Source: a virus
Lineage: Duplodnaviria; Caudoviricetes
Reading direction: 5' to 3' (one strand)
Length of the DNA: 60,276 nt
IMG/VR virus record: IMGVR_UViG_3300036859_000206
Coordinates: 1 to 60,276 of that record
Below, one piece after another: positions 1 to 60,276 of this stretch (its first letter is position 1; every line of letters starts with the position of its first letter). The notes below the pieces were generated by a model. It was not told where the DNA came from. It ran no database searches and saw only the letters and a list, made by a program, of their open reading frames with translations. A program made the position numbers and the translations under genes.

Positions 1-89
1 TCGACCAACGCCAGCAGCTCCTTGCGATCTTTCTGGACGTCGCTCAGGATGAACTTGCTGTCCGGGAACACGCGACCGACGAGACCTCG
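1..89. repeat. Terminal direct overlap, identical to 60188-60276 (assembly circularisation)
   Basis: First 89 nt (tcgaccaacg...gagacctcg) equal the last 89 nt of the window. Confidence 0.97.
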
Positions 90-239
90 TGCAATTCGCG
101 CCTGTAGCGCCTCGATGTAGGCGAGCACGTCGTCTACTTGCAGGTCAGACAGCCAGCCGTCCTCGATCAGAGCGTTCTCGTGATGCTCGCGCACCTTGTC
201 GAGCCCGTCGTCATCGTCGCCCCATGCTTCGTAGCTCAT
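1..239 (-). CDS. Hypothetical protein, 92 aa, spanning the circular junction (239->1 joined to 60187->60148)
   Basis: Manual translation MSYEAWGDDDDGLDKVREHHENALIEDGWLSDLQVDDVLAYIEALQARIARGLVGRVF...VVLED*; ATG overlaps an upstream TGA; absent from the ORF track because it crosses the end. Confidence 0.75.
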   Translation of the reverse strand, partial: MSYEAWGDDDDGLDKVREHHENALIEDGWLSDLQVDDVLAYIEALQARIARGLVGRVFPDSKFILSDVQKDRKELLALV

Positions 240-392
240 CAGTACGTCCCTCGCGGCTCGTCCGGATAGCGCTCGTGGTGAGCGGCTTCGGCGGCGGCAT
301 CGCGTAACGCTTCACGCGCATCGCGCTCGATATCCTTGATTTCCTGCCGAAGCTCGTCGTTCCGCTTCAGCAGCCCATCCCGCTATTCATGG

Positions 393-773
393 TCAGCCCG
401 GAGCCGTTTTGTACTTGTCAAACGTGCCGTCGTCGGTATCCACGCCGAACGCATGCCGCATGAAGTCAGCCGTTCGTACGTTGGCCTCGTACGCGGGCGC
501 ACCAGCATCACGCGCGACCATCGCGATGTTGCAGTGCCACGCCCACGCAAATGACGGGTCGTCCTTCATGGCTTGTGACAGGACCGACAAACCATGCGCA
601 GCGTCCTTCGCATTCGCATCCGTCTCGCTTGGCGGAGCGGGGGCGGCGGAGAGCATGGCGGCGTAGATTCTTCCGGACTCTGCCTGATATGGAAGCTCGC
701 GCGTTGGCTCGCCGTGCAGTTCTAAGTGTCGGCCAGCTAGCAGCATTTCGCGTGTCGGATTTTTCGGCACCAA
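393..773 (-). CDS. Hypothetical phage early protein (VPxxPTxEM...YxAMLxAAP motif)
   Basis: Motif common in small phage early proteins; start codon uncertain. Confidence 0.55.
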   Translation of the reverse strand: MVPKNPTREMLLAGRHLELHGEPTRELPYQAESGRIYAAMLSAAPAPPSETDANAKDAAHGLSVLSQAMKDDPSFAWAWHCNIAMVARDAGAPAYEANVRTADFMRHAFGVDTDDGTFDKYKTAPG

Positions 774-969
774 CGGCGGCTGCCTTCACGCTCTCGTAAA
801 AACCGAACGGCATCGTCGCGTCGATCATCGCGTCGAGCGCCGGGCCGGTCGGACATTCGGATCCTGCGATGACCGCGCGCTTCGGATTGACCACAACGCA
901 CATGCGCGCGAACGTACAGTGCTGTTCGCGCAGCCAGCGGTAACGCGCGGCGTCGAGTTCGTTGCTCAT
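508..969 (-). CDS. Hypothetical phage early protein (DAARYRWLR motif); 3' half overlaps 393..773 and may be off-frame
   Basis: N-terminal MSNELDAARYRWLR; C-terminal part looks like a shadow frame. Confidence 0.45.
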   Translation of the reverse strand: MSNELDAARYRWLREQHCTFARMCVVVNPKRAVIAGSECPTGPALDAMIDATMPFGFYESVKAAAVGAEKSDTRNAASWPTLRTARRANARASISGRVRKNLRRHALRRPRSAKRDGCECEGRCAWFVGPVTSHEGRPVICVGVALQHRDGRA

Positions 970-971
970 GG

Positions 972-1283
972 CTACATATCCACGCCGCGCGAGTCGTCCG
1001 GCTCGTCAGTCACCGGCCCCGGCAACGCCAGCAGCTCCGCCTTCCTCTGCGTAATGTCGTTGAGCTTGTTCGCGCACTCGAGCTTGACCTTATCTTCGAG
1101 GGCGTCTAGGGCGCACAGTTGCGCGTTGATGACGGCTTCGTTCGAGAGCTCGGAGAATTCGACCTCGATCCAGTCGGTGAGGCGGACGTAATCCTCGCTA
1201 TACATTCCGGCGCACATGTCGCTGGACGTGGCGATGGGGTTTCCGTACTTGATCGATTTGAACACGGCGACGCGGTGCTTCAT
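972..1283 (-). CDS. Hypothetical protein
   Basis: ATG at 1283 with GAGGAG RBS; MKHRVAVFKSIKYG... Confidence 0.7.
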   Translation of the reverse strand: MKHRVAVFKSIKYGNPIATSSDMCAGMYSEDYVRLTDWIEVEFSELSNEAVINAQLCALDALEDKVKLECANKLNDITQRKAELLALPGPVTDEPDDSRGVDM

Positions 1284-1323
1284 GGTCTGCTCCTCTGCGT
1301 GGACGACTGCTACACCGCGTAAC

Positions 1324-1740
1324 CTACTCCGGGGGAAACCAATCGTCAAGCCCCTTGGCAGCCTCGTCCGACGAACGGGCGACGATGGCGATTCCTCCAG
1401 CCTCCGAGACCACGCGGAGGAAGTTTTTCTGCTCAGCCGATGGACGTCCGCGCGGCGCCTTGACCTCAAGCGCGATGTACACGGCGATTCTGCGGCCGAC
1501 CATCTCGGGGGTGATCTGGACGGTGCGCCAGCCGCCGAGATCGGAGAGGCCCTCGACGGCGGCGCGAAATGGGCGCGCGTTGTAGATGATGACCGAGCCG
1601 GCGGGAGCGTGAATCGTGGTATCGCGGTCGATGCGGCGGGAATCGCCGATCCAGCCTTGGCCGGCGTTCTGGCGCAATAAACGAATCGGGCCGCGGCAGA
1701 CTGCCCGTAGAATTTCGCGCAGAATATTCGACTCGCTCAA
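1324..1740 (-). CDS. VRR-NUC domain nuclease / putative Holliday-junction resolvase
   Basis: RQNAG...GLSDL...ALEVKAPRGRPSAEQKNFL, a PD-(D/E)xK VRR-NUC pattern. Confidence 0.9.
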   Translation of the reverse strand: MSESNILREILRAVCRGPIRLLRQNAGQGWIGDSRRIDRDTTIHAPAGSVIIYNARPFRAAVEGLSDLGGWRTVQITPEMVGRRIAVYIALEVKAPRGRPSAEQKNFLRVVSEAGGIAIVARSSDEAAKGLDDWFPPE

Positions 1741-1961
1741 GGATTCGCCTCCTTATGAGACTGGCACACGGCCTTCAACGCGGCTATGGCATCCGCCGCC
1801 TGATCCAGCGATCCATCGGTTGTGCGAGTGGCGAGCGCTATGGGCGGGCGGAGGCAGCGCCACGCGGTGTACACAGCCGAGCTGCCGACGTTCGCGCGGC
1901 TGATCGAGTAACGGCCGGTCTCATCTTCCACGTGGAGTTTGGAGCGCTTGAGCCAGTTCAT
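1737..1961 (-). CDS. Hypothetical protein
   Basis: MNWLKRSK...; start/stop overlaps with both neighbours. Confidence 0.6.
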   Translation of the reverse strand: MNWLKRSKLHVEDETGRYSISRANVGSSAVYTAWRCLRPPIALATRTTDGSLDQAADAIAALKAVCQSHKEANP

Positions 1962-2671
1962 GGCGCGTTGAACGCCCACAGAACTTCCTTCGATCCGCGC
2001 CCGTTCACGCCCGGTTTGAATGTGGCGAACGTCTCGAACGGCGCCCAAGTCGCGCCTTCGTTCTCGCAGACCATGACTTGCCCTCGACGTAGGCCGCACC
2101 AATCTCGCAACGCAGAGCGATCGACTTTGGAATGCACGTAGTAGCGCCCGGCCGCGTTATCGTACGGCGGATCGATGAACCACATCGCCGCCATATCGGG
2201 CGCCGCCGTGTACTCGTCTTCGATGATGCGCCAGTGCCTAATCGCGCCAACTTGCGATGCGACACGCTCGCGCATGCTCGGCGTCCAGCCCTCGAACTGC
2301 CTATGCAGAGCGCGCAGCTTTCGCCGGCCGCTTGAGAGCGTTCGGCGCGGCGTCGAGCACGCGGAATTCATGCTGAACCCAACAAGATAGCGTGCGCCGA
2401 GCGGCACCCAATCCGGCAGTTCGTCAACGTCGTCTACTTCAGGTATGCGCCTGATCTCGTCCGGCGTGGCGCAGATCAGGAACCGCCACATCTCACAGAT
2501 CGTCGGATATTTCTCGACGAGGATGATGCGGCGATCCGGATAACGCAGGCTGTAGCCAGCAGCGCCAGCGAACGGTTCAATGATTGTATCGTAGGCCGGC
2601 GCAGGATAACGCGGAGCCGCGCGCCACTTGCCGCCGTAGTATCGCCAGAACGGCTTCAGGCTCACGCTCAC
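1958..2671 (-). CDS. DNA adenine methyltransferase (D12/Dam-like)
   Basis: YYGGKW, EPFAGAAG (SAM binding) and IDPPY (catalytic); GTG start overlapping upstream TGA. Confidence 0.85.
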   Translation of the reverse strand: MSVSLKPFWRYYGGKWRAAPRYPAPAYDTIIEPFAGAAGYSLRYPDRRIILVEKYPTICEMWRFLICATPDEIRRIPEVDDVDELPDWVPLGARYLVGFSMNSACSTPRRTLSSGRRKLRALHRQFEGWTPSMRERVASQVGAIRHWRIIEDEYTAAPDMAAMWFIDPPYDNAAGRYYVHSKVDRSALRDWCGLRRGQVMVCENEGATWAPFETFATFKPGVNGRGSKEVLWAFNAP

Positions 2672-2916
2672 CCCGCATCCCTCGCCGCCCGAATCGCGTT
2701 GCAGAACACGTCCGCGATCTCGGGCGCGCGAATACGAGCCGGAATCTCCAGCATATCGACGCCGTGCCGATGGAACCAAGTCGCCGAATACCTGCCGTCG
2801 CCGACCGTGAACGTGAATCCTTGCGGGAATCGCTCGCGGTAGCCCGCCTCGAATACCACCTCGCCGATCGCGACGGAATCTTTGTCGACGACGGTGACGG
2901 CTACGGGCTCGTTCAT
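2668..2916 (-). CDS. Hypothetical protein
   Basis: ATGA-coupled ORF in the operon. Confidence 0.55.
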   Translation of the reverse strand: MNEPVAVTVVDKDSVAIGEVVFEAGYRERFPQGFTFTVGDGRYSATWFHRHGVDMLEIPARIRAPEIADVFCNAIRAARDAG

Positions 2917-3131
2917 CGCTCGTCCTCCCAATGCCCGCCATTCTTATCGCGAATGCGCAGCTCCTTCTCGCATCCCGCGATGATCGCCTTGTTGTTGCCC
3001 TGCCACTGGCCCGGTTTCTCGGACAGATTGCCGGCGAGCCATCGAAGGTATCCACTCGGACACTCCTCGATACTCTTCCCGCGATGCTTGCCGAACGGGA
3101 TCACGATCGTGACGTCTGCTTGGTGGGTCAT
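2913..3131 (-). CDS. DUF3820/QSregVF_b-like small protein
   Basis: IPFGKHRGKSIEECPSGYLRW signature. Confidence 0.8.
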   Translation of the reverse strand: MTHQADVTIVIPFGKHRGKSIEECPSGYLRWLAGNLSEKPGQWQGNNKAIIAGCEKELRIRDKNGGHWEDER

Positions 3132-3478
3132 ATCAGTCCCCTCTCTCGTGCTTCCCGCTCTGCCTTGATAAGCGCGTCTTCCAGATACCGCGCCACCAGC
3201 GTATTCAGCGTCAAGTCCTGCGCCGCTGCCATGTAGGTCAACCGCTTGTGAACATGCGGCTTCACGCGCACGTTGAACACGCCTCTGAATTGCTTTTCGA
3301 CCGTGCCATCAGGCATGCAGTCGTCGATCGCTGTCTCGAAGTCGCGTCGCAGTGCCGCCAGCGTCTTGCCTTCGTAGAGGATTTTCGATTGGATGTGCAG
3401 CACGTGGCCGTAGAGCACGCCGCGATCGACGTCGGCTTCGATCGATCCTTGGAATCCCCGATACGTCAGGACGCTCAC
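3128..3478 (-). CDS. hicB: HicB-family antitoxin (orphan)
   Basis: LTYRGFQGSIE...LYGHVLHI...YEGKTLAALRRDFETAIDD...FRGVFNVRV.P.VH..L, i.e. RNase-H-like fold plus RHH. Confidence 0.88.
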   Translation of the reverse strand: MSVLTYRGFQGSIEADVDRGVLYGHVLHIQSKILYEGKTLAALRRDFETAIDDCMPDGTVEKQFRGVFNVRVKPHVHKRLTYMAAAQDLTLNTLVARYLEDALIKAEREARERGLI

Positions 3479-4935
3479 ACCAACCCCCTTTCACGCGCCT
3501 CGCGCTCCATCTTAGCCTTCCTCCCTTCATTTACGTACGTTGCCCACCGACGCGCTTTCTCGACGTCCCGCTCGGTGAACGGTCTCCCCTCAGCCGCCGC
3601 CTTCTTCCGCGCTCGAGCGATCCCTACCTGTATCAGCTGATCCAGCCCCTTCGCCATGCCTTGCTCGCGACGTACGGCCAGCTGCTCAGGGGTTAGTTCG
3701 CGGCGCTTCGATGTGTCTACTTCGGCGAGTTCGCCTTCGATTTCTTCGATGGTGCGTGGTTTGGCCTCGAAGATGTGGCCGCATTCCGCGCACCGTACGG
3801 CCCCACCTGGCATCGCGGCATAACAGGCCGGACATTGCCTGACCGTCACCGATGCTTCTTTCTTCTTGCCGCGCGGCGCGTAGTCGAGCGCCCAGCTTCG
3901 TTCGTCATCAGGCAGGCCGAAGCGCAGAAAATTCGACGCCTGATCGATCAGAATGCAGTCGGCATCGCCGTTCGATTTCGCGAGCCCGCGACCCTTCTGC
4001 TGGAGGTCGAGCGTCAGCGATTCGGTGGGTCGCAACTGCACCACGCAGCTCACGCCTGGGCAGTGAATTCCTTCGCCGTAGAGGGAAACGTTGGTCATGT
4101 ACTGCACCACGCCGCGCTCGAAGTCGCGCACTATCTGAACGCGCAACGAATCGTCGGTCTTGCCATCCACATGAACGCAGACGATCCCAGCCTGCCGAAA
4201 CGATTCGGCCGTGCGCTGCGACGCCTCGATCGAGTGGCAGAAGATGATCCCCTTGCGGTCGTGCGCGTACCTCTTCACGGCGGCCACCGCATCGCCGACG
4301 ATCTGCGGCTTCGACATGATCTCGTCGAGCTCGGCCGGCACGTAGTCGCCGTTGCGCACGTGCAGGTTCGAGACATCGATATGCTTCGCCGGGCCGAACA
4401 GCCGATATTTCTTCAGGTATCCGCGCTCGATCAGCTCGCGCATCGGAGGCCCGCAGACGATGGCGGAGAAGTGCTTGCCCAAACCTTCGCCGGAAGTTCT
4501 CCTGGGCGTCGCGGAGAGGCCGATCTTCGCAGCATTCGGGATCGACTCGAACACCTCGGACCACGTGTTCGCCAGCACGTGATGGCACTCGTCTAGCACC
4601 AGCAAACTCGGCTTCCTCAGCTTCGTCAGCCTGCGCCGCAACGTATCGATCGAGCAGACGTGAACGAGCTTGCGTGGATCGTAGTGCGCGCCCGCCATGA
4701 TGAACCCGTGGTCGACGCCGGCAGCTTTCAGCGCAGCTGAGACCTGAGTCGCTATCTCACGCCTGTGGCAGCAGAACCATGATGGCTTGCCGCGCTCGGC
4801 CGCCTTGCCCAACATGTAGGACGAGCCATAGCTCTTGCCAGCGCCGGTGCTGAGCTGCCAAACGATCGCTCGATGCGTGCGCAGGAGCGACCGGATCTCG
4901 GCGATGTTGGTCTCTTGGTAGTCGCGGAGCTGCAC
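3475..4935 (-). CDS. SF2 DExH helicase with C-terminal Zn ribbon (RadD/YejH-like)
   Basis: LRDYQ, STGAGKS, DECHH, SATP, QQKGRG, CPAC..CAEC. Confidence 0.95.
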   Translation of the reverse strand: MQLRDYQETNIAEIRSLLRTHRAIVWQLSTGAGKSYGSSYMLGKAAERGKPSWFCCHRREIATQVSAALKAAGVDHGFIMAGAHYDPRKLVHVCSIDTLRRRLTKLRKPSLLVLDECHHVLANTWSEVFESIPNAAKIGLSATPRRTSGEGLGKHFSAIVCGPPMRELIERGYLKKYRLFGPAKHIDVSNLHVRNGDYVPAELDEIMSKPQIVGDAVAAVKRYAHDRKGIIFCHSIEASQRTAESFRQAGIVCVHVDGKTDDSLRVQIVRDFERGVVQYMTNVSLYGEGIHCPGVSCVVQLRPTESLTLDLQQKGRGLAKSNGDADCILIDQASNFLRFGLPDDERSWALDYAPRGKKKEASVTVRQCPACYAAMPGGAVRCAECGHIFEAKPRTIEEIEGELAEVDTSKRRELTPEQLAVRREQGMAKGLDQLIQVGIARARKKAAAEGRPFTERDVEKARRWATYVNEGRKAKMEREARERGLV

Positions 4936-4949
4936 GACCGCAACACCAG

Positions 4950-5168
4950 CTACTTCCGGCCGTTACGCCGGATGATCTTCGGATTGATGATCTCTTCGAC
5001 CGGCAGGCGTAGCAGCTCAGCCAGCGGAAGGATGTAGTCGCGCTGGACGTTGCGGCGCGGCGGGCAGGTTTCCCAATGTGCGACCAGCGATCGTTTGCAT
5101 CCGACCGCGTGAGCGACTTGCTCTTGGGTCAGGCCGAGTTTCGCGCGGGCGTTGCCGATCGAGTTCAT
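4950..5168 (-). CDS. XRE/Cro-family HTH regulator
   Basis: ARAKLGLTQEQVAHAVGCKRSLVAHWE...LAELLRLPVEEI. Confidence 0.88.
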   Translation of the reverse strand: MNSIGNARAKLGLTQEQVAHAVGCKRSLVAHWETCPPRRNVQRDYILPLAELLRLPVEEIINPKIIRRNGRK

Positions 5169-5176
5169 GAGGGCGG

Positions 5177-5238
5177 ACGCTACCATGGCACCGGGCGTAA
5201 CACAAGGTGCTTGACACGGCCGCCACGGCGTGTAACAT
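5177..5238. promoter_or_regulatory. Back-to-back sigma70-like promoters
   Basis: Plus: TTGACA(5211)-16-TAACAT(5233). Minus: TTGTGT-17-TAGCGT ending 8 nt before the XRE ATG. Lies at the strand switch. Confidence 0.6.
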
Positions 5239-5266
5239 CGGTGCTCCAACGGAAGAGGAACCAGCA

Positions 5267-5458
5267 ATGTCGCCTGACCAGTGGGACCGCATGAAGAACA
5301 CCACCGCAAGCCCCGGCCGCTTCATCTCCGTCAACGGCGAGCCGCGCGCGAGCACCAGCGAATTCCGCAATCGCGAGCGCGCTGCACGACGCAGCGGACG
5401 GATGAGCGCGCGGCAGCAACGCAAGCTGCGCAAGATGGTTCGGAGGGACGTGGGATGA
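5267..5458 (+). CDS. Hypothetical basic protein
   Basis: GAGGA RBS then ATG; first gene after the promoter. Confidence 0.6.
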   Translation: MSPDQWDRMKNTTASPGRFISVNGEPRASTSEFRNRERAARRSGRMSARQQRKLRKMVRRDVG

Positions 5459-5673
5459 CACGCGAAGAACATCTCCAGTGGTGCAAGGACCGCGCGCTCG
5501 CGTACTGCGAGAAGGGCGAGACCATGAACGCGATCTCGTCCATGACGAGCGATCTCGGGAAGCATCCGGATACCGCCAACCATGCCGGGATCAAGCTCGG
5601 CGCGATGCTGATGTTCGGCGGCCATCTGTCCACGGCGCACGAGTGCCGCAAATTCATCGAGGGGTTCAACTGA
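5455..5673 (+). CDS. Hypothetical phage protein
   Basis: MTREEHLQWCKDRALAY...SDLGKHP; GGAGG RBS, ATGA overlap. Confidence 0.75.
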   Translation: MTREEHLQWCKDRALAYCEKGETMNAISSMTSDLGKHPDTANHAGIKLGAMLMFGGHLSTAHECRKFIEGFN

Positions 5674-5674
5674 C

Positions 5675-5899
5675 ATGAGCATCTACCGCGTCGATTTCGC
5701 CGTCACCTTCCCGCTCACGCCAGACACTGCGGAGACGCGCCACTACTTCCGTCTCGTCCAGGCCAAGACCAAGGCCGGCGCCATCGCGCACGTGGCGAAG
5801 AAATTGCTGCACGCGAGACTCGCTACGTTCGAGGATGGACGCGAGGGCGAGCGGAGTGGGGTGCGGGTGGAGGATGCTGGCGAGGAGGAAGCCGCATGA
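5675..5899 (+). CDS. Hypothetical protein
   Basis: Coupled ORF, high GC3. Confidence 0.65.
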   Translation: MSIYRVDFAVTFPLTPDTAETRHYFRLVQAKTKAGAIAHVAKKLLHARLATFEDGREGERSGVRVEDAGEEEAA

Positions 5900-6492
5900 G
5901 CATGGAGGCATTCACCGAGTTTGCGAAAATCGCGCGACTGTCGCGCGACATCGTGATAACGGAGAAGATCGACGGCACGAACGCGCAGGTTTACATACGC
6001 GAACTGCCTGACGACGAGGTGATGCCGACCGATACGCCGATCGTCGCTGTGCGTGGCAAGCTGCTGCTCTACGCCGGATCTCGTAGCCGTTGGATCACGC
6101 CAACCGAAGACAACTTCGGATTCGCTGCGTTTGTTCGCGACTGCGCCGACGAATTGTCCATGCTCGGACCCGGCCGTCATTACGGCGAATGGTGGGGAGC
6201 CGGCATCCAGCGTCGCTACGGGCTCAGCGAGAAGCGGTTCAGTCTGTTCAACACGCACCGATGGGCCATGGGCGCTCCTGATTGCTGCCGCGTCGTTCCA
6301 GTGTTGTACAGAGGCCCATTCTCCGAGGCAAAGATCACGGAGGCGCTTGCGCAGCTATCCGAGAATGGTTCGTGCGCCGCGCCAGGCTTCATGAAGCCGG
6401 AAGGCATCATCATCTACCACACGGCGGCCAACATGTACTTCAAGAAAACGATCTTGAAGGACGACGAGCCGAAATCGGTGTCGAAGCCATGA
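5896..6492 (+). CDS. RNA ligase-like nucleotidyltransferase (Rnl2-type adenylation domain)
   Basis: FAKIARL...TEKIDGTN (KxDG motif I), GSRSR, YGEWWG, EGII, FKK. Confidence 0.85.
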   Translation: MSMEAFTEFAKIARLSRDIVITEKIDGTNAQVYIRELPDDEVMPTDTPIVAVRGKLLLYAGSRSRWITPTEDNFGFAAFVRDCADELSMLGPGRHYGEWWGAGIQRRYGLSEKRFSLFNTHRWAMGAPDCCRVVPVLYRGPFSEAKITEALAQLSENGSCAAPGFMKPEGIIIYHTAANMYFKKTILKDDEPKSVSKP

Positions 6493-7481
6493 TCGACCGC
6501 CCCGGCCTCCTTTCCATCAAGCCAGCCGGCTACCCCACGCCAGCCGATTGGGAGTCCGCGTGGCACGCCGTACGCGCGCGCGTCGTGACGTCAACCGACT
6601 GCGCCGCGCTATTCGGCCTGAGCCCCTACGCGACGGCCTTCGAGCTGTGGCATATCAAGGCCGGGAATTTCCTGCCGGAGTTCGAGGAGAATGAGCGCAC
6701 TGGATGGGGCAAGGCGCTTCAAGATGCCATCGCGCACAAGCTAGCCGATGACAACAGATGGCTAGTCTATCCGTTCGACCAATTCATGTACTCCGACGCC
6801 GAACGCATCGGATCATCGTTCGATTTCCGCGGCATGTTCACATCGCCGACTGACGCCCCGGCCGTCCATTTCATCCTCGAAATCAAAAACGTCGACAGCC
6901 TCGCCTTCAAGCGCGGTTGGCAGGAAACAGACTTCGGCCTCGAGGCCCCGGCGCACATCGAGCTCCAGGTGCAGCACCAGATGGAGGTCTCCGGCATCGA
7001 CCTCGCGTACATCGGCGCACTCGTCGGTGGCAATACCGTCAAACTCCTGCGCCGCGAGCGTGATCGTGCTGTCGGCCGTGCGATCCGCGCCAAGGTCGCA
7101 GAGTTCTGGGCGAGCATCGATGCGGGGACGCCACCACCGCCGCTCATGCCGATCGACGCGCAGATCGTTTGCGCGCTCCACGGGTACTCTGACGGCTCGG
7201 TCATCAACGCCGATAAGGAGACCGCCGAACTGATGGCTCAGTACGATGCACGACGCGCTGAGGCCAAGGCTGCCGAGACCGCGAGCGAGGTGCTCAAGGC
7301 GCAGATTCTCGAACGCGTGGGACCGGCCGCGAAGGTGCTGGCCGATGGCTACACGTTGTCCGCGACTCAGGTCAAGGAGACGCCGCCGACCGTCATCACA
7401 GAGGCGATGGTGGGGAAGACGTACGGGGGCAGGAAGGGTTATCGGTTGTTCCGTGTCACTCATAAGGAAGCAGCAGAATGA
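6489..7481 (+). CDS. YqaJ-like viral recombinase exonuclease
   Basis: WHAVRARVVTSTDCAALFGLSPYATAFELW, SSFD, LEIKN, QVQHQM. Confidence 0.92.
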   Translation: MIDRPGLLSIKPAGYPTPADWESAWHAVRARVVTSTDCAALFGLSPYATAFELWHIKAGNFLPEFEENERTGWGKALQDAIAHKLADDNRWLVYPFDQFMYSDAERIGSSFDFRGMFTSPTDAPAVHFILEIKNVDSLAFKRGWQETDFGLEAPAHIELQVQHQMEVSGIDLAYIGALVGGNTVKLLRRERDRAVGRAIRAKVAEFWASIDAGTPPPPLMPIDAQIVCALHGYSDGSVINADKETAELMAQYDARRAEAKAAETASEVLKAQILERVGPAAKVLADGYTLSATQVKETPPTVITEAMVGKTYGGRKGYRLFRVTHKEAAE

Positions 7482-8308
7482 GCACTCAAGTCGCCACCGC
7501 AGGATTCGAGCGCATCGATGTCGCGTTCGCCGATCCGCGCATGCGGACCCAGCTCGCGCAAGCGATGGGCGTCAAGGTCGAGGATCCGACGCTGGATCGG
7601 TTCACGCGCGTCGTGCTGCGGGCGGTGCAGGAAAACCCTGCGTTGCTCGCGCCGTCCGTGGATCGGACCAGCATGTTCCTCGCCTGCCAGCGCGCGGCGC
7701 AGGACAAGCTCTTGCCAGATGGCCGCGATGGAAGTCTCGTGCTCTACGGCAACAAGGTGCAGTGGATGCCACAAATCCACGGCATCAGAAAGCGCGCCGC
7801 CGAGTACGGCTATTCGATCGACGCCCAGGTCGTGCACGAGAACGACGAGTTCGAGCAGATTCAGGGCGACGATCCGAAGATCGTTCATCGCGCGCCGGGG
7901 TTGGGCAAGGACCGCGGCCAGATGATCGGTGCCTACGCGATCTTCCGCGAGATCAAGACCGGCACGATCGTCCACCGCGAGGTCATGACCGCAGACCAGA
8001 TCGAATCCGTGCGCGCGTGCAGCCGCTCGAAGGACAAGGGGCCGTGGCTGTCGTTCCCGTCCGAGATGTGGCGCAAGACGGTCGCCAAGCGCGGGTTCAA
8101 GTCGGTGCCGATCTACGCGGAGGAGTTTCAGGAGATTCTCCGGCGCGGGGACGATGACTACGAATTCGTTGGGTCTGCGGTCACGGCGGGGCCGGCGGCG
8201 AAACCGACACGGCCGGCTGCCCTCGCTGCTGTCGCTGCGCAGGCGCCGGATGAGATCGAGCCGGAGCCGCCTAGCGACGTCGTGGACGATGATCCGAATT
8301 CGTTTTGA
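7478..8308 (+). CDS. recT: RecT-family ssDNA annealing protein
   Basis: Directly after YqaJ; AAQDKLLPDG, VVHENDEF, GAYA, PW...EMWRKTVAKR; acidic tail. Confidence 0.92.
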   Translation: MSTQVATAGFERIDVAFADPRMRTQLAQAMGVKVEDPTLDRFTRVVLRAVQENPALLAPSVDRTSMFLACQRAAQDKLLPDGRDGSLVLYGNKVQWMPQIHGIRKRAAEYGYSIDAQVVHENDEFEQIQGDDPKIVHRAPGLGKDRGQMIGAYAIFREIKTGTIVHREVMTADQIESVRACSRSKDKGPWLSFPSEMWRKTVAKRGFKSVPIYAEEFQEILRRGDDDYEFVGSAVTAGPAAKPTRPAALAAVAAQAPDEIEPEPPSDVVDDDPNSF

Positions 8309-8309
8309 A

Positions 8310-8467
8310 CCCCAGAGCGTCCGAAAGGACGGGACGACCGATAGCCGACCCATCGCGGCTGCGGGAGTCCGGAGTAGCGGTGGGTACGTCGGTAATGCCG
8401 ATTGACTTCGCGGAAAGACGCGGCACCCGTGGTCAGCGAAGAGCCACGCCGGACGATGGTAACCGGC
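8310..8467 (+). ncRNA. Candidate structured RNA (multi-hairpin intergenic region)
   Basis: Hairpins CGTCC-GAAA-GGACG, AGCCG..CGGCT, TCGG-TAATG-CCGA, CGCG-GAAAGA-CGCG, CGTGG..CCACG, GCCGG..CCGGC. Confidence 0.4.
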
Positions 8468-8490
8468 ACTCACTCAACCGGAGACCCGCA

Positions 8491-8736
8491 ATGCCCAAGC
8501 AAAAATTCACCCGCGCGAAGAAGCCGGGCTGGCCGAAAGGGAAGAAACGTGGCCCGCGTACGGCGAAGGCGGTCGCGCCGCTGTGGAAGCAGTCCGTCCA
8601 GGCGGTCGTCAAGGAGGCGGTGGCGCCTGCCGGCCGAACTGTCGACGAACTGCTCGCCGACGCAGATGCCCGTATCGCCAGCCTCACCGCCGCGCGGAAT
8701 CAGTTGGCTGAGGTGGCGAAAATTCTCGGGCTCTGA
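8491..8736 (+). CDS. Small basic protein with AT-hook-like motif and C-terminal coiled coil
   Basis: GGAG RBS; KKPGWPKGKKRGPR. Confidence 0.65.
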   Translation: MPKQKFTRAKKPGWPKGKKRGPRTAKAVAPLWKQSVQAVVKEAVAPAGRTVDELLADADARIASLTAARNQLAEVAKILGL

Positions 8737-8738
8737 AT

Positions 8739-8921
8739 ATGACCCTCACCCTCCGCATCCAATCCGGCAGCCCGACCGACCTCTCGATCTGGCTGCGCGA
8801 GTTCGCCCAGACCATCGAGCTTCGCGGCAAGCTACTCGTCGAGCGGACGGAACCGATGCAGATTCGCAGCTCCAACGGATTGGTCGGAGTCGTGGTGGTG
8901 AAGGCGGAGGATGAGACGTGA
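8739..8921 (+). CDS. Hypothetical protein
   Basis: Coupled short ORF. Confidence 0.55.
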   Translation: MTLTLRIQSGSPTDLSIWLREFAQTIELRGKLLVERTEPMQIRSSNGLVGVVVVKAEDET

Positions 8922-9204
8922 GGCAGATTGGGTTGTTCGAATACGTGGACTGGCAGCCGGTGGGAGTCCGGCGAACCCTGAACGCGGTGTCCGAGTCATG
9001 CTGCAATACATCAACTCGCCGGCGCTAGAACAACAACTTCTCGCGCTCGCCAACGGCAAGCCAGGCGAACGTTACTGCATCGACGGATGCTGGTTTGAGG
9101 TCAATCCTGACGGCGAGACGTGTCGCATCATTGGGTCGCTAGGGTTTCTCTTACACGGCGAACCCGCTCCATCATCTCCGGACGATCCTCCACCGGAATG
9201 TTAG
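8911..9204 (+). CDS. Hypothetical protein (converges on and overlaps the giant gene)
   Basis: GGAGG RBS; 3' end overlaps 9128..14893. Confidence 0.45.
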   Translation: MRREADWVVRIRGLAAGGSPANPERGVRVMLQYINSPALEQQLLALANGKPGERYCIDGCWFEVNPDGETCRIIGSLGFLLHGEPAPSSPDDPPPEC

Positions 9205-12200
9205 GCAGCGCCGAGCGCACTGATCGCAGCAAGGCTGGTCCGAGCTTGTACTGCTTGCGCTCTTGCTCGCTGGCCATGTCCCACGCCTTGATCTTCTGGT
9301 TCAACGGAAGACGAGCAAAGCGGATCGCAGGAACATCTTGATGGGCCTCTGTCCGCAGGTTTTTCACCTGACGTGGCGACAATCCATTGAGGTCTGGAAC
9401 CTCTCCAGCCTTCACCTTCGCCAATTCTTCCTTGAAGCGGTCAGACCGCTCGGCCATCTCCGCGGTACGAGCGCCTTGCGGAAGGGTGTCGAAGTAGCGC
9501 TCAGCGACGTAATCCTGGAAGGCCGTGCGCGACACGTTAGCCGGCGCCGGCGTAATCCCAACGAACGGTGCGACCTTGGCGGCCAACCCTTCGCCAGCCT
9601 TGGCGTTCTTCGCCGCACCCTGCACTGAGTACGGAAGGAACGACTTCGCCATGTACGTGAGGAATTGCTGCACCTCGCGCGGAATTGGATCTTCCGGATT
9701 GAAAATCTGGTTCCCGTAGAAGTCCTTGTTCGACAGCATTTCCGACATCATGGAGAGCGTCGGGTGAAGTTTGTGCTTTAGCGTCTCCACCGGATGCCGC
9801 GAGAACTGCCACTCGTCCTTGACGTATGACGGGAAGGACACACGCTCAGGTGAGCCGTCAGGATTGGTTCGCCCGGTCTTGGGGAAGAAATAATCCTTTG
9901 GCTCCTCTGGGCCTTTGCCAGTGAGAAGCTGCTGTGTCATCGCGCCCATGATGGCCACGGTCGCGTTCAGCGTGATGAGATACGACAGCCGGTTCGACAT
10001 GCGCGCCATGCGCTCATTCGTGACTGTTCCTGCCTTGCCCAAAGGACCGAGATATTCCTCCGGTTTTGCGATACCTTTGACGTCGCTGAGTGAGCCGAAA
10101 ATCAGGCGCAGCGTACCAGCGTTCCAGCCGACCGACTGCACTGACGTATGCAGTGCATCGCGCACCGTCCGATGCCAGAACAGGTTGTCATACGTGAACT
10201 GCCCCAACCGATCGTCGACGTCGGCATTCACCTTGGCGGCGATCTGTCGCATCACATCCGGATTCAGCGCATCGACCGTGCCAGCGTAGTCGCTGGCCTC
10301 CTCGCCGAGCTTCGGCGCGAGCCGTTCGAGTTCGAACTTTGCCAGCATCACGCGAGCCATCATCTTCTGCGCCGGGACCAACCGATGCGCGATCAGCCGC
10401 GTGGTCGACTCGATCAGCGCCGGGAGCGCCTTGCGCGTGGCTGCCGCGGTATCGCCCTGCCGGTACGCGCGGATCGCGGACGTGAAGTCGTTGTTGTACT
10501 CGGTCGACGACATGCGCGCTCTGGCGCCACCTTGGTCGAGGAAGTGGAAGATCGCCTGCATTTGCGGATCGCTGGCTTCCTCGCCGAGATACTGCTTGAG
10601 CAGCGACGCTCCCTTGCCCTTGCCGGCGATCGCCTGCAACGTGTGCGGGATCGCGAGCGCGGCGTCGGCGAACGACTTCATCGACGAGCCGAGATCACCC
10701 TTCGCGAGATAGCGCCAGCCGAGATCTAGGTTCGAGGCCGCCGAGTCGAGCGTGGTCATGCCCGCGTGGAACGCCGAGAGGCCGAGCCGCGCGCTCAGCA
10801 TCATGTTCTGGAACCAGCGGAACGAACGCCACGCCTGGAACTGCCCGAGGCCCTGCGCGAGATGGTTGTTCAGGTCGCGCGCCACGAGGTCCGGTGCGAG
10901 CACGCCGCGGAAGGTCGGATCGTTGACGCGCGAGTAGCCTTGAGGGATCCGCGCGTCGGGGTCGTCCTTGCGGAGCCAGCCGCGCTGCTCGAGCTCGTTG
11001 CGCCAGCGAAGTGAGGCGATCAGCTTCTCGCCGGACTGGTAGCGCGCCATGAAGGCGTCCATCGGGTTCAGCGACGCCGGTTCGAGCCCGGCTTTGATGC
11101 CTTCCTCGTAGTCCTCGTAGAACCTTTGCCTGGTGAACGCCTTGTCGCCAGCGAGGGGGCGCTTGCCGGCGATAGTCTCGAACACGGAGGCCACGCGCTC
11201 GACGGGATCCTTCCACAGCTGGTGCCAGTAGTTCTCGCGCAGGTTCGGCAGATACTTGCCGGCCGGATCCTGCTTGCGGAGATCGTCGTACTGACGGTCG
11301 AGCAAACGGTCGCCGAGATCGATCGCCTGACGAGATACTGGATCGGTGACGGCCTCCTTGCCGCCGCGCTGGAACGCGATGATGTCCTTGTAGGCCGCGA
11401 GCGCCAAACCCTGCCCTTCGAGCCCCTGCTTGCGGAGCTCGCCGACGCGCTTGTCCAGGTGGGTGCGGAAGTCGTCGACCGCAGAGTCCGCCTTCGCGAC
11501 GTTGCGCGCTTGCTCCGCCATCGTGGCCCGGCCGATACCGCGGCCAATCTCGCGCTGGCGCTCGGCGGTCACGGCATCGATCGCGGCAGCGGCCTGGCGC
11601 ACGTCGGCGACGCTGTACAGCGGGCCAACGCGATCCACGCCAGCCATGCTGAGCTTGCTGCCATCGGCGCGCTTCACATGCCGCGCCGCTCGAGCGACCA
11701 GCGCACGAGCCTCAGCCTGCGTGAACTGGATATCCAGCCCCAGCGTCTCGCGCGCGAACCGACGCATCGCGGCGACCACGCGATCGAGCACTGAGGCGTC
11801 GACACCGCGCTCGGCCATGACCGCGAGCGCCTCGCGCGCGAACAGCGCATCGTTGGCGCCGCGATAGCGCTCACTGGCTGAGGCTACGGCGTCGCGGATG
11901 GCGGGTGCGAGTCGTTCCGGGTGCGTGCGCCAGTCGGCGAGCTGGGTCTCGATCGCGGCCCAGGTCTTCTCGCCCGTGATCGCCTCGACCCCGAAGTGGC
12001 CGACTTGCTCGTGCGCGATGATGGACTGTGCGTGGCGCGCGTCGCGAATGTTGTCGCTGACGAGATAGACCTTGCCGTTGTCGAGGTCGGCGTAGCCAGC
12101 GGCGTCAGCGCGGTGCGGCGTGCCGTCAGGTAGCGCGGGAAGATCAGCGGCGGACTTGACGACGACGGTCTCGAGCGCGCCTGGGCGGGCGGCAGCGTAT

Positions 12201-14893
12201 TTCTCGATCGCTGCGTGGTGCTCTGGGGGGCGCTCGGCCTTTGGCTGTTCGCCGGCGTGGTACAGCGGCTCGCCCTTGGCCTTCGCGAACGCAGCCTGCA
12301 TCGCTGTCGGCGGCGGCTCCTCGACACCGGCTGCCTTGCCCTTCGCGATCTCGGTAGCAACGCGCTCGTCCTGCGCGGCTGACTCCAGCGCAGCGAACTG
12401 CTCCGGCGTCTTCGCGCGGTCGGCCTTCTCCTGCGCCGCGAGCTCGGCCTGCCGCTTCTCGAATGCAGCGTCGGTCTCGCCCTTCTTGCGGACGGCCGCG
12501 ACTTGCTTCTCGAAAACTTTGTTGGCGAGGCCGGTGATCTCGGGGTCGGCTGGCTTGGCCGGCGCCGGCGCGGTTACGCGTGCTTCTGGGGCTGCGGCTT
12601 GGACTGGACGGGACTCTGCTCGTCGTTCACCACTTCCAGCTTCGACCCCGGCGGCAGCGTTGCCGCCCAATCCCCGAACGTCATCCCCTGCATGTCCCGA
12701 ACGGGGGTTGACCCCGAGCTTGGCGGCTTTGTTGGCCTTGGCTGCGGCGTTGGCTTCGGGGACGTCTTTGCCGATTCCATAGCTCAGTCCTAGGTTGGTG
12801 ACTTGCTCCACGCGCCCATCGGGCAGCGTGACCTTGATCTTGAGGCTCCCAATTGCAGTTTGGAGCGCCTTTCCGGCCTTTTCAAGCTCAACCGGATCAG
12901 CGGCATTCGTAGCGTGAACGATCTCGTCGCCACCGATCCCGTAGACCTTGCCGGGCAGATGCTCAGCGGCCACCGACATGATGCGGTGGAGCACCTGATC
13001 GCCGCCCTCCTGCCCGAGTCGGTCGTTGACGTTCTTGAAGCGGTCCAAGTCCATGAACAGCATCGGCCCAGAGACATTGCCGCTCTCGACGTCCTTCTTC
13101 AGGCCGCGCAGGTTCCGCATACCATCGATCGGCTCGCCCATCACTTGATGGGTCGTGAGCGCGTTCTCGATGGCCGCTGCGTGGGCCTCCGGCGTGATCG
13201 GCTCTACCGGCCGCGCCCCGACCTCCGGCTGCGCTCCGGCCCGCTCACCGGCGCCTGCCCCGGCTTGCGCTGGCTGTTGTAGATCTTGGCGACCGACGTC
13301 TTGGCCTGCTTCGCTGGGACGCCCTTGGACTCCAGCTTGTCGCGGATTTTCTCGTACTTGATCGATGGCATTCGTGGTCTCCTTCGTGATGGACGGAGAT
13401 GCCGGCGGCTCATTCGCCGGCACCCCCTCGCCTGTGGTCAGCCCTTCAGCCCCACGTACGGGCGCTGGCTCCGTTTGGGCGGCGCCCTGCGTCCATTCGC
13501 CGGTGCCTTGGACTTTTTCGCCTTCACGGATCACCTCCTTCGGTTGTGCGGCGCCCGGCTCGCTGGCTGGCGTGACCTTGGCCGCGTTGGGATTACGCAA
13601 CACCCACTGATCCTTGCCGACGCTGACGACATCGTAGCCGGGGTTCTTCGCTGCGGCCTTGTTCGCGGCTTCGACGTTCCTGAACGGGTTTCCGTTCTTG
13701 TTCAGGATGTCGTTCTGGCTGGCGAGTAGTTCGTCGGCGTCGCGGCGGAGCGCTTCGTAGGAGTTCGGACCGCCAGGCTCAGCCTTCGCGTGGAGCGCTT
13801 CCTGCGTGACCGCCGCGACGTTCGCCGCCTCGGACATGGAGCCTGGAGTCGCCTCGGGATGTGGAACATTAGCCGGAGGTTTCACAGGCGCGGCGCGTCC
13901 GTGGAACAGTGAACCGAACCCGCCGGCGAGCCCGCCGAACGCCGCGCCGGCCGCTGCTGCGCCGCCAGATCCTTCACCGATGTCGCGCGTCTCGCCGGTC
14001 GCCCTGTTGGCCGCCGCGATCTCAGCTGCGTTCTGGCCGACGCCGACGCCAGCGTTCAGCGCCGCATCGGTCATGCCGCCGGCCAGCGCGCGCGGAAGGA
14101 GGCCCTCGCCGACGACCTTCGCCAGCGCCGATTGGACAGGGCGAGCGAATGGTAGGCCGAGAACCATACCGCCGACGCCGCCAGCGATCGACCCTGGAAC
14201 GAACGACCCCTCACCCGCTGCCTTGGCCACGGTCTCGCGAGCGGCGCCTGGAGAGGCTCCTGCTGCGATCTCGGCGGTATAGGCCGGAACCTTCTGGAGC
14301 TCGTCGAACGGCATCGAGCGGATTCGCTCGCCCTCGTGCTCGAGCGCGGCACCGCCGCCGGTTGCGGCCCCGACCGCGCCCATCGTCGCCAGCTGGGTCG
14401 GGACAGACGCGCCGCGCGTTAGGACTGCGGCGCCAATGAACGGGGCCGCGCCGCCAAGAATCTGAGCCGCCTGACCCGCCGCACCCCGCAACGACGGATC
14501 GCCGCGGAAGTGGAGCGACTCGCCCTTGAGGATGTTGCCCTCAACGCCGGTATCGGCAGTGGCCTGAGAGAACTCCGGGCTGACCGACTCGGCGAGTCCG
14601 GCACCCTTGGCCTGGAGCCAGTCTGCCGGCGTGTTCAGGAAGTTGCCGGCGCGCAGGCCCACCGCGGCGGCGATCGGTGCGGCGACCATCTTGGACGCTT
14701 CGCCGAAACCGCGCAGCGCCGAGCCGGTCCCGCTGACGAGCGCTGATCCGGCAGTCTTGGCTACGTCAGCGAGGTCGTCGGTCACGCCGCGTGGCTGGTC
14801 TGAGATGACGGGACCACTGTACGGCTCCAGCTTAGGCCGCGCGAACGTCGCGGTGTCCGGCACCACTTCACCGTCGTATGGCTTAAATTCCAT
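9128..14893 (-). CDS. Giant polyvalent putative ejection/internal virion protein (1921 aa) with GGDEF-like and HExxGH metallopeptidase-like domains
   Basis: Last gene of the virion operon; N-terminal Gly/Ala hydrophobic helices; FMDLDRFKNVNDRLGQEGGDQVL...YGIGGDEI...LSYGIG; IIAHEQVGHFGV. Confidence 0.85.
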   Translation of the reverse strand: MEFKPYDGEVVPDTATFARPKLEPYSGPVISDQPRGVTDDLADVAKTAGSALVSGTGSALRGFGEASKMVAAPIAAAVGLRAGNFLNTPADWLQAKGAGLAESVSPEFSQATADTGVEGNILKGESLHFRGDPSLRGAAGQAAQILGGAAPFIGAAVLTRGASVPTQLATMGAVGAATGGGAALEHEGERIRSMPFDELQKVPAYTAEIAAGASPGAARETVAKAAGEGSFVPGSIAGGVGGMVLGLPFARPVQSALAKVVGEGLLPRALAGGMTDAALNAGVGVGQNAAEIAAANRATGETRDIGEGSGGAAAAGAAFGGLAGGFGSLFHGRAAPVKPPANVPHPEATPGSMSEAANVAAVTQEALHAKAEPGGPNSYEALRRDADELLASQNDILNKNGNPFRNVEAANKAAAKNPGYDVVSVGKDQWVLRNPNAAKVTPASEPGAAQPKEVIREGEKVQGTGEWTQGAAQTEPAPVRGAEGLTTGEGVPANEPPASPSITKETTNAIDQVRENPRQAGVQGRPSEAGQDVGRQDLQQPAQAGAGAGERAGAQPEVGARPVEPITPEAHAAAIENALTTHQVMGEPIDGMRNLRGLKKDVESGNVSGPMLFMDLDRFKNVNDRLGQEGGDQVLHRIMSVAAEHLPGKVYGIGGDEIVHATNAADPVELEKAGKALQTAIGSLKIKVTLPDGRVEQVTNLGLSYGIGKDVPEANAAAKANKAAKLGVNPRSGHAGDDVRGLGGNAAAGVEAGSGERRAESRPVQAAAPEARVTAPAPAKPADPEITGLANKVFEKQVAAVRKKGETDAAFEKRQAELAAQEKADRAKTPEQFAALESAAQDERVATEIAKGKAAGVEEPPPTAMQAAFAKAKGEPLYHAGEQPKAERPPEHHAAIEKYAAARPGALETVVVKSAADLPALPDGTPHRADAAGYADLDNGKVYLVSDNIRDARHAQSIIAHEQVGHFGVEAITGEKTWAAIETQLADWRTHPERLAPAIRDAVASASERYRGANDALFAREALAVMAERGVDASVLDRVVAAMRRFARETLGLDIQFTQAEARALVARAARHVKRADGSKLSMAGVDRVGPLYSVADVRQAAAAIDAVTAERQREIGRGIGRATMAEQARNVAKADSAVDDFRTHLDKRVGELRKQGLEGQGLALAAYKDIIAFQRGGKEAVTDPVSRQAIDLGDRLLDRQYDDLRKQDPAGKYLPNLRENYWHQLWKDPVERVASVFETIAGKRPLAGDKAFTRQRFYEDYEEGIKAGLEPASLNPMDAFMARYQSGEKLIASLRWRNELEQRGWLRKDDPDARIPQGYSRVNDPTFRGVLAPDLVARDLNNHLAQGLGQFQAWRSFRWFQNMMLSARLGLSAFHAGMTTLDSAASNLDLGWRYLAKGDLGSSMKSFADAALAIPHTLQAIAGKGKGASLLKQYLGEEASDPQMQAIFHFLDQGGARARMSSTEYNNDFTSAIRAYRQGDTAAATRKALPALIESTTRLIAHRLVPAQKMMARVMLAKFELERLAPKLGEEASDYAGTVDALNPDVMRQIAAKVNADVDDRLGQFTYDNLFWHRTVRDALHTSVQSVGWNAGTLRLIFGSLSDVKGIAKPEEYLGPLGKAGTVTNERMARMSNRLSYLITLNATVAIMGAMTQQLLTGKGPEEPKDYFFPKTGRTNPDGSPERVSFPSYVKDEWQFSRHPVETLKHKLHPTLSMMSEMLSNKDFYGNQIFNPEDPIPREVQQFLTYMAKSFLPYSVQGAAKNAKAGEGLAAKVAPFVGITPAPANVSRTAFQDYVAERYFDTLPQGARTAEMAERSDRFKEELAKVKAGEVPDLNGLSPRQVKNLRTEAHQDVPAIRFARLPLNQKIKAWDMASEQERKQYKLGPALLRSVRSALPNIPVEDRPEMMERVRRVRETLATQ
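12574..12780 (-). CDS. Possible nested +1-frame ORF directly after the GGDEF domain
   Basis: Same alternative frame as the other two nested ORFs; protein-like MQGMTFGDWAATLPPGSKLEVV; weak RBS. Confidence 0.3.
   Translation of the reverse strand: MESAKTSPKPTPQPRPTKPPSSGSTPVRDMQGMTFGDWAATLPPGSKLEVVNDEQSPVQSKPQPQKHA
13204..13371 (-). CDS. Nested +1-frame gene (55 aa, MPSIKYEKIRDKLESKG...AKIYNS) inside the giant gene
   Basis: AAGGAG 7 nt upstream of ATG; near-uniform GC3 in this frame while the host frame reads like an off-frame translation. Confidence 0.65.
   Translation of the reverse strand: MPSIKYEKIRDKLESKGVPAKQAKTSVAKIYNSQRKPGQAPVSGPERSRRSGRGR
13438..13527 (-). CDS. Nested +1-frame basic micro-ORF (29 aa, MKAKKSKAPANGRRAPPKRSQRPYVGLKG)
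   Basis: GTG immediately after AAGGAGGTGATCC, the full complement of the 16S rRNA 3' end. Confidence 0.5.
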   Translation of the reverse strand: MKAKKSKAPANGRRAPPKRSQRPYVGLKG

Positions 14894-14896
14894 TGC

Positions 14897-16444
14897 TCAG
14901 CCGCCGACTACCTGCTTGCCGTTCTTGTCCTTGTAGACCGGCTTGCCGTCCGGCGTCGATCCCACGCGCGTATAGCCCTCTGGCACGCTCTTGCTGGCCG
15001 CAGCCTCTGCCAGACCGCTGAGCTGCCGCGCGAGCGCGTGTTCCTCCTCACTGGGTGCCTGCAACGGATCGTACTGGCCGAGCTTAAGTTTCTCCTGATA
15101 GATCTTCAGGAAGTTATTCTGCGACTCGGTGTTCTTGGTCGACTTGAGCGGCTGGCCCTTCTCGTCCTTGATGAGCGAGGTGGCCCCGCCGCGGAGGAAA
15201 TACTGGTTGCCCTCGGAGTCGGCGACGACCTGACCGCGGTTGCGCGCCTCTTGCTCCGCGAGCGAGGTCCGCTCGGCACGGTTGAGCGCGCCCTCGCTGA
15301 CGTCCACGCCGAGCCTCTCGCCCAGTCGGCTGGTATCGCCCGCCTGTCGCAGCTGCTCGCCGGTGAGCCCGAGGCGTCCGGCGAAATCCTGGGATCCCTG
15401 GTTGATATGTTCGTGCAGGAATTGTGCTGCTAGGGTCTTGCCCGTGCGCGTAGTGTCCTTGCGGAGTTCGGCGTAGATCGAACCGGCAGCGCTGCGCGGG
15501 TCCTGAATCTCTGACAGCCTCGAATCGCGCAGACGTGCGGCATTGGCGACATCGGCATTCGGGTCGTAGGTGGGACGCTGGAATGACGCCGCGCGCTCAG
15601 CCGGTACCCGATTTGCCGCCGCGGTGTATTCCGGACTACCCAGCGGAATGCCTGCCGCGCCGGACGCCGCAGCATCGGACGGCACATAGCTCACCGCGCC
15701 ATTGTTCTGAAGGGCAGCAATGTCTGACCCGCTCATGGTTTGCGGAATGCCGCCACGCGCGAAGTCGGAGAATACGCGTACGCCGTTGATGGTCTGGCCA
15801 TAGCCCAAGTCTCGGCCTGACACCGATGTCGCGTTCGCCGACGGAATGGCTGGAGCCGGAGCGCCGTAACCACCGCGCAGGTTGATCGGCGGGCCCGCAA
15901 ACTGGTCCGGCGCAACCGCTGGCTTTACCGGGCTTACAGGCGCTGGAGCGGCCGGCATTACGCCACCACCGCCTCCGCCGGACACGGCGCCTACAGCGGC
16001 GGGCGCAGCTCCGTTACCTCCTCCGCCGGACACTCCGAAAAGACCCCTAGCGACATCCGCCGCAGTACGTGCCACCATTTTCCCTGGAGCGCTGGCCAAA
16101 TCGTTCACGGCTCCGATGGACCGCCCCAGCAATGGGACGCTGGCTCGCACATCTGCGCCTAAGCGATAGGCCGGTGATCCAGTCGGCGATGCTCCCGCCG
16201 TTACCGGACCCGGTGCGTCGATAATCGTAGCTGGGCGCGCAAGCGATGCTGCTCGAGCTTCAGGCGATGACAAGCCACCAGGAGGGGCAGTCCGCTGGAA
16301 TTGCGGCATCGGGATGGCAGCGTCGGCGCCAATGGCGGTCGCTGGAATCCCCGATGCAACGCCACCGCGATAGTCGGGGCGAGAGAATTCGGCAAGCCGC
16401 CCGGCTGAACGGCGCCTGCGATCCTCATCGGTCATCGTCGCCAT
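14897..16444 (-). CDS. Putative ejection / DNA-pilot protein
   Basis: Ala/Gly/Pro-rich, 515 aa, located before the giant protein. Confidence 0.65.
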   Translation of the reverse strand: MATMTDEDRRRRSAGRLAEFSRPDYRGGVASGIPATAIGADAAIPMPQFQRTAPPGGLSSPEARAASLARPATIIDAPGPVTAGASPTGSPAYRLGADVRASVPLLGRSIGAVNDLASAPGKMVARTAADVARGLFGVSGGGGNGAAPAAVGAVSGGGGGGVMPAAPAPVSPVKPAVAPDQFAGPPINLRGGYGAPAPAIPSANATSVSGRDLGYGQTINGVRVFSDFARGGIPQTMSGSDIAALQNNGAVSYVPSDAAASGAAGIPLGSPEYTAAANRVPAERAASFQRPTYDPNADVANAARLRDSRLSEIQDPRSAAGSIYAELRKDTTRTGKTLAAQFLHEHINQGSQDFAGRLGLTGEQLRQAGDTSRLGERLGVDVSEGALNRAERTSLAEQEARNRGQVVADSEGNQYFLRGGATSLIKDEKGQPLKSTKNTESQNNFLKIYQEKLKLGQYDPLQAPSEEEHALARQLSGLAEAAASKSVPEGYTRVGSTPDGKPVYKDKNGKQVVGG

Positions 16445-18357
16445 TAGGACAACTCCCCTGTTAGCGTGTACTGAGTCTCGCAGCTCTGCTGGTCGCTTCG
16501 CGTCGATCCAACACTAGCAGATGCATGCATGGCGGACAACGCAGCCGCGGCGAGGTTTGAGCTTACCTGCGCCAGCGTCTCCTTGTCGCGCAAGAGCAGG
16601 TTGGCAATCTGGATCGCTTGCTGCACATTGATTTCAGCGGACTTGAGCGCCCCGTCTACCTTCGCGCGCTCTTTTTCGACCAAGAGCTGGAATTGACGGT
16701 TGTCCGTCTCGGCGCTGGCCTGGGCAATTTGGCCGTCAGCCACATAAAGCTGGGTTAGCCCCTGGAAGATCTGGACTTGTGCATTGACCCGATCACGCTC
16801 GGCTTGGATGTCGGCAATCAAGCGTTGGACTTTGCCGAGCCAGATGCGCAGCGCCTGGTCTTGCTCATCGATGAGGAGACGTTTTTGAGCGATCAACGAA
16901 GCGTTGGTTTCAGACCACGCGGCGACTCGCCCACGGAAGGCGTTGACGGCGGATTCGTAGATACGTGCCTTGATCTCCTCGATGGTCGCCTTGGCCTTGA
17001 ACCCTTCCCACTCGGCGACGTAAGCGCGAACGCGCTCGCCGTATGCCTCCACCTTGTACTTGTACCCTTGGAGGATCGTGGCGTTCGCCTCGGCCTCAAT
17101 CTTCCTCGCATTCACCCGTTCGCCGTAATACTCGATCAGCGCCTTCACGGCTTCGGTCTGAGCCTTGTAGCGTTCCACGAGGTCTTTGTTGATCTCACCG
17201 ATCAGCCGCTGCGCGTCAATCTGCGCTTTCAACACCTCGACCTTGGCGAGTTCACCACGGATACGGATTTCGTATACCTGTGCCTGCACTGCGAAAGCGC
17301 GATTCTGCGCATCGAACAGCGCGACACGCGCCTCGAAGATCCGGACGGAGACATCAAACGTGACCTTGGCCGCATCAAGCAACCGCTGTTGCCTGGAATT
17401 GAACAGCTGAATCAGCTGGCCTTCGAGACTGATCCCTTGCGTCACCGCGAACTTGACGTTCTCGATCGCGATCTTGCGCACTTCGATCAGGTTCTCGCGC
17501 AGGAGACTCGAACGCTTGTTCTGCCCGTCCTGCCGAATCGTGGCAAGGCGCTTGGCTAGGATGCCGCTTGGCTCGCTGAACCCGCGCGCGGCGTATTCCT
17601 CGGTGGTCTCGTCGAGTGCTCGGTTGATGCCCTCTTCCTCGCGCGCGGCGGCGCGGTCGTACAAGGCTTGCTCAATCGCTGCTGGCAACCCCGTCGTCCC
17701 GCCGATCATCTCCGTAATCTTTGACTGGAGCGTGGTCAGCATCGTCGTGGTGTATTCACCCTCCTGATAGTTGAACGTCTGCCCAGGCGCAGTGAAATCC
17801 ACGGTCGGTGCTACGGCCGTGAACGTCGGCAACGTGATCGTTGGGAAATCCGGCAGGGTGATCGGCAGGAAGATCGGTGATTCCGGCAGAACGACGTCCG
17901 GCTCATCTGGCATGATCGGCACACTGATGATCGGCGGATCGCCGGGGTCCGTGGCGGTCAGATTCCCAGGCTGACCGCTGATGTTGACCGATGGCACCGG
18001 AGGCAGGTTATCCGGAGGCGCTGGCCCGAAGTTCACTTGCCCAACCGGATTGAACGCCAAATCTCCTGGGTCGTTCAGATTTCCACTGTCGTAGTGGATT
18101 TTCGGCTCGTCAGGGCGATTCGGCGTATTGAATCCGCCCAAATCAGGATTGATGTCAAACGATGCGTTGAAGTTGAACGGCTGGATCGTGAAAGCCGATA
18201 GATCGGTGATCGCGGCCTGCGCCATTGCGAACATCGACGAGCCATACGTCTGGAATGTGCCCCATGCGTTGGCTGCCAGGATGACGGCCGGATCGCCGAT
18301 CAGATTAGGACAACTCGGTGCGGTAGCCACGGGATTCTCCTCAGAGCCTGCGCTCAA
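16444..18357 (-). CDS. Virion structural protein, Pro-rich N-terminus and long coiled coil
   Basis: Position in virion operon; long alpha-helical segment. Confidence 0.7.
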   Translation of the reverse strand: MSAGSEENPVATAPSCPNLIGDPAVILAANAWGTFQTYGSSMFAMAQAAITDLSAFTIQPFNFNASFDINPDLGGFNTPNRPDEPKIHYDSGNLNDPGDLAFNPVGQVNFGPAPPDNLPPVPSVNISGQPGNLTATDPGDPPIISVPIMPDEPDVVLPESPIFLPITLPDFPTITLPTFTAVAPTVDFTAPGQTFNYQEGEYTTTMLTTLQSKITEMIGGTTGLPAAIEQALYDRAAAREEEGINRALDETTEEYAARGFSEPSGILAKRLATIRQDGQNKRSSLLRENLIEVRKIAIENVKFAVTQGISLEGQLIQLFNSRQQRLLDAAKVTFDVSVRIFEARVALFDAQNRAFAVQAQVYEIRIRGELAKVEVLKAQIDAQRLIGEINKDLVERYKAQTEAVKALIEYYGERVNARKIEAEANATILQGYKYKVEAYGERVRAYVAEWEGFKAKATIEEIKARIYESAVNAFRGRVAAWSETNASLIAQKRLLIDEQDQALRIWLGKVQRLIADIQAERDRVNAQVQIFQGLTQLYVADGQIAQASAETDNRQFQLLVEKERAKVDGALKSAEINVQQAIQIANLLLRDKETLAQVSSNLAAAALSAMHASASVGSTRSDQQSCETQYTLTGELS

Positions 18358-19570
18358 GAACCATTGGGTACAACTCTACGACATCGAGCTCGAAATCGGC
18401 CCCATCCTTGTTGCTAATCTCGAAGGCCCAGTACACCGACTTCAATCCTCTGCCCACCTTGATCCGGCCGCTGCGCATGGCTGGCGCGTCTTGATCGACT
18501 TGCTCGTACCACCATTCGATTTTTTGGCCAGCTTCGTTGACGCTAACGACCTTGAGTACCATCTGGCCATCGGATCGGTAGCCGAGATAGGCCGAGGTGA
18601 TGCGCTTTTGCAACCCAGTCCCAAGATTTGTCATTCCGGTTCGCAGGCTGCTCGATATCGCTGTGCCAGCGTCGTCATCGCCCTCAAGAAGGTAGATTCC
18701 GGTCTCTGCGCAGCCGTAATATTTGCCCTCGAATTCGGCGAACGAGTTGAAGTTGAAGTTGCTATACTGGTACGCGGCAGCGGTCTGCGTGTTAAGAACC
18801 CAAGCGTCGTAGACATCACCCTCAGTTTCCAGCGTAAGCGCAACGTTGATGCCCTCTGACAGTGCCACCGTGAGCGCCTGGAACACGCCAGCCACATCGT
18901 TGACGTTGACCGTTTCGAGATTCAGGACTGTCATTGTCCCTAGGTCGCCAACAACGTCTGCCAGAGCCGCTGCTGCCGCAACCGCCTGAACCGCCAGAAG
19001 CACATGAGTCGGGGTGCCGGTGACGGCCGCAGAATCGCTGGTCAGGACAAAATACCCGGCCTCGATGCTGTCGCCGGTGATCGCCGTTGCTGCAACGCTT
19101 TGCAGATAGTTGCCGGTCATCGCCAGTGCGTCAGCCAGCGCGGCAGAATCGGCGACCTCCTGAAGCGCCGTTACGATGGACGAGAGCGATGCGGACCAGT
19201 CAGCCGTCGCGCTCGTCGACACCGTGATCTCTATGGCCACGCTTTCTCCGGCAGCTGCTGTGTCGGTCAATGGATAAGATTGCGTTGCGGTATGAACCAG
19301 CGCTGCGGTCAGTGCAATGGCATCTGTCAGCAATGCCGCCATGATGGTCGATACGGAAGCCACAACGGCAACCGACTCAGAAACCGGAACGGAAATCTCA
19401 GCTGCAAGCCCGTCTGATGTGCCGGCGGCCGTACTGCTGAGCAACGCAGCCCAATCGATCAACATGCCTGTGGTGCTGGCCGCGCTGGACGATAGCTGCG
19501 TGGCGAGCACGATAGTCATGCTGTCGGAGCCATCCGCAGCGTCGTTCAGATCTTCGTCGTACGAAGGCAT
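18341..19570 (-). CDS. Virion/tail structural protein
   Basis: Ala/Ser/Thr/Asp-rich repeats and a beta-rich C-terminal domain. Confidence 0.65.
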   Translation of the reverse strand: MPSYDEDLNDAADGSDSMTIVLATQLSSSAASTTGMLIDWAALLSSTAAGTSDGLAAEISVPVSESVAVVASVSTIMAALLTDAIALTAALVHTATQSYPLTDTAAAGESVAIEITVSTSATADWSASLSSIVTALQEVADSAALADALAMTGNYLQSVAATAITGDSIEAGYFVLTSDSAAVTGTPTHVLLAVQAVAAAAALADVVGDLGTMTVLNLETVNVNDVAGVFQALTVALSEGINVALTLETEGDVYDAWVLNTQTAAAYQYSNFNFNSFAEFEGKYYGCAETGIYLLEGDDDAGTAISSSLRTGMTNLGTGLQKRITSAYLGYRSDGQMVLKVVSVNEAGQKIEWWYEQVDQDAPAMRSGRIKVGRGLKSVYWAFEISNKDGADFELDVVELYPMVLERRL

Positions 19571-19573
19571 TTG

Positions 19574-19855
19574 TCACCACCTCGACTGCGGGCATTGGCT
19601 CTTGGCTAGCCACGTCTTAACCGACATCTTACATCCGCATCCACCTTGCTTGCGGTCGCACATCCCGGCATCCGTAAGCAAAGGACAGGCTTGGCAGATG
19701 CTTAGCCTTCGGTCCCGTTCCGCCGCAGGAACCATGATTGCCGATGGGCGCGAGCGTGCCTTAGCGATGCTGGCAGCATGACGGAGCCTGTGCAGGCGCC
19801 GGTTGAGGCCCTTCCACTGCCATTCTGTCCAGCGCAAAAGAAGCGTGCTCAGCAC
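19574..19855 (-). CDS. Cys-rich DUF6171-like protein
   Basis: RRLSICQACP...C...CGC...K.....CP..RW. Confidence 0.7.
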   Translation of the reverse strand: MLSTLLLRWTEWQWKGLNRRLHRLRHAASIAKARSRPSAIMVPAAERDRRLSICQACPLLTDAGMCDRKQGGCGCKMSVKTWLAKSQCPQSRW

Positions 19856-19858
19856 GGG

Positions 19859-22441
19859 TCAGATTCCAGTCGGTCGATACAGATCGTACAATGGCCAGAT
19901 CGGGTAGAACGAGAGGTCGGTGTCGCCGGCCCCTAGCGCTGGATCATCCCATCCAACCAGAACGCCAGGCTCTTGGCCATTGGACAAAACGTTTTTGTAC
20001 GCCTGCTCGGTTTCCGAGAAGCCCCACGGGATGCTCACGAAGTGAGCCTTGTTGTAGAACATCGAGGTTGCGCCAGCGTAGTTGACAATCTGCACTTGCG
20101 GATGGACCCGCAACATCCATGTGATTGGACCAGCGCCTGGCTTTGGTAGTCCAATGCCGTTGTTGCTCCAAAAATCACCGACCGCAGTCTCGGTTGGGTT
20201 GGAGACCGGCGAGGGCACGAAAAAGTCGTACAGATCCAGGTCTGGTGTCTGGTGTGATTCGTCATACGCATCGCCAGGATCGCAATACGTTGTCGGCTCT
20301 GATCCATCCGAGAATCGAATCGTGGTCAACCAATTCTCAGGATACGTGTGGCTCGATCCGCTGATCGGTGTGGTATCAGAATCCGTCACCGTGTCCACGG
20401 CTGACTCATACGAGATATCGCCTACGAGCAAAACGTATTTGCGGTCAGCCGATTGGCTTATGGACGAAGATCCAGTTGATGTTGTCTGAAACCCATCGGT
20501 ATCGAAATCGTCGCCAGACCCGGATGTTTCAACCGACAGACCATCTGTTCTAGTATGGACCTCCTCAATGTAGGCGTAGACCCGGTTTCTCGGATCGATA
20601 TGTATGGTCGGTCTTCGCGTGGTCGTCACGGTCGATGATCGTTCTTGCGTCGAGTCATAATCGTACGCGGTCTCGAAATCATCACCAGGGCGTAACGTGC
20701 AGGTCGGTGCGAATGCCGTACCCACAACGCTGGGCAGAGCATTGTTATCCAGCGTGAATGTGGTCGTGATGGTTTCACTGCCGGTTTCGGTGCGTTGATA
20801 CAGCAAGATCTCGTCGGTGCACGCTCCGCTGAAGGATAGATAATGCCGTTCGAGTTTGGTCGTGTCGATCTGAGTACCAAGATTGTTTGCGACGTTTAGA
20901 TGGTAGTTAACCTCCACCATTGGAAAATTGTCGCCGCCATCTATTGTGGCTTGGCAGGTGGCCGGCAGGTCGCACAATGACGATTGATCGCCGCTTTGCG
21001 TGAATGTTGGAATGCCGTCGGTTATCGTGGTCACGATGTCCGCAGATGCTTCGATCCGCAGATGGGCCTTTATCAGCACGTCTTCCTTGTAATCGTAACC
21101 GACTAGGTAGGTCTCCTGCGCCGCGTAATAATCGTGCCCGTTTCCGTGTGATATCACGTTTCCTAATGGAATGCCGAAGGCGCACACGCAACCATCACGA
21201 CAATCCTCACCGCCTTGGATGCTGTGGAATATAGTTACCGGCATGCATTCCTGCTGGGCTATCGGCAGGTAGTCGACGTATTCCGTGTCCGTAGGAGCCA
21301 CATCCAGATCAACCTCCTCGAACACTACCGCATCGACGGTACTGAGATGCGCTCTAACGCCGTAGGGCTGATTTCCGCGCGCCGCTTGGCCATCGATGAC
21401 GCAAAAATGCGCCTCCGTACATGAGGCATTGAACGCCGCGTGATGGATCGGATTACCGGCCTCGCTATCGTAGGTGCCTAAGTCAATGCGATTGCGCGCT
21501 ACGTATTTGCGTTTCCCGCCAGCTATTTCGGCGGCCGTCGGCGGCCCTAACTCCCAGCGGAACATATGCACTTGACTTGAGCCGTACCAATCGCAGGCCA
21601 GTACGAAAAGGTAGGACTCACTGGAGCTGATCCTACGAACGGCGGCGCCCATTACCAGAAAGCCGGAACCACTTGCAGGCGTTCCACCGTCACTCGGTGG
21701 ATATGATGTGTCATCCAGAACGGCTATGCCGCGGAACCAAACGGCCGCAGTGTTGTATCCGCTCGCAATGTTGTAATTGTCGCCGTCGATGGTGACGATT
21801 AAGCTGTCCCCACCCCAGCCTTTGTTGCCGAAGTAGCGGGTCGACGCTACCCCATACCAAGTGCAACCAAGGTGCTCGCGTTGCTTGCCGACCCAGTCTT
21901 TGTTCCCGCCCTGAAGATACGGGTATTCCAGCTTCCTGCGGCCACAACCAGGGTCAACCGTCTTGTATTCGCCAAGCGTAAAGCCTTCTGGCGGTGAAAG
22001 ATTGAGCGTTGCGGCTGACCAAAAGTATGGCTTGTAACTGGGGCCTTGCGTCGTTGTACCGGAACCTTTGATTCGCAGCAATACTTCAACCCGCCTTAGC
22101 GGATCATCCGGGTGGTAATCAGGCCAGTCCGCTTGGAATAAACCAAGGCTGGTGCTGTTCTCCATTGGCACGCACACGAACCCCTCGAGAGCTTGCGGCG
22201 CGCACTCCTCGGCCGCTTGCAGCGCAGTCACGTCGATTTGGATGATCGGTATGCCACCGGCCACCCGTACAGTGTACGTAACCCCGTACGATGTCTCTAT
22301 CGTGCGACTGCCAAAGCCGAGTCGGCCCAGGCGCATGCGCTGCACCAATTCGCCCAAGTAACCGCGCGCTTCCGGAATGAACCGTTCCGCCAGCGCGCGG
22401 TCGCCAACAAAACGTTTGGCGACCCAGCCGGTGTAGCGCAT
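19859..22441 (-). CDS. Tail/host-recognition virion protein (860 aa)
   Basis: Position; Thr/Asp/Cys-rich beta content; more A/T-ending codons than the core genes. Confidence 0.6.
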   Translation of the reverse strand: MRYTGWVAKRFVGDRALAERFIPEARGYLGELVQRMRLGRLGFGSRTIETSYGVTYTVRVAGGIPIIQIDVTALQAAEECAPQALEGFVCVPMENSTSLGLFQADWPDYHPDDPLRRVEVLLRIKGSGTTTQGPSYKPYFWSAATLNLSPPEGFTLGEYKTVDPGCGRRKLEYPYLQGGNKDWVGKQREHLGCTWYGVASTRYFGNKGWGGDSLIVTIDGDNYNIASGYNTAAVWFRGIAVLDDTSYPPSDGGTPASGSGFLVMGAAVRRISSSESYLFVLACDWYGSSQVHMFRWELGPPTAAEIAGGKRKYVARNRIDLGTYDSEAGNPIHHAAFNASCTEAHFCVIDGQAARGNQPYGVRAHLSTVDAVVFEEVDLDVAPTDTEYVDYLPIAQQECMPVTIFHSIQGGEDCRDGCVCAFGIPLGNVISHGNGHDYYAAQETYLVGYDYKEDVLIKAHLRIEASADIVTTITDGIPTFTQSGDQSSLCDLPATCQATIDGGDNFPMVEVNYHLNVANNLGTQIDTTKLERHYLSFSGACTDEILLYQRTETGSETITTTFTLDNNALPSVVGTAFAPTCTLRPGDDFETAYDYDSTQERSSTVTTTRRPTIHIDPRNRVYAYIEEVHTRTDGLSVETSGSGDDFDTDGFQTTSTGSSSISQSADRKYVLLVGDISYESAVDTVTDSDTTPISGSSHTYPENWLTTIRFSDGSEPTTYCDPGDAYDESHQTPDLDLYDFFVPSPVSNPTETAVGDFWSNNGIGLPKPGAGPITWMLRVHPQVQIVNYAGATSMFYNKAHFVSIPWGFSETEQAYKNVLSNGQEPGVLVGWDDPALGAGDTDLSFYPIWPLYDLYRPTGI

Positions 22442-22451
22442 GCTTCACCGA

Positions 22452-23024
22452 TCAACTGCTCGTCAGTGAGACCGTATAGGCGATGGAGAGCACGTCGGTC
22501 GCCACCAAGGTCCGGACCGCTGAGAACTTCGCCGCGCAGAACAGCGTTCCGGTCGTGCCGGATTTGGTACTTACCGACTGGATCGCGGCACCCCAAACGG
22601 AGCCGCCGCCGGTGTCAATCGTGAACGCTGCCTTGGACGCGGAATTCGTCGTCGACTGCGAGCTCGCCGCGGCCTCGACGTAGGTTTGCCGAACCGTCTC
22701 GGTGTAGGTCGTGAACTCGGTCGCGTTTGCGACGTAATTCGCTGCCGTCCAGGTCGCGGCCGGCGAGACATTGCCACTGGAGAGCGACACGTACCACGTC
22801 GTGATCTGCGTCGATGCGTGGAGCATGATGTCGAGCATCGCGTTCAGGCCCTCGTTCACGACGAGGTTTGGATCCTCGCGAACGTCGCGGCCGTTGACGT
22901 CGGTCACGAACAAACCCGAGGCGACGAGCTTGGATGCCGGAAACACGATCCCGCTCGCACTGCGCTCCCAATGGTGGTTGCGGAGTGCTCGACGGAGCTC
23001 GGAAAACAGTCGGTAGCCTTTCAT
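22452..23024 (-). CDS. Tail structural protein
   Basis: GAGGAG RBS; NLVVNEGLNAML...D.L.I.Y tail-protein pattern. Confidence 0.7.
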   Translation of the reverse strand: MKGYRLFSELRRALRNHHWERSASGIVFPASKLVASGLFVTDVNGRDVREDPNLVVNEGLNAMLDIMLHASTQITTWYVSLSSGNVSPAATWTAANYVANATEFTTYTETVRQTYVEAAASSQSTTNSASKAAFTIDTGGGSVWGAAIQSVSTKSGTTGTLFCAAKFSAVRTLVATDVLSIAYTVSLTSS

Positions 23025-23034
23025 GTTTCTCTCC

Positions 23035-23181
23035 TCACCACTTGTTGATAGGGCAATGCAGTACGCGCACACGCGTTCGCAGATTGATCGAACAACCGCA
23101 CTTCAGACACACGTTCACCGCGCCGCGCCGCAGGAACTCACAGCTCTCGCAGATCGCCAGCCGTCGCTCGCGCTCGGTCAC
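23035..23181 (-). CDS. Second Cys-rich DUF6171-like protein (48 aa)
   Basis: GTGA overlap; ERRLAICESCE...CLKCGC......CPINKW. Confidence 0.7.
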   Translation of the reverse strand: MTERERRLAICESCEFLRRGAVNVCLKCGCSINLRTRVRVLHCPINKW

Positions 23182-24491
23182 GGGATTTCCACTCCGTTGC
23201 GGTAGATCGTCGCCACGGCCGAATCGCTGGCCTTTAGACTGGCCTGCGTGCCAGCGTTGTTGAGCGTGGCGATCAGCTGCTTGATGCCGCGGTTCTCGCG
23301 GTAGAGCGCCGCGCCGCGCTCGTACTCCGGCAACGCCACGCGGTTCTCGGTGAGCGGCTGGATCGAGCCGCGCATCCCGACAACGAACGATCCGTTGGTG
23401 GCGACCCACACCGGGTACTCCTCAGCGGTCGCTTTCAGGAACGCCGGCAGGGACGAACCGCGCACGTAGCGCAGCGTCCCGGCGACGGCGCCATGCGGGT
23501 AGGCGACCACGCGCTGCCATGTCTTGGGCGAGGCTCCGGAGAGGTAGTAGGTCTGGTGGCCGGCAGCGACGTAGAGACCGGCATCGGCGCCTATTCCGAT
23601 CGGCGCGAGCATCGTGCCGCGGTCATGGAAGCGCAGGTAGTTCTCGAACGGCGTGGTCAGCCCAGGCAGCAGCGGGTGCGACCAGTACAACACCCGGTCT
23701 ACCATCACCAGCGACATGCCGTTGAACCACGCGACGCATTGGCCGGCCGGCATCGGCTCCATGAACTGCGTGCCGAGAGGCGCGGTGACATCGGTACGGC
23801 CGATGATGTAGCTGGTCACGCCGACCGGCAGATCATGCGCCCAGAACAACACGTCACCGTTGGCCTTCGAGCGGTAGATGCGAACCGTGTCCACGGCGGC
23901 GTCGACCGGCTGCGGGATGTACGTAAGCTGGATGCCTTTGCCATCCGTGATGTCGACCAGCGCTGCTAGGGTCGATCCGCCTTCCTCCCCGGCCCGCAGG
24001 TACGTGATTGCGACCTGATAGGTGCCGCCGTCAAGGCCGCCGCTCGCGTACGCTGCAAGGGCGGGCACACCGCTTGGCGACTCGACGCCCCAGGTGGAGA
24101 CCGCGCCGGTGTAGCTCACGCGGCCGGTCAGCTGGCTGTTACTCCAGTAGATCATGCGGTCGGAGGCGGTGTAGGTCAGCGGCAGACCGGCGTTGAGCCC
24201 GGACTTGAGCGTAGTCGGCGCCATCTCGCCCGTGACCGACTTCAGCGCCCCGTTGTCGACGTAGAGCATGAATGGACAGTCGGGCGCGCGGTACAGCGAG
24301 TGCGAGCGCGTGGTCGTCAGCGACTTCGTATACCCGTCGCGACGCCGCAGCTTGCCCGTGTCCGGATACAGGTCGCAGTCTACGATCAAGCGCGCGGACC
24401 CGGCCTTGAGAGCGAACTCCGGCGTGATGTTGTCGACGCCGAGCGGCCAACCCTTGAGTGCGACCAGCGACTTGTCCTGGACGCCGGCCAT
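23178..24491 (-). CDS. Tail nozzle/stabilisation-type protein
   Basis: Follows the adaptor; GWPLGVDN...GKLRRRDG N-terminus and beta-rich body as in podovirus nozzle proteins. Confidence 0.65.
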   Translation of the reverse strand: MAGVQDKSLVALKGWPLGVDNITPEFALKAGSARLIVDCDLYPDTGKLRRRDGYTKSLTTTRSHSLYRAPDCPFMLYVDNGALKSVTGEMAPTTLKSGLNAGLPLTYTASDRMIYWSNSQLTGRVSYTGAVSTWGVESPSGVPALAAYASGGLDGGTYQVAITYLRAGEEGGSTLAALVDITDGKGIQLTYIPQPVDAAVDTVRIYRSKANGDVLFWAHDLPVGVTSYIIGRTDVTAPLGTQFMEPMPAGQCVAWFNGMSLVMVDRVLYWSHPLLPGLTTPFENYLRFHDRGTMLAPIGIGADAGLYVAAGHQTYYLSGASPKTWQRVVAYPHGAVAGTLRYVRGSSLPAFLKATAEEYPVWVATNGSFVVGMRGSIQPLTENRVALPEYERGAALYRENRGIKQLIATLNNAGTQASLKASDSAVATIYRNGVEIP

Positions 24492-25174
24492 CAGATGAAC
24501 CTCGGGATCGAGCCGCGGATCGCCGCGGTGGCCCATAGCTTGATCTCGTGCGCGGACGGACGCTCGCCGAAATACGCGGTGAACTTCGCATCAGCCACCG
24601 CGGCGCGCGCAGGGTCGTGCGTTTCGGCGTCCTTGACGTTGTAGGCCAAGTGCTCGGCCCAATCGACTAGGTGCCGGTGACCGCCGTTGTCGACGATGAC
24701 CGGCTCGCCGTCAGGATTCGACTCGCGCAGGAGTTCGTTGTCGAGCGGCGCGCGCCACGCCGCGATGACCAGCGTGCCATCTTCGTCCGGCAGTGGGCTG
24801 AACGCGACGTTGCCGTCCTGGTAGTCCATCACGAGGTACTTCGGCGTCCCCGTGTTGGTGTCGACATCCCAGCTCTCGCGGATGCGCAGCAGACGCTTGG
24901 TGGCGATGCGTTCGAGCGTGCTGTTCTGGCCGTCGATCTTCGCCGTGCGGACGATCAAGGTCTTCGGGTGCAGCTTGACCAGCCGATCGCCAGCCTCGTA
25001 CTCGAGCCGGCACATCGGGTCGTACTGCGACTCCATCAGCAGCCGCGAGCGGAGGCATGCCTCGGTCACGGCCTCGTTCAAGTAGCCGGTGACGGTCTCA
25101 TCCGACCACAGCGGCGGGTCGGCCCCATCGTCCGTGTTGATCCTGAACAGAGCGATGAGGTCGTCCAGCGTCAT
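24491..25174 (-). CDS. Head-tail adaptor protein
   Basis: MTLDDLI..FR...DD...LWSD.....YLNEA..EAC.R N-terminus. Confidence 0.75.
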   Translation of the reverse strand: MTLDDLIALFRINTDDGADPPLWSDETVTGYLNEAVTEACLRSRLLMESQYDPMCRLEYEAGDRLVKLHPKTLIVRTAKIDGQNSTLERIATKRLLRIRESWDVDTNTGTPKYLVMDYQDGNVAFSPLPDEDGTLVIAAWRAPLDNELLRESNPDGEPVIVDNGGHRHLVDWAEHLAYNVKDAETHDPARAAVADAKFTAYFGERPSAHEIKLWATAAIRGSIPRFI

Positions 25175-25180
25175 GCGGGA

Positions 25181-25510
25181 TCAGAACTCGTTCGGCGGCG
25201 CGCTCGACGCGCCGGCGTCCGTGGGCGCGTCGGCCTGAGCGGTGACGACGACGGGCGGTTTCTCGGCAGCCTTCTTCGGCGCAGTGGTCGCGACAGCCTT
25301 CTTCTGCGCCGGACCTTGGTAGACGCGGTAGCCCTCGACGATCGAAAGCAGTCTACCGATGTGCGCCGGATCCTCAACCTCAGCGACGTGCGCGCTGGTC
25401 GGATCGGCCGGATCGACCGGCGTGAAGTAGTACGTGCCCTTCGGCCACTGGTCGTTCGCGTCGAACGTGATGGGGGCCTTGGGTCGCTTGTTGAGGGATT
25501 CGATCAACAT
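25181..25510 (-). CDS. Hypothetical head-associated protein
   Basis: GGAG RBS; YYF.P...HVAEVED..HI.RLLSI.EGYR. Confidence 0.7.
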   Translation of the reverse strand: MLIESLNKRPKAPITFDANDQWPKGTYYFTPVDPADPTSAHVAEVEDPAHIGRLLSIVEGYRVYQGPAQKKAVATTAPKKAAEKPPVVVTAQADAPTDAGASSAPPNEF

Positions 25511-25528
25511 GTTGATCTCCAGTCGGTT

Positions 25529-25563
25529 GAAGAAAAGCCCCGGCACACTAGGCACCGGGGCTC
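25529..25563 (-). terminator. Rho-independent terminator after capsid/decoration genes
   Basis: AGCCCCGG-loop-CCGGGGCT followed by TTTCTT on the minus strand. Confidence 0.75.
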
Positions 25564-25590
25564 TATTTCTAGCACGCCAACCGATGCGGA

Positions 25591-26079
25591 TCAGGTGATA
25601 TCGGCGTCGTCGTCGGTGTACGGCCGGAAAAAAGCGTCGAGGTAGATGACGCCAGTCTTCGGATTCGTGGCCGATGCGTTCACCGCCTTGATGTAGATCG
25701 GCACGTTGGCTTCCTTGGCCCCAAGTTCAGCCGTGCCGGCGACAATCAGAAAGTCCTCGCCGGTCATCACGACCGCCGTCTCGGACGCTTGGTTGCCCTT
25801 GAGCGCATCGGGGTCGGTCGCCGAACCGATCGCAAAGTCGCCAGTCGGGGTCCCGTTGCTGTCGAGCTGAGGGACTTCAGCGTGGCCCAGGTGCGGCACC
25901 AGTTTCATGCCGGCCGGCACCACACCGATTTCGAGCAGGTCGTTGGCCACGATCGTGGCCGTCGTCGGCGCGTAATTCGCGTCCGAGAGGTCAAACTTGA
26001 ATCGCCGGAACGTGATCTCGCCAGCCGACATCGGGCTCGGGAGCTTGTGGCTGTTGGCCGGGTTTGCGTAGGTCGTCAT
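25591..26079 (-). CDS. Capsid decoration/cement-like protein
   Basis: Immediately after the MCP; AGGAG RBS; beta-rich, 162 aa. Confidence 0.65.
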   Translation of the reverse strand: MTTYANPANSHKLPSPMSAGEITFRRFKFDLSDANYAPTTATIVANDLLEIGVVPAGMKLVPHLGHAEVPQLDSNGTPTGDFAIGSATDPDALKGNQASETAVVMTGEDFLIVAGTAELGAKEANVPIYIKAVNASATNPKTGVIYLDAFFRPYTDDDADIT

Positions 26080-26092
26080 GTCATTCGCTCCT

Positions 26093-27199
26093 TTAGGCGT
26101 TCGGGTCGACTGCGGCCGTGTCGAGCGAAACGACACCGAAGTCGGCGCTGTTGAACTGCACCTTTTTGTCGCCGCGGATGCACGACAGGCCGATGATGAG
26201 GCGGTTCTCCAGGTCGACCAGCTTCTCGACCCACTTCATGCGCAGGCCGTTGCCCGGCGAGCCGAATGCCGTGACGAGCGCCTGCCGCCCGAGAAACAGC
26301 GCGCGCGCGGCCTTGACGTTGCTGCCGGAGCCGTAGTCGCTGAACCGGATCACGCGCGGGTGGGCCTGCAAGACCGTGTTGCCGATCATGCCAAGACCGC
26401 CCTTGAAGATCGGGTTCTTCTGGCCTTCTGCCGCCGCCGCCGCCTTCTGGATTTCCATCCAGCCGGAGGTGCCGGCGTCGAGGCGGAGGTCGTACTCCTG
26501 GAACGTGTGCATGACGACCACGTAGCGCTCCTCGCCATCCCAGATCAGCGGGCGAATCTGCGGCGTGCCGCTGCCATCGCCGCCAAGTGTTGCGGCCTTG
26601 GTATTGGCCTTCTCGATGACCTGACGGGTCATCTTGCCGGAGCTCGTCAGCGTCGCCTTGGTCGTGCCGTCGCCGTAGATGATGTGGCCAGAGTCCGGCG
26701 CATTCAGTGCGTTGTTCGCGTAGCCGGTGAACCCGAGCGGGCAGATGAAGCCGGTGTTGATGCCGCGGGCGCCGGAGCCGTAGATGAAGTGGTACTCGTC
26801 ATCCAGGCGCATCCAGTAGTCGGCGGCGAGTTCCTTCGCGCGCATACGCAGATCGTGCAGCGTGCGCTTGCGGGTCATCGCGCCGCCGGTGTCGACCGAG
26901 TAGCGGACCTGATCGATGCTGATCGAGTCGGACTTGGTGTTGAGCGCCTCCTCGTTGCCCTCGCGCACGATGTCGCCGTAGGTCGGCTCACCGTTGAGCT
27001 GGAGGAAGAGATCGAAGTGGATCGTGTCGCCAGCGTCGTTTTCCAGTTCGGTGAGAACCTGGATCGGGGCCATGGCCTGTTTGCCCTTGGCCATCATGCG
27101 GGACGACCACCAGCCAGCGCGGGCGGTGTCGTAGAACAGCGCGGCGGACCAGCGCTTTACTGCTTTCGCGTCGTTGAGGCCGACGATCGTCGTTGCCAT
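26093..27199 (-). CDS. Major capsid protein (N4-gp56/DUF4043 type)
   Basis: AVKRWSAAL, ELENDAGDTI.FDL, EGNEEAL, IDQVR, NPIFKGGLG, ALFLGRQA, DFGVVSLD. Confidence 0.93.
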   Translation of the reverse strand: MATTIVGLNDAKAVKRWSAALFYDTARAGWWSSRMMAKGKQAMAPIQVLTELENDAGDTIHFDLFLQLNGEPTYGDIVREGNEEALNTKSDSISIDQVRYSVDTGGAMTRKRTLHDLRMRAKELAADYWMRLDDEYHFIYGSGARGINTGFICPLGFTGYANNALNAPDSGHIIYGDGTTKATLTSSGKMTRQVIEKANTKAATLGGDGSGTPQIRPLIWDGEERYVVVMHTFQEYDLRLDAGTSGWMEIQKAAAAAEGQKNPIFKGGLGMIGNTVLQAHPRVIRFSDYGSGSNVKAARALFLGRQALVTAFGSPGNGLRMKWVEKLVDLENRLIIGLSCIRGDKKVQFNSADFGVVSLDTAAVDPNA

Positions 27200-27228
27200 G
27201 AATGCGATCTCCGTGGAAACATGGGATC

Positions 27229-27266
27229 GGCACTCATGCGCCTGGGTGGGCAGCGCTTATGCGCTG
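27229..27266 (-). promoter_or_regulatory. Twin hairpins in the MCP leader (candidate protein-binding RNA sites)
   Basis: CAGCGC-AUAA-GCGCUG and GGCGC-AUGA-GUGCC. Confidence 0.5.
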
Positions 27267-27297
27267 GTGAAGCGGCCTTGCCCGCGGTCACGCGGTC

Positions 27298-27528
27298 TTA
27301 CGCGAAGACAGGGCGCCTGAAGAACCCCGCAGCCGGTTCCGGCTGTTTGACCTCTGGCGCCTTCATCATCGTCTCGCTGGGTGCGGAGTCTTGATCGATC
27401 TTCCGCACCCGTTGCGCGGATTTAACTCTGAGACGGGTTCGTTGTCCAGTCTTTTTCTCGACTGTGATCGTGGTGTGGTCGCCGATGCGAATCGACTCGT
27501 CCGGCGAAAGTTCGATGTAGAGGGCCAC
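27298..27528 (-). CDS. CsrA/RsmA-like small RNA-binding protein
   Basis: LYIELSPDESIRIGDHTTITVEKKTGQRTRLRV resembles CsrA [33 protein letters not shown]. Confidence 0.65.
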   Translation of the reverse strand: MALYIELSPDESIRIGDHTTITVEKKTGQRTRLRVKSAQRVRKIDQDSAPSETMMKAPEVKQPEPAAGFFRRPVFA

Positions 27529-27548
27529 AAATGCCGGTCTCAGCCGCC

Positions 27549-28610
27549 TCACTCTTCCATATCGCGGATGGTGGAATTTCCGCCCGGCGCGCGCTGGAGG
27601 TACTGGTTGATCTTCTGCTGTCCGGCATCGGTGCGCCCGAGACGGCCCATAAGGTCTTCGAGATCGGAGATGGGCATCTTATCCCACTCGTCAAACTCGG
27701 CGACGCCGGATTCGTTGCCGGCGGACGGAAGGCTGGCGACTGTCACGGGCGGGGTGTCCTTGTTCTGCTGTACTTCGCGGGCGGCGATGGCCGCTTTCTC
27801 TTTCGCGATGTCTTCGGCGGACTTGACCGGCGCTGCCGCGGCCGGCTTCGTGCGCCCGAGATCGGTATCGACCTTGGTCTTGGCCGCCGCCAGGATCTCG
27901 GCGAACCCCATCGCGCCATTCTCCTGCGCGGTCTGAAGCAACGCGGCCTCGAACGCCGCGCGCACGGTCTTGTTCGAGACGTAGAACTTGTTCTCTTCGG
28001 CCGCGAAGAATCGTTGCTGTTCGGAGAGCCACTGGCGATCCAGTTCGGCCGCGCTCTCGGACGCGCGCGCTTCCCGCGCAGCCTTGTCCGATTCGAAGCG
28101 CGACTGCTCGATCGTGATCTTGCGGCTCTCGTCGTTGTACGCCTTGGTCGCCTCGCGAGCGGCCTTCGAGTATTCGCTCTGCGTGATCTCGCCCTCCTCG
28201 TACTTGGCGTCCAGCTCGTTGATCTTCGTGTCGTACGCGGTCTGCGCGGTCGCTGCCTCCGTGTTGAAGTCGCGCGGCTTGGCCGGTTCGGCCTTCGGCG
28301 GCGGCGCTGGCTCCACGGCCTTGGCGGTCGCGGCAGCGAGGCGCTCGTTCGATTCCGCGAGACGCAGCATGGCGTCTGCGGTCTTGGCGCTCGTGTCCTC
28401 GTCGGCGACGACGGCCGCGGCATCCTTCGGGTCGACCTTTGGTGGTTCGTCCGCCTTGGGCGCGGCCTCGACGGACTTCGCTGGTTCCGGCGCATTGTCC
28501 GGATCGGCATCAAAGTGGCCGAGCTGTTCGAGCTCGCCGGCAGTCATGTCGATCGGCGCTGGATGCTTCTCGGTCGTGATAATCGGATCGGTGGTCGGGT
28601 TTTCGGCCAT
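27549..28610 (-). CDS. Capsid scaffolding protein
   Basis: Acidic, helical, between portal and MCP. Confidence 0.75.
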   Translation of the reverse strand: MAENPTTDPIITTEKHPAPIDMTAGELEQLGHFDADPDNAPEPAKSVEAAPKADEPPKVDPKDAAAVVADEDTSAKTADAMLRLAESNERLAAATAKAVEPAPPPKAEPAKPRDFNTEAATAQTAYDTKINELDAKYEEGEITQSEYSKAAREATKAYNDESRKITIEQSRFESDKAAREARASESAAELDRQWLSEQQRFFAAEENKFYVSNKTVRAAFEAALLQTAQENGAMGFAEILAAAKTKVDTDLGRTKPAAAAPVKSAEDIAKEKAAIAAREVQQNKDTPPVTVASLPSAGNESGVAEFDEWDKMPISDLEDLMGRLGRTDAGQQKINQYLQRAPGGNSTIRDMEE

Positions 28611-28613
28611 GGC

Positions 28614-28787
28614 TCAGTCCTTGGTTTTGTCGTCGCCGGCTACGGCGGCATGCGTTTCGCGCGAGAGTTTCACCGCTGCGGCGTATCTGGTCTTGTCCTT
28701 ACGGATTTCGGCTGCGCGCGCGAGGGTCCGCACGTCATCCTCGATCTGGTAGCGGTCCATGCCCTTGTCTTTGGCGGGGATCGTCAT
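28614..28787 (-). CDS. Hypothetical protein
   Basis: YQIEDDVRTLARAAEIRKDKTR motif. Confidence 0.6.
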   Translation of the reverse strand: MTIPAKDKGMDRYQIEDDVRTLARAAEIRKDKTRYAAAVKLSRETHAAVAGDDKTKD

Positions 28788-28798
28788 CGGTGCGTTTT

Positions 28799-28981
28799 TC
28801 ACGTTGTACCTCCAGAGAGGTTGGCGGTGGCGTCGCGATATTCGCGTACACGATCCGCGTAGTAACGAATCTTAGCGTCGTAGTCTGTATGCTGCGGCGG
28901 CTTCGGTTCAGGCAGAAACGGGAGCGCAAGGCCGCCCGTCGCGACGACCAACGCTAGCTCGAACACCTCTCGTCGGTTCAT
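28799..28981 (-). CDS. Small protein with twin-arginine-like N-terminus
   Basis: MNRREVF followed by a hydrophobic stretch; GGAGG RBS. Confidence 0.55.
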   Translation of the reverse strand: MNRREVFELALVVATGGLALPFLPEPKPPQHTDYDAKIRYYADRVREYRDATANLSGGTT

Positions 28982-31215
28982 GGCCCCTCCTCCGGCGGCT
29001 GCTGCGCCAGCGCTGGCGGCGAGTTGTACGTCTGCGGCGGCTGCGGGCGCGCGAACAGCATGTCGGCCGTGGGCGCCAGCGGAATCGCGTTGTGGATCGT
29101 GCCAGCGAGATTGAATGCGAGCTGCTTGGCGTCGAGCGTGTGCTCGTGCTCCTTGGCCAAGAACTCCGCCGCGCGCGCCTTCGCCAGATCAGCATCGGCC
29201 GCGAGCTTCGCGTCATGCAAATCCTTGGTCTTCTGCGCTTCGGCCTGCTGCGCCTGCTGCGCGGCCTGCTGCTGAGCGGCGGCCTGCGGATCGTTCTCGG
29301 CCGCAGCGCCGTTGAGGCGACGGATGCGCGCGATGAGCTCGTCCTTCTTCGGAAGGTCGGTCAGGTCGATCGCGAGATCGAGCAATTGGATCTGGACTTC
29401 CGGCGGCAACGTGCGGATGGTCTCGAGGAGCATCTCGGCCATCGCCATCCGCATCGTCTCGCGGTAGTCCTGCTGATCGACAACGAAATCGGCCTCGCTC
29501 TCGGTGACGTCGTTGACGAACGTGATCTGGCCGGTGTCAGGGTCGATCTGCGGCTTGTTGATCGAGAGGAATACGAGCTGGCCCTTTTCCGCGCCTTCGA
29601 TTCGAATCGTCATAGGGAGCGTGAGGTACTGCTCGGTGTTCGATAGCGTCTTCTGGCCCGAGAGCTTGATCGACAGCCGGTACAGGTCGAACACCTCTGC
29701 GGTGCCGACCGCGCCCTGCTGCTGCTTGGCGAGGATCGCGCGTCCGGAGATCGCGTTCGAGTTGAGCCCCTGGTTGTCGCGCGTAACCCCGGAACCTTCG
29801 TTGATGTGGATCTTCGCCTCGTTCATCAGCTGCACATGTGCGAGGCTGACGTCGAGGTTGTTCTCCCACATGATGCGCTTGTCTTTCAGCGCCCCGGTCG
29901 CGACCGGGATGATCCCGTTCGGCCGGTTGACCTGATCCTCGAAGACATCCTGATCGTCCTCGTCGACCGCGCCGTTCTCGACCCAGACCTTGTTCGCGGA
30001 GGCGGCTAGCAGCGCCTTCGAGCGGCGGACGTTGTACTCCTCCTGCGGATCGCGCAGGCCGCGCACGTAGCCATATGGCTGCCCGTCGCGATGACGACGG
30101 AACGCCCAGACCGGCGTGAACGGGAACCGCTTGTGCTTGTACGGCGACTTCTTCAGCGAGCAGAGAAATCCTGGGTGAAACACCGCCATCCACATCTGGT
30201 CGGCCACCGCGTCAATTAGCCCGATCTTATCGGTCTTGACCAGCGCGGCCAGCACCGGATCGCCCTCGACGTACGCGGTATGGTTGAGCTCCGTGTACTC
30301 CTCGGTCAGCGCCATGATCTTCTTGCTGGCGACCGGGCGGCGGAACCAGATTTCGCACAGGCGCACGCGGTAGCGCGAGCCGCGGCGCCACAGGCCAGAG
30401 CTCGAATATCGGATGATCGACGCGCTCTCATCGTTACCGCGGTTCGAACCCCAGAGCACGGACGGGATGTCCCAGCCGTCCTCGTCGCCAAACTCCCACT
30501 CGGGCTCGGTATAGCCGGCGGCAGCACGACGCAGTTCGTCGGCGCGCTCCGGGTACATCGCGATGGCGTATTCGAAGTCGACCCAGCGGTGGCGTACGAG
30601 GTACCGGCAGTCGGTGAGATCGTTGGCCCGCGAATACGGGTCCATGTGGATCTCTTTCCAGTCCTGGTGCCGATACCCGATCGGCAGATCCTCGCCATCG
30701 GTGCGCGCGTACTCCTCCAGCCAGCCGAGCCCAGAGATCACGGCATCCTTGAACGCCTGCGAGCGGTGCCAACCGGAGTTGGTGACGTCAGAGACGAATT
30801 TCATCAGGTCTGTCTTGATCTCCGCGAGCTTGGTGTCCTCCTCACCGCGCGGCAGGATGCGCCAGTCGATGCGCGTGCGCCGCTCCGTGCCGGTGATCCA
30901 GTCGACGACCGGGCGGATCAGGTTGAACACCAACGGGGCCTGCCCGCGCTCCATCAGGGTCGCGCGCTTCTCGGTGTCCCATTGGTCTGAATCGTAGAAG
31001 TCGTGGTCGATGTAGCGCTCGCGGCGGTTCATCGCTTCGAGATCGCGCGCCTCGCGCCACCACTCTTCGAGCCGGCGCAGGAGCTTGATGTTGTCTTCGC
31101 TGTCGAGGTTGATCCGCTTCGGTGCAGCGCGCAGGACTGGCAGCGGCGGTCCACCGATCCGGCCGCTCGACTCGCCGGCTCTCGTGGTGCGGATGTTGTC
31201 GAAGACGGCGGCCAC
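28978..31215 (-). CDS. Portal protein (P22-like)
   Basis: DFYDSDQW...RGQAPLVFNLI.P.VDWITGTE, FPFTPVW, PYGYVRGLRDPQ, ISGRAILAKQQQG; GTG start overlapping upstream TAG. Confidence 0.93.
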   Translation of the reverse strand: MAAVFDNIRTTRAGESSGRIGGPPLPVLRAAPKRINLDSEDNIKLLRRLEEWWREARDLEAMNRRERYIDHDFYDSDQWDTEKRATLMERGQAPLVFNLIRPVVDWITGTERRTRIDWRILPRGEEDTKLAEIKTDLMKFVSDVTNSGWHRSQAFKDAVISGLGWLEEYARTDGEDLPIGYRHQDWKEIHMDPYSRANDLTDCRYLVRHRWVDFEYAIAMYPERADELRRAAAGYTEPEWEFGDEDGWDIPSVLWGSNRGNDESASIIRYSSSGLWRRGSRYRVRLCEIWFRRPVASKKIMALTEEYTELNHTAYVEGDPVLAALVKTDKIGLIDAVADQMWMAVFHPGFLCSLKKSPYKHKRFPFTPVWAFRRHRDGQPYGYVRGLRDPQEEYNVRRSKALLAASANKVWVENGAVDEDDQDVFEDQVNRPNGIIPVATGALKDKRIMWENNLDVSLAHVQLMNEAKIHINEGSGVTRDNQGLNSNAISGRAILAKQQQGAVGTAEVFDLYRLSIKLSGQKTLSNTEQYLTLPMTIRIEGAEKGQLVFLSINKPQIDPDTGQITFVNDVTESEADFVVDQQDYRETMRMAMAEMLLETIRTLPPEVQIQLLDLAIDLTDLPKKDELIARIRRLNGAAAENDPQAAAQQQAAQQAQQAEAQKTKDLHDAKLAADADLAKARAAEFLAKEHEHTLDAKQLAFNLAGTIHNAIPLAPTADMLFARPQPPQTYNSPPALAQQPPEEGP

Positions 31216-31409
31216 TAGTCGGCAGCCTTGGCACGCTCGCGGCGGAGTGCCGCTGTCGACCGTTTGTTGCGGGCCGCCTTGAACTGCACGCGGCCCTTGT
31301 AGACGCGGAAATCCATGCTGTGCACGAGACCACAATCGCAGCACGCCATCTTGTAGCCACACTTCACCGGCTGCACCCACTCGCCTTCTGCTGGCCGTGT
31401 GTACCGCAT
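31215..31409 (-). CDS. Small Zn-binding phage protein (ACCDCGLVH)
   Basis: EWVQP...YKMACCDCGLVH.MDFR motif. Confidence 0.7.
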   Translation of the reverse strand: MRYTRPAEGEWVQPVKCGYKMACCDCGLVHSMDFRVYKGRVQFKAARNKRSTAALRRERAKAAD

Positions 31410-31888
31410 CAGTTGATCGCCTCGCCGTTGTACCGCAGCGTGAATCCGTCGCGCGCCACGGCCTCGAGCCATGCCTGGCCGTCGACTTCGGTCGGAGGCA
31501 TCGCTTTCACCAGATCGTCGGCGAAATCGAACATCGCGTCGATGACCTTGAAGGTGTCGCCCCTGCTCGGCGTCGCGTTTGCCGGATAGCCGTACAGGAT
31601 CACCGCCATCTGGCTCGCGATCTGGTTGAACGACTTGTGTTCCAGGATGCGCCACACGTCCTCCAGCCCGTAGAACACCTTGCGCTTGGTGTTGTTCTTA
31701 TGGCAGATCATCAGGCATGGGCGCTTGCCGCGGTCCTGGCCCAAATCAGCCTCGGTCAGCGTGACGATCAGATCGCCCTTATGCCCGATTCGCTTGCTCA
31801 GCGTGTTCTCGCGGAACAGCTTCGCGGTATTTTCGCCCGCCGCAGCTGACTTCGGCGCGATAGGCGTGCGTTTCGGAATGGCGGTCAT
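31409..31888 (-). CDS. Hypothetical protein between terminase and portal
   Basis: Coupled ORF, high GC3. Confidence 0.7.
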   Translation of the reverse strand: MTAIPKRTPIAPKSAAAGENTAKLFRENTLSKRIGHKGDLIVTLTEADLGQDRGKRPCLMICHKNNTKRKVFYGLEDVWRILEHKSFNQIASQMAVILYGYPANATPSRGDTFKVIDAMFDFADDLVKAMPPTEVDGQAWLEAVARDGFTLRYNGEAIN

Positions 31889-32106
31889 GGCGAGGTCGGC
31901 GCGCTGTAATCGATGAACTGTTCGGGCGCCGGCTCGGCCATCTCGAACGTGGGCGGCTTGCCGGCCGCAGCGGATCGCCCGCATGACGCACAGAACATCG
32001 GCGGCGCCTCGTGACCTGACCAAGTCGGCGGTGCCATCACGTCCCCGCCGCATGAGCCGCACAGGCCCATCATCACCATGTCCATCGGAGCCGGTGTGCG
32101 TCTCAT
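31885..32106 (-). CDS. Small Zn-ribbon protein
   Basis: CGSCGG...CASCG. Confidence 0.55.
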   Translation of the reverse strand: MRRTPAPMDMVMMGLCGSCGGDVMAPPTWSGHEAPPMFCASCGRSAAAGKPPTFEMAEPAPEQFIDYSAPTSP

Positions 32107-33746
32107 CAAGCCGTCCTCCAGTCGCCTCGCGCGAGTCGTCGCGATCTTACCCCATCTTTGGCGCCGGGGCGAAACTTGGAGCTGCGGTAGCCTTGCGCAC
32201 ACTGACGAAACGCGTCGGCCCCGTGGTTGGCCCACGTTTTCAGCGGCCGATCCGACCACGACTCGGTACGCTCGTTGTACTCCTTGCGGTAGCACTTGAG
32301 CGCGTTGATGAGCCCGTCGCCTTCGCCGGGCTTGGTCTCGCCGCACTTCGTCTTGTCGAACCGGCTGCGGTTGAGGAGCTGCCGAACCATTTCTATGCCG
32401 TCCGACAGTTCTCCGATCTTTGCGACCTCGACCAAGCGCCGAGCGCCGAGCGCCTCCAAAACCTGGGTGCGCGTCATGTTCTCGCTCTGCGTCCACTCGT
32501 GAACTTTGGCGTCGTGCGGGACGTGATGCTTGCCGTAGATGTAGCCGCGTTCCGCCATCACGCGCGCGTAATGCGCGGCGTTCTCGCCCGATGCCTCGTA
32601 GTAGTCGATCCAGTTGTAGAAGCCGTCGTACTCCTGCATGAAGCAGATCGCGGTCGCGTCGTCGCGCCCGATGTCCCAGAACGTGTGGACCGGCAGATTC
32701 TCGTTGTAGACGAGGTTGCAGACGCGGCCCTGCGATTCAGCCTTCGCCATCTCCTTCGCGTAGTACGCGCCTTCGACGGCTACCTTGAACGGTTCCTCCG
32801 GCGTCGACGGGAACTGGCTGAACATGGCATCGCCTTGCTCTTCCAGCTTCTTCACGTACCACGCGCGCTGCTCCGGCGAGAGCTTGCATCCCATCTCGTG
32901 CTCGACGCTCGCGAAATATTTCTCCATCTCCGGCGTGATGATGATGCCGGTCGGATCGGTCGAATACTTCGAGTCGATCCACCACGGCAGGAAGTGGAAC
33001 CGATAGTCCATCATCGTGAGCTTCTCGGTCCCAGCCGCGATCATGCGATGGAGGCGCAGCGCCTTCTGGCAGCGCATGTAGAAATCGCCGCCGGGGCCTT
33101 CCGCCGTTGACTCGATGATGACCATGTTGCCGGGCGCGATCTTGATGGTGTTAAGCGCACCGCGTTTAACTTCCTCAGCGCGAACTGGATCGCGTGCGCA
33201 AATCTTGCCGTACTCTGAAATGTGCAAAAACTGCAAAGTCGAGCCCACATGTGAAACGGCAACTTCGATCTTCGAGTCATTCTGAAAAACGAGGATTCCG
33301 CCCTCGCTGAAATCGCGCCGCTTGATCGCAATTCCTGGCGCGCACTCGGTCAGCCAATCAGGAAGGTTCTCATGCGCGAACATGATCTTCTCGCGCACGA
33401 ACTTCGCTGCGTTCTGTTTCGAGTCAGCGACGATGCCGCAGTTGACGCCCTTGCGGAATAGCGCCGTGTCCAGTGCGAGGATGCACGCGTAAGTGCTGAT
33501 CCCCTCCTGCCGCGCCTTCTCCACCAGATTCAGGTTGTGGAGATTCTTGTGTAGCTCGGCTTGCGCGACGTTGAACTTGAAGGTGACGACGATGCCATCG
33601 GCGTCGCGGATCTTGTACAGATTGTTCAACCGCCAGTCGCGACTCTTGAGGTTTTGCAGGAACCCACGCAACTTCGCCAATTCAGCCTTCGTCGGCTGCT
33701 CGTGCTTGAGCGCCATTCGCTCCTCGGTAGCGCGCTGCATTTCCAT
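32106..33746 (-). CDS. terL: Terminase large subunit
   Basis: WRLNNLYKI, KARQEGIST (Walker A), LHISEYG (Walker B), IESTAEG, WDIG.DD, HGADAFR. Confidence 0.96.
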   Translation of the reverse strand: MEMQRATEERMALKHEQPTKAELAKLRGFLQNLKSRDWRLNNLYKIRDADGIVVTFKFNVAQAELHKNLHNLNLVEKARQEGISTYACILALDTALFRKGVNCGIVADSKQNAAKFVREKIMFAHENLPDWLTECAPGIAIKRRDFSEGGILVFQNDSKIEVAVSHVGSTLQFLHISEYGKICARDPVRAEEVKRGALNTIKIAPGNMVIIESTAEGPGGDFYMRCQKALRLHRMIAAGTEKLTMMDYRFHFLPWWIDSKYSTDPTGIIITPEMEKYFASVEHEMGCKLSPEQRAWYVKKLEEQGDAMFSQFPSTPEEPFKVAVEGAYYAKEMAKAESQGRVCNLVYNENLPVHTFWDIGRDDATAICFMQEYDGFYNWIDYYEASGENAAHYARVMAERGYIYGKHHVPHDAKVHEWTQSENMTRTQVLEALGARRLVEVAKIGELSDGIEMVRQLLNRSRFDKTKCGETKPGEGDGLINALKCYRKEYNERTESWSDRPLKTWANHGADAFRQCAQGYRSSKFRPGAKDGVRSRRLARGDWRTA

Positions 33747-33749
33747 GGA

Positions 33750-34262
33750 TCAATGCTTCTTGGCAGCCGCATCGCCCCCGGACTTGTGAATGTCGTCCAT
33801 CACCTCGCCGATCAGGTCGCGGAAGGCGCCACCAAGCAGCGGACGGTCCTTGCTGCCCTCGACCACGACAGGAGGCCGTGCCATCCCGCCAAGCCGTTCG
33901 AGGAAGAACGTCAGGGCCGCGTCCTGCTTCGGGTTATTGTCGTCCAGCGCGATGCGCGCCTTCTTCGAGCGCATGATGAGCAGCAGTTCGTCCTTGGCGT
34001 GCGCGAGCTCGTCGGCGTAGACCTTCTCCAGCGTCTTGCGCGTGATCCCAAGCGCTTTGGCGATCCGGTCACGCGGCACGTCGCAGGCTTCGGCCACCGA
34101 AACGATGTCGCGGTGCGCCTGAGTCGGCTTGTGCGCCTCACCATCGCCCACGCGAGGAATGCGGCACGAGTCGATCGGTTTCTCGACGTGTTGCTGCGTC
34201 GGCGAGCGCGAGAGCAGTTCGCGGAGTTGTTCGTGGTCGATGCCGGATTTTTGCTTCGTCAT
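33750..34262 (-). CDS. terS: Terminase small subunit
   Basis: Directly upstream of terL; HTH IAKALGITRKTLEKVYADEL; AALTFFL. Confidence 0.8.
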   Translation of the reverse strand: MTKQKSGIDHEQLRELLSRSPTQQHVEKPIDSCRIPRVGDGEAHKPTQAHRDIVSVAEACDVPRDRIAKALGITRKTLEKVYADELAHAKDELLLIMRSKKARIALDDNNPKQDAALTFFLERLGGMARPPVVVEGSKDRPLLGGAFRDLIGEVMDDIHKSGGDAAAKKH

Positions 34263-34618
34263 CGCATTGCCTCCTCAAGCCGACACACGCCACCGCAGAG
34301 CGGCAGCGCTCGGTTGTCTATCGCCCATTCGCGCCCATCGATTGTTGCGACTGCGAAAGAGTGAACGCGACCGCCATGCAAATCGGACAGCCGCAGCGTA
34401 ACAATGCGGCTACGAATACCTCTCGCGCTGAGCTGGCCCACAATGGCAGCCGCATAGCCGGAACAGCTTGGGTCTGCGCTGTGCGCCTGGAGTAGCGCGG
34501 GCGGGCGGTCGTCGATGACGATGCGGCAGAGTGAGCTGGCATAGCAGCGCTCCTGCTCGGTAGCGAGTTCGGCGGCCGTGGGCGGGTCGAACAGAGCGAG
34601 GACTGCGGCGAGGATCAT
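34259..34618 (-). CDS. Transglutaminase-like cysteine peptidase (BTLCP/C93-like)
   Basis: CSGYA...L..RG...HSFAV...WAIDNR, a Cys-His-Asp triad; hydrophobic N-terminus. Confidence 0.65.
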   Translation of the reverse strand: MILAAVLALFDPPTAAELATEQERCYASSLCRIVIDDRPPALLQAHSADPSCSGYAAAIVGQLSARGIRSRIVTLRLSDLHGGRVHSFAVATIDGREWAIDNRALPLCGGVCRLEEAMR

Positions 34619-35406
34619 GGCAGCACCACGAACTGCCCGAGAAACGCCCGAGCCGCAGGCGTGCCCAGCTGTTGCAGCGTCGTGTGGTCCGAGCAATGCT
34701 CGTCCACGCTGACGATCACACCAACGACCGTGTTGCCATCCAGTACCGGGCCACCACTGTCCTGCCAGCAGGCGTTGCTCGCACCGCTGACCCGAATCTC
34801 CTCGCCGCGACCTGAACGGTAGTGCGCTGTGCCTGCCTGCCTGACCTTGGCGTAGACGTTGGGGTCCTCGCGATACTCAGTGACCCCGTAACCAACCAGC
34901 GTCAGCGTAGGACCGCTAGTGAGCGCTGCGTACTGATTGAGGCGCGGCAGTTCGGGGTACGTGATGCGCCATGTTTGCGGCATCTGCCTATGCGGGAACG
35001 CACCCACGTCGACCACAATCGCGGCAAGGTCCAGGCCACTGGCTGGGTAGAGCGTTGCGTTAGCCCGGCGCGGTATCGCATCTGTTATCACCGGCTCGAA
35101 TGTGACCGTCACCCGCTCGATGCCACCGGACCACGAGCAGTGCGCGGCGCTCGCCATGACGTTACGCGATACCAACACAGCCGAGCAACGGGCGTACATG
35201 TGGCCGGTGTTGCCCGGTGCGACGACGGCACCAACAAGAGAATGCGCGTTGCCGTCGGGGTAGCCGTGCGTAATCTTTGACTCGCAACCGGACGGGATGC
35301 CTGTCGAGCAGCCGATGGATTCCGCACGCACCGCTCCAGCGACAGCCAGTGCACTTAGGAACAGGAACAATTGTAGATGATGCCCACCTGGATACCGATC
35401 AGACAT
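34615..35406 (-). CDS. Secreted trypsin-like (S1) serine protease
   Basis: CSAVLV...SAAHC, DLAAI, LVGYG, ACWQDSGGP; signal-peptide-like N-terminus; start may lie upstream (35529). Confidence 0.88.
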   Translation of the reverse strand: MSDRYPGGHHLQLFLFLSALAVAGAVRAESIGCSTGIPSGCESKITHGYPDGNAHSLVGAVVAPGNTGHMYARCSAVLVSRNVMASAAHCSWSGGIERVTVTFEPVITDAIPRRANATLYPASGLDLAAIVVDVGAFPHRQMPQTWRITYPELPRLNQYAALTSGPTLTLVGYGVTEYREDPNVYAKVRQAGTAHYRSGRGEEIRVSGASNACWQDSGGPVLDGNTVVGVIVSVDEHCSDHTTLQQLGTPAARAFLGQFVVLP

Positions 35407-35507
35407 GTGCTTGGACAATGGCTTACGCAGCTGCCTGTACAGATAGATACAGACGCCCATGAGAAATAGTCCGGCGAGGACGAGAAGCGAGATGGCAAGT
35501 AGGCGGA

Positions 35508-36044
35508 TCAATGCAGCGTCCCCAACCACTGTGCCGCGCAGGCTGCCTCACCAGCTACGCTGTAGTGCACGCCGTCCGTCGTCATCGTGTTACCGTCATC
35601 CGATCCCTTAAGCCATACGCGCTCATCGGGGCCCGAGCGCAGGAACGAGCGTCCCGCGATCAGCATGTCGATCCATCCCACGAACTCGTCGGCCTTGGCG
35701 TCGTAACCGCGCTTCCACGGCCGCATCAAGTACAGGGTCGCCTGCGGCCACTTCGAATGGATGGCGTCCAGCATCGTGCCCATGTCCGCAACCCACTGCA
35801 CTTGTGTGGCCGATACGAAGTCATTAACTCCGATATTGATTAGAACTACGCCATGGTAGTCCGGTTGCGCCGCGAGCTTGGCGCCGATATTCGCAGCCCA
35901 GTAGCTCGCACCACTTGCGGCCGCACCGATGTTGTCCGAGCGCCACGTCGCAACGCCGGCGTCCGCCGCATTGAGGTCGGCGGTCAGCGTCGCGGGCCAG
36001 GTATTGCCGGCCGTGTAGGTTTTGCTGTCGCCTATCTCAAGCAT
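35508..36044 (-). CDS. SGNH/GDSL hydrolase
   Basis: IGDS, SG, NIGVND, DGVH blocks. Confidence 0.88.
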   Translation of the reverse strand: MLEIGDSKTYTAGNTWPATLTADLNAADAGVATWRSDNIGAAASGASYWAANIGAKLAAQPDYHGVVLINIGVNDFVSATQVQWVADMGTMLDAIHSKWPQATLYLMRPWKRGYDAKADEFVGWIDMLIAGRSFLRSGPDERVWLKGSDDGNTMTTDGVHYSVAGEAACAAQWLGTLH

Positions 36045-36063
36045 CGCGATTCCAATGGTCGGA

Positions 36064-36960
36064 TCAAAAGGAGCCGCACACCACGTGCAGGACCTCCCCA
36101 TCGGCGAAGCTGCCGCTCGGAGCGCTGAAGGTCGCGCTGGTCGTCGTGGTCGCGGGCTTCGTGTCCCCGCTCACCGAGCCCTGCGCGTTGCAGGCCGGGG
36201 CCGTGGCGTAGGCGCTGCCAAACGTCAACGTGCAGGAGGCTGGTGAGCCAGTCCCAACTGTGATGCGCGCGAACGCGCCCTTGCCGCTCACACTCGGTGA
36301 CGCGCCGCAGTTGCCAACACTGTGCGAGATACCGCCGCCGATCAGATGCTTCGTCGTTGCGTCCGCCGCAATGACGTTGCCGCTCGCATCCGTCGTGAAC
36401 AATCCGCCAGCGCCGTTATAGGTCGTCGCGATGAGGTTGCCGTTGTACTGGAATTGGAACTTGGTCACGCCCAGATACTGGAGACGCAAGATATCGGCGT
36501 ACGTCGCGCCGCTGGTCTGGTTGATGATGAGCCCGCCGTCCGACTGCACGTTGAGGTTGCAAGTGCTACCCGTCATCGCCAAGCACTGCGGTGGAGTGAC
36601 CGGGAGCGTCGAACCACCCCCACTAGGCGGCGTAGCGCAGATCGCAGCACCTGTCGCCGCGACGTTGCCGACCATGAACTGACCAGCGCTGCACGACGTG
36701 AATGAATAGACCGGCCCGAGTTGATCGGCGACGCAAAGGACAGAGCCGTTGCTCGCAATGCCATAAACGACTTGCCCTGGCGGGCACTGGCCACCGAAAC
36801 TACCGGCAGTGCCAGTTATTGCCACTTGCGCCGTTGAGTTATCGGCGTGGGTGACCGTTAGCGAGCCAGCGATGGTGTCGGCGAGCGCCGCTGCCGACCA
36901 TAGAGCGATAATCAGCCAAACTACCGTGGTGGAAAACCTAAATATGCCCGTGCTTTTCAT
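36064..36960 (-). CDS. Fibre-like / exported beta-rich protein
   Basis: Signal-peptide-like N-terminus, CxxGQ repeats, tail-fibre-type C-terminus. Confidence 0.55.
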   Translation of the reverse strand: MKSTGIFRFSTTVVWLIIALWSAAALADTIAGSLTVTHADNSTAQVAITGTAGSFGGQCPPGQVVYGIASNGSVLCVADQLGPVYSFTSCSAGQFMVGNVAATGAAICATPPSGGGSTLPVTPPQCLAMTGSTCNLNVQSDGGLIINQTSGATYADILRLQYLGVTKFQFQYNGNLIATTYNGAGGLFTTDASGNVIAADATTKHLIGGGISHSVGNCGASPSVSGKGAFARITVGTGSPASCTLTFGSAYATAPACNAQGSVSGDTKPATTTTSATFSAPSGSFADGEVLHVVCGSF

Positions 36961-36963
36961 AGT

Positions 36964-37845
36964 TCACCAGCAAGCGATAATGATGAGACCATCCCCTCCG
37001 GGACCTCCGGGACCTCCGGTGACTCCGGCGCCGCCACCTCCACCTCCACAGCACTGAGCGGCACTACCACCACTACCACCAGTACCAGATGCGCCGATTG
37101 CCCCGCCGCCGCCGCCGCCAAGCCCGAACAATGGGTTCCAGACAAAATAACCGTGAGCCCCAGCATTTCCGCCGAGCGCCCCGCCAAGCGCGGATGGAAA
37201 GGTGTTGTAAATAGGTGTGGAATTGCCGCCGGCGCCAGCGACGTCACTGGTATTGGAGCCGCCACCTCCGCCTCCACCAAGAAATAGTCCCACAGTCGCG
37301 TTGCTGCCTCCTGCCGAGGCCCCACCGGCTCCGCCGTTCGATCCGGCAGATGCTATGACTATACCGCTTTGCAAGAACGCGCCCGTAACTGCTGTTGCGG
37401 CCGCTGCTCCTGAAGACGCGCCACCGGCAGCCCCGGTTCCGGCACCGCCGCCGCCACCGGGGCCACAACTAGCGAGTGTGGTGTTTAGGTTCGGCCAATA
37501 CAAGATCGTAGCCGTGCCATCCGTTCCGGCCACCCCAGAACCAGCGCTGCCAGCCCCGCCGATGCCGACTTTGAAAGCGAGGTAATCCGGGCAACGGTGC
37601 GCTGGTAGCAGAAGACGCAAAATGGCGCCCGTGCATCCGCCGCCACCGCCGCCCTTCTGGCTACCCGATGCAGCACTAAAACCACCTCCGCCGCCGCCTG
37701 CGGCCCCGGCCATGAAGATATCAACCCATGATATGCCCTCCGGCCTTATCCATGTGCCACTCGGTATTGCGGCACTGCCAGTTTTGAATATCTGATAGCG
37801 CTCATTCTCGGCGCCGGGCGGATAAAATGGCAGGACCGGCAGCAT
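36964..37845 (-). CDS. Glycine-rich tail fibre-associated protein
   Basis: TW..P.G...V.I...GAAGGGGGG, GGGG repeats, G.GGDG.III end. Confidence 0.75.
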   Translation of the reverse strand: MLPVLPFYPPGAENERYQIFKTGSAAIPSGTWIRPEGISWVDIFMAGAAGGGGGGFSAASGSQKGGGGGGCTGAILRLLLPAHRCPDYLAFKVGIGGAGSAGSGVAGTDGTATILYWPNLNTTLASCGPGGGGGAGTGAAGGASSGAAAATAVTGAFLQSGIVIASAGSNGGAGGASAGGSNATVGLFLGGGGGGGSNTSDVAGAGGNSTPIYNTFPSALGGALGGNAGAHGYFVWNPLFGLGGGGGGAIGASGTGGSGGSAAQCCGGGGGGAGVTGGPGGPGGDGLIIIACW

Positions 37846-37848
37846 GGC

Positions 37849-38277
37849 TTAGTAGTCCTTGCCCTCACCAATCGCAAACCATCCGCTCGCGACGGCGGTC
37901 CCTAGAACGACGAGAATCTTCCACCCAGCCGGGATCGGACGGTTATAGCCCCAGAAGAGGTCAGGCGATGCCGCCGTGGCGCTCCCTGTCGTCGCTGGCA
38001 ACGTGTACTCTCCGATCAATTGATTGTTCGCCGCCGATGTGTTTGTGCTGCCGTTGTTGAGGAAGAAGCGCGCCACGGTTGCTACGTTGTTATTTCCGGA
38101 GCCGCCAGATGCGCGTAGGCGAACGCCGCTCAACCATGATCCATTCGCTCCGGCCGTGAAGCATGTCGTTACCGTACCTGTGCCGTCCTGCGCGGTGTTT
38201 GCCGCAGTGATCGCGGCGTTGCCAAGACCGCCTATATTAGACGTCAGTCCCCAAATTGGTGTCGTATTGGCAGGCAT
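37849..38277 (-). CDS. Tail fibre-associated protein
   Basis: MPANTTPI.. ANTA.DGTGTV... GKDY, between fibre genes. Confidence 0.65.
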   Translation of the reverse strand: MPANTTPIWGLTSNIGGLGNAAITAANTAQDGTGTVTTCFTAGANGSWLSGVRLRASGGSGNNNVATVARFFLNNGSTNTSAANNQLIGEYTLPATTGSATAASPDLFWGYNRPIPAGWKILVVLGTAVASGWFAIGEGKDY

Positions 38278-38279
38278 GG

Positions 38280-40652
38280 TCAGAAGGTCGCAAGGTTAAG
38301 GGAGAGCGCCCGGACGAGTCCGAGCGATATCGATGCGGTTATTCCAAGCGTAGTACGTGCGGTAGCGGCATCAGCGTCGTCTAGCAGTGACAGGCCGAAA
38401 TCCGTTATCGCTTTGGCGGCCAAATCGCCGCTCGAAGCGCGCGCTGGGAAGGTGTTTGCAGCGAACGCGACCTGAGCGACGGTATCGGCGCCGCTGCCAA
38501 TAGGCAACGCATTCGCGGCCCAATTCTGCGCAGCGAGTGCAGCCAGCGTTGCATCGGAGGCTTGCACGTCCGTACCGATGACTACACCGAGTGTCGTGCG
38601 GGCAGCGCTGGCGTCGGTGTCGTCAATCAGCGACAGCCCGAAATCGGTGATGGTCTTCGCGACCAGATTCCCACTCGCCGCTCGAGCCGGGAAGGTGTTC
38701 GCCGCGAACGTTACCTGGGACAACGTGTCGGTACCGCTGCCTATTGGCAATGCATTCGCGACCCAATCAGCGGCCGCAAGGGCAGTCAAGGTCGGGTCGA
38801 GCGACTGTGCGTCGGTTATCCCATAACCGGACAGCGTGGTAGGCGCGCTAGTGACTTTTGACCACGCGAGTGACGTAATCCAACTCGGGTTCGCATAGGA
38901 TCCACTCGTCAATACCAATGTTGACGATGGAATACTCGTGTCCTTAATGAGCTTACCAGTTGAACCGTCATAGACGGCTACATCACCATCGGTAGCCGAG
39001 GCGGGCCCACTCACCGCACCAACGATGTTGGTCTGGATCACGTTCCAGTTAGCGCCGACAGCGGCTTGGTCGCCGCTTGCGCTGCCATCGATCTTGCAGA
39101 GGAAATAATCCCCGGCCTCTACAGTGATCCCGCTGGCGCCACCGATCTTGCCGGCGACGCTCGCGACGTATAGGTGACCGGCATCTGCGGCTGGGTAATT
39201 CGGGTTCCCAGAGCAGTCCGTCGCCCCTTTGTACACCACCGCATCGGATGCGGCGATCAGGGCATCGACATACGCCTTAACGGCTTTTTGCGTCGCGATC
39301 CTGGCGTCCGAGTTAGCGGTGAGTGCGGTATCAGTGTCGCTTGCAAGCAGCGCGGCGCTGCCGAGACCGAGAGTCGCTCGAAAGGTCGCTGCGTCCGTAT
39401 CGTCAAGCAGGCTGCGGCAGAATGCGGTCAGGTCCGCCAGCGCGGCGGTCTCTGCCGCAGTGAAGTAGGGAAATTTATCTGCTGCGCTTGATAGCGCTGC
39501 CAGCGCTTGGAGCTCCGGATCTAGTCGAGCATTGGCTAACGTGCCGGAGGAAATGTTGCTGGCGCTGGTGGTGTCGACCCACGCTGACTGCACCAGTGTA
39601 TTGCCGTTGATCGAAACCGTACGTGCGGAGAAGTCGCCACCGATCAGCGGCGTTGCCGTGTTGGTGACATCGATGAACAGTCCGTTTGAGCCTGTCCATA
39701 GTCCTCCGGCGTTATAGCCTAGGAAAACGTTACTGGACCCGGTTGTCGTTCCGCCGCCACCAGATGCTGACCCCAGGGCTGTGTTCTTTGAGCCTGAGGT
39801 CATTCCGTTCATCGACTGCCGACCGATTGCGACGTTATCGAATCCGGTCGTTATCTTATCCATCGCTCGGAAGCCAACGGCGACGCAATTCTGCGCGGTG
39901 CTGCCGCTCACAACACCGTTGAGCGCCTTGCCACCAATAGCTACGTTAGCGAACCCCGTCGTGTTGTAGACCATCGCGTAAGTGCCGACGGCGACGTTCT
40001 CGTAACCTGTGGTGTTGGCATATAGAGCCCCGGCACCAAAAGCGCTGTTGTCTATCCCCGTGGTCAGGCCGGTAAGCGTCAGCGTCCCAAAACCGGCATT
40101 AGCGGTGCCCGTCGGAGCGGGCGGAAAACCGAATCCGGCGAATGTATTGCCCTCTGGATAATCTCTGGTTCGAAAAGCGGGAAGATCCACGATGCCGCCA
40201 TTGAAGGTTAGCGTGAACCCAGCCAGATTAAAGCTCGTGGTCTCTATCAGCGCCCCACCAAAACGTACGTCGTCCCCGATCCTAGTGATGCCATTGTCGA
40301 ACGTGAGACTAGAGCCGGCGGCGCCTAGAACCCACGAACTCGATCCGGCGTCCCACTTCCACACGTCGCCGTCATTGGCGCCGGTCGACACCATGTAGAC
40401 CGTCTGCGTGCCTGAGTTGTAGCCGATCGGGCTCGTAGCGGCGACGACGCCCGGAGCGCCGTCAGCACCGGGCGCACCAGCCGCGCCATCCAGACCACGC
40501 GGCCCTTGCTGCCCAACCGTGAGAACCAAAGGCGTCGCCGCATCGGCGATCACTGTCGCTTGGTTCACACCAGAAGACAGAACGCCGCTATCGCCATCAT
40601 CGATGCTCAGCACCGTAGTCTGGCCGCCGACGAATAGCACTCCTGGCTTCAC
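38280..40652 (-). CDS. Tail fibre protein
   Basis: Short collagen G-X-Y run, NxAxGxxAL..xTTG beta-roll repeats, three shaft repeats ending SL(L/I)DD.DA...R.TLG. Confidence 0.85.
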   Translation of the reverse strand: MKPGVLFVGGQTTVLSIDDGDSGVLSSGVNQATVIADAATPLVLTVGQQGPRGLDGAAGAPGADGAPGVVAATSPIGYNSGTQTVYMVSTGANDGDVWKWDAGSSSWVLGAAGSSLTFDNGITRIGDDVRFGGALIETTSFNLAGFTLTFNGGIVDLPAFRTRDYPEGNTFAGFGFPPAPTGTANAGFGTLTLTGLTTGIDNSAFGAGALYANTTGYENVAVGTYAMVYNTTGFANVAIGGKALNGVVSGSTAQNCVAVGFRAMDKITTGFDNVAIGRQSMNGMTSGSKNTALGSASGGGGTTTGSSNVFLGYNAGGLWTGSNGLFIDVTNTATPLIGGDFSARTVSINGNTLVQSAWVDTTSASNISSGTLANARLDPELQALAALSSAADKFPYFTAAETAALADLTAFCRSLLDDTDAATFRATLGLGSAALLASDTDTALTANSDARIATQKAVKAYVDALIAASDAVVYKGATDCSGNPNYPAADAGHLYVASVAGKIGGASGITVEAGDYFLCKIDGSASGDQAAVGANWNVIQTNIVGAVSGPASATDGDVAVYDGSTGKLIKDTSIPSSTLVLTSGSYANPSWITSLAWSKVTSAPTTLSGYGITDAQSLDPTLTALAAADWVANALPIGSGTDTLSQVTFAANTFPARAASGNLVAKTITDFGLSLIDDTDASAARTTLGVVIGTDVQASDATLAALAAQNWAANALPIGSGADTVAQVAFAANTFPARASSGDLAAKAITDFGLSLLDDADAATARTTLGITASISLGLVRALSLNLATF

Positions 40653-41254
40653 CGCGTGACCTCCGGGCTCACCGTGATGTCGCCACCAACCAGCCGGTAC
40701 ACCGTTGACCCGTTGACAAGCTCGAGATCGTAGACACCCTTCGTAAACGTCAGCGCAGCGGTCGCCGTGGACGAGATCAGCAGCGCGATTCCGCCACCGG
40801 AGTCGAGGGTCATGCCGCCGTTCTCGGTCGTCAGCGAAACCAGCGTGGTATCCGACTTGACCGATGGCCTGATCTGCATGCGGCCGGTGAACCCGGTGAG
40901 GTCGAGCGGCGCGTTGTAGTAGAACACCCCGCCGCCGCCGTAGGTCTCGCCCGTGGTGTTTACCACCGCGGAGAACGTGTTCGAGCTGACCTTGGTGATC
41001 GCGACCGCACTGCGCCGCTTGCCGATCTCGTTGGCGCGCGCGTCAAGCTCCGACATACCCGACATGCCCTGGAACCACGCGAGTACCCTCTGCGTCGGCA
41101 ATCCATGCGCCGCAGAGGTGAACACGGTCGGGATCCCGGCCGTCACCGCGCTGATCGCCTTGCCTACGAGATCGGTCGACCAATAGATCGTCTTGGTAAA
41201 TGTGGCGCCCTGGATGATCTCAAGTCCTAGTTTGGCTGGCTGGATGTCGGTCAT
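40649..41254 (-). CDS. Baseplate/fibre-attachment-like virion protein
   Basis: IIQGATF...PLDLTGFTGRMQIR...GVYDLEL...G.I.VSPEVTR with an inserted AISAVT..AAHGL domain. Confidence 0.7.
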   Translation of the reverse strand: MTDIQPAKLGLEIIQGATFTKTIYWSTDLVGKAISAVTAGIPTVFTSAAHGLPTQRVLAWFQGMSGMSELDARANEIGKRRSAVAITKVSSNTFSAVVNTTGETYGGGGVFYYNAPLDLTGFTGRMQIRPSVKSDTTLVSLTTENGGMTLDSGGGIALLISSTATAALTFTKGVYDLELVNGSTVYRLVGGDITVSPEVTR

Positions 41255-41264
41255 GGCGCGGAGT

Positions 41265-41603
41265 CTACTTGATGACGCCGTTTTTCCGTAGGTTTTCGAT
41301 GCACAGCACGCACGCGTCGCCACGCTTTTCGCAAGCCTGGAGGATCGCATCATTGACGCTCGGCTCGAGCTTGCCATCGCGCATGACCGGCTTGCCGCAG
41401 ATTACCGCGTCCATTTCGTAGGCGGCCTTGAGCTGGTCGCAGGTTCCATCCGTCCAGCGCGGAAGCGGGACCAGTTTTCCGCACGGGACGAAGCACTCCT
41501 TCGGGCAATCGGCCGGAACCGGCTCCGGCTTTCCGATGATGCGACGTGCCGTCTCGCAGCCCGACAACAATACGAGCACGGCGAGGATCAGGGCGAGGCG
41601 CAT
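41265..41603 (-). CDS. Outer-membrane spanin (Rz1-like lipoprotein)
   Basis: Lipobox LLSGC; GGAG RBS; downstream of the i-spanin. Confidence 0.75.
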   Translation of the reverse strand: MRLALILAVLVLLSGCETARRIIGKPEPVPADCPKECFVPCGKLVPLPRWTDGTCDQLKAAYEMDAVICGKPVMRDGKLEPSVNDAILQACEKRGDACVLCIENLRKNGVIK

Positions 41604-41605
41604 GT

Positions 41606-41956
41606 CTATCTCCCGGCGTTGCTGGCGTCGACTACCGTCGCGCCAACCTTGCACTTCGGGTCGAAAACGACGCTGACCTTGAGCGGTTGCTGCGCGCGAG
41701 CGGTTCCACTGCGCACAATCGCCAGGAGCGGCCCCATCGCCGCGGTAACGGCTGCCGCGTCGGCGGCGGCCTGGTCGGCGACTGCCGTAACCTGCGCGTC
41801 CTTGGCCGCCTTGTTCTTGGCGTTCTCGCGCTCCCAACGACTATTTTCGTCGGTCTTGCCTTCGACGTACCCTTGGTGGTGCTGCCAAACTCCCCAGCCC
41901 CATCCGCTGCCGATGGCGAGTACGCCGATCAGCAGATAGACGCCGAGAACGTTCAC
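41606..41956 (-). CDS. Inner-membrane spanin (Rz-like)
   Basis: N-terminal TM, helical periplasmic part, C-terminal Cys. Confidence 0.7.
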   Translation of the reverse strand: MNVLGVYLLIGVLAIGSGWGWGVWQHHQGYVEGKTDENSRWERENAKNKAAKDAQVTAVADQAAADAAAVTAAMGPLLAIVRSGTARAQQPLKVSVVFDPKCKVGATVVDASNAGR

Positions 41957-42093
41957 GGCAGCAGCAGCAGCGCGGCGAGCTGCCCTCGAGTCCAAGTATA
42001 GGGCTTGCGCCATTTCTCCGGCAGCCAGGACGGGCGGACGAATAACACGCTCAAGCCGGAAGCCCACGTGACGATCAAAAGGAACGTGCTCAT
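41953..42093 (-). CDS. Small membrane protein
   Basis: GAGG RBS; MSTFLLIVTWASGLSVLF. Confidence 0.5.
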   Translation of the reverse strand: MSTFLLIVTWASGLSVLFVRPSWLPEKWRKPYTWTRGQLAALLLLP

Positions 42094-42175
42094 CTGGAAT
42101 ACCTCTCTGCGATCCAATCCCACAGCAGTATCAGCGCCATCGCGAGGCCGAACAGGAAGCGGAGTGCGCGATCCA

Positions 42176-42685
42176 TCATGGTGCTGCCGGCGTCGACGTG
42201 ACCTTGGTCGTCGATGTCCCGTCAGCCGCCTGCTCAATTTCGACCACTTGAGACGGCGGAGCTGCCGGCGCCTGCGGAGGCGGCGGCGCACCAGCCCAAC
42301 GCGGGATCACGAAGGTGATAATCGCATCGATCAATTTGTTAATGACCGGCGAGCCTATGCCCACCAGGATCAGCAGGAACCACCAGATACCCAACTCCTT
42401 GAGCTTGATCTGGACGGCGTACAAGAGGAATGCCCACAGCGCGACCTCGAGGCAGGCCATCTGCACGATGTACTGCGAGCGCACCTTGCCGTCCGGACCA
42501 CGCAAGGTATCGAGGAGATCGAACGCTTTGCTCTCGTCCCGAGACGCCCGCATCAGCATCAGGATTTGGAACGACACCAGCATGAACAGGATCAGCCCGA
42601 GGGCCGACCGCTCGGTCGACAGTGCGTTGGCGAGCCCTGTGAGGAGCCCACCCATGTGATCGAATAGGGCGAGGAAAAATTCCAT
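42176..42685 (-). CDS. Holin-like multi-TM protein
   Basis: About three hydrophobic segments; adjacent to the endolysin. Confidence 0.6.
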   Translation of the reverse strand: MEFFLALFDHMGGLLTGLANALSTERSALGLILFMLVSFQILMLMRASRDESKAFDLLDTLRGPDGKVRSQYIVQMACLEVALWAFLLYAVQIKLKELGIWWFLLILVGIGSPVINKLIDAIITFVIPRWAGAPPPPQAPAAPPSQVVEIEQAADGTSTTKVTSTPAAP

Positions 42686-43239
42686 CAGTTCAGGCCCAGG
42701 CGAGCCTTCGCTCGCTCATAGAATATTTCGCGGCGCGCGATGTTGGTCAGCCCGCCGTTGACCAGCCGCGTCACGCGTCTGAAATCGCGACGATCTGCCG
42801 CATCATCGATGCGCCGGTCCCACCAGAACGCGCAGGCGGCGAACGCGCCCCAGGTTGGCGACTTCAGTTCATCCGGATGCGCGACCAGATCCACCCCTAC
42901 CCGCTTGGTGTCGAGCAGGGTATTGAGGCGTTCGTATGCCCCGCGACCGGTGTGCTCGATCGGCCCGCGGCCACGATAACGATAACCGTCTCCCGCCCTG
43001 ACATTCCCTAGGTCGTGCCGCCCCTCATAGCTCAGCTGCGTCTTCGTCGGGCCCCAGATCTCTTCCACAAAGTGCAGCTCGCCGCTCTCTTCCGCGATGG
43101 TCGCCAGGAAGGCGGCGTATTCGATCGGCTGGTCTACCTCGTAGCGCTTCATCGATGACGTGAGCGGGACATACCACGCGTCGATGACCTTCGCGCAGTT
43201 TGGCATGACGTAGACGAAGTCCTCCTTGGTGAGGATCAC
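42685..43239 (-). CDS. Endolysin, glycoside hydrolase family 19
   Basis: AAFLATIAEESG, LGNVRAGDGYRYRGRGPIEHTGR..Y, VTRLVNGG. Confidence 0.93.
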   Translation of the reverse strand: MILTKEDFVYVMPNCAKVIDAWYVPLTSSMKRYEVDQPIEYAAFLATIAEESGELHFVEEIWGPTKTQLSYEGRHDLGNVRAGDGYRYRGRGPIEHTGRGAYERLNTLLDTKRVGVDLVAHPDELKSPTWGAFAACAFWWDRRIDDAADRRDFRRVTRLVNGGLTNIARREIFYERAKARLGLN

Positions 43240-43511
43240 AGGCACAGCGCCTCCAGCGCGTCGTCGTATTGGGTCGTCGCTTGCTCCTTGCACGCCGGCA
43301 CATCATGGGCTGTATCGCACTTGCGGTACTCGACGTTGAATGTCGCCCGCGCCTCCTGCTGCTTGAGGATCAGCTGCTCACCCTGCGGGCATTGCGCGTG
43401 CGTGGCGACCGGCTGTTCCGGCGGTGCTGGCTTCGTGCAGCCATGCGCGAGGATGATGGCGCTCAAAACTGCGCCGGCGAACAGGACCCCAATGGCGGCG
43501 CGTGTGCTCAT
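43236..43511 (-). CDS. Putative lipoprotein
   Basis: Hydrophobic N-terminus with LAHGC lipobox. Confidence 0.6.
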   Translation of the reverse strand: MSTRAAIGVLFAGAVLSAIILAHGCTKPAPPEQPVATHAQCPQGEQLILKQQEARATFNVEYRKCDTAHDVPACKEQATTQYDDALEALCL

Positions 43512-43723
43512 CAACAGTCCCCGTGATTCTCATCATCTGGCTTCGCCGACGGCCATGGCGTTCTGCGGCCAATGGGCCCAGGCGAGTTCCACGATTCGGG
43601 GAACCGGACGGCGCCCAAGCGCTGTTGGCGTTTTTCCTCCGGTTTGTGGATGCGCCACGCAGCGAAGCCCGATAGCGCAGCGAGGAGCACGCCGGCGACT
43701 ACGATCCACAATCCTGCGCTCAT
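43511..43723 (-). CDS. Small single-TM protein
   Basis: MSAGLWIVVAGVLLAALSGFAAW. Confidence 0.55.
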   Translation of the reverse strand: MSAGLWIVVAGVLLAALSGFAAWRIHKPEEKRQQRLGAVRFPESWNSPGPIGRRTPWPSAKPDDENHGDC

Positions 43724-44166
43724 TCGATTCTCCGCACGAAACCGAAAAACCCCTGGTCGTCCACGCGCAACGTCAGCTCACAGCGTACTCCGGATAGGTA
43801 GATCACGGCGTCCATTTCGCGCCGGTCGCTGATCGCGCTGACGTATATCTCGACGTCGCCACGGCGCAAACAATCGAAAAACCCGAATCCTTCCAGGTGT
43901 TCGGGCGAGCGCATGGCAATGTGCCGGAGTCGCCGGTTGGTCGTGAGCCAGCGGCCGGCTGGATCGGCGGTAAACATGCCGATGTGCAGCACGTAGAGCA
44001 GCCCGGCGCTGACCCGCTCAGCTCGGTCAATACTACGTTGCTTGGCCCATTGGTTTTCGCGCCACCAGGGTCGGATGCGCAGCTGCCACAGCGCCCATGC
44101 GGCGCCGGCCGTGGCGCCGACTGCGGAGAGTTTCCCGGCTGCACTGGCGATCTCCCCGAGGTCCAC
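43720..44166 (-). CDS. Membrane-anchored PAS-domain protein
   Basis: N-terminal TM then IGMFTADPAGRWLTTNRRL..I..RSPEHLEGFGFFDCL, a PAS N-terminal pattern; ends GFFGFVRRI. Confidence 0.65.
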   Translation of the reverse strand: MDLGEIASAAGKLSAVGATAGAAWALWQLRIRPWWRENQWAKQRSIDRAERVSAGLLYVLHIGMFTADPAGRWLTTNRRLRHIAMRSPEHLEGFGFFDCLRRGDVEIYVSAISDRREMDAVIYLSGVRCELTLRVDDQGFFGFVRRIE

Positions 44167-44295
44167 TCAGCCGCCCCAATGCGCCGGAAATATCGACTTT
44201 GGCCGCATTGGATCCGCTGGCAACGTCCGACGACACGCGACGTAAAAGGCCAAGGTCATCGATCCGATCCCGATCCCGAGCAGCATCCAGGGCAT
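44167..44295 (-). CDS. Single-TM micro-protein (42 aa, MPWMLLGIGIGSMTLAFYVAC...)
   Basis: AGGAG RBS; below the ORF-track cut-off; manual translation. Confidence 0.55.
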   Translation of the reverse strand: MPWMLLGIGIGSMTLAFYVACRRTLPADPMRPKSIFPAHWGG

Positions 44296-44713
44296 GGCAC
44301 GGCTCCTGCGCGTGGTGGCGCCGAGCGTATCCTGTGGTCAAGCGTGCCGCAAGTCCGCTGGTTTTACCGGCGAGAACATCGCTTCGGCTTGCTCCAGCGC
44401 CCAGGTTTGCAGATCGCGATCAACCACCATCCAGATACCGCCATCGCCACGTTTCATCGACTGGCGCAATGCCGCCAAGATGAACAGCGCGCGGTTGATC
44501 CGGCGGTCTGGGTGTTCCAGATACTCAAGGGCGCGTTCGAGGCCGGCGACAATGGCCTTGGTTTCACGGTCACGGTCGAATTGCACGGTGGATTTTCGGC
44601 CACGATACCAACGCAACAATTCGCGTAATTCACGGATATCGTCTGGGGTCGCCGGCATGGCTATGACCGGCTCGTTCGTGGGGGCGCTGGCAGGCGCATG
44701 GGCTTGCATATCA

Positions 44714-44905
44714 TCACGGCTTGCCCGGCTTGCCGACCGCCGGTGCGTGTAGCTCCAAACGCTCCACGCGCCATTCCAAGCCGCGCAGCCGTGTCTCATT
44801 GCCCTGCACCCAGTGCACCACGCTATTGACCACCAGCATGGTCAGGGAGACGCCGAGGCCAGCCCAGAACTGGGGGCGTACGTCGTGTGGTGTTCTTTTG
44901 GCCAC
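44714..44905 (-). CDS. Small TM/coiled-coil protein
   Basis: TM followed by RLRGLEWRVERLE. Confidence 0.5.
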   Translation of the reverse strand: MAKRTPHDVRPQFWAGLGVSLTMLVVNSVVHWVQGNETRLRGLEWRVERLELHAPAVGKPGKP

Positions 44906-45187
44906 CTAGACCACCGGCGCGTCAAGGTGGTCGGCGCAGCGATGTTCGGATATTCGCGGCCTGATCCAGCGCGATAAAAATGCTTCCGTGGCGTCCATGG
45001 AGTCGAGCCCGACGCAGCGCTGGCAGTCGCAACACACCGGATTAAGGCTTGGAGTCGCCGTCCCATCCGGCTGCGCGATCCACGCCACATCCCCAAGGCA
45101 GCGACGTGGCCCAGTCGCTGCCCCGACGTCGGAGCCGGCGGCTGGGATCGCATACAACGCCGGTCGCGACCTCTTGTTCATTGGCGC

Positions 45188-45703
45188 TCAGCCACCGGAC
45201 ACGAAGCGCGGATCGTTCGGGTCGGCGCCGATCGACTCGTCGTAGCGCAATGCCTCGAGTTTGGCGCTGATGACCGCCGCCACGGTCTCTTCCTTGCCAA
45301 TTGCGGTAACGCGCGGCAATTTCTCGTCGCTGGTCGCGTCGGCATAGGCCCAGCGCGGCTGATTCAGCGATGAGCCGGCGATTTCTGTGCTGCGGTGGAT
45401 GACGTAGGCGTCGTCCTCATTCAGCCCGAAGGTCGTAATGGCATCGTTGACCACGAATCGTTCGCCGAGCACAGGGATGACGACGCCAGCACGCTGTTCG
45501 CGTTCCCGCTGCCGTTGCAACAGCTCTCGATCTTCCGGTCCCAATTCGTCGTATTCGCGCCGACGCACACTGCGGGTGACCGGATCGTAGTCGGCCATGT
45601 CGTTGACGTAGACCCGGCCACCACCGAAGCCCGTGTGCGCCGCGCCGCCGAAGACCACGGCCTCGAGGGCCGCCAGTCGAGTTTCGATCTGCGATTTCAT
45701 CAT
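45188..45703 (-). CDS. Hypothetical protein
   Basis: AAGGAGG RBS. Confidence 0.65.
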   Translation of the reverse strand: MMKSQIETRLAALEAVVFGGAAHTGFGGGRVYVNDMADYDPVTRSVRRREYDELGPEDRELLQRQREREQRAGVVIPVLGERFVVNDAITTFGLNEDDAYVIHRSTEIAGSSLNQPRWAYADATSDEKLPRVTAIGKEETVAAVISAKLEALRYDESIGADPNDPRFVSGG

Positions 45704-45709
45704 CCCTCC

Positions 45710-46360
45710 TTACGCCAAGGTTGCGGTGGCAGCCACGTAGATCCATTTACCAGCCGCGCCGCCGACGAGCACGAGGTTGTCGCCCACGTCGTTGAAGGTC
45801 GCGGTCTCGGTCGTGTGGCCGGTGACGTTGGTCAGCGCCAGCGTGCAGTCGCCGTTGTCGGTGGTCATCTCGATCACCTTCACCGCCCCGACCATGGAGG
45901 CATCTGGCGCCGCGAGCGTGTAGGCCCCGGTGCCGGTATCGGCGAGCTTGGTGAACCGCTTGACTACCGAGATCGCGCCGTCGGCGGTCAGCGTCTCGGT
46001 CTGCGCGGAGACATCGGCCGCGAGGTTGATCTCCGCCGCGGTCGCCCCGAGCGTGGTGCCCGCCGGATCCTTCAGGACGCCGTAGGTGAGGACGCCGGTC
46101 GCTGGGAGCACGAGGTCTTCGCCGGCGTCCAGGACGAGCGCCTTCGATGCCTCGCCGGTGCCGGCGGTGACGTCGAGCGCGTTGAGGACCGTGGGCGTGC
46201 CGGCCGGGGTGCCGGTGCCGACGATGCACGCGTACTCGGCGCCGTTCTCGCCCGTGCGGATAGGCGGGCCGATTGGTTCGGCCGGGAGCGCGGCCTCGAG
46301 CGCTACGGCTAGATTCTCGATCGAGTTCGCCGTGACCGGCGTGAACGCGGTAAATGCCAT
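45710..46360 (-). CDS. Putative virion-associated protein
   Basis: GGAGG RBS; Ala/Thr/Gly-rich, TAGT.EASKALVLD motif, very high GC3. Confidence 0.65.
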   Translation of the reverse strand: MAFTAFTPVTANSIENLAVALEAALPAEPIGPPIRTGENGAEYACIVGTGTPAGTPTVLNALDVTAGTGEASKALVLDAGEDLVLPATGVLTYGVLKDPAGTTLGATAAEINLAADVSAQTETLTADGAISVVKRFTKLADTGTGAYTLAAPDASMVGAVKVIEMTTDNGDCTLALTNVTGHTTETATFNDVGDNLVLVGGAAGKWIYVAATATLA

Positions 46361-46954
46361 GACTGTCCCTCCAGCCACGACGGCGTGGCGGCTGCGCGGA
46401 GGCTACAGTCAAAGCGCCTGCGGTGCAAATTGGTCGTAGCGGCCTGATCGGCTGACGATGGCTGACCTACCGTGGGTAGGAGGCTCAGCCGCTACGAGAT
46501 AGGTCACGCACTTGTGAGCAGGCGCACTCCACACGACTAGCGTAGGTCGCAACCCGCACACGCAGCTTACCACCGCGAGAAAATGGCCGTATCTGGCACC
46601 GTACGGCCCGACGGTGGAGGGTGCGATGTACCGCACCGCCAGACGATCCGCCTCACACCTTCCGCATCGGGCGGCCCGCATGCGGTGTCAGCAATCCCGA
46701 ACCCCTTTAGCTCTGGATTTTTGGTGTGAGGCGGGTCGTGTTCAGTGGCTCGTGAGGCTATTCAGTGTTGACCATCTCTGGCCGGCATGAGCAGGCTGCC
46801 CCTAGGCGCCGCTTGGCCGCTTACGCAACACCGCTGTCCACCGCAGGATAGTGAGCCAATCTCCCTACGCGCGTCGTTCAAGGCCGGCGCCATCCCGAGG
46901 TGGCCGGCTCACCTGTGCACTCGCTGTGGGGAGCAGCGATCGGGATTTTCGGTG

Positions 46955-47025
46955 AGCGGACTACAGGAATCGAACCCGTCTGAGTGGGTTGGAAGCCCAC
47001 CGCCTAACCTCTCGGCCAAGCCCGC
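46955..47025 (-). tRNA. tRNA-Gly (anticodon UCC), CCA not encoded
   Basis: GCGGGCT/AGTCCGC acceptor, GCC..GGC D arm, GTGGG-CT-TCC-AA-CCCAC, ACGGG-TTCGATT-CCTGT, U discriminator. Confidence 0.92.
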
Positions 47026-47191
47026 GTATTCGTCAGTCGGTCCGCTTCCCCTGCGCCTCCAGAAACGCCCCGAGCTTACTCTCGATCGCGCGCAGTTTGG
47101 AGTGGTGCATGTGGAGGTAGACCAGGCCGGCAGCGATGGCGATCAACACCACGACGTCGAAGATGCTCATGTGTTGCCTCCAGTGGCGACT

Positions 47192-47434
47192 TCATCGATT
47201 CTTCGCGCGAGACTTTGATGCCATCTTGTTGCGTTTGCGGTTCTTCTCTTTCTTGCGGACGCCAGCCGCCCAACGCGCTAGCTTGCCGCCAGACTTCAGG
47301 CTCAGCATAGCCGATTTCTCCCCGCGGAGCTTCTTGACGGCGGCCGATCGCAGTTCTGCCGGAAGCGGCAGGAAACCGCTGCGATCCGTGAGCGTGGTGA
47401 TGTCCGCAACAACTTCGCCACTATGCGGGTTCAT
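47192..47434 (-). CDS. Hypothetical basic protein
   Basis: MNPHSGE...RKRNKMASKSRAKNR; ATGA overlap. Confidence 0.6.
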   Translation of the reverse strand: MNPHSGEVVADITTLTDRSGFLPLPAELRSAAVKKLRGEKSAMLSLKSGGKLARWAAGVRKKEKNRKRNKMASKSRAKNR

Positions 47435-47820
47435 GCCGGCGTCGTCCCGCGCGCCAACCGCTCCTTCAACGCGTACCCGAGCAAGCTCCAGCACTTCCCC
47501 ACCGCATTCTGCCGCGCAATCTTCCGCCCGAGCTCCGCGTCGAAATTCTCGGGCGATGCACAGGCGGATTCGCCGGTGACCGTGAAGCCGTTGGTCAGCA
47601 CCAGCACACAGAACGTCAGCAGAGACAGTGGTCCCTCCACCTCGTCGTCCGTGTGGCGCACGATCCGGTATCCGCCGGTGATCTCCTTCACGCGACGCAC
47701 GGCCTCGTCCGCGGTGAAATACACCTCTGCGCAGATCGCCGCCTCGATGTCCGCCACCGTCACCCGCGGCGCCACCAGCCCCTTCGCCACGATTTCCTCT
47801 TCGATGCTTACGTGGGTCAT
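47431..47820 (-). CDS. N4 Gp49/Sf6 gp66-family protein (possible Acb4-type nucleotide sponge)
   Basis: APRVTVADIEAAI...LTFCVLVLTNGFTVTGESACASPENFDAELGRKIA...W.LLGYALK; GGAG RBS. Confidence 0.85.
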   Translation of the reverse strand: MTHVSIEEEIVAKGLVAPRVTVADIEAAICAEVYFTADEAVRRVKEITGGYRIVRHTDDEVEGPLSLLTFCVLVLTNGFTVTGESACASPENFDAELGRKIARQNAVGKCWSLLGYALKERLARGTTPA

Positions 47821-48046
47821 TTCTGGTCTCCGTTTATGCCACGAATTTACGCGCCGCCTTCCCAGCCGTACCCAACATCTGATCGAACGCCTCGTGCACA
47901 GCGCGCCCGACGATCTGCTCAGAGTCAGCGCGTCGCATCGCGCGCGCAATCACCGCATGATCCGACAGCGCGTACGTGTGCCGCACTTCCTCGGTGAAAT
48001 CCGTCCGGATCATCCGCAGATGGATCAGCGTGCGCGAACCGGCGGC

Positions 48047-48370
48047 TCATGTCGCGCCTCCCGGCCCGACGCGCTTCGGCCACGTCCGCAACTCCTCGTC
48101 GCGCGCCGCGGCCAGTGCAGGCAGCGCATCTCGGAACGCTGTCCATCGCTCGATCATGAACTGCGCCAACTCCTGGGTCTCAGCCAGCGAGAGATATTCT
48201 TCTGGCTCACTGTACGGGCCTCGATCAACGATCGTCGAAATCCTGCCGTCCGTGCCGTAGCCAACTGGCGAGTACGAGAAATCATCCACGTCCAGTCCGA
48301 CGGTCGGCCCGAACGCATACACCCGCTTCCCGGTGCTGAACACCAGTTCGTCGCCGACTACGCTAACCAT
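48047..48370 (-). CDS. Hypothetical phage protein
   Basis: GGAGGGAG RBS; FSTGKR.YA...GYGTDG...ELAQFMIERW. Confidence 0.65.
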   Translation of the reverse strand: MVSVVGDELVFSTGKRVYAFGPTVGLDVDDFSYSPVGYGTDGRISTIVDRGPYSEPEEYLSLAETQELAQFMIERWTAFRDALPALAAARDEELRTWPKRVGPGGAT

Positions 48371-48860
48371 GCCGCTCCCTCCCCAATCTCTGCGCCGACA
48401 ACCCGATCGCAGCGACCGTCTCCATCTCCAGCGCGTACCACCACGGGCAGATCCACATCCACCACGGACGGCGCTTCGCGATCCAGTCGAGCGTTCGGTC
48501 CAGCTCCCGGTCGAACTCATCATCGGGCGGCCACAGCGGCCCCAACCGAGTCAGGCCGTCATCACGGGCGAGCCTGCCGCGGTCACTCACGTCACGCATC
48601 GTCCTCTCCCGCACTCACCCGCCGCCTCATCTCCGCCTCCACCGCGCGCCGCAACGTCGCGACATACCGCTTGCACGTCCGGTAATCCATCGCCGGGAAT
48701 TCCTCCCACACGGCAGCCGCCTTCACCGGGGACATCCCGTACCGTAGGGCTATGGCCATGGCGAGCTCGGTGGGGGATCTCCCGTCCTGACGGCGGCCGA
48801 CCGTCACGCGCGACGCTCCAACTCACCACCGCGCTGACCGACCTGCGTGACCATCGGACG

Positions 48861-48911
48861 TGTCCCCCAACGTGAGGGACGGATATTATCCTTGGGGACA
48901 GAGACTGTCAA
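48861..48911 (-). promoter_or_regulatory. Sigma70-like promoter with flanking inverted repeat, heading the long leftward operon
   Basis: TTGACA-17-TAATAT; TGTCCCCCAA / TTGGGGACA inverted repeat around the -10. Confidence 0.65.
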
Positions 48912-49432
48912 CTACCGGGGAACCTTCGAGACCGGTATGTGGAGTCCGTTTTGGGGCACACCCGCCCAGCAGGAGGTAATTTCCCTTGCAACGTATCCCC
49001 CCGGGGGTGGTGGTCCGGATTTTCAGGCCCCCTCATCGTGGCACCGCGGTCAGCGCAGCACGGGACCGCCAAGGATCACGTAGCCACCGCACAGCATGGC
49101 GAGGCCAACGAATACCCAGCCTTGCGGCCACCAGGCGAGTGCACCAGGCACGCGGGCAGCCTCGAGCTGCGAGCACACGACGGCGAGGATGATGAACACT
49201 GCGGACACGGTAAGCATGGTGGCGCCCTCGAATCGATCGGGAGCACAGCGTGCGCGTGGCTGGCTGAACGATCGGGATGTGGGGTGCGGGGTAGGTAGTG
49301 GGCGTCGTCCGCGTGAGCTATAGGGCCGCCGGTTCGGCCGATAGTCAAACGAACGTTTAACCTGAACGACGCATCAATCGGATGGCCATCAAACCCGCAT
49401 GGCGACTACGTTTGCGGCATGTTTGGCGCGCG

Positions 49433-49460
49433 AAAAGACATAATAAAGGTTATGCGCACA
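49433..49460 (-). other. dif-like XerC/XerD recombination site
   Basis: TGTGCGCATAA-CCTTTA-TTATGTCTTTT versus E. coli dif GGTGCGCATAA-TGTATA-TTATGTTAAAT; non-coding context. Confidence 0.6.
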
Positions 49461-49959
49461 GCCTTACGAATCAATGGCTTGCAGCACCGGAAACGGAAAT
49501 TCGCCTATCGTGGCGGCAACGTGCTCGGCGCGAGTTCGGGCGCGGCTCGAGCCCGCAACCCCATCTGCATCGCGTCTGGGAGCCACGGCCCCGTCATGGG
49601 CGGGTCGCCTATCCAGTCAATCGAGCCATCGGCCGCCATAACTACCACGTGCTGGACGTGACTAAGATCCGCCCAGCGCTCGGGCGGGACCGGATGCAGC
49701 GCCGAATGGCGCCAGTAGAGCCGGGCGCGCTTGTAGACGTACCGCATCCCGAGCTCTACACCCTCTGGCTTGATTAGGCGCGTGATCTTCCGCTGGCGCC
49801 CACCGTGCACCACGTCAATCACGCGCTGCTCCGTCCATGCCATTCGTCCTGCCATGCGGCGAGCGTACCGCACGTGCGCATGCGTGCGTAACCCCCGGTT
49901 GGGAGGGGTGGGCGATTGGGGATAGGAAACCGTCTCTTTTCCCCCACAATCGCCGCATA

Positions 49960-50165
49960 GTCACCTTACATCACATCATTTTCGCCCATCACATGACTCA
50001 CACAACCTAAAATCACAACCTAAGTGTATGTTCTCACTAACATTACATCTTATTAGTCTCACGTATATATAGGAAAACAGTAAGAGTAGGTATCAGCCGC
50101 ATACGCACTCACTGTAATCAGGGGGTTTATCATCACGACCTCCGAGGTTGTAAGGTTGTGAGGAA
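49960..50165. other. Putative replication origin (AT-rich core with CACAACC direct and inverted repeats)
   Basis: CACAACC at 50001 and 50014, CACGACC 50134, GGTTGT 50146, GGTTGTG 50154; CATCAC repeats; TATATATA core. Confidence 0.5.
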
Positions 50166-50212
50166 TGGCGACGAACGGCATGTTTGCCCAGACAAACGGT
50201 AAGATGGCGTAG

Positions 50213-50241
50213 TTGACTTACAATCATCGCACGCTGATACT
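50213..50241 (+). promoter_or_regulatory. Sigma70-like promoter
   Basis: TTGACT-17-GATACT upstream of AAGGA RBS and ATG 50273. Confidence 0.6.
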
Positions 50242-50272
50242 GTGTCCATAGCACGAACGGAAAGGACACAAC

Positions 50273-50716
50273 ATGGCACGCCCGAAGTCATCGTTAGAGC
50301 GCATAGTGCTCCGCTTGGCGCCTGATCTGTGCACTGAAATGCGCGCGGAATCGGCTCGTTTGTCGCTCACATTGAGCGCCTATGTCTCGCTGCGGTTGCG
50401 TGAAGAGATAAAACCGCCGCGCGTTGCGAAGCCTGAGAAGGTCAAGGTGACACCATATCGGCCGGTCGTCGGCGAGCGCGTCAACGAGCTGATACATGGG
50501 TTTGGCACCGTCGTGAAGCTCTCGAACACGGCCATGCTCGTCGATTTTGACCGGCATGGGACCGTGAGCTACCGGTTAGGCGACAGGCGGATTGAAGCCG
50601 CTCCAGACGCGCCCCCGGTTCCTGTTCGCGCACCGTTGCCAGGCGATCCGCCGAGCGTAACGGCAGCGCGCGCAGCTCTCGCGCAGGGCCAGTGCAACAG
50701 CGATACCCAGCCATAA
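50273..50716 (+). CDS. RHH (Arc-like) regulator fused to a Tudor/SH3-like domain
   Basis: RIVLRLAPDL...AESARL.LTLSAYV; VGERV....HGFGTVV......VDFD. Confidence 0.6.
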   Translation: MARPKSSLERIVLRLAPDLCTEMRAESARLSLTLSAYVSLRLREEIKPPRVAKPEKVKVTPYRPVVGERVNELIHGFGTVVKLSNTAMLVDFDRHGTVSYRLGDRRIEAAPDAPPVPVRAPLPGDPPSVTAARAALAQGQCNSDTQP

Positions 50717-50905
50717 CCCGCTGTAGCTCGTCCCAGCCGCTTCACGTAGGCGGCTGGAGCGAGCGACCGCTCGATAACAGGATAGGGGAACACCATGGCA
50801 ATGAAGCGTAATAACTCCCGCCCGGTCATCGTCTGCACCGAGCACCTATGCGGCGGCGATACCGACCAACCGGCGCCTCCCGGCCATGAGGGGCAGGACA
50901 AGACG

Positions 50906-51175
50906 ATGACCGCGACGATCAACTACACGACCAAGTACGGCAATTTCACACTGGCCGATGGTCGCATCGTGACGCTCACGCAGCAGGCATGGCGCGACAA
51001 CAACGCCTCAGGCGAGGCAGCGTGGTTCGCCAACGGCTACCTCGGCGACGACGAGGATGAGTCCGTAGTCGTGCAGTGGGAGAGCTTGGGCACCGATACC
51101 GGGGACGACTCCGACGATGCGGATTGGACGCTCCCCGTGTCGATCAAGCACTACGCCCTCGGGGAGTTGCTGTGA
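50906..51175 (+). CDS. Hypothetical acidic protein
   Basis: AGGA RBS; MTATINYTT. Confidence 0.55.
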   Translation: MTATINYTTKYGNFTLADGRIVTLTQQAWRDNNASGEAAWFANGYLGDDEDESVVVQWESLGTDTGDDSDDADWTLPVSIKHYALGELL

Positions 51176-51336
51176 TGACCTACACCTATCGGACCGACGC
51201 CGCCCACAGCGAGCAATCAACGCAGCTGTCGCCGATCACGAATGGGGGCATGAGCCCCGCTCTGCTACGGGCTAGCGCGCACGATGCTGCGCAGCTGGAC
51301 GGTTCAGTGCGGCAGCGATACCGAGAGGGATGAGAA

Positions 51337-51801
51337 ATGACACATCAATCGCAGCTCCCGCCGCGCGAGAACAAGTTCCACTCCGGCAACGGCGCAGACG
51401 GCAAGCATTATTGGATCACGCCGCCAGAAGTGTACGCGGCGCTCAACGCAGAATTCTCGTTCGACTTCGATCCGTGCCCATATCCGTTGCCGCAAGGATT
51501 CGACGGGCTTACGTGCGCGTGTGGCGCGTCGTCTTACGTCAATCCGCCGTTCGGTTCGATCATCCATGAGGGACGCAAGAAAGGCCCGACAGCATGGGCG
51601 CGCAAGGCCATCGCCGAATTCAAGCAAGGCAAGCGCGTCGTGCTGGTCTACCCGATCGACAAGTGGGTTCTCATGCTGCTCGACGCCGGCGCCACTGTGC
51701 GCAATCTCGGCAACGTGCGATGGCTCGCGACCGAAGACGGATCAGCGGGCAAGGGAACCGGCCGGCACATCGCCTGCTTCATTCTGGACCCGCAGTCATG
51801 A
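51337..51801 (+). CDS. Phage N6-adenine DNA methyltransferase (short Dam-like)
   Basis: WITPPEVYAALNAEFSFDFDPC..., DGL, YVNPPF. Confidence 0.82.
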   Translation: MTHQSQLPPRENKFHSGNGADGKHYWITPPEVYAALNAEFSFDFDPCPYPLPQGFDGLTCACGASSYVNPPFGSIIHEGRKKGPTAWARKAIAEFKQGKRVVLVYPIDKWVLMLLDAGATVRNLGNVRWLATEDGSAGKGTGRHIACFILDPQS

Positions 51802-52007
51802 CCACCACAGCCAACGTCAAACGCTACCGCGAACGCCACGACCTGGTGCCCGTAACCCTATGGTGGCCGCGCGAACTGGTCGCCGAGCTTGATGCTGCGC
51901 TCGCGAAGTTCAACGTCACCCGCACGAAGGGGCTGCGCACGATGGTCGAGCGGCGGCTGCGGGAGCTGCGGGCCAGTGCGGCAGCGATACCGCCGTCAGA
52001 AGGGTAG
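51798..52007 (+). CDS. Small RHH-like protein
   Basis: KRYRER...VTLWWPRELVAELD. Confidence 0.5.
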   Translation: MTTTANVKRYRERHDLVPVTLWWPRELVAELDAALAKFNVTRTKGLRTMVERRLRELRASAAAIPPSEG

Positions 52008-53645
52008 ATCGCCGTCGTCCGCCGCCGGCTGCACGAGCGCGAGCTGGTCCTCGGGCACCCAGAACCGTTCGCTGCGGCCGTCCTTCCACACGGTCTCGCT
52101 GCGCCATCCCAGCGCACGCAGGCAGCGACCGGCGCGCATCTGCTCGGCGCGGCCCTGCTTAGCGAAGTCCATCTCGAGCGCGTTCCTGAGCATCTCCCCG
52201 ATCCGTACAGACGTGCGGCCGGCGAGGTAGGACGTTATGGGCCCCTCCCAAGAGTCGTGCGCTCGGCGGGATTCTTGCTCGCGCTTGGCGTCCTCCTTCG
52301 GCACGACCCACCAGAGCTTGTTCACACGCAGCTCGGCGATAGCCTCCGCGAACAACTGGTCGCGATTGGCGCGGATCCAATGAAGGTCGATCGTCCCGCA
52401 CTTGATCGGGTAGAACCGCCGGGCCCCCGTCTCGTCGCGGTTCCAATCGTCGTGATTGGTCGACCCGGAGAAGACGCACATGCGCGGATGGTCGTTCGTG
52501 TGGCGCCCGTAGGGGGAGCGATACCGATCCGAGCAGCACGAGATCTTCCCCTTGATCTGCGTGACCTCCGCGGCGCTGAAAGCGTGCATCTCGCCGATCT
52601 CGACGAGCATCTTCCCGCCCAGCACTTCGTAGAAGTCCTTGCCGCGAATCTCGTCGTGGAACTCAGCGAACCACTTGCCGCCGATGATCGAGAGCGCGGT
52701 CGACTTGAAGATGCCCTGCGCGCCCTCGAACACCGGCATGTTGTCGGCCTTGCACCCAGGCTTCAGCACGCGCTTGCACATAGCGCACAGCCAGTACACG
52801 GCCACGGCTTGCGTGTAGGCGTTGGAGACCGAGCCGAACCCGCGGCTCATGAGCTCTCGTAGGCGCTTGGTGCCATCCCACTTGAGCGACAGCATCCACT
52901 CGCGGCACTCGTTGCGCTTGCGACCGAAGGCGACAGCGATAACACCGTGGCGCATGGACTCGACGGACATCTTCCCGATCGCGAGCGCGCGCTGCACGAA
53001 CAGCGCCAGGCGGATGTCGTCGTCGTCACGCCACTCGCGCGGCTGGTCGGAGTCCCACGTCGTGAGGATCCGCTGGAGAAACTCGTCGTACCAAATCTTT
53101 CCGGCCAGCGCCGGATGGTTCTCGATGATCGCGGCGGCGTTGTTGAGGTTGGGCAGCGGGATGCCGGCGTTGTTGAGCTTCAGGCCCAGCGACTCCCAGC
53201 CGACGTACCCGAGGCCGGTGTTCTCCGTACTCGGTATTAAGTCAACTGACCCATCAGCGCATGCCTCGTCGTGCGAACTGACAGGCGGTAGCGGTTCGTT
53301 GACCGGCGGCTTGCGTGAGCGGCGTGCGCGAGGCTGCCTAGGAGGCCCTGTGGGCGCCGCTGGTTCCGGCGTGGCCGCAGGTATGGCCGGCTGCGAGATC
53401 GCTTGCTGGGCGGCTGGAGCGGCGGGCGGCGGATGGTGTTGGCCGTTGGCCTTGCCGTTGGGTTTCGGCGGCCGATAGTCCGGATGCGTCGGATCGTCGA
53501 GCGGTGGGGCAACGTAGAGGCGCACTCGAGCGCGATACCAGGCAATGATCGCCGCCGTGTCGCCCTTGAGCTCGGCCACGAGGTCCGCGGCGTCGTAGCC
53601 TGGGGGGAGGCCGGAGGTGTCTATCCACCTGATTTCAGTGGTCAC
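51996..53645 (-). CDS. VapE/VirE-family P-loop helicase with an N-terminal TOPRIM-tail fragment
   Basis: LKWDG.KRL, PGCKADNMPVFEGAQGIFKST, EIGEM, RYRSPYGR, GSTN, DETGARRF; N-terminus EIRWID...PPGYDAAD; GTGA start. Confidence 0.9.
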   Translation of the reverse strand: MTTEIRWIDTSGLPPGYDAADLVAELKGDTAAIIAWYRARVRLYVAPPLDDPTHPDYRPPKPNGKANGQHHPPPAAPAAQQAISQPAIPAATPEPAAPTGPPRQPRARRSRKPPVNEPLPPVSSHDEACADGSVDLIPSTENTGLGYVGWESLGLKLNNAGIPLPNLNNAAAIIENHPALAGKIWYDEFLQRILTTWDSDQPREWRDDDDIRLALFVQRALAIGKMSVESMRHGVIAVAFGRKRNECREWMLSLKWDGTKRLRELMSRGFGSVSNAYTQAVAVYWLCAMCKRVLKPGCKADNMPVFEGAQGIFKSTALSIIGGKWFAEFHDEIRGKDFYEVLGGKMLVEIGEMHAFSAAEVTQIKGKISCCSDRYRSPYGRHTNDHPRMCVFSGSTNHDDWNRDETGARRFYPIKCGTIDLHWIRANRDQLFAEAIAELRVNKLWWVVPKEDAKREQESRRAHDSWEGPITSYLAGRTSVRIGEMLRNALEMDFAKQGRAEQMRAGRCLRALGWRSETVWKDGRSERFWVPEDQLALVQPAADDGDLPF

Positions 53646-54277
53646 GCGCAGGCGCCCCACTGCTCGGCCATCGCGTCGGCGATGCCTTGGAACGTGCGCG
53701 AACGCTCACGCTGGCGATTTGGACCGGGCGCCAGCCGATGAAGGCGGCTGCTGATCCGGCCAGGCTTCTTGCCACCCCCGCGCGTCTGGTCTGGAACAAC
53801 GACGTTCGTCGGTTGCAGCGGCGGCAGGCCGCGCAGCCACAGGCACGTGCTTTTCCACTCCGGCTCGCCGAACTGCCACGGCTGGATGATCTGGTCCGGC
53901 TTGCGCCACGCGCTCGAGAGATGGCCGATAGGGTTCTCGATCGCGACGCGCGGTATACGCGCGGCCCACAGGTCGAGAACGAAATGGACGGCCAGATAGC
54001 GCGCTTGCTGCCGCGTCGGATTGCCCTTCAGCCAGCGTTCGCCGCTGTTCGCGAGATACGTGCAAGGCGGATGGGCGATCATCAGGTCGAACTCGTACGC
54101 TGGATCGCGCAGGAGCTCGAGGACATCGCCTTGGTAGTGCCCATCCCAGCCATCCGGCCGTTCAGTCTCTGACGGCTCGAGGTCGCAGCTGATCGCATCG
54201 TGGCCAGCGCGCACGAAAGCGTTGCGCACCACGCCCGAGAATTCGCAGGCGACTAGGACTCTGAGAGATTTCGGCAC
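53642..54277 (-). CDS. Phage DNA cytosine methyltransferase-like protein
   Basis: RVLVACEFSG, HPPCTYL (PC catalytic), IENP, QPWQFG, RSRTFQGIADAMAEQWG; GGAGG RBS. Confidence 0.82.
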   Translation of the reverse strand: MPKSLRVLVACEFSGVVRNAFVRAGHDAISCDLEPSETERPDGWDGHYQGDVLELLRDPAYEFDLMIAHPPCTYLANSGERWLKGNPTRQQARYLAVHFVLDLWAARIPRVAIENPIGHLSSAWRKPDQIIQPWQFGEPEWKSTCLWLRGLPPLQPTNVVVPDQTRGGGKKPGRISSRLHRLAPGPNRQRERSRTFQGIADAMAEQWGACA

Positions 54278-54376
54278 GTCGCCTCCGCAGGCGGGTTTAG
54301 GTGCGGCCGACCGAGCGGGTTGCGGACCCCACTCGGCCGACCGCGGTTGTTGCCGACTCGGCGCCGGCGACCTGAA

Positions 54377-55225
54377 CTATACCTGAGCGACCGCCCCGTG
54401 GATCAACCTCGCAATCAAATGCCCAGCCCGAAACCCCGCCCCATCCTTATCCGCATGGATCGTCACGCGCCGCCCACGCAACGGCGCCCAATCGGTCTTC
54501 GTGACCGCGTTGGAGCCACCCGCCCAGGTGACGACGCAGAACGAGGTGAGCTGTCCGGCGATCTCAGCTCGAGTTCGTTCGCCCTCGACGACGAGCACCT
54601 GTGCCGCCGGTCGTTCCGCGAGCTCGCGCAATCCCAGCAGCGGACGCGGTGCTGGCATCGTTACCCCGACGCACCACAGCTCGCGCCCGTCGGCATGTCG
54701 CGCGAACGTAACCTGTGGCGTGTACTTGCCGCCATCCTCGAACTTCCAGCGGATCACATACCCGTGGATCGCGCCGGCCGCATCGGTGTAGGCGTCGACG
54801 CGCTCGGGTTTCGATCGCATCTTCAGCCAGTCGTTGCGCTTGGCGTTCCAGAGTTTCGCCGGGTCCATCGGGATCGCTGGCGCCGGGATGATCGGCGTCC
54901 AGTCGGATGAGGTATCGGGCGGCAGTGGCGGGAGGATCGCGCGCGTGCGTTCGGGGAGTTCGTGGGCGCCTAGGCGGCGGCAGGCTTCGCGGAAGTCGAT
55001 CGACTCGACGTGCTGGAGGAAGCCCACGGCATCTTCCTGAAAACCGCATGAAAAACATCGCACGAACCCCTTGTGCGGCACGACGTAGAAACTCGGGTGA
55101 TGATCGGCGTGCGCTGGACACAGACCGACGTACTCGCGGCCGGACTTCTTCAGGTCGACATAGCGGCCGACGAGATCAGCGAGATCGACTTCGGCTAGCA
55201 GCGCATCCATATCGACGGCCATCAC
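54377..55225 (-). CDS. DnaG-like primase: CHC2 zinc finger plus truncated TOPRIM
   Basis: GLCPAHADHHPSF...CFSCG; VLVVEGE, TWAGGS, DWAPLRGR, HADKDGAG; ends before the final strand and DxxD motif. Confidence 0.9.
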   Translation of the reverse strand: MMAVDMDALLAEVDLADLVGRYVDLKKSGREYVGLCPAHADHHPSFYVVPHKGFVRCFSCGFQEDAVGFLQHVESIDFREACRRLGAHELPERTRAILPPLPPDTSSDWTPIIPAPAIPMDPAKLWNAKRNDWLKMRSKPERVDAYTDAAGAIHGYVIRWKFEDGGKYTPQVTFARHADGRELWCVGVTMPAPRPLLGLRELAERPAAQVLVVEGERTRAEIAGQLTSFCVVTWAGGSNAVTKTDWAPLRGRRVTIHADKDGAGFRAGHLIARLIHGAVAQV

Positions 55226-55241
55226 GCACCTCGCATCGCGA

Positions 55242-55415
55242 TCAGCGCCGAGAGGTCGTCAGGAAGCGGCGTAGATTGCGCCCACGACTACCGCGCACGG
55301 TACCGCCTTCGTTGACGTACACGACGCGTACGCCGTCTCCGAATACGGACCTTAGGTCGTCGGTCAGCCGCGCCGTAATCGGACACGCTGCACGGAGTAG
55401 GTCGCGTTCGGTCAT
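55242..55415 (-). CDS. Hypothetical protein
   Basis: AAGGA RBS; MTERDLLRAACP...RSVFGDGVRVVYVNEGG. Confidence 0.55.
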   Translation of the reverse strand: MTERDLLRAACPITARLTDDLRSVFGDGVRVVYVNEGGTVRGSRGRNLRRFLTTSRR

Positions 55416-55602
55416 CGCTTGAGTTCCTTTAGCAGATGGTACGGATTCTTGCCGCATTCGCCTGTCGGTCTGACCCATCGCGTGCGAGGCGTGCAGTACT
55501 TCTCCGCGCCGTTCATCAGGCGGATAGCGCCGCACCGATAGCACCACTCGGCATATGCGCCACAGATAAGCCACGACGAATAATGACGGCACCGCTTAGC
55601 AG

Positions 55603-55815
55603 TCACCACACCTTCTCCCATACAGTCACGCGTCGATACCCCAGCTCAGCCCCAACGCTCTTAGCAATTGGCTTATGTCCAGCACGCATCCCGGAGACAT
55701 AAGCCTCACTGATCCCAGCTCGCTCGGCAATACGGCGCGCTTGGCCTCGCACGCGGCAACGCTTTTGCAAAATGGCTCGCAAAATATCCCCGGTGATGTA
55801 TTGGCGACGTGCCAT
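55603..55815 (-). CDS. Cro-like HTH protein
   Basis: QARRIAERAGISEAYVSGM..G.KPI. Confidence 0.7.
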   Translation of the reverse strand: MARRQYITGDILRAILQKRCRVRGQARRIAERAGISEAYVSGMRAGHKPIAKSVGAELGYRRVTVWEKVW

Positions 55816-56038
55816 AACTAGGTCCTCTTATTCCGCTCGAACGTCTCGCGTGCCCGGTTGGTGGCGCAGAATGGGAGGCCATTCCAGCCCGATTTCTTGC
55901 GCCCGATCCGGCCAGCTTTTTGGCGATGCCAAAGGTCGGCGTTGTCGTTGACGTGGCGCGGTGGGCGGGGGTCGAGTTTTGGTGTCATCATGTCATCGTG
56001 GGCGGCGCGCCAGCCTCATCACTAGCGCGCGGTTGTTA

Positions 56039-57553
56039 TCACGCCTGCACTTCCGGGCGGTAATGTTCGCCGTACAGGCCAAACGTCGATGCGACTGCAT
56101 TTCGTGCCGTCAGCTTCTGCGCCCGCGCCTTCTCGTACCATTCCCGCCGCTGCTTCGCATTCAAAGACGGATGCGGAATCGGCTTCAACCCCGAATGCAG
56201 CCGCGAGAAGAATTCGCGCACGGTTCCATCCGGTTCAACGGTCGAATTGCGCATATGCAGCATCAGAATTGCTTCGTCGCCGATTTGCTTGCGCAGCAGC
56301 CGTACGCCGTACTCCTCGGCTTCGTCGATACACTCCGCGCCGGTATCCTTGACGTAGCGGGCCAGCCCGTAGCGCTCGACCATGATGCGGCGAATCTCCG
56401 CATTCGGCTCCGCATCTATCAGTGCCGGCGTAATCAGTTCCGGTTGTTCGATAATCCACTGCTCGACGCGAATACCGTGCCAGTGGTACAGCGACCAGCC
56501 GTCACGCCACCGATGCGATGGGCCATCTTCGCAGTGGGGCCGCGCGCGGTTATCCGTCTTGATGAACTCCGGGAAGTCGCTGACCATGCAGAAACGCTCA
56601 TGGACGATACGCCAGCTTCCGTTGATCGCGCAGGCTTCCCATGCCGCGTACTTATCGTGACACGGCAACGATAGTCCGAGAATGTCGCGCGCCGCAGTAA
56701 GGTACGCATCGTAGTCGGCGTAGTGGTTACCGCCGGTAGACATGTTCATGACGTTACCGACGCACGACAAAAGGAACGGCGCGTTGGCGGCGTCAATATC
56801 ACCAGCCATTAGCCGAACCCAAGCCAACGCCCCTTTCGCATCCCCTTTCGCATCCCCTTTCGCATCCCCGGTCGCATCCCTGGTCGCATCCCTGGTCGCA
56901 GCCCCGGTCGCAGCCACGGTCGCAGCCCCGGTCGCATCCCAGGTCGCAGCCACGGTCGCATCCCCGGTCGCATCCCCGGTCGCATCCCTGGTCGCATCCC
57001 TGGTCGCAGCCCTGGTCGCAGCCACGGTCGCATCCCTGGTCGCAGCCCAGGTCGCAGCCCTGGTCGCAGCCCCGGTCGCAGCCACGGTCGCATCCCCGGT
57101 CGCATCCCAGGTCGCAGCCACGGTCGCATCCCCGGTCGCATCCCCGGTCGCATTCCAGGTCGCATCCCCGGTCGCATCCCTGGTCGCATCCCTGGTCGCA
57201 GCCCTGGTCGCAGCCACGGTCGCATCCCCGGTCGCAGCCCCGGTCGCAGCCACGGTCGCAGCCCAGTTACCCATCGCCGAACTGCTCTTAGCCCGAAGAT
57301 GCCAGATAGCAGCAGCAAACCCGCTAGCAATCGCCATCACAAGCGGGCTCGGGACGACGACTACAATCGGCTCTTTCAGATTCGCAGCCGCGTATAGCGA
57401 CTTGATCGCCGGCACGATCTTGTCGGGTTCAATCGGATCGGTACGAAAGGCACGCCGAACCCACAGTTCGACATGCTCCTTCATACGCTGCTTCTCATCC
57501 TCTGTCAGCGGACCGCCGGCATAGGTCGGTGTGCGGATGAATTTCTCGGTCAT
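56039..57553 (-). CDS. DUF6745-like protein with a central 4-residue (ATxx) repeat tract
   Basis: VVVPSP N-domain; RPHCEDGPSHRWRDGWSLYHWHG...NAEIRRIMVERYG...NSTVEPDG...AVASTFG C-domain. Confidence 0.8.
   Translation of the reverse strand: MTEKFIRTPTYAGGPLTEDEKQRMKEHVELWVRRAFRTDPIEPDKIVPAIKSLYAAANLKEPIVVVVPSPLVMAIASGFAAAIWHLRAKSSSAMGNWAATVAATGAATGDATVAATRAATRDATRDATGDATWNATGDATGDATVAATWDATGDATVAATGAATRAATWAATRDATVAATRAATRDATRDATGDATGDATVAATWDATGAATVAATGAATRDATRDATGDAKGDAKGDAKGALAWVRLMAGDIDAANAPFLLSCVGNVMNMSTGGNHYADYDAYLTAARDILGLSLPCHDKYAAWEACAINGSWRIVHERFCMVSDFPEFIKTDNRARPHCEDGPSHRWRDGWSLYHWHGIRVEQWIIEQPELITPALIDAEPNAEIRRIMVERYGLARYVKDTGAECIDEAEEYGVRLLRKQIGDEAILMLHMRNSTVEPDGTVREFFSRLHSGLKPIPHPSLNAKQRREWYEKARAQKLTARNAVASTFGLYGEHYRPEVQA
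56831..57264. repeat. About 36 copies of a degenerate 12-bp tandem repeat (GGTCGCA[T/G]CCNN)
   Basis: Directly visible; encodes ATGD/ATRD/ATVA/ATWD/ATRA units. Confidence 0.95.
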
Positions 57554-57559
57554 GGCGGC

Positions 57560-57928
57560 TTAGTCCTGAACTAGGCGCACTTCGTCGTCGGCCAGTGCTT
57601 CACGCTGGATGATGACGAGGTAGTTGCCGGGGGGCACCGCGATATCGTGATGGTCGCCGGTCGGGCGGCCATCGTGCTCGATGTGCTTGAGGCTGGTCTC
57701 GCGGATGACCTTGAGCGCGCGCTCGACGACGTTGTTGGCGTCGGTCATGGTGAACTCGGTGACGTCGGCGGCGTCCATGCAATGACTGTGCCCGCTGCTT
57801 TCGCCAAGCGCTAGCGTAATGCGTTTGCCGGTTGGCTTGACCTTCTGCGCGTTGGTCAGTGCGGACAACGGCAGGAGCATAACGTCTCCTTGACGGACCA
57901 TCTTCGACTCGACTTTCTTACGTGCCAT
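57560..57928 (-). CDS. Usual upstream partner of DUF6745 proteins (RQGDV...GE.SGHSH...H..I..PPG.Y....QRE)
   Basis: His-rich motif pattern and adjacency; AGGAG RBS. Confidence 0.75.
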   Translation of the reverse strand: MARKKVESKMVRQGDVMLLPLSALTNAQKVKPTGKRITLALGESSGHSHCMDAADVTEFTMTDANNVVERALKVIRETSLKHIEHDGRPTGDHHDIAVPPGNYLVIIQREALADDEVRLVQD

Positions 57929-58469
57929 TTCGTACTCCTAGGTGCCGCGCTTGCGGCGTTGGTTTAGGACATCGCTTGCCTGCTAGGCGCGTGGCGTATG
58001 CTTTGACACGCGACCAGTCCAGCGGATGCACCCACAGTTGGCGGAGGACGCACCCGAGAGCGCGCATCGGCCTGTCGTCTTTGTTCCATGGCCGGAAGGC
58101 GCGCAGAGCGTCAACATCCGGCCATGTGCCGGTAAACGTGATTGCGCGATCGTCGATCGAAATGAGCGCGGGAGGCTTCGTGAGTGGGAATTCGATTGCG
58201 GCTATGAGGGTACTCGGCCACTGCGGTTCGCTGCCATTCGACTGTGCCTCAATCTCGCGTTCCATCCATGTGCGCATCGCGTCAATGCCGCCGTCTTGGT
58301 TCGATCGTGTGCTGAACACCATAATGCGAAAATGTTTTACGGCCTCACGTAAGAACGTAGCCGCACCAGGAACCATCGGGTCCGGTATTACGTCCGCGCC
58401 CTTCCATCTGCTCGTGTAGCTGTGCAAAACGCCGTCGAAGTCTAGGCACAGGATCGGCTTGTCGCTCAT
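57918..58469 (-). CDS. HAD-superfamily phosphatase (PNKP/nucleotidase-like)
   Basis: CLDFDGVLH (DxD), VFSTR, KP, IDDRA; GGAGG RBS. Confidence 0.82.
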   Translation of the reverse strand: MSDKPILCLDFDGVLHSYTSRWKGADVIPDPMVPGAATFLREAVKHFRIMVFSTRSNQDGGIDAMRTWMEREIEAQSNGSEPQWPSTLIAAIEFPLTKPPALISIDDRAITFTGTWPDVDALRAFRPWNKDDRPMRALGCVLRQLWVHPLDWSRVKAYATRLAGKRCPKPTPQARHLGVRNGT

Positions 58470-58491
58470 ACCTTCCTCCAATTTTACAGGC

Positions 58492-58692
58492 TCACAGATC
58501 GAACCCATCGCGGAATAACTGATCCGGACGACAATCCACCACCCCGCTAAGCTGATTCCCAGGGACACTCAGCGCCACCCCAGACACCGAGCACCCCGCC
58601 GTCCCAACCGTCGTGCCGTCGAGTAGGCGGATGGTGATATTCGAGGTCGTGGCCGGCGTGTATAGCGCCAGCAGGATCACGAGAAGGTTCAT
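58492..58692 (-). CDS. Small exported protein with C-terminal DQLFRDGFD motif
   Basis: Hydrophobic N-terminus MNLLVILLAL; ATGA overlap. Confidence 0.55.
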   Translation of the reverse strand: MNLLVILLALYTPATTSNITIRLLDGTTVGTAGCSVSGVALSVPGNQLSGVVDCRPDQLFRDGFDL

Positions 58693-59153
58693 GATGCCCT
58701 GATTTCCCAAAGGGTGCGCGCGACTCCTCCGCTTCCGACAGGATCGCGGAGTTCCTTTAGCTTGACGCTCGATCCGTGCCACGAACCGCGTGCCGGCAAA
58801 TCCTTGACCTTGACGAAGCCGGCGGCGCGCAACGATGCGCCACTTTCACCGGCCTCCGTGTAGGTGATCGCGCGCACGTAACCCATCGCTTTCGCCGCGC
58901 GCCAGCTGGCGCCATAGAGCATGGAGTTCGCGTTGCGGCTGCCGTCCGTGCACGTGCGGTTTATCTCGACCGTGAACCCGTCATCGAAAGCGCGCGCGAT
59001 CGGCCGCCCTGACGATGCTACGCCGACGATCACGCCATCGATCGCGACTGCAATGCTGAACTTGTGCCCACGCGGCGGCTTGCTGTGCCGGTGATGCTGC
59101 GCGACGAAAGCGCAAGCGGCCCGGAACGTGATCGGTTGGATTCGCAGCGACAT
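58689..59153 (-). CDS. XF1762-family (Mom-like GNAT) protein
   Basis: PITF..AC.FV..HHRH..PPRGHKFS, GRPIARAFDDG, E..R.CTDG, S.LYGA, TYT...ESGASLRAAG. Confidence 0.8.
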   Translation of the reverse strand: MSLRIQPITFRAACAFVAQHHRHSKPPRGHKFSIAVAIDGVIVGVASSGRPIARAFDDGFTVEINRTCTDGSRNANSMLYGASWRAAKAMGYVRAITYTEAGESGASLRAAGFVKVKDLPARGSWHGSSVKLKELRDPVGSGGVARTLWEIRAS

Positions 59154-59277
59154 GATTAGGCGAATGCGCGGCCGGCGAGTAGGGCTATGGCGGTGACGAG
59201 GATTGCGGCGGCGATAAACGCGAGCCGCTTCCTACGCTCGTTCTGACGCACGATGGCGGCCATGGTGAAGTAGTCGC

Positions 59278-59610
59278 TCATGTGCGGCTGATCCGCTCGT
59301 ATTCGGCAAGCAGCAACGCGCCAGCCTTAGCGATTTCACGCAGGCGCCCTTCCTTCGTTCCGGCGCTCGGCTTGTAGCTAGACGCGGACCATGGCCACCA
59401 CCAGAGCGCGCCTTTCGGATGGACCATCGACATGAGCAGTTCTCGGCTGTCCGGCGGCATCGCGTAGCAAACGGCCGCCATCGCGATTTCACCCTGGGTA
59501 TGCGTGTCGTCGTGTTCGGGGTCGTAACCTTCAACGCACACTTGCCGGTGGCGCTCGACGCGGAACGCGAGGACCGCGCCTGCCATCTCTGATTCTTGCT
59601 TCGGTGTCAT
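59278..59610 (-). CDS. Conserved phage protein (ERxRQ..EG..PEHDD / WPW / KAGALLLAE family)
   Basis: Motif pattern; function unknown. Confidence 0.7.
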   Translation of the reverse strand: MTPKQESEMAGAVLAFRVERHRQVCVEGYDPEHDDTHTQGEIAMAAVCYAMPPDSRELLMSMVHPKGALWWWPWSASSYKPSAGTKEGRLREIAKAGALLLAEYERISRT

Positions 59611-59611
59611 G

Positions 59612-59779
59612 TCAGTCAATCCAATACGCATCATCAATCGCGTGATGCCCGCATTTCGAGCACACGGCCGTACCGTAGCTGCCGTCTTCCGGCGCGTACC
59701 ACTCCGAGTAATCGTGGTCGGTGCCGTCTGGGCATTTTAGGCGTGGGCCGCATGTGTGGATGGTTATGGGATCGGTCAT
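59612..59779 (-). CDS. Small Zn-binding protein
   Basis: GGAGG RBS; C....HDY....CSKCG. Confidence 0.55.
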   Translation of the reverse strand: MTDPITIHTCGPRLKCPDGTDHDYSEWYAPEDGSYGTAVCSKCGHHAIDDAYWID

Positions 59780-59783
59780 TGGA

Positions 59784-60143
59784 TTAGTCCTCCAACACGA
59801 CAAGCGCGACACGTTTGCGGGCTTCGACCAACGCCAGCAGCTCCTTGCGATCTTTCTGGACGTCGCTCAGGATGAACTTGCTGTCCGGGAACACGCGACC
59901 GACGAGACCTCGTGCAATTCGCGCCTCGCACGCCTGATGCGCCGTGACGGCCTCGTACTCGACGCAATACTTGGCCGCTTCCTCCAACTCCGCGACGCGG
60001 GCCTTGAGCGCTTCGTAATCCTGCCGAGTCATGATCGCAATCTGCGTTGTACCGGGTAGTGGCGTACGCGAATCCCAATCGGCGACCGCAATGTCGTCAC
60101 CGCTTCTCGGTGGCCAAAAGACAGCCCAGGCTTCGGTAATCAT
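59784..60143 (-). CDS. Hypothetical protein sharing its last 46 aa with the junction-spanning gene
   Basis: GGAGG RBS supplied by the repeat; tail ARIARGLVGRVF...VVLED. Confidence 0.7.
   Translation of the reverse strand: MITEAWAVFWPPRSGDDIAVADWDSRTPLPGTTQIAIMTRQDYEALKARVAELEEAAKYCVEYEAVTAHQACEARIARGLVGRVFPDSKFILSDVQKDRKELLALVEARKRVALVVLED
59786..59926. repeat. 141-bp perfect direct repeat, copy A (copy B = 60150-60276 + 90-103 across the junction)
   Basis: agtcctccaacacg...gcaattcgcgcct is identical in both copies. Confidence 0.93.
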
Positions 60144-60276
60144 TTACTCAGTCCTCCAACACGACAAGCGCGACACGTTTGCGGGCTTCGACCAACGCCA
60201 GCAGCTCCTTGCGATCTTTCTGGACGTCGCTCAGGATGAACTTGCTGTCCGGGAACACGCGACCGACGAGACCTCG

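Follow-up and report, generated by a model that had tools for sequence, protein, structure and literature searches.

Does the giant gene that closes the virion operon of an uncultured phage encode a diguanylate cyclase, and could such an enzyme travel in the particle and act in the host at the moment of infection? The window analyzed here (the whole stretch of DNA, 60,276 nucleotides) corresponds to the entire 60.3-kb genome of an uncultured podophage. Its head genes are similar to those of Bcep22-like phages, and its tail and internal genes to those of F116-like phages. According to the open reading frame (ORF) list and its translation, the gene in question (9128..14893, minus strand) encodes a protein of 1921 aa. 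All 1921 codons are read through without stops, and the GC content by codon position (0.70/0.49/0.78) is typical of coding sequence. As originally described, it closes the minus-strand late or virion operon: upstream of it, the same strand carries the terminase, portal, major head, and tail genes, and RNA-ligase-like, RecE-like, and RecT-like genes lie beyond it, at 5.9 to 8.7 kb, on the opposite strand. The original prediction placed a GGDEF-type diguanylate cyclase domain at 12720 to 13150, i.e., residues 582 to 725 of the giant protein, and the peptides that it quoted (PIDGMRNLRG, FMDLDRFKNVNDRLGQEGGDQVL, YGIGGDEI, and LSYGIG) are all present in the translation of the 1921-aa ORF.

The domain was recognized both by sequence and by predicted fold. 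A search with the Pfam GGDEF profile (PF00990) scored 33.0 bits, above the gathering threshold of 23.8 (E of 6.2e-8), with a match spanning aa 608 to 703 of the protein and positions 32 to 129 of the 161 in the profile, and a six-frame search with the Pfam GGDEF model gave 37.6 bits. When the PDB was searched with phmmer, all 44 proteins listed at E ≤ 1 were GGDEF or diguanylate cyclase proteins by name or multidomain proteins with a GGDEF-like stretch, TpbB being the top match among those listed (E of 1.4e-6). In a representative library of 1.84 billion proteins, the GGDEF domain retrieved 5243 proteins at E ≤ 1e-3. Structure prediction with AF2 likewise returned a palm-like GGDEF fold, with a mean pLDDT of 92.9 and a pTM of 0.86. 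Foldseek matched this model to 92 PDB chains at E ≤ 1e-3, each of those listed being a GGDEF protein, and VIA-align superposed it on 4zmm_A with a Z score of 17.1 and an rmsd of 1.8 Å over 139 aligned residues, the best 50 matches listed all being GGDEF domains. On sequence grounds, the GGDEF match is far beyond chance. With its N-terminal helix, the domain as delimited by these searches occupies aa 562 to 738 (12680..13210, minus strand); the domain proper corresponds to residues 582 to 732, approximately, and the GGDEI motif to aa 654 to 658 (nucleotides 12920 to 12934).

The giant protein comprises four parts, namely, a Gly/Ala-rich N terminus, the GGDEF domain, a predicted zincin peptidase of the HEXXXH type, and a C-terminal module of 800 aa. 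The N-terminal region (aa 1 to 345; 13859..14893, minus strand), defined by composition (20% Ala, 17% Gly) and hydropathy, contains glycine-rich stretches that are weakly hydrophobic. It resembles the N termini of two relatives (P0019 and the L007 giant) and, in a single comparison, was weakly similar to aa 142 to 339 of the giant protein of Pseudomonas phage 8P (28% identity, E of 0.004). The GGDEF domain is flanked by two linkers. Linker 1 (aa 346 to 561; 13211..13858, minus strand) is of low complexity and rich in A/G/E/P/Q; it had no Pfam match, and an InPase profile made from relatives also found nothing there. Linker 2 (aa 739 to 889; 12227..12679, minus strand), composed of 25% Ala, 13% Glu, 9% Pro, and 9% Lys, matched no Pfam family. 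The predicted zincin-like metallopeptidase module follows (11639..12226, minus strand), with HEQVGH (HEXXXH) at aa 961 to 966 (nucleotides 11996 to 12013) and a Glu at aa 1021. This region matched no Pfam family at E ≤ 1 and gave no significant PDB match by sequence or profile. Across seven aligned homologous modules, H72, E73, H77, G79, G85, and the downstream Glu (E132) are invariant, and the module is common to four relatives (P0002, P0003, P0015, and P0018) and two phage records. A HEXXXH variant has been described for the MPTases of polyvalent proteins, and HEQVGH with its downstream Glu fits this description (PMC5512222).

The conserved C-terminal module (aa 1096 to 1918; 9140..11608, minus strand) was delimited by blastp and HMM matches. 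Eighteen relatives of the giant protein were found, ranging from 1056 to 3362 aa, and by blastp the module is 50 to 53% identical to that of four of them (P0002 to P0005) over about 800 aa. The module is common to a large family of giant phage proteins, with relatives encoded on 110 viral contigs; at each of the 73 loci whose longest ORF contained it, it lay at the C terminus. None of the Pfam LPD models recognizes it, LPD38 giving no match at E ≤ 1, and hhalign of its profile against ten LPD38-bearing tails returned a probability of 8.9% over 23 columns. An Atlas feature search, which we take as a lead only, had LPD38-bearing clusters among its top matches at 0.97 (12/30 matches). The module is presumed to be an assembly or ejection scaffold. 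Relatives built on it carry polyvalent-specific domains, those detected being ART-PolyVal, InPase, LPD37, LPD3, ddrB-ParB, MuF_C, and LPD38 or LPD39; SNF2 also occurs as cargo, and a GGDEF domain is carried by 4 of the 19 full-length relatives and at 6 of the 73 loci with the C-terminal module. We propose that the Gly/Ala-rich N terminus and the 800-aa module form a scaffold into which phages would slot differing enzyme cargo, the cargo of this phage being one GGDEF domain followed by the predicted HEXXXH zincin peptidase. With its large size (1921 aa), its unrelated enzymatic domains (GGDEF and the HEXXXH module), and its place among late virion genes, the giant protein is a phage-type polyvalent protein, and the identification of a GGDEF domain within it is close to certain. 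The only hints about the host come from two short MAG contigs. Each of the two MAGs that hold binned contigs of relatives has 20 GGDEF matches, so that c-di-GMP signaling appears to be plentiful in them.

In a FastTree phylogeny of 153 GGDEF domains, the domain of our protein (P0001) fell within a clade of 66 (support of 0.951), which holds 61 of the 63 full-length single-stretch matches and includes 42 proteins of at least 1400 aa. All 20 long clade members exceed the Pfam GGDEF cut-off, nine carry polyvalent-only Pfam domains (LPD38 in eight), and Pfam detected a sensor domain in none of the 20. The tree assigns the domain to a clade specific to giant polyvalent-type proteins. Its key residues (D615, D617, K620, N623, D632, GGDEI at 654 to 658, S704, and K722) were compared with those of 63 clade members. 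D615, K620, N623, G655, and E657 are conserved in 63/63, D632 and D656 in 61/63, and K722 in 58/63. D615 in MDLDRFK is the metal-binding Asp that closes the first strand; it corresponds to PleD D327 and lines up with the Asp of DsDrFK in TpbB and DosC. In Hypr GGDEF domains, which make cGAMP, Ser replaces the guanine-specifying Asp; the residue at this position here, D632, is Asp. The PleD residues that set GTP specificity are N335 and D344 (PMC7186502), and both the guanine-specifying Asn and Asp are present in P0001, as N623 and D632. PleD R366 is also named among the substrate-contacting residues (PMC7186502). Its equivalent, two residues before GG, is Gly652 instead of a basic residue; the 63 clade members have His (42), Arg (19), Gly (1, P0001), or Ser (1) at this place, and TpbB has an aligned Arg. 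The claim that the catalytic residues are intact thus held for the metal-binding Asp, N623, D632, and GGDE but had missed Gly652, a caveat that weakens the case for the predicted cyclase activity.

Three further features of the original prediction stood. The fifth motif position is changed from Phe to Ile, giving a GGDEI motif seen in 1 of 57 clade motifs (P0001 only) versus 2 of 83 other GGDEF matches. The RxxD I-site is absent, residues 645 to 648 at the canonical place, five before the GGDEF motif, being HLPG; RxxD occurs there in 1/57 clade motifs versus 19/83 other GGDEF matches. No sensor domain was detected by Pfam at E ≤ 1 across the giant protein. P0001 also departs from the clade by H628Q, R653I, F658I, E/D715N, R725K, and G729N. 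These six departures, along with Gly652 where 61/63 clade members have His or Arg, would suit a catalytically weak or dead GGDEF that binds GTP or c-di-GMP or has a purely structural role in the giant protein, a reading that we consider unlikely. The Pfam score points the same way, being low (33 bits versus 68 bits for P0003, the closest GGDEF-bearing relative) and covering part of the profile. Moreover, P0001 and P0003 are 33% identical in the GGDEF domain versus 50% in the C-terminal module; the GGDEF domain therefore diverges at a higher rate than the scaffold, as a relaxed or altered function would allow, and in at least one relative (L014) the motif is degenerate (SGDKF). Diguanylate cyclases act as dimers, and no dimerizing element was seen. 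Nonetheless, all known metal- and base-binding residues are kept (D615, N623, D632, D656, and E657), the confident predicted fold superposes at 1.8 Å on a solved active-type domain, and over the very divergent phages of the clade these positions vary little or not at all, which points to selection for catalysis.

Would such a cyclase be carried in the virion? The genes leading to the giant encode proteins of 860, 409, 637, and 515 aa, an order that matches the one in 8P (860, 385, 631, and 653 aa, followed by a 5145-aa giant) and that is also found in LKA5. The 637-aa protein is 28 to 30% identical to its syntenic counterparts in the 8P/LKA5 comparison, and the 8P and LKA5 giants carry LPD23, LPD3, SNF2, and methylase domains. 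The positional equivalent in phage JC1, the DarB-like giant gp69, was among the proteins that mass spectrometry identified in purified virions (PMC9144972); through JC1 gp69, the Bcep22 type is the only one among the giant-protein types compared with such virion evidence in the literature consulted. A tblastn search of 50,697 phage records found two matching records, both at the peptidase part alone, and this particular giant protein appears to have no cultured relative. The HMM of the C-terminal module found nothing significant in Bcep22 gp75, 8P_023, or LKA5_059, and of 16 window proteins, only three (terminase, portal, and major head protein) had a match in the Bcep22 locus. The case for virion carriage therefore rests on gene position and synteny, by which the giant protein is probably packed in the particle.

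It is also conceivable, if improbable, that an active cyclase works late in the producing cell, for instance by freezing motility, changing the envelope, or excluding superinfecting phages, and that injection is secondary. The giant gene is expressed late, from the operon of the terminase, portal, head, and tail genes, so that its enzyme could equally well act there; any folded cytoplasmic copy would be active before packaging without an I-site, and packaging itself is argued from position and synteny. However, relatives with the same scaffold carry cargo of the injected type (ART-PolyVal, ddrB-ParB, MuF_C, and SNF2-methylase), giants encoded at this place have proved to be virion components where tested (PMC9144972), and late action shows no evident need for fusion into a 1921-aa protein beside a putative processing peptidase. 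Synthesis of another product (cGAMP, c-di-AMP, or a linear dinucleotide) directed against cyclic-nucleotide-based immunity, for instance CBASS or Panoptes-type guards, is very improbable. Enzymes of the GGDEF fold are capable of other products, as with the 2',3'-c-di-AMP made by mCpol, a GGDEF-like palm domain (PMC12657218), and Iyer et al. raised the possibility of interference with host nucleotide responses (PMC5512222), but the clade keeps the guanine-specifying N623 and D632 almost without exception, no Hypr-type Ser replaces D632, and the sequence and fold neighbors listed are c-di-GMP synthases.

Our preferred reading thus remains an active cyclase within a virion-associated polyvalent protein, and for this chain as a whole, taken loosely, we regard the balance as even. 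As the specificity residues point to GTP, c-di-GMP is the expected product, and the suggestion that the enzyme jams nucleotide-signaled immunity found no support. The starting point is a GGDEF fold with D615, the GG-D-E hairpin, N623, and D632 but no RxxD or sensor, and we lean toward two paired copies condensing two GTP into c-di-GMP free of product inhibition. The giant protein, likely packed in the virion to judge by its gene position and the precedent of DarB-like giants, may then enter with the DNA, perhaps freed by the peptidase, and raise c-di-GMP within minutes, before translation, a step in which our confidence falls slightly short of even. Raised c-di-GMP would shift the host to a sessile, low-motility, altered-surface state, which could, for example, block superinfection or retune host physiology. 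More tentative still is the full version, in which a capsid-borne, feedback-free cyclase is injected and cut loose by the peptidase so that a few molecules flood the cell with c-di-GMP within minutes. If true, the phage would deliver a second-messenger synthase for host takeover or superinfection exclusion with no need for transcription or translation, and the cyclase would fill the cargo slot used in sister phages by ADP-ribosyltransferases, pyrophosphatases, and nucleases.

The idea of such a protein is not new. Iyer et al. named GGDEF among the polyvalent-protein domains in 2017, proposed roles in interference with host nucleotide responses or in signaling, and gave the Acetonema longum prophage protein WP_004096050.1 as an example (PMC5512222); the novelty of the original prediction was thus overstated, since both the domain association and the same two roles are in that paper. 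Our literature search found no bench test of GGDEF domains in phage polyvalent proteins, a design catalogued from sequences in 2017. Like the GGDEF polyvalent proteins of Iyer et al., P0001 is a giant multidomain protein with a zincin MPTase (a predicted one in P0001), encoded by late phage genes, with predicted codelivery with DNA; unlike them, it has minimal cargo (GGDEF and the predicted MPTase only), a GGDEI motif, Gly at the R366 equivalent, and a C-terminal module outside the Pfam LPD models. The giants of Bcep22 (gp75, 4602 aa), JC1 (gp69, 4515 aa), 8P (5145 aa), and LKA5 (3863 aa) similarly end the virion module downstream of tail and internal genes and are polyvalent in composition. 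However, they carry SLT, methylase, SNF2, LPD3, LPD23, and LPD38 domains without GGDEF and, apart from a short motif, are not significantly similar to P0001 in sequence.

With PleD, WspR, DgcZ, TpbB/YfiN, and Dcsbis, the domain shares its predicted fold (Z scores of 15 to 17) and its metal, base, and hairpin residues, and in the model (range 1..165) its N-terminal helix overlays the helices that form the stalk in DgcB and PleD. It differs from these canonical cyclases by the absence of a receiver or sensor and of RxxD, by Gly in place of PleD R366, by the lack, in the model, of a terminal strand after the last helix, and by an identity of only 19 to 27%. Eight BFVD models matched the P0001 GGDEF domain at E ≤ 1e-3. 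Phage-encoded GGDEF proteins are found in Bacillus phage G (Gp350), Bacillus phage SP-15 (annotated as diguanylate cyclase), and Bordetella phage CN1, but these are separate proteins of 152 to 254 aa, whereas the P0001 domain lies within a late-operon giant. Among known injected enzymes are the T4 Alt ADP-ribosyltransferase, the N4 virion RNA polymerase, and P1 DarB (PMC5512222). None of these three makes a second messenger, and injection has been shown for them, whereas we infer it for P0001; like them, the giant protein would be a packaged enzyme that acts before phage gene expression (PMC5512222).

The ORF 9128..14893 (-) has 1921 open codons with a coding-type GC content by codon position (0.70/0.49/0.78) and encodes P0001, the giant polyvalent protein that ends the virion operon. 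The original prediction placed a GGDEF domain at 12720..13150, which corresponds to P0001 residues 582-725 with the GGDEI codons at 12920-12934, and all the peptides it quoted are present in the translation. Pfam, PDB sequence matches, and the predicted fold confirm that the giant protein contains this domain. The HMM check suggested at that stage, against PF00990, scored 33.0 bits over aa 608-703 (gathering score 23.8; E 6.2e-8), and PF00990 reached 37.6 bits in a six-frame search of the window. Searching PDB sequences with phmmer retrieved diguanylate-cyclase/GGDEF proteins, with TpbB at the top (1.4e-6), and 5243 of 1.84 billion representative proteins matched the domain at E<=1e-3. Structure prediction, also suggested earlier, yielded an AF2 model (32-row alignment) with a mean pLDDT of 92.9 and a pTM of 0.86. 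Using this model, Foldseek returned 92 PDB chains at E<=1e-3, with a GGDEF protein in every match listed, and the best 50 VIA-align matches were all GGDEF domains, including that of Dcsbis (Z 17.1, rmsd 1.8 Å, 139 residues). No further Pfam domain was found in P0001 at E<=1 beyond two insignificant matches.

Catalytic residues were compared among the 63 aligned matches that cover the domain in a single full-length stretch. P0001 keeps D615 (63/63), D617 (60/63), K620 (63/63), N623 (63/63), and D632 (61/63), as well as G655 (63/63), D656 (61/63), E657 (63/63), S704 (58/63), and K722 (58/63). In PleD, GTP is selected by N335 and D344, and the substrate is contacted by F330, F331, D344, R366, and K442 (PMC7186502); N623 and D632 of P0001 align with PleD N335 and D344. 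The claim that the active-site residues are intact therefore stands for those handling the metal, the guanine, and the hairpin, but it overlooked Gly652, which lies two positions before GG and is equivalent to PleD R366. TpbB has Arg here, and the 63 aligned clade sequences have His (42), Arg (19), or Ser (1), with Gly in P0001 only. Because of this unusual Gly, the P0001 cyclase may be weaker than its cousins. Other departures from the clade consensus are H628Q, R653I, F658I, E/D715N, R725K, and G729N. The RxxD I-site is absent, as originally predicted, and residues 645-648 read HLPG at its place. In the GGDEF domain of one relative (L014:9941-10486), the motif is SGDKF, in which Lys replaces the second acidic residue, and the DxD position is occupied by Glu/Asn; this cargo domain is probably inactive in some of its copies.

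The best matches to the P0001 GGDEF domain were mostly very long proteins. A FastTree phylogeny was built from 153 domain sequences, i.e., all usable-length matches from both homologue searches, a sample that represents the top of the match list and is not unbiased. P0001 fell within a clade of 66 (support, 0.951) that includes 61 of the 63 single-stretch matches and 42 proteins of at least 1400 aa, and the tree leaves its placement inside this clade open. Among 57 clade motifs, GGDEF (32) and SGDEF (20) predominated over rarer forms, and one of the 57 had RxxD at the I-site position versus 19 of 83 other matches, the motif pattern having returned no motif in 6 clade proteins and 7 others. All 20 long clade members scanned scored above the Pfam cut-off, and none of the 20 had a Pfam sensor domain. 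Domains restricted to polyvalent proteins were present in nine of them, with LPD38 in eight and ART-PolyVal, LPD37, LPD1, LPD3, LPD5, and PBECR5 also represented. On sequence grounds, the GGDEF domains of such giants form a clade of their own that is free of the I-site. Since RxxD is rare in the clade and sensor domains are absent from the long members scanned, the predicted lack of feedback and sensory input would be a clade-wide property and not one of P0001 alone.

Comparison by blastp with 18 relatives of similar length subdivided P0001 into a Gly/Ala-rich N-terminal region (aa 1-345), a low-complexity linker (aa 346-561), the GGDEF domain (aa 562-738), a second linker rich in Ala, Glu, Pro, and Lys (aa 739-889), a module containing HEQVGH (aa 890-1085), and a C-terminal module of ~800 aa (C-module; aa 1096-1918). 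Four relatives (P0002-P0005) have a C-module with 50-53% identity to that of P0001, and the module is recognizable in P0006-P0014, P0016, and P0017. The middle parts vary, with ART-PolyVal and a LAGLIDADG insert in P0002, LPD37 in P0004, and InPase, LPD3, an SNF2-type helicase, ddrB-ParB, or MuF_C in others; four of the 19 proteins (P0001, P0003, P0008, and P0019) contain GGDEF. C-module relatives were encoded by 110 IMG/VR stretches, of which 80 loci were kept and examined together with two MAG contigs. The longest plus-strand ORF carries the C-module in 73 of these 82 loci, C-terminal in every case, and GGDEF accompanies it in 6 of the 73 ORFs, a lower bound since the available DNA ends before the start of 22 of them. 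Judged from this layout, with its exchangeable cargo, P0001 has the architecture by which phage-type polyvalent proteins are defined. Its cargo is minimal (GGDEF and a putative peptidase only), making it a simple test case. A tblastn search of 50,697 phage records with the whole protein found no cultured relative and only two records, in which the match was confined to the peptidase region.

The putative peptidase is the HEQVGH module, in which the two His and the Glu of the motif, together with a Glu further downstream, are invariant among seven homologous modules. Iyer et al. (PMC5512222) describe an HEXXXH variant of the zincin peptidase in polyvalent proteins, with which this pattern agrees; the region has no Pfam match, and a profile of the seven modules found nothing below E 0.48 among PDB sequences. 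In its +1 frame, the giant gene has a 229-codon open stretch across the active-site motif, where an overlapping ORF of 158 aa from a TTG start (11884-12360, -) spans the HEXXXH codons (11996-12013). Four of five homologous modules (L087, L008, L093, and L029) likewise have an open stretch of 92-194 codons over the motif in the same relative frame, compared with only 18 codons in the fifth, L097. Because ~38% of the giant gene lies in +1 runs of at least 92 codons anyway, an overlapping small gene is only suggestive.

Inorganic pyrophosphatase (InPase; PF18823) adjoins GGDEF, within ~150 residues, in all five relatives that have both (loci L009, L054, and L058 and proteins P0019 and P0136). Such a neighbor would suit a pyrophosphate-releasing reaction. 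InPase adjoins GGDEF in 5 of the 32 GGDEF-bearing giants scanned and is no commoner there than in relatives without GGDEF (3 of 15); given its presence in the latter, we did not take it to indicate coupling. A profile built from five relatives found no InPase remnant in P0001.

From its conserved residues, we lean toward the P0001 GGDEF domain being a constitutive, GTP-specific cyclase, our confidence being lowered by Gly652 and by fast divergence. Such a cyclase would be carried in the virion and delivered with the phage DNA. The putative neighboring peptidase may then cut it free, a mode of release proposed for polyvalent-protein domains by Iyer et al. 2017 (PMC5512222), and the freed cyclase would raise c-di-GMP early in infection. 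Delivery into the cell with the DNA is the more tentative step, which we put slightly short of an even chance. The cyclase could act late instead, in the producing cell. Alternatively, the domain may be inactive and serve in nucleotide binding or as a structural element, a reading that Gly652 would suit and the retained metal and guanine residues would not. A product other than c-di-GMP is disfavored, as N623 and D632 speak against it.

If bench work bears it out, a virion-delivered c-di-GMP synthase would be the first case known to us in which a phage alters a second messenger of its host on entry, ahead of phage gene expression, and would provide a clean tool in the form of a small, unregulated cyclase. 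A literature search, judged from the titles and abstracts of the papers listed, found no experimental test of a virion GGDEF domain. Iyer et al. 2017 describe GGDEF in polyvalent proteins as “not very widespread” and propose a role in interference with host nucleotide responses or in signaling (PMC5512222). BFVD contains eight viral GGDEF-fold models at E<=1e-3, including annotated cyclases of Bacillus phages G and SP-15 and Bordetella phage CN1. The architecture was already catalogued computationally in 2017, and as a sequence finding, P0001 adds little; specific to it are the minimal cargo, the I-site-free giant-protein clade, and the unusual Gly at the R366 position.

The window (60,276 bp) is the whole virus record, with direct terminal repeats and an estimated completeness of 100%. 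Its minus strand holds a single long late operon with several structural proteins, comprising genes for an endolysin (42685-43293), a tail fibre-like protein (38280-40652), the large terminase (32106-33746), the portal (28978-31380), the major head protein (26093-27199), and a head-closure-like protein (23178-24536). Genes for a trypsin-like serine peptidase (34615-35529, -; PF00089, E 3.4e-6) and a GDSL lipase/acylhydrolase (35508-36101, -; PF13472, E 8.8e-11) adjoin in the stretch of the operon that separates the tail-fibre-like genes from the terminase region; they may encode virion-associated enzymes that degrade the envelope or capsule. A plus-strand block at 5896-8308, convergent on the giant gene 3′ end, encodes RNA-ligase-like (phrog_548), RecE-like exonuclease (phrog_434), and RecT-like annealing (phrog_148) proteins. 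One Mom-like and three DNA-methyltransferase-like genes (58689-59153, -; 53642-54277, -; 51337-51801, +; and 1958-3055, -) represent a heavy investment in DNA modification for 60 kb, alongside the polyvalent protein. The window also contains a lone tRNA-Gly (anticodon TCC; 46954-47025, -; ARAGORN; Rfam, 54.3 bits) and a gene for a 504-aa DUF6745 protein (56039-57553, -; E 1.5e-30) adjoining VapE-like helicase/primase and DnaG-type zinc-finger primase genes. No integrase was found among the window ORFs scanned, which were part of the total.

A search of genome contigs for relatives retrieved only two short MAG contigs, labeled Proteobacteria bacterium and Dokdonella sp. Each MAG has 20 strong GGDEF matches, so the likely hosts use c-di-GMP heavily. 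These matches score ~60-174 bits versus 33 bits for the phage domain, which therefore does not appear to be a recent capture from these hosts.

Homology of P0001 or its C-module to giants proven to be in virions was not established by blastp, HMM, or hhalign. The best blastp match to Bcep22 gp75 had an E of 0.07, and that to the giant of Pseudomonas phage 8P (E 0.004) covered a Gly-rich N-terminal stretch only. The C-module HMM gave nothing significant in gp75, 8P_023, or LKA5_059, and hhalign (probabilities of 5.6% and 8.9%) aligned a short motif (N-x-D-x-x-G-x-x-I) that falls within the LPD38 region. An ESM Atlas feature search placed LPD38-bearing viral clusters among the nearest (0.97; 12 of 30 matches), which serves as a lead only. 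The argument for virion carriage is therefore one of gene position, by which P0001 is likely a virion protein. Over ~75% of its length, the portal shares 37-38% identity with the portals of Skulduggery, JC1, Bcep22, PBC5, and Ralstonia phages. When 16 window proteins were set against the late region of Bcep22, the matches were limited to the major head protein (51%), portal (37%), and terminase (37%). In Bcep22, the last virion-module gene encodes gp75 (4602 aa), with SLT, methylase, SNF2, LPD3, and LPD38, and its JC1 homologue gp69 was detected by mass spectrometry in CsCl-purified virions (PMC9144972). Upstream of the giant gene, a 637-aa protein is encoded that matches proteins in 42 phage records at 28-31% identity; 37 of these records are Pseudomonas phages, among them the F116-like LKA5 and H66. 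A literature search found no paper on phage 8P, in which successive genes encode proteins of 860, 385, 631, 653, and 5145 aa and those for holin and lysozyme come next. The same order, with a giant of 3863 aa, occurs in LKA5, and both giants are likewise polyvalent (LPD23, LPD3, SNF2, and methylases). The window presents the corresponding series of 860, 409, 637, 515, and 1921 aa, the last being P0001.

What the first reader, a model, noticed from the sequence alone, without database searches (positions are those of the whole stretch)
12574..13540. Small genes overprinted in the +1 frame on both sides of the GGDEF domain, one with a perfect 13-nt Shine-Dalgarno
Seen: within the giant ORF, AAGGAGGTGATCC (full complement of the 16S 3' end, 13528-13540) directly precedes a 29-aa basic ORF (13438-13527). 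AAGGAG precedes a 55-aa ORF MPSIKYEKIRDKLESKGVPAKQAKTSVAKIYNS... (13204-13371). A third ORF (12574-12780) follows the cyclase. All three use the same +1 frame. The 55-aa ORF has the phage's high-GC3 codon pattern, while the giant protein there reads like an off-frame translation (RQAGVQGRPSEAGQDVGRQD). Inference: the disordered linkers of the effector protein hide independently translated genes, possibly inhibitors or chaperones that keep the cyclase silent during late expression, or basic core proteins. This would be an effector plus nested-immunity arrangement that standard annotation misses.
Basis: partly seen in the sequence, partly recalled or inferred. Interest (0 to 1): 0.85.

Follow-up and report, generated by a model that had tools for sequence, protein, structure and literature searches.

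The report
Small gene nested in giant gene

Summary
Only one is more than chance. The 55-aa +1-frame ORF (13204-13371, minus strand) has an AAGGAG Shine-Dalgarno 7 nt before its ATG. It belongs to a family of 45-100 aa basic phage proteins (MPxKYExIRD...AKTxAAKIYN...RKPGQxPVTG): 31 significant hits among 1.84 billion proteins, all small and aligned from their own N-termini. In 80 viral loci the gene is free-standing among packaging and structural genes in most. In 21 loci (19 distinct) it lies inside a 733 to >3400-aa open frame, always +1 to the giant as here; so do 4 of 4 MAG-contig hits. Nested copies keep ATG or GTG, a stronger SD than free copies, and family-level conservation. They avoid T at their third codon position, which is the giant's first. 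The "off-frame-looking" giant sequence is the shadow of this gene. The window has no other copy. The cyclase-immunity idea is not supported: only 2 of 20 distinct nested hosts showed a GGDEF domain. The 29-aa ORF behind the perfect 13-nt SD and the 68-aa ORF have no homologues. The 29-aa ORF shows no +1 coding signal; the 68-aa ORF shows a modest one and lacks a Shine-Dalgarno.

The parts
9128..14893 (-). Giant host ORF, 1921 aa (P0001): virion or polyvalent-type protein. N-terminal region, linker, GGDEF domain, linker, HExxH-containing region, conserved C-terminal ~800 aa.
   Evidence: Homologues of 1458-3357 aa share the C-terminal 42% at 50-53% identity. The N-terminus is 33% identical over 312 aa to the giant of L047. 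Upstream synteny with L040: the 637/668-aa ORFs are both phrog_10969.
13204..13371 (-). Nested small gene, 55 aa plus stop, in the +1 frame of the giant (giant aa ~508-563): MPSIKYEKIRDKLESKGVPAKQAKTSVAKIYNSQRKPGQAPVSGPERSRRSGRGR.
   Evidence: 31 hits at E<=1e-3 in 1.84e9 proteins, all 47-101 aa and aligned from their N-termini. 77.1 bits against an HMM built from free-standing copies only. GC3 0.95. Codon log-odds favour +1. It is the only copy in the genome.
13379..13384 (-). Shine-Dalgarno AAGGAG of the nested gene, 7-nt spacer to ATG 13371.
   Evidence: A 6-nt match equals the strongest found before the 27 presumed gene starts of this phage, which have 0-6 nt. Nested copies elsewhere have 5 nt or more in 16 of 20.
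13199..13402 (-). 'Shadow' stretch of the giant protein (aa 498-565, ...TNAIDQVRENPRQAGVQGRPSEAGQDVGRQDLQQPAQAGAGAG...): the giant-frame reading of the nested gene. It lies in the stretch between the conserved N-terminal region and the GGDEF domain.
   Evidence: The same [ND]AxxVRSDxGQ...DLQ motif appears in all 20 nested giants. A profile of it finds P0001 and P0022 among the 19 giant homologues searched.
12785..13072 (-). GGDEF domain of the giant (Pfam match aa 608-703; aligns to P0006 over aa 587-724; motif GGDEI).
13528..13540 (-). AAGGAGGTGATCC, a perfect 13-nt complement of the 16S 3' end, in the giant frame reading K-E-V-I-R. Function unresolved.
13438..13527 (-). 29-aa GTG ORF (+1 frame) directly behind the 13-nt SD. 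Probably not a conserved gene.
   Evidence: No +1 coding signal. No match in 80 loci at E<=0.1. No comparable upstream ORF in the other nested loci.
12574..12780 (-). 68-aa ATG ORF (+1 frame) after the GGDEF domain. Probably chance.
   Evidence: Modest +1 codon signal at 12703-12673 only. No SD. No homologue. Atlas recognition low, no hit.

Best explanation
The 55-aa ORF at 13204-13371 (-) is a genuine gene, translated from its own Shine-Dalgarno and ATG. It is embedded in the +1 frame of the stretch that separates the N-terminal region from the GGDEF domain of a giant virion (polyvalent-type) protein gene.

It encodes a member of a widespread family of small basic two-helix proteins with a basic tail (distantly DUF7218-like). 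In most phages this gene stands free among packaging and structural genes.

Shown:
- family membership;
- a conserved start and SD;
- recurrent nesting in one fixed geometry;
- codon signatures of dual coding;
- a single copy in this genome.

Inferred:
- Both products are made from the late structural transcript.
- The giant tolerates the overlap because this stretch is a sequence-tolerant spacer. A G/C-rich third position in the small gene is the giant's first position, which keeps the giant frame free of stops.
- The small protein acts in virion assembly, packaging or as an internal or nucleic-acid-binding protein, not as a partner of the cyclase.

The 29-aa and 68-aa ORFs are most likely not conserved genes. 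The 13-nt SD is real but unexplained.
For: Family membership. phmmer of the 55 aa against 1.84e9 representatives gave 31 hits at E<=1e-3 (best 6.8e-8, 45-68% identity). All are 47-101 aa, and nearly all align from residue 3-5 of both proteins. The alignment has invariant A28, N32 and R35 and near-invariant M1, P2, Y6, R10, D11.

Recurrent nesting. 115 relatives were found in IMG/VR and 80 loci were kept. In 21 of 80 (19 distinct) the gene lies wholly inside a same-strand open frame of 733 to >3400 aa, always with the small gene +1 to the giant. The 4 of 4 hits in MAG contigs do the same, in frames of 1371-2513 aa.

Start signals. An SD match of 5 nt or more occurs in 16 of 20 nested copies. 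The same threshold is met by 10% of 1925 other ATGs inside the same giants (binomial 3e-13) and by 19 of 51 free copies (Fisher 0.0015).

Conservation. An HMM built from free copies only scores the nested copies at 50.6-93.9 bits, median 78. Free copies, which are in the model, have a median of 83.6.

Dual coding. T at the small gene's third position is 28/1106 in nested copies against 348/2622 in free copies (p 3e-28). The giant-type frame is open across the small CDS in 20/20 nested copies and 11/51 free copies. Third-position pairwise difference is 0.49 nested against 0.62 free, at equal locus GC. Window against L002: differences at small-frame positions 1/2/3 are 7/7/18 in 43 codons.

The host ORF is real on both sides. 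The N-terminus matches L047 and the C-terminus matches L006 and P0005-P0009, all in one frame.

Other points. There is only one copy in the complete 60-kb genome. The sequence is reproduced without differences or gaps over this region in contigs of a second soil run, which may not be independent. Free copies sit beside terminase, portal or tail genes: 4 of 4 loci, and 8 of 10 largest neighbours have structural or packaging hits.
Against: There is no direct evidence of translation: no RNA or ribosome data, and no RNA holder was listed. No cultured phage carries the family in tblastn searches, so no proteomics can be consulted.

The function is a guess. The AF2 model is only a helical hairpin with a disordered tail (pLDDT 76) and has no PDB fold match (0 hits at E<=0.001). 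Pfam, PHROGs and NCBIfam give nothing for the window's protein.

The tree of 46 columns cannot say whether nesting arose once or many times (16 changes against 17.5 in shuffles; starred branches force only 1).

My 'free-standing' label rests on a crude ORF picker, and 12-kb loci cut some giants short. Conservation of the nested copies was partly guaranteed by how they were found (tblastn with the family).

The 68-aa ORF does show a modest +1 codon signal that I cannot explain away.
Confidence: 0.8

Rival explanations
1. Untranslated relic. The small-gene sequence was captured into the giant gene during domain shuffling and now serves only as spacer-coding DNA. Its ORF, ATG and SD persist by inertia.
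For: The giant frame reads through it in every nested case. The giants are mosaics in which segments move about. There are no expression data.
Against: 24 nested copies in very different giants all keep an intact ORF and an ATG or GTG start at the family's N-terminus. SD strength exceeds that of free copies. HMM scores equal those of free copies. Window against L002 changes are concentrated at small-frame third positions. The window has no other copy of a gene that is otherwise common in such phages.
Confidence: 0.07
2. Nested immunity or chaperone for the cyclase. The peptides flanking the GGDEF domain bind it and keep it silent during late expression.
For: In the window, in L040/L042 and in P0022 the small gene lies within ~25-130 aa of a GGDEF domain.
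Against: 51 of 71 distinct copies are free-standing in packaging or structural modules. 4 of 6 nested giants scanned have no Pfam domain at all. By BLASTP only L040/L042 share the window's GGDEF. GGDEF-bearing P0006 and P0011 lack the shadow. The two other flanking ORFs are unsupported.
Confidence: 0.04
3. Frame error or compensated frameshifts. The true giant protein reads the +1 frame here, and the giant frame is open only through paired indels, whether from assembly or from evolution.
For: The +1 frame has the coding signature and the giant frame looks like off-frame sequence.
Against: Family members are free-standing proteins that begin at this Met. None of 18 giant homologues contains the peptide in frame. 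The same geometry recurs in 23 other independent contigs. Contigs of two runs give the identical sequence with no indel at 11713-13911.
Confidence: 0.02
4. Programmed +1 frameshift. Ribosomes translating the giant shift into the small frame and make an N-terminal fragment ending in the small domain. The SD-like element acts as a stimulator.
For: An SD-like element lies upstream, as in some known frameshift sites (recalled: prfB, dnaX). The +1 geometry is constant.
Against: The 7-nt SD-to-ATG spacing and the conserved Met-Pro start are those of the free-standing genes. No slippery or stop-codon shift site is shared. Several in-frame stops of the +1 frame lie shortly upstream of the ATG.
Confidence: 0.03
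5. The 13-nt SD and its 29-aa ORF, and/or the 68-aa ORF, are further lineage-specific nested genes. Alternatively the 29-aa ORF is a leader that delivers ribosomes to the small gene 64 nt downstream of its stop.
For: The 13-mer is the strongest SD-like site in the genome, and a GTG follows at a workable distance from the GGAGG core. Other giants carry further SD-led +1 ORFs, and at least one second conserved family. There is a modest +1 codon signal at 12703-12673.
Against: The 29-aa ORF has no +1 codon signal. Neither ORF has a homologue. The other nested loci have no equivalent upstream ORF. The 68-aa ORF has no SD.
Confidence: 0.2

Closest known systems
Rz/Rz1 embedded two-component spanins of lambda-like phages (PMC6139136; search listing and abstract only, details recalled)
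   Same: A small gene with its own start lies wholly inside a longer same-strand phage gene, in the +1 frame, and both are thought to be made.
   Different: Here the host is a giant virion or polyvalent protein rather than a lysis protein. The small product is a soluble basic helical protein, not a lipoprotein. No functional pairing with the host protein is evident. The same small gene is more often free-standing, and in very different genomic neighbours.
Overprinted genes of small phages (phiX174 B, K and E; ssRNA-phage lysis genes, PMC7693330; listing and abstract only, phiX174 recalled)
   Same: Out-of-frame dual coding in a capsid-limited genome. The overlapping frame shows a skewed codon composition.
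   Different: Those genes are thought to arise de novo within the host gene. Here a pre-existing, conserved gene family has been placed inside unrelated host genes, probably repeatedly or by module shuffling.
Pfam DUF7218 (PF23855)
   Same: A small protein with an N-terminal helical hairpin and a ...AAxIxN-type motif. 7 of 32 family members give weak hits (best E 1.5e-4). A viral DUF7218 cluster appears at rank 25 in the Atlas (score 0.83).
   Different: The window's protein gives no hit at E<=0.1. The function of DUF7218 is unknown.
Polyvalent proteins of phages and conjugative elements (Iyer et al. 2017, PMC5512222; abstract and term-search passages read)
   Same: A giant multidomain protein with shuffled effector domains. 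GGDEF is reported there as an occasional domain. Homologues of the window's giant carry polyvalent-associated Pfam domains (PF18760, PF18823 and others).
   Different: That paper has no occurrence of 'overlapping' or 'frameshift', and its uses of 'nested' and 'embedded' concern other things. Out-of-frame genes inside polyvalent genes are not described there.

Membership tests
Unnamed family of small basic phage proteins (MPxKYExIRD...AKTxAAKIYN...RKPGQxPVTG) | Significant full-length sequence similarity to members | tested here: met
   31 hits at E<=1e-3 in 1.84e9 proteins, best 6.8e-8. 77.1 bits against an HMM of free-standing copies only.
Unnamed family of small basic phage proteins (MPxKYExIRD...AKTxAAKIYN...RKPGQxPVTG) | Protein begins Met-Pro at the family's N-terminus; total size about 45-100 aa with a basic tail | tested here: met
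   Alignment A1. Starts listed. 55 aa, tail RSRRSGRGR.
Unnamed family of small basic phage proteins (MPxKYExIRD...AKTxAAKIYN...RKPGQxPVTG) | Conserved columns A28, N32, R35 (invariant) and M1, P2, Y6, R10, D11, A23, K24, A27, G38 (at least 90%) | tested here: met
   The numbering is that of the window's protein, which carries all of them.
Pfam DUF7218 (PF23855) | Match to the Pfam model at or above its gathering score | tested here: not met
   No hit for the window's protein at E<=1 (69-aa form) or E<=0.1 (55-aa form). 7 of 32 relatives hit weakly, best E 1.5e-4.
Out-of-frame embedded gene (Rz1-in-Rz type) | Whole CDS lies in another frame of a longer same-strand ORF that is itself a real gene on both sides | tested here: met
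   The giant's N-terminus and C-terminus each have homologues in the same frame.
Out-of-frame embedded gene (Rz1-in-Rz type) | Own ribosome-binding site and start codon, conserved among relatives | tested here: met
   AAGGAG-7 nt-ATG. SD of 5 nt or more in 16 of 20 nested copies against a 10% background.
Out-of-frame embedded gene (Rz1-in-Rz type) | Both proteins are actually produced | not testable with these tools
   No RNA holder was listed. No cultured relative was found.
Out-of-frame embedded gene (Rz1-in-Rz type) | Embedded and host products act together | not tested
   No complex prediction was run. The distribution argues against an obligate link, since 51 of 71 distinct copies are free-standing.
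Polyvalent protein (Iyer et al. 2017) | Giant polypeptide combining several unrelated effector domains, in a phage or conjugative element | tested here: inconclusive
   Only GGDEF passes Pfam in the window's giant. Homologues carry PF18760, PF18823, PF18853, PF18763 and PF18819. A shared HExxH region was seen in the alignment to P0006.
GGDEF domain (PF00990) | Pfam match above the gathering score | tested here: met
   33 bits against 23.8, E 6.2e-8, profile positions 32-129 of 161. Motif GGDEI. Activity not testable.

The most novel reading that the evidence does not exclude
The spacer regions of giant polyvalent or ejection-type virion protein genes are a general, overlooked home for out-of-frame small genes. 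At least two conserved families ride in the +1 frame: the DUF7218-like family here, and a second ~80-aa family in L080/L047 that is better conserved in the nested frame than in the giant frame. Many further SD-led +1 ORFs exist. These genes move between free-standing and nested states, or travel with domain shuffling. On this reading the window's perfect 13-nt SD with its 29-aa ORF, and perhaps the 68-aa ORF, are further lineage-specific nested genes or a leader feeding ribosomes to the small gene.
Probability: 0.3. Interest if true: 0.85.

Novelty: new variant of a known kind. Interest (0 to 1): 0.7.

Why it matters
Gene callers do not report a gene inside a longer ORF, so this family is invisible in every genome where it is nested. 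In the window it is the phage's only copy.

The case differs from textbook overprinting. Here an existing, conserved gene has been placed inside unrelated giant genes in one fixed frame geometry. That geometry has a simple physical reason: a G/C-rich third position in the small gene becomes the first position of the giant's codons, which keeps the giant frame free of stops.

If both products are made, three things follow:
- Parts of polyvalent proteins between their recognised domains can be dual-coding DNA.
- "Junk-like" G/A/E/R/Q-rich stretches in giant phage proteins can be used as a probe for hidden genes. The shadow motif found one in P0022 from its protein sequence alone.
- A small basic protein of the packaging and structural module becomes a defined target for functional work.

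Tried and rejected
Searches for close relatives of the giant gene.
- blastn against cultured phages: none.
- tblastn against cultured phages: two weak partial hits only.
- The search for related loci with P0001 in viral contigs and genome contigs: none.
- The search for related loci with P0006 in viral contigs: none.
So conservation of the 29-aa and 68-aa ORFs in a near relative could not be tested.

Searches with the three nested peptides.
- BLASTP of all three against 18 giant homologues: nothing significant. This rejects an in-frame origin.
- Pfam and PHROGs on the three peptides: nothing.
- P0003 by word-index search at near lengths: no candidate. Longer lengths were not searched for it.
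- Atlas on the 39-aa core of P0003: no usable hit.

Other checks that led nowhere.
- tblastn of the small protein and of P0033 against cultured phages: none, or one chance hit at E=3.
This is no prevalence estimate.
- Foldseek against PDB: no match.
- NCBIfam: none.
- Pfam on 10 genes directly downstream of free-standing copies, looking for DUF7219: none.
- RNA fold of 13340-13570: z = -0.77, not notable. A 13-bp local hairpin just upstream of the nested SD was not pursued.
- Promoter scan of 12300-15200: none.
- Tree of the family: unresolved.
- Apparent nesting in the other frame in L016/L018/L056: this turned out to be a short overlap with the 5' end of a conserved ~590-aa downstream gene, not nesting.
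- Sequencing runs: no RNA holder was listed, and X3 holds only a small share.

Literature. Searches, plus term look-up in PMC5512222, found no description of this nested gene or of DUF7218. Supplements are closed and were not consulted.

Not run: complex prediction (no binding claim is made), a second structure job, and the metagenome-contig scan.

Rows dropped before the counts:
- L020 and L025, which have no start codon within 18 nt of the match start.
- 8 loci identical to another over the small gene plus or minus 60 nt, among them L042 (= L040) and L065 (= L062).

Full report
WHAT THE WINDOW IS

The window is a complete 60,276-bp IMG/VR virus record with direct terminal repeats and 62.7% GC. 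It has a P22-type portal at 28978..31380.

The finding lies in a 1921-aa ORF, 9128..14893 on the minus strand. Its only Pfam domain is a GGDEF at aa 608-703 (E 6.2e-8).

Eighteen other giant proteins (1458-3357 aa) are homologous, mostly through the C-terminal 42% at 50-53% identity. They carry varied polyvalent-type domains in front. P0006 also has a GGDEF, 33% identical over aa 587-724.

The 637-aa ORF at 16444..18357, two genes upstream of the giant, is phrog_10969. So is the 668-aa ORF two genes upstream of the giant of locus L040. The giant of L015 hits a 'virion structural protein' PHROG. I therefore read the host as a giant virion or polyvalent-type protein.

CHECKING THE OBSERVATION

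All three ORFs, both SD motifs and the shared +1 frame are as described. The compositional claim is right and strong.
- Across the 55-aa ORF, the giant's first codon position (the nested third position) is 0.88-0.97 GC, and the giant's own third position is 0.47-0.82.
- A codon-usage log-odds scan, trained on 27 long ORFs of the phage, puts +1 above the giant frame at 13393-13303 (0.66 against -0.17 bits per codon at the peak).
- It does so more weakly at 12703-12673 (0.27 against -0.13).
- It does not do so over the 29-aa ORF.

THE 55-AA ORF IS A MEMBER OF A REAL FAMILY

phmmer against 1.84 billion representative proteins gave 31 hits at E<=1e-3. All are 47-101 aa, and nearly all align from residue 3-5 of both query and target. 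The alignment shows MPxKYExIRDxL..G...AKTxAAKIYNxxRKPGxxPVTG plus a basic tail.

Seven of 32 members touch Pfam DUF7218 weakly. The window's protein does not. PHROGs and NCBIfam are blank.

AlphaFold with this alignment gives two helices (4-16, 20-34) and a disordered tail, pLDDT 76. It has no PDB fold match. The Atlas 'recognition' value is that of a real family. Its nearest clusters are 45-48-aa hypothetical proteins, with a viral DUF7218 cluster at rank 25.

THE NESTING RECURS

A scan of IMG/VR with the family found 115 relatives, of which 80 loci were kept. In 21 of 80 the small ORF lies wholly inside a same-strand open frame of 733 to more than 3400 aa. The small gene is always +1 to the giant, exactly as in the window. 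Many of these giants are cut by the 12-kb locus.

After dropping 2 loci without a nearby start and 8 duplicates, there are 20 distinct nested copies, window included, and 51 free-standing ones. A narrower scan of GTDB genomes found 4 MAG contigs. In all 4 the gene is nested in 1371-2513-aa frames in the same geometry.

The host giants are mosaics that mostly share no similarity around the small gene. The small gene starts anywhere from giant residue 355 to 1395. The nearest small-gene relative (L002, 84% over 43 aa) sits in a giant that does not match the window's giant at all.

SIGNS THAT THE NESTED COPIES ARE LIVE GENES

- All 20 distinct nested copies start with ATG at the family's Met-Pro. 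One MAG copy (L084) uses GTG.
- 16 of 20 have a match of 5 nt or more to the SD consensus at -20..-4. This compares with 10% of 1925 other ATGs inside the same giants (binomial 3e-13) and 19 of 51 free copies (Fisher 0.0015).
- An HMM built from free copies alone scores the nested ones at 50.6-93.9 bits, median 78. Free copies, which are in the model, have a median of 83.6.
- Between the window and L002, differences fall 7/7/18 on small-frame positions 1/2/3. This is the pattern of selection on the small frame.
- The window holds no second copy (E 1.4e-22 for the nested one, 1.8 for the next best).

SIGNS THAT THE GIANT FRAME IS ALSO CONSTRAINED

- T at the small gene's third position is 2.5% in nested copies against 13.3% in free copies (p 3e-28).
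- G at that position is 51% against 37%. Third-position diversity is lower (0.49 against 0.62) at equal locus GC.
- Even in 36-49% GC phages, the nested gene's GC3 is 0.54-0.76 while the host's is 0.27-0.46.
- The giant-type frame is open across the small CDS in 20 of 20 nested copies but only 11 of 51 free copies.

The giant-frame reading of the gene is a recognisable 'shadow', [ND]AxxVRSDxGQ...G...DLQ. A profile of the shadow picks out P0022, a 3162-aa homologue, directly after its GGDEF domain, from protein sequence alone.

ARTEFACT AND FRAMESHIFT EXPLANATIONS FAIL

- No giant homologue carries the peptide in frame.
- The geometry recurs in independent contigs.
- Contigs of two soil-metagenome runs reproduce the region without a difference or gap. 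X1 covers the whole stretch. X2 records cover 11713-13911. Either run may be the source, so this is weak independence.

WHAT THE SMALL PROTEIN DOES IS NOT SHOWN

Free copies lie among packaging and structural genes. Terminase large subunit or portal was found in 4 of 4 loci examined. Of the largest neighbours in 10 further loci, 8 hit portal, adaptor, terminase or tail families. In L016/L018/L056 the gene directly precedes, and slightly overlaps, a conserved ~590-aa gene.

I infer a late-expressed, basic, possibly nucleic-acid-binding or virion-internal accessory protein. This is inference only.

A specific tie to the cyclase is unlikely. Among nested giants, only L040/L042 share the GGDEF, and GGDEF-bearing P0006 and P0011 lack the shadow.

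THE OTHER TWO ORFS

The 13-nt motif is the longest SD-like match in the genome. Presumed gene starts in this phage have only 0-6 nt. Against that:
- the 29-aa ORF behind it has no +1 coding signal;
- it has no homologue;
- it has no counterpart upstream of the other nested copies.

The 68-aa ORF has no SD and no homologue. Its only support is a modest codon signal over its last 40 codons. I rate both as probably not genes (about 0.2 for at least one being real). The 13-mer is left unexplained.

COMPARISON WITH WHAT IS KNOWN

The closest analogue in mechanism is the Rz1-in-Rz embedded spanin. The closest in general kind are the overprinted genes of small phages.

The difference is that here a pre-existing, conserved family is embedded, in one fixed geometry, in unrelated giant virion genes, and it alternates with a free-standing state. 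I found no description of this in the searchable literature.

TOOLS THAT WERE CLOSED

Supplements were not consulted.

Noticed in passing
L080:6466-6699 (+) and L047:6586-6834 (+): A second small gene family (~78-83 aa, MSAWNEQARRHWKEF... / MPKDLYSLAWLKTEARQHWKRH...) is nested in the +1 frame of two giants, about 480-590 nt downstream of the first nested gene. It is better conserved in the nested frame (42% over 93 aa, 64 bits) than in the giant frame (31% over 85 aa, 35 bits). The L047 copy hits Pfam DUF7219 weakly (E 1.3e-3, below cutoff).
   Followed up: partly
L039:10288-10530 (+), L040:11785-12084 (+), L021:5026-5196 (+), L006:6175-6312 (+): Further SD-led +1-frame ORFs of 46-100 aa lie inside giant ORFs. 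They have protein-like sequence and raised GC3, while the giant frame there looks like off-frame sequence. By eye the L039 and L040 ORFs share ...Y(E)..FGH..P. None has a Pfam hit.
   Followed up: partly
window 13393-13431 (-): A 13-bp G+C-rich hairpin (GGGGGUGCCGGCG ... CGCCGGCAUCUCC) lies between the stop of the 29-aa ORF and the SD of the nested gene. The 231-nt region as a whole is not unusually structured (z -0.77).
   Followed up: no
window 13020-13220: Contig depth in three soil metagenome runs spikes 4- to 20-fold over the GGDEF motif region. The extra contigs are many short partial matches at 85-90% identity with loose ends at 13022 and 13062. This looks like cross-mapping from GGDEF genes of other organisms, not a property of the phage.
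   Followed up: no
window, presumed starts of 27 long minus-strand ORFs: At the longest-ORF start, most genes of this phage have weak or no SD (0-6 nt match). The nested gene's AAGGAG equals the strongest of them. True starts were not curated.
   Followed up: no
window 16444-18357 (-) and L040:1558-3564 (+): The same order is seen in the window and in L040: a phrog_10969 protein, then a 426-515-aa protein, then the giant. This suggests a conserved three-gene module ending in the giant.
   Followed up: partly
L016:452-613, L018:2764-2946, L056:2791-2961 (+): A subfamily of the small gene (tails ...GHSERSFGDAVTRKRH) directly precedes, and overlaps by a few dozen nt, a ~590-aa gene that is 74-78% identical among the three loci. 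That gene was not annotated here.
   Followed up: partly
P0022 (3162-aa homologue of the giant): From protein sequence alone it carries the shadow motif of the nested gene (...PNAQTVRSNEGQ...GGGDLQQPA...) just after its GGDEF domain (hmmsearch E 2.7e-11). Its DNA could not be fetched.
   Followed up: partly
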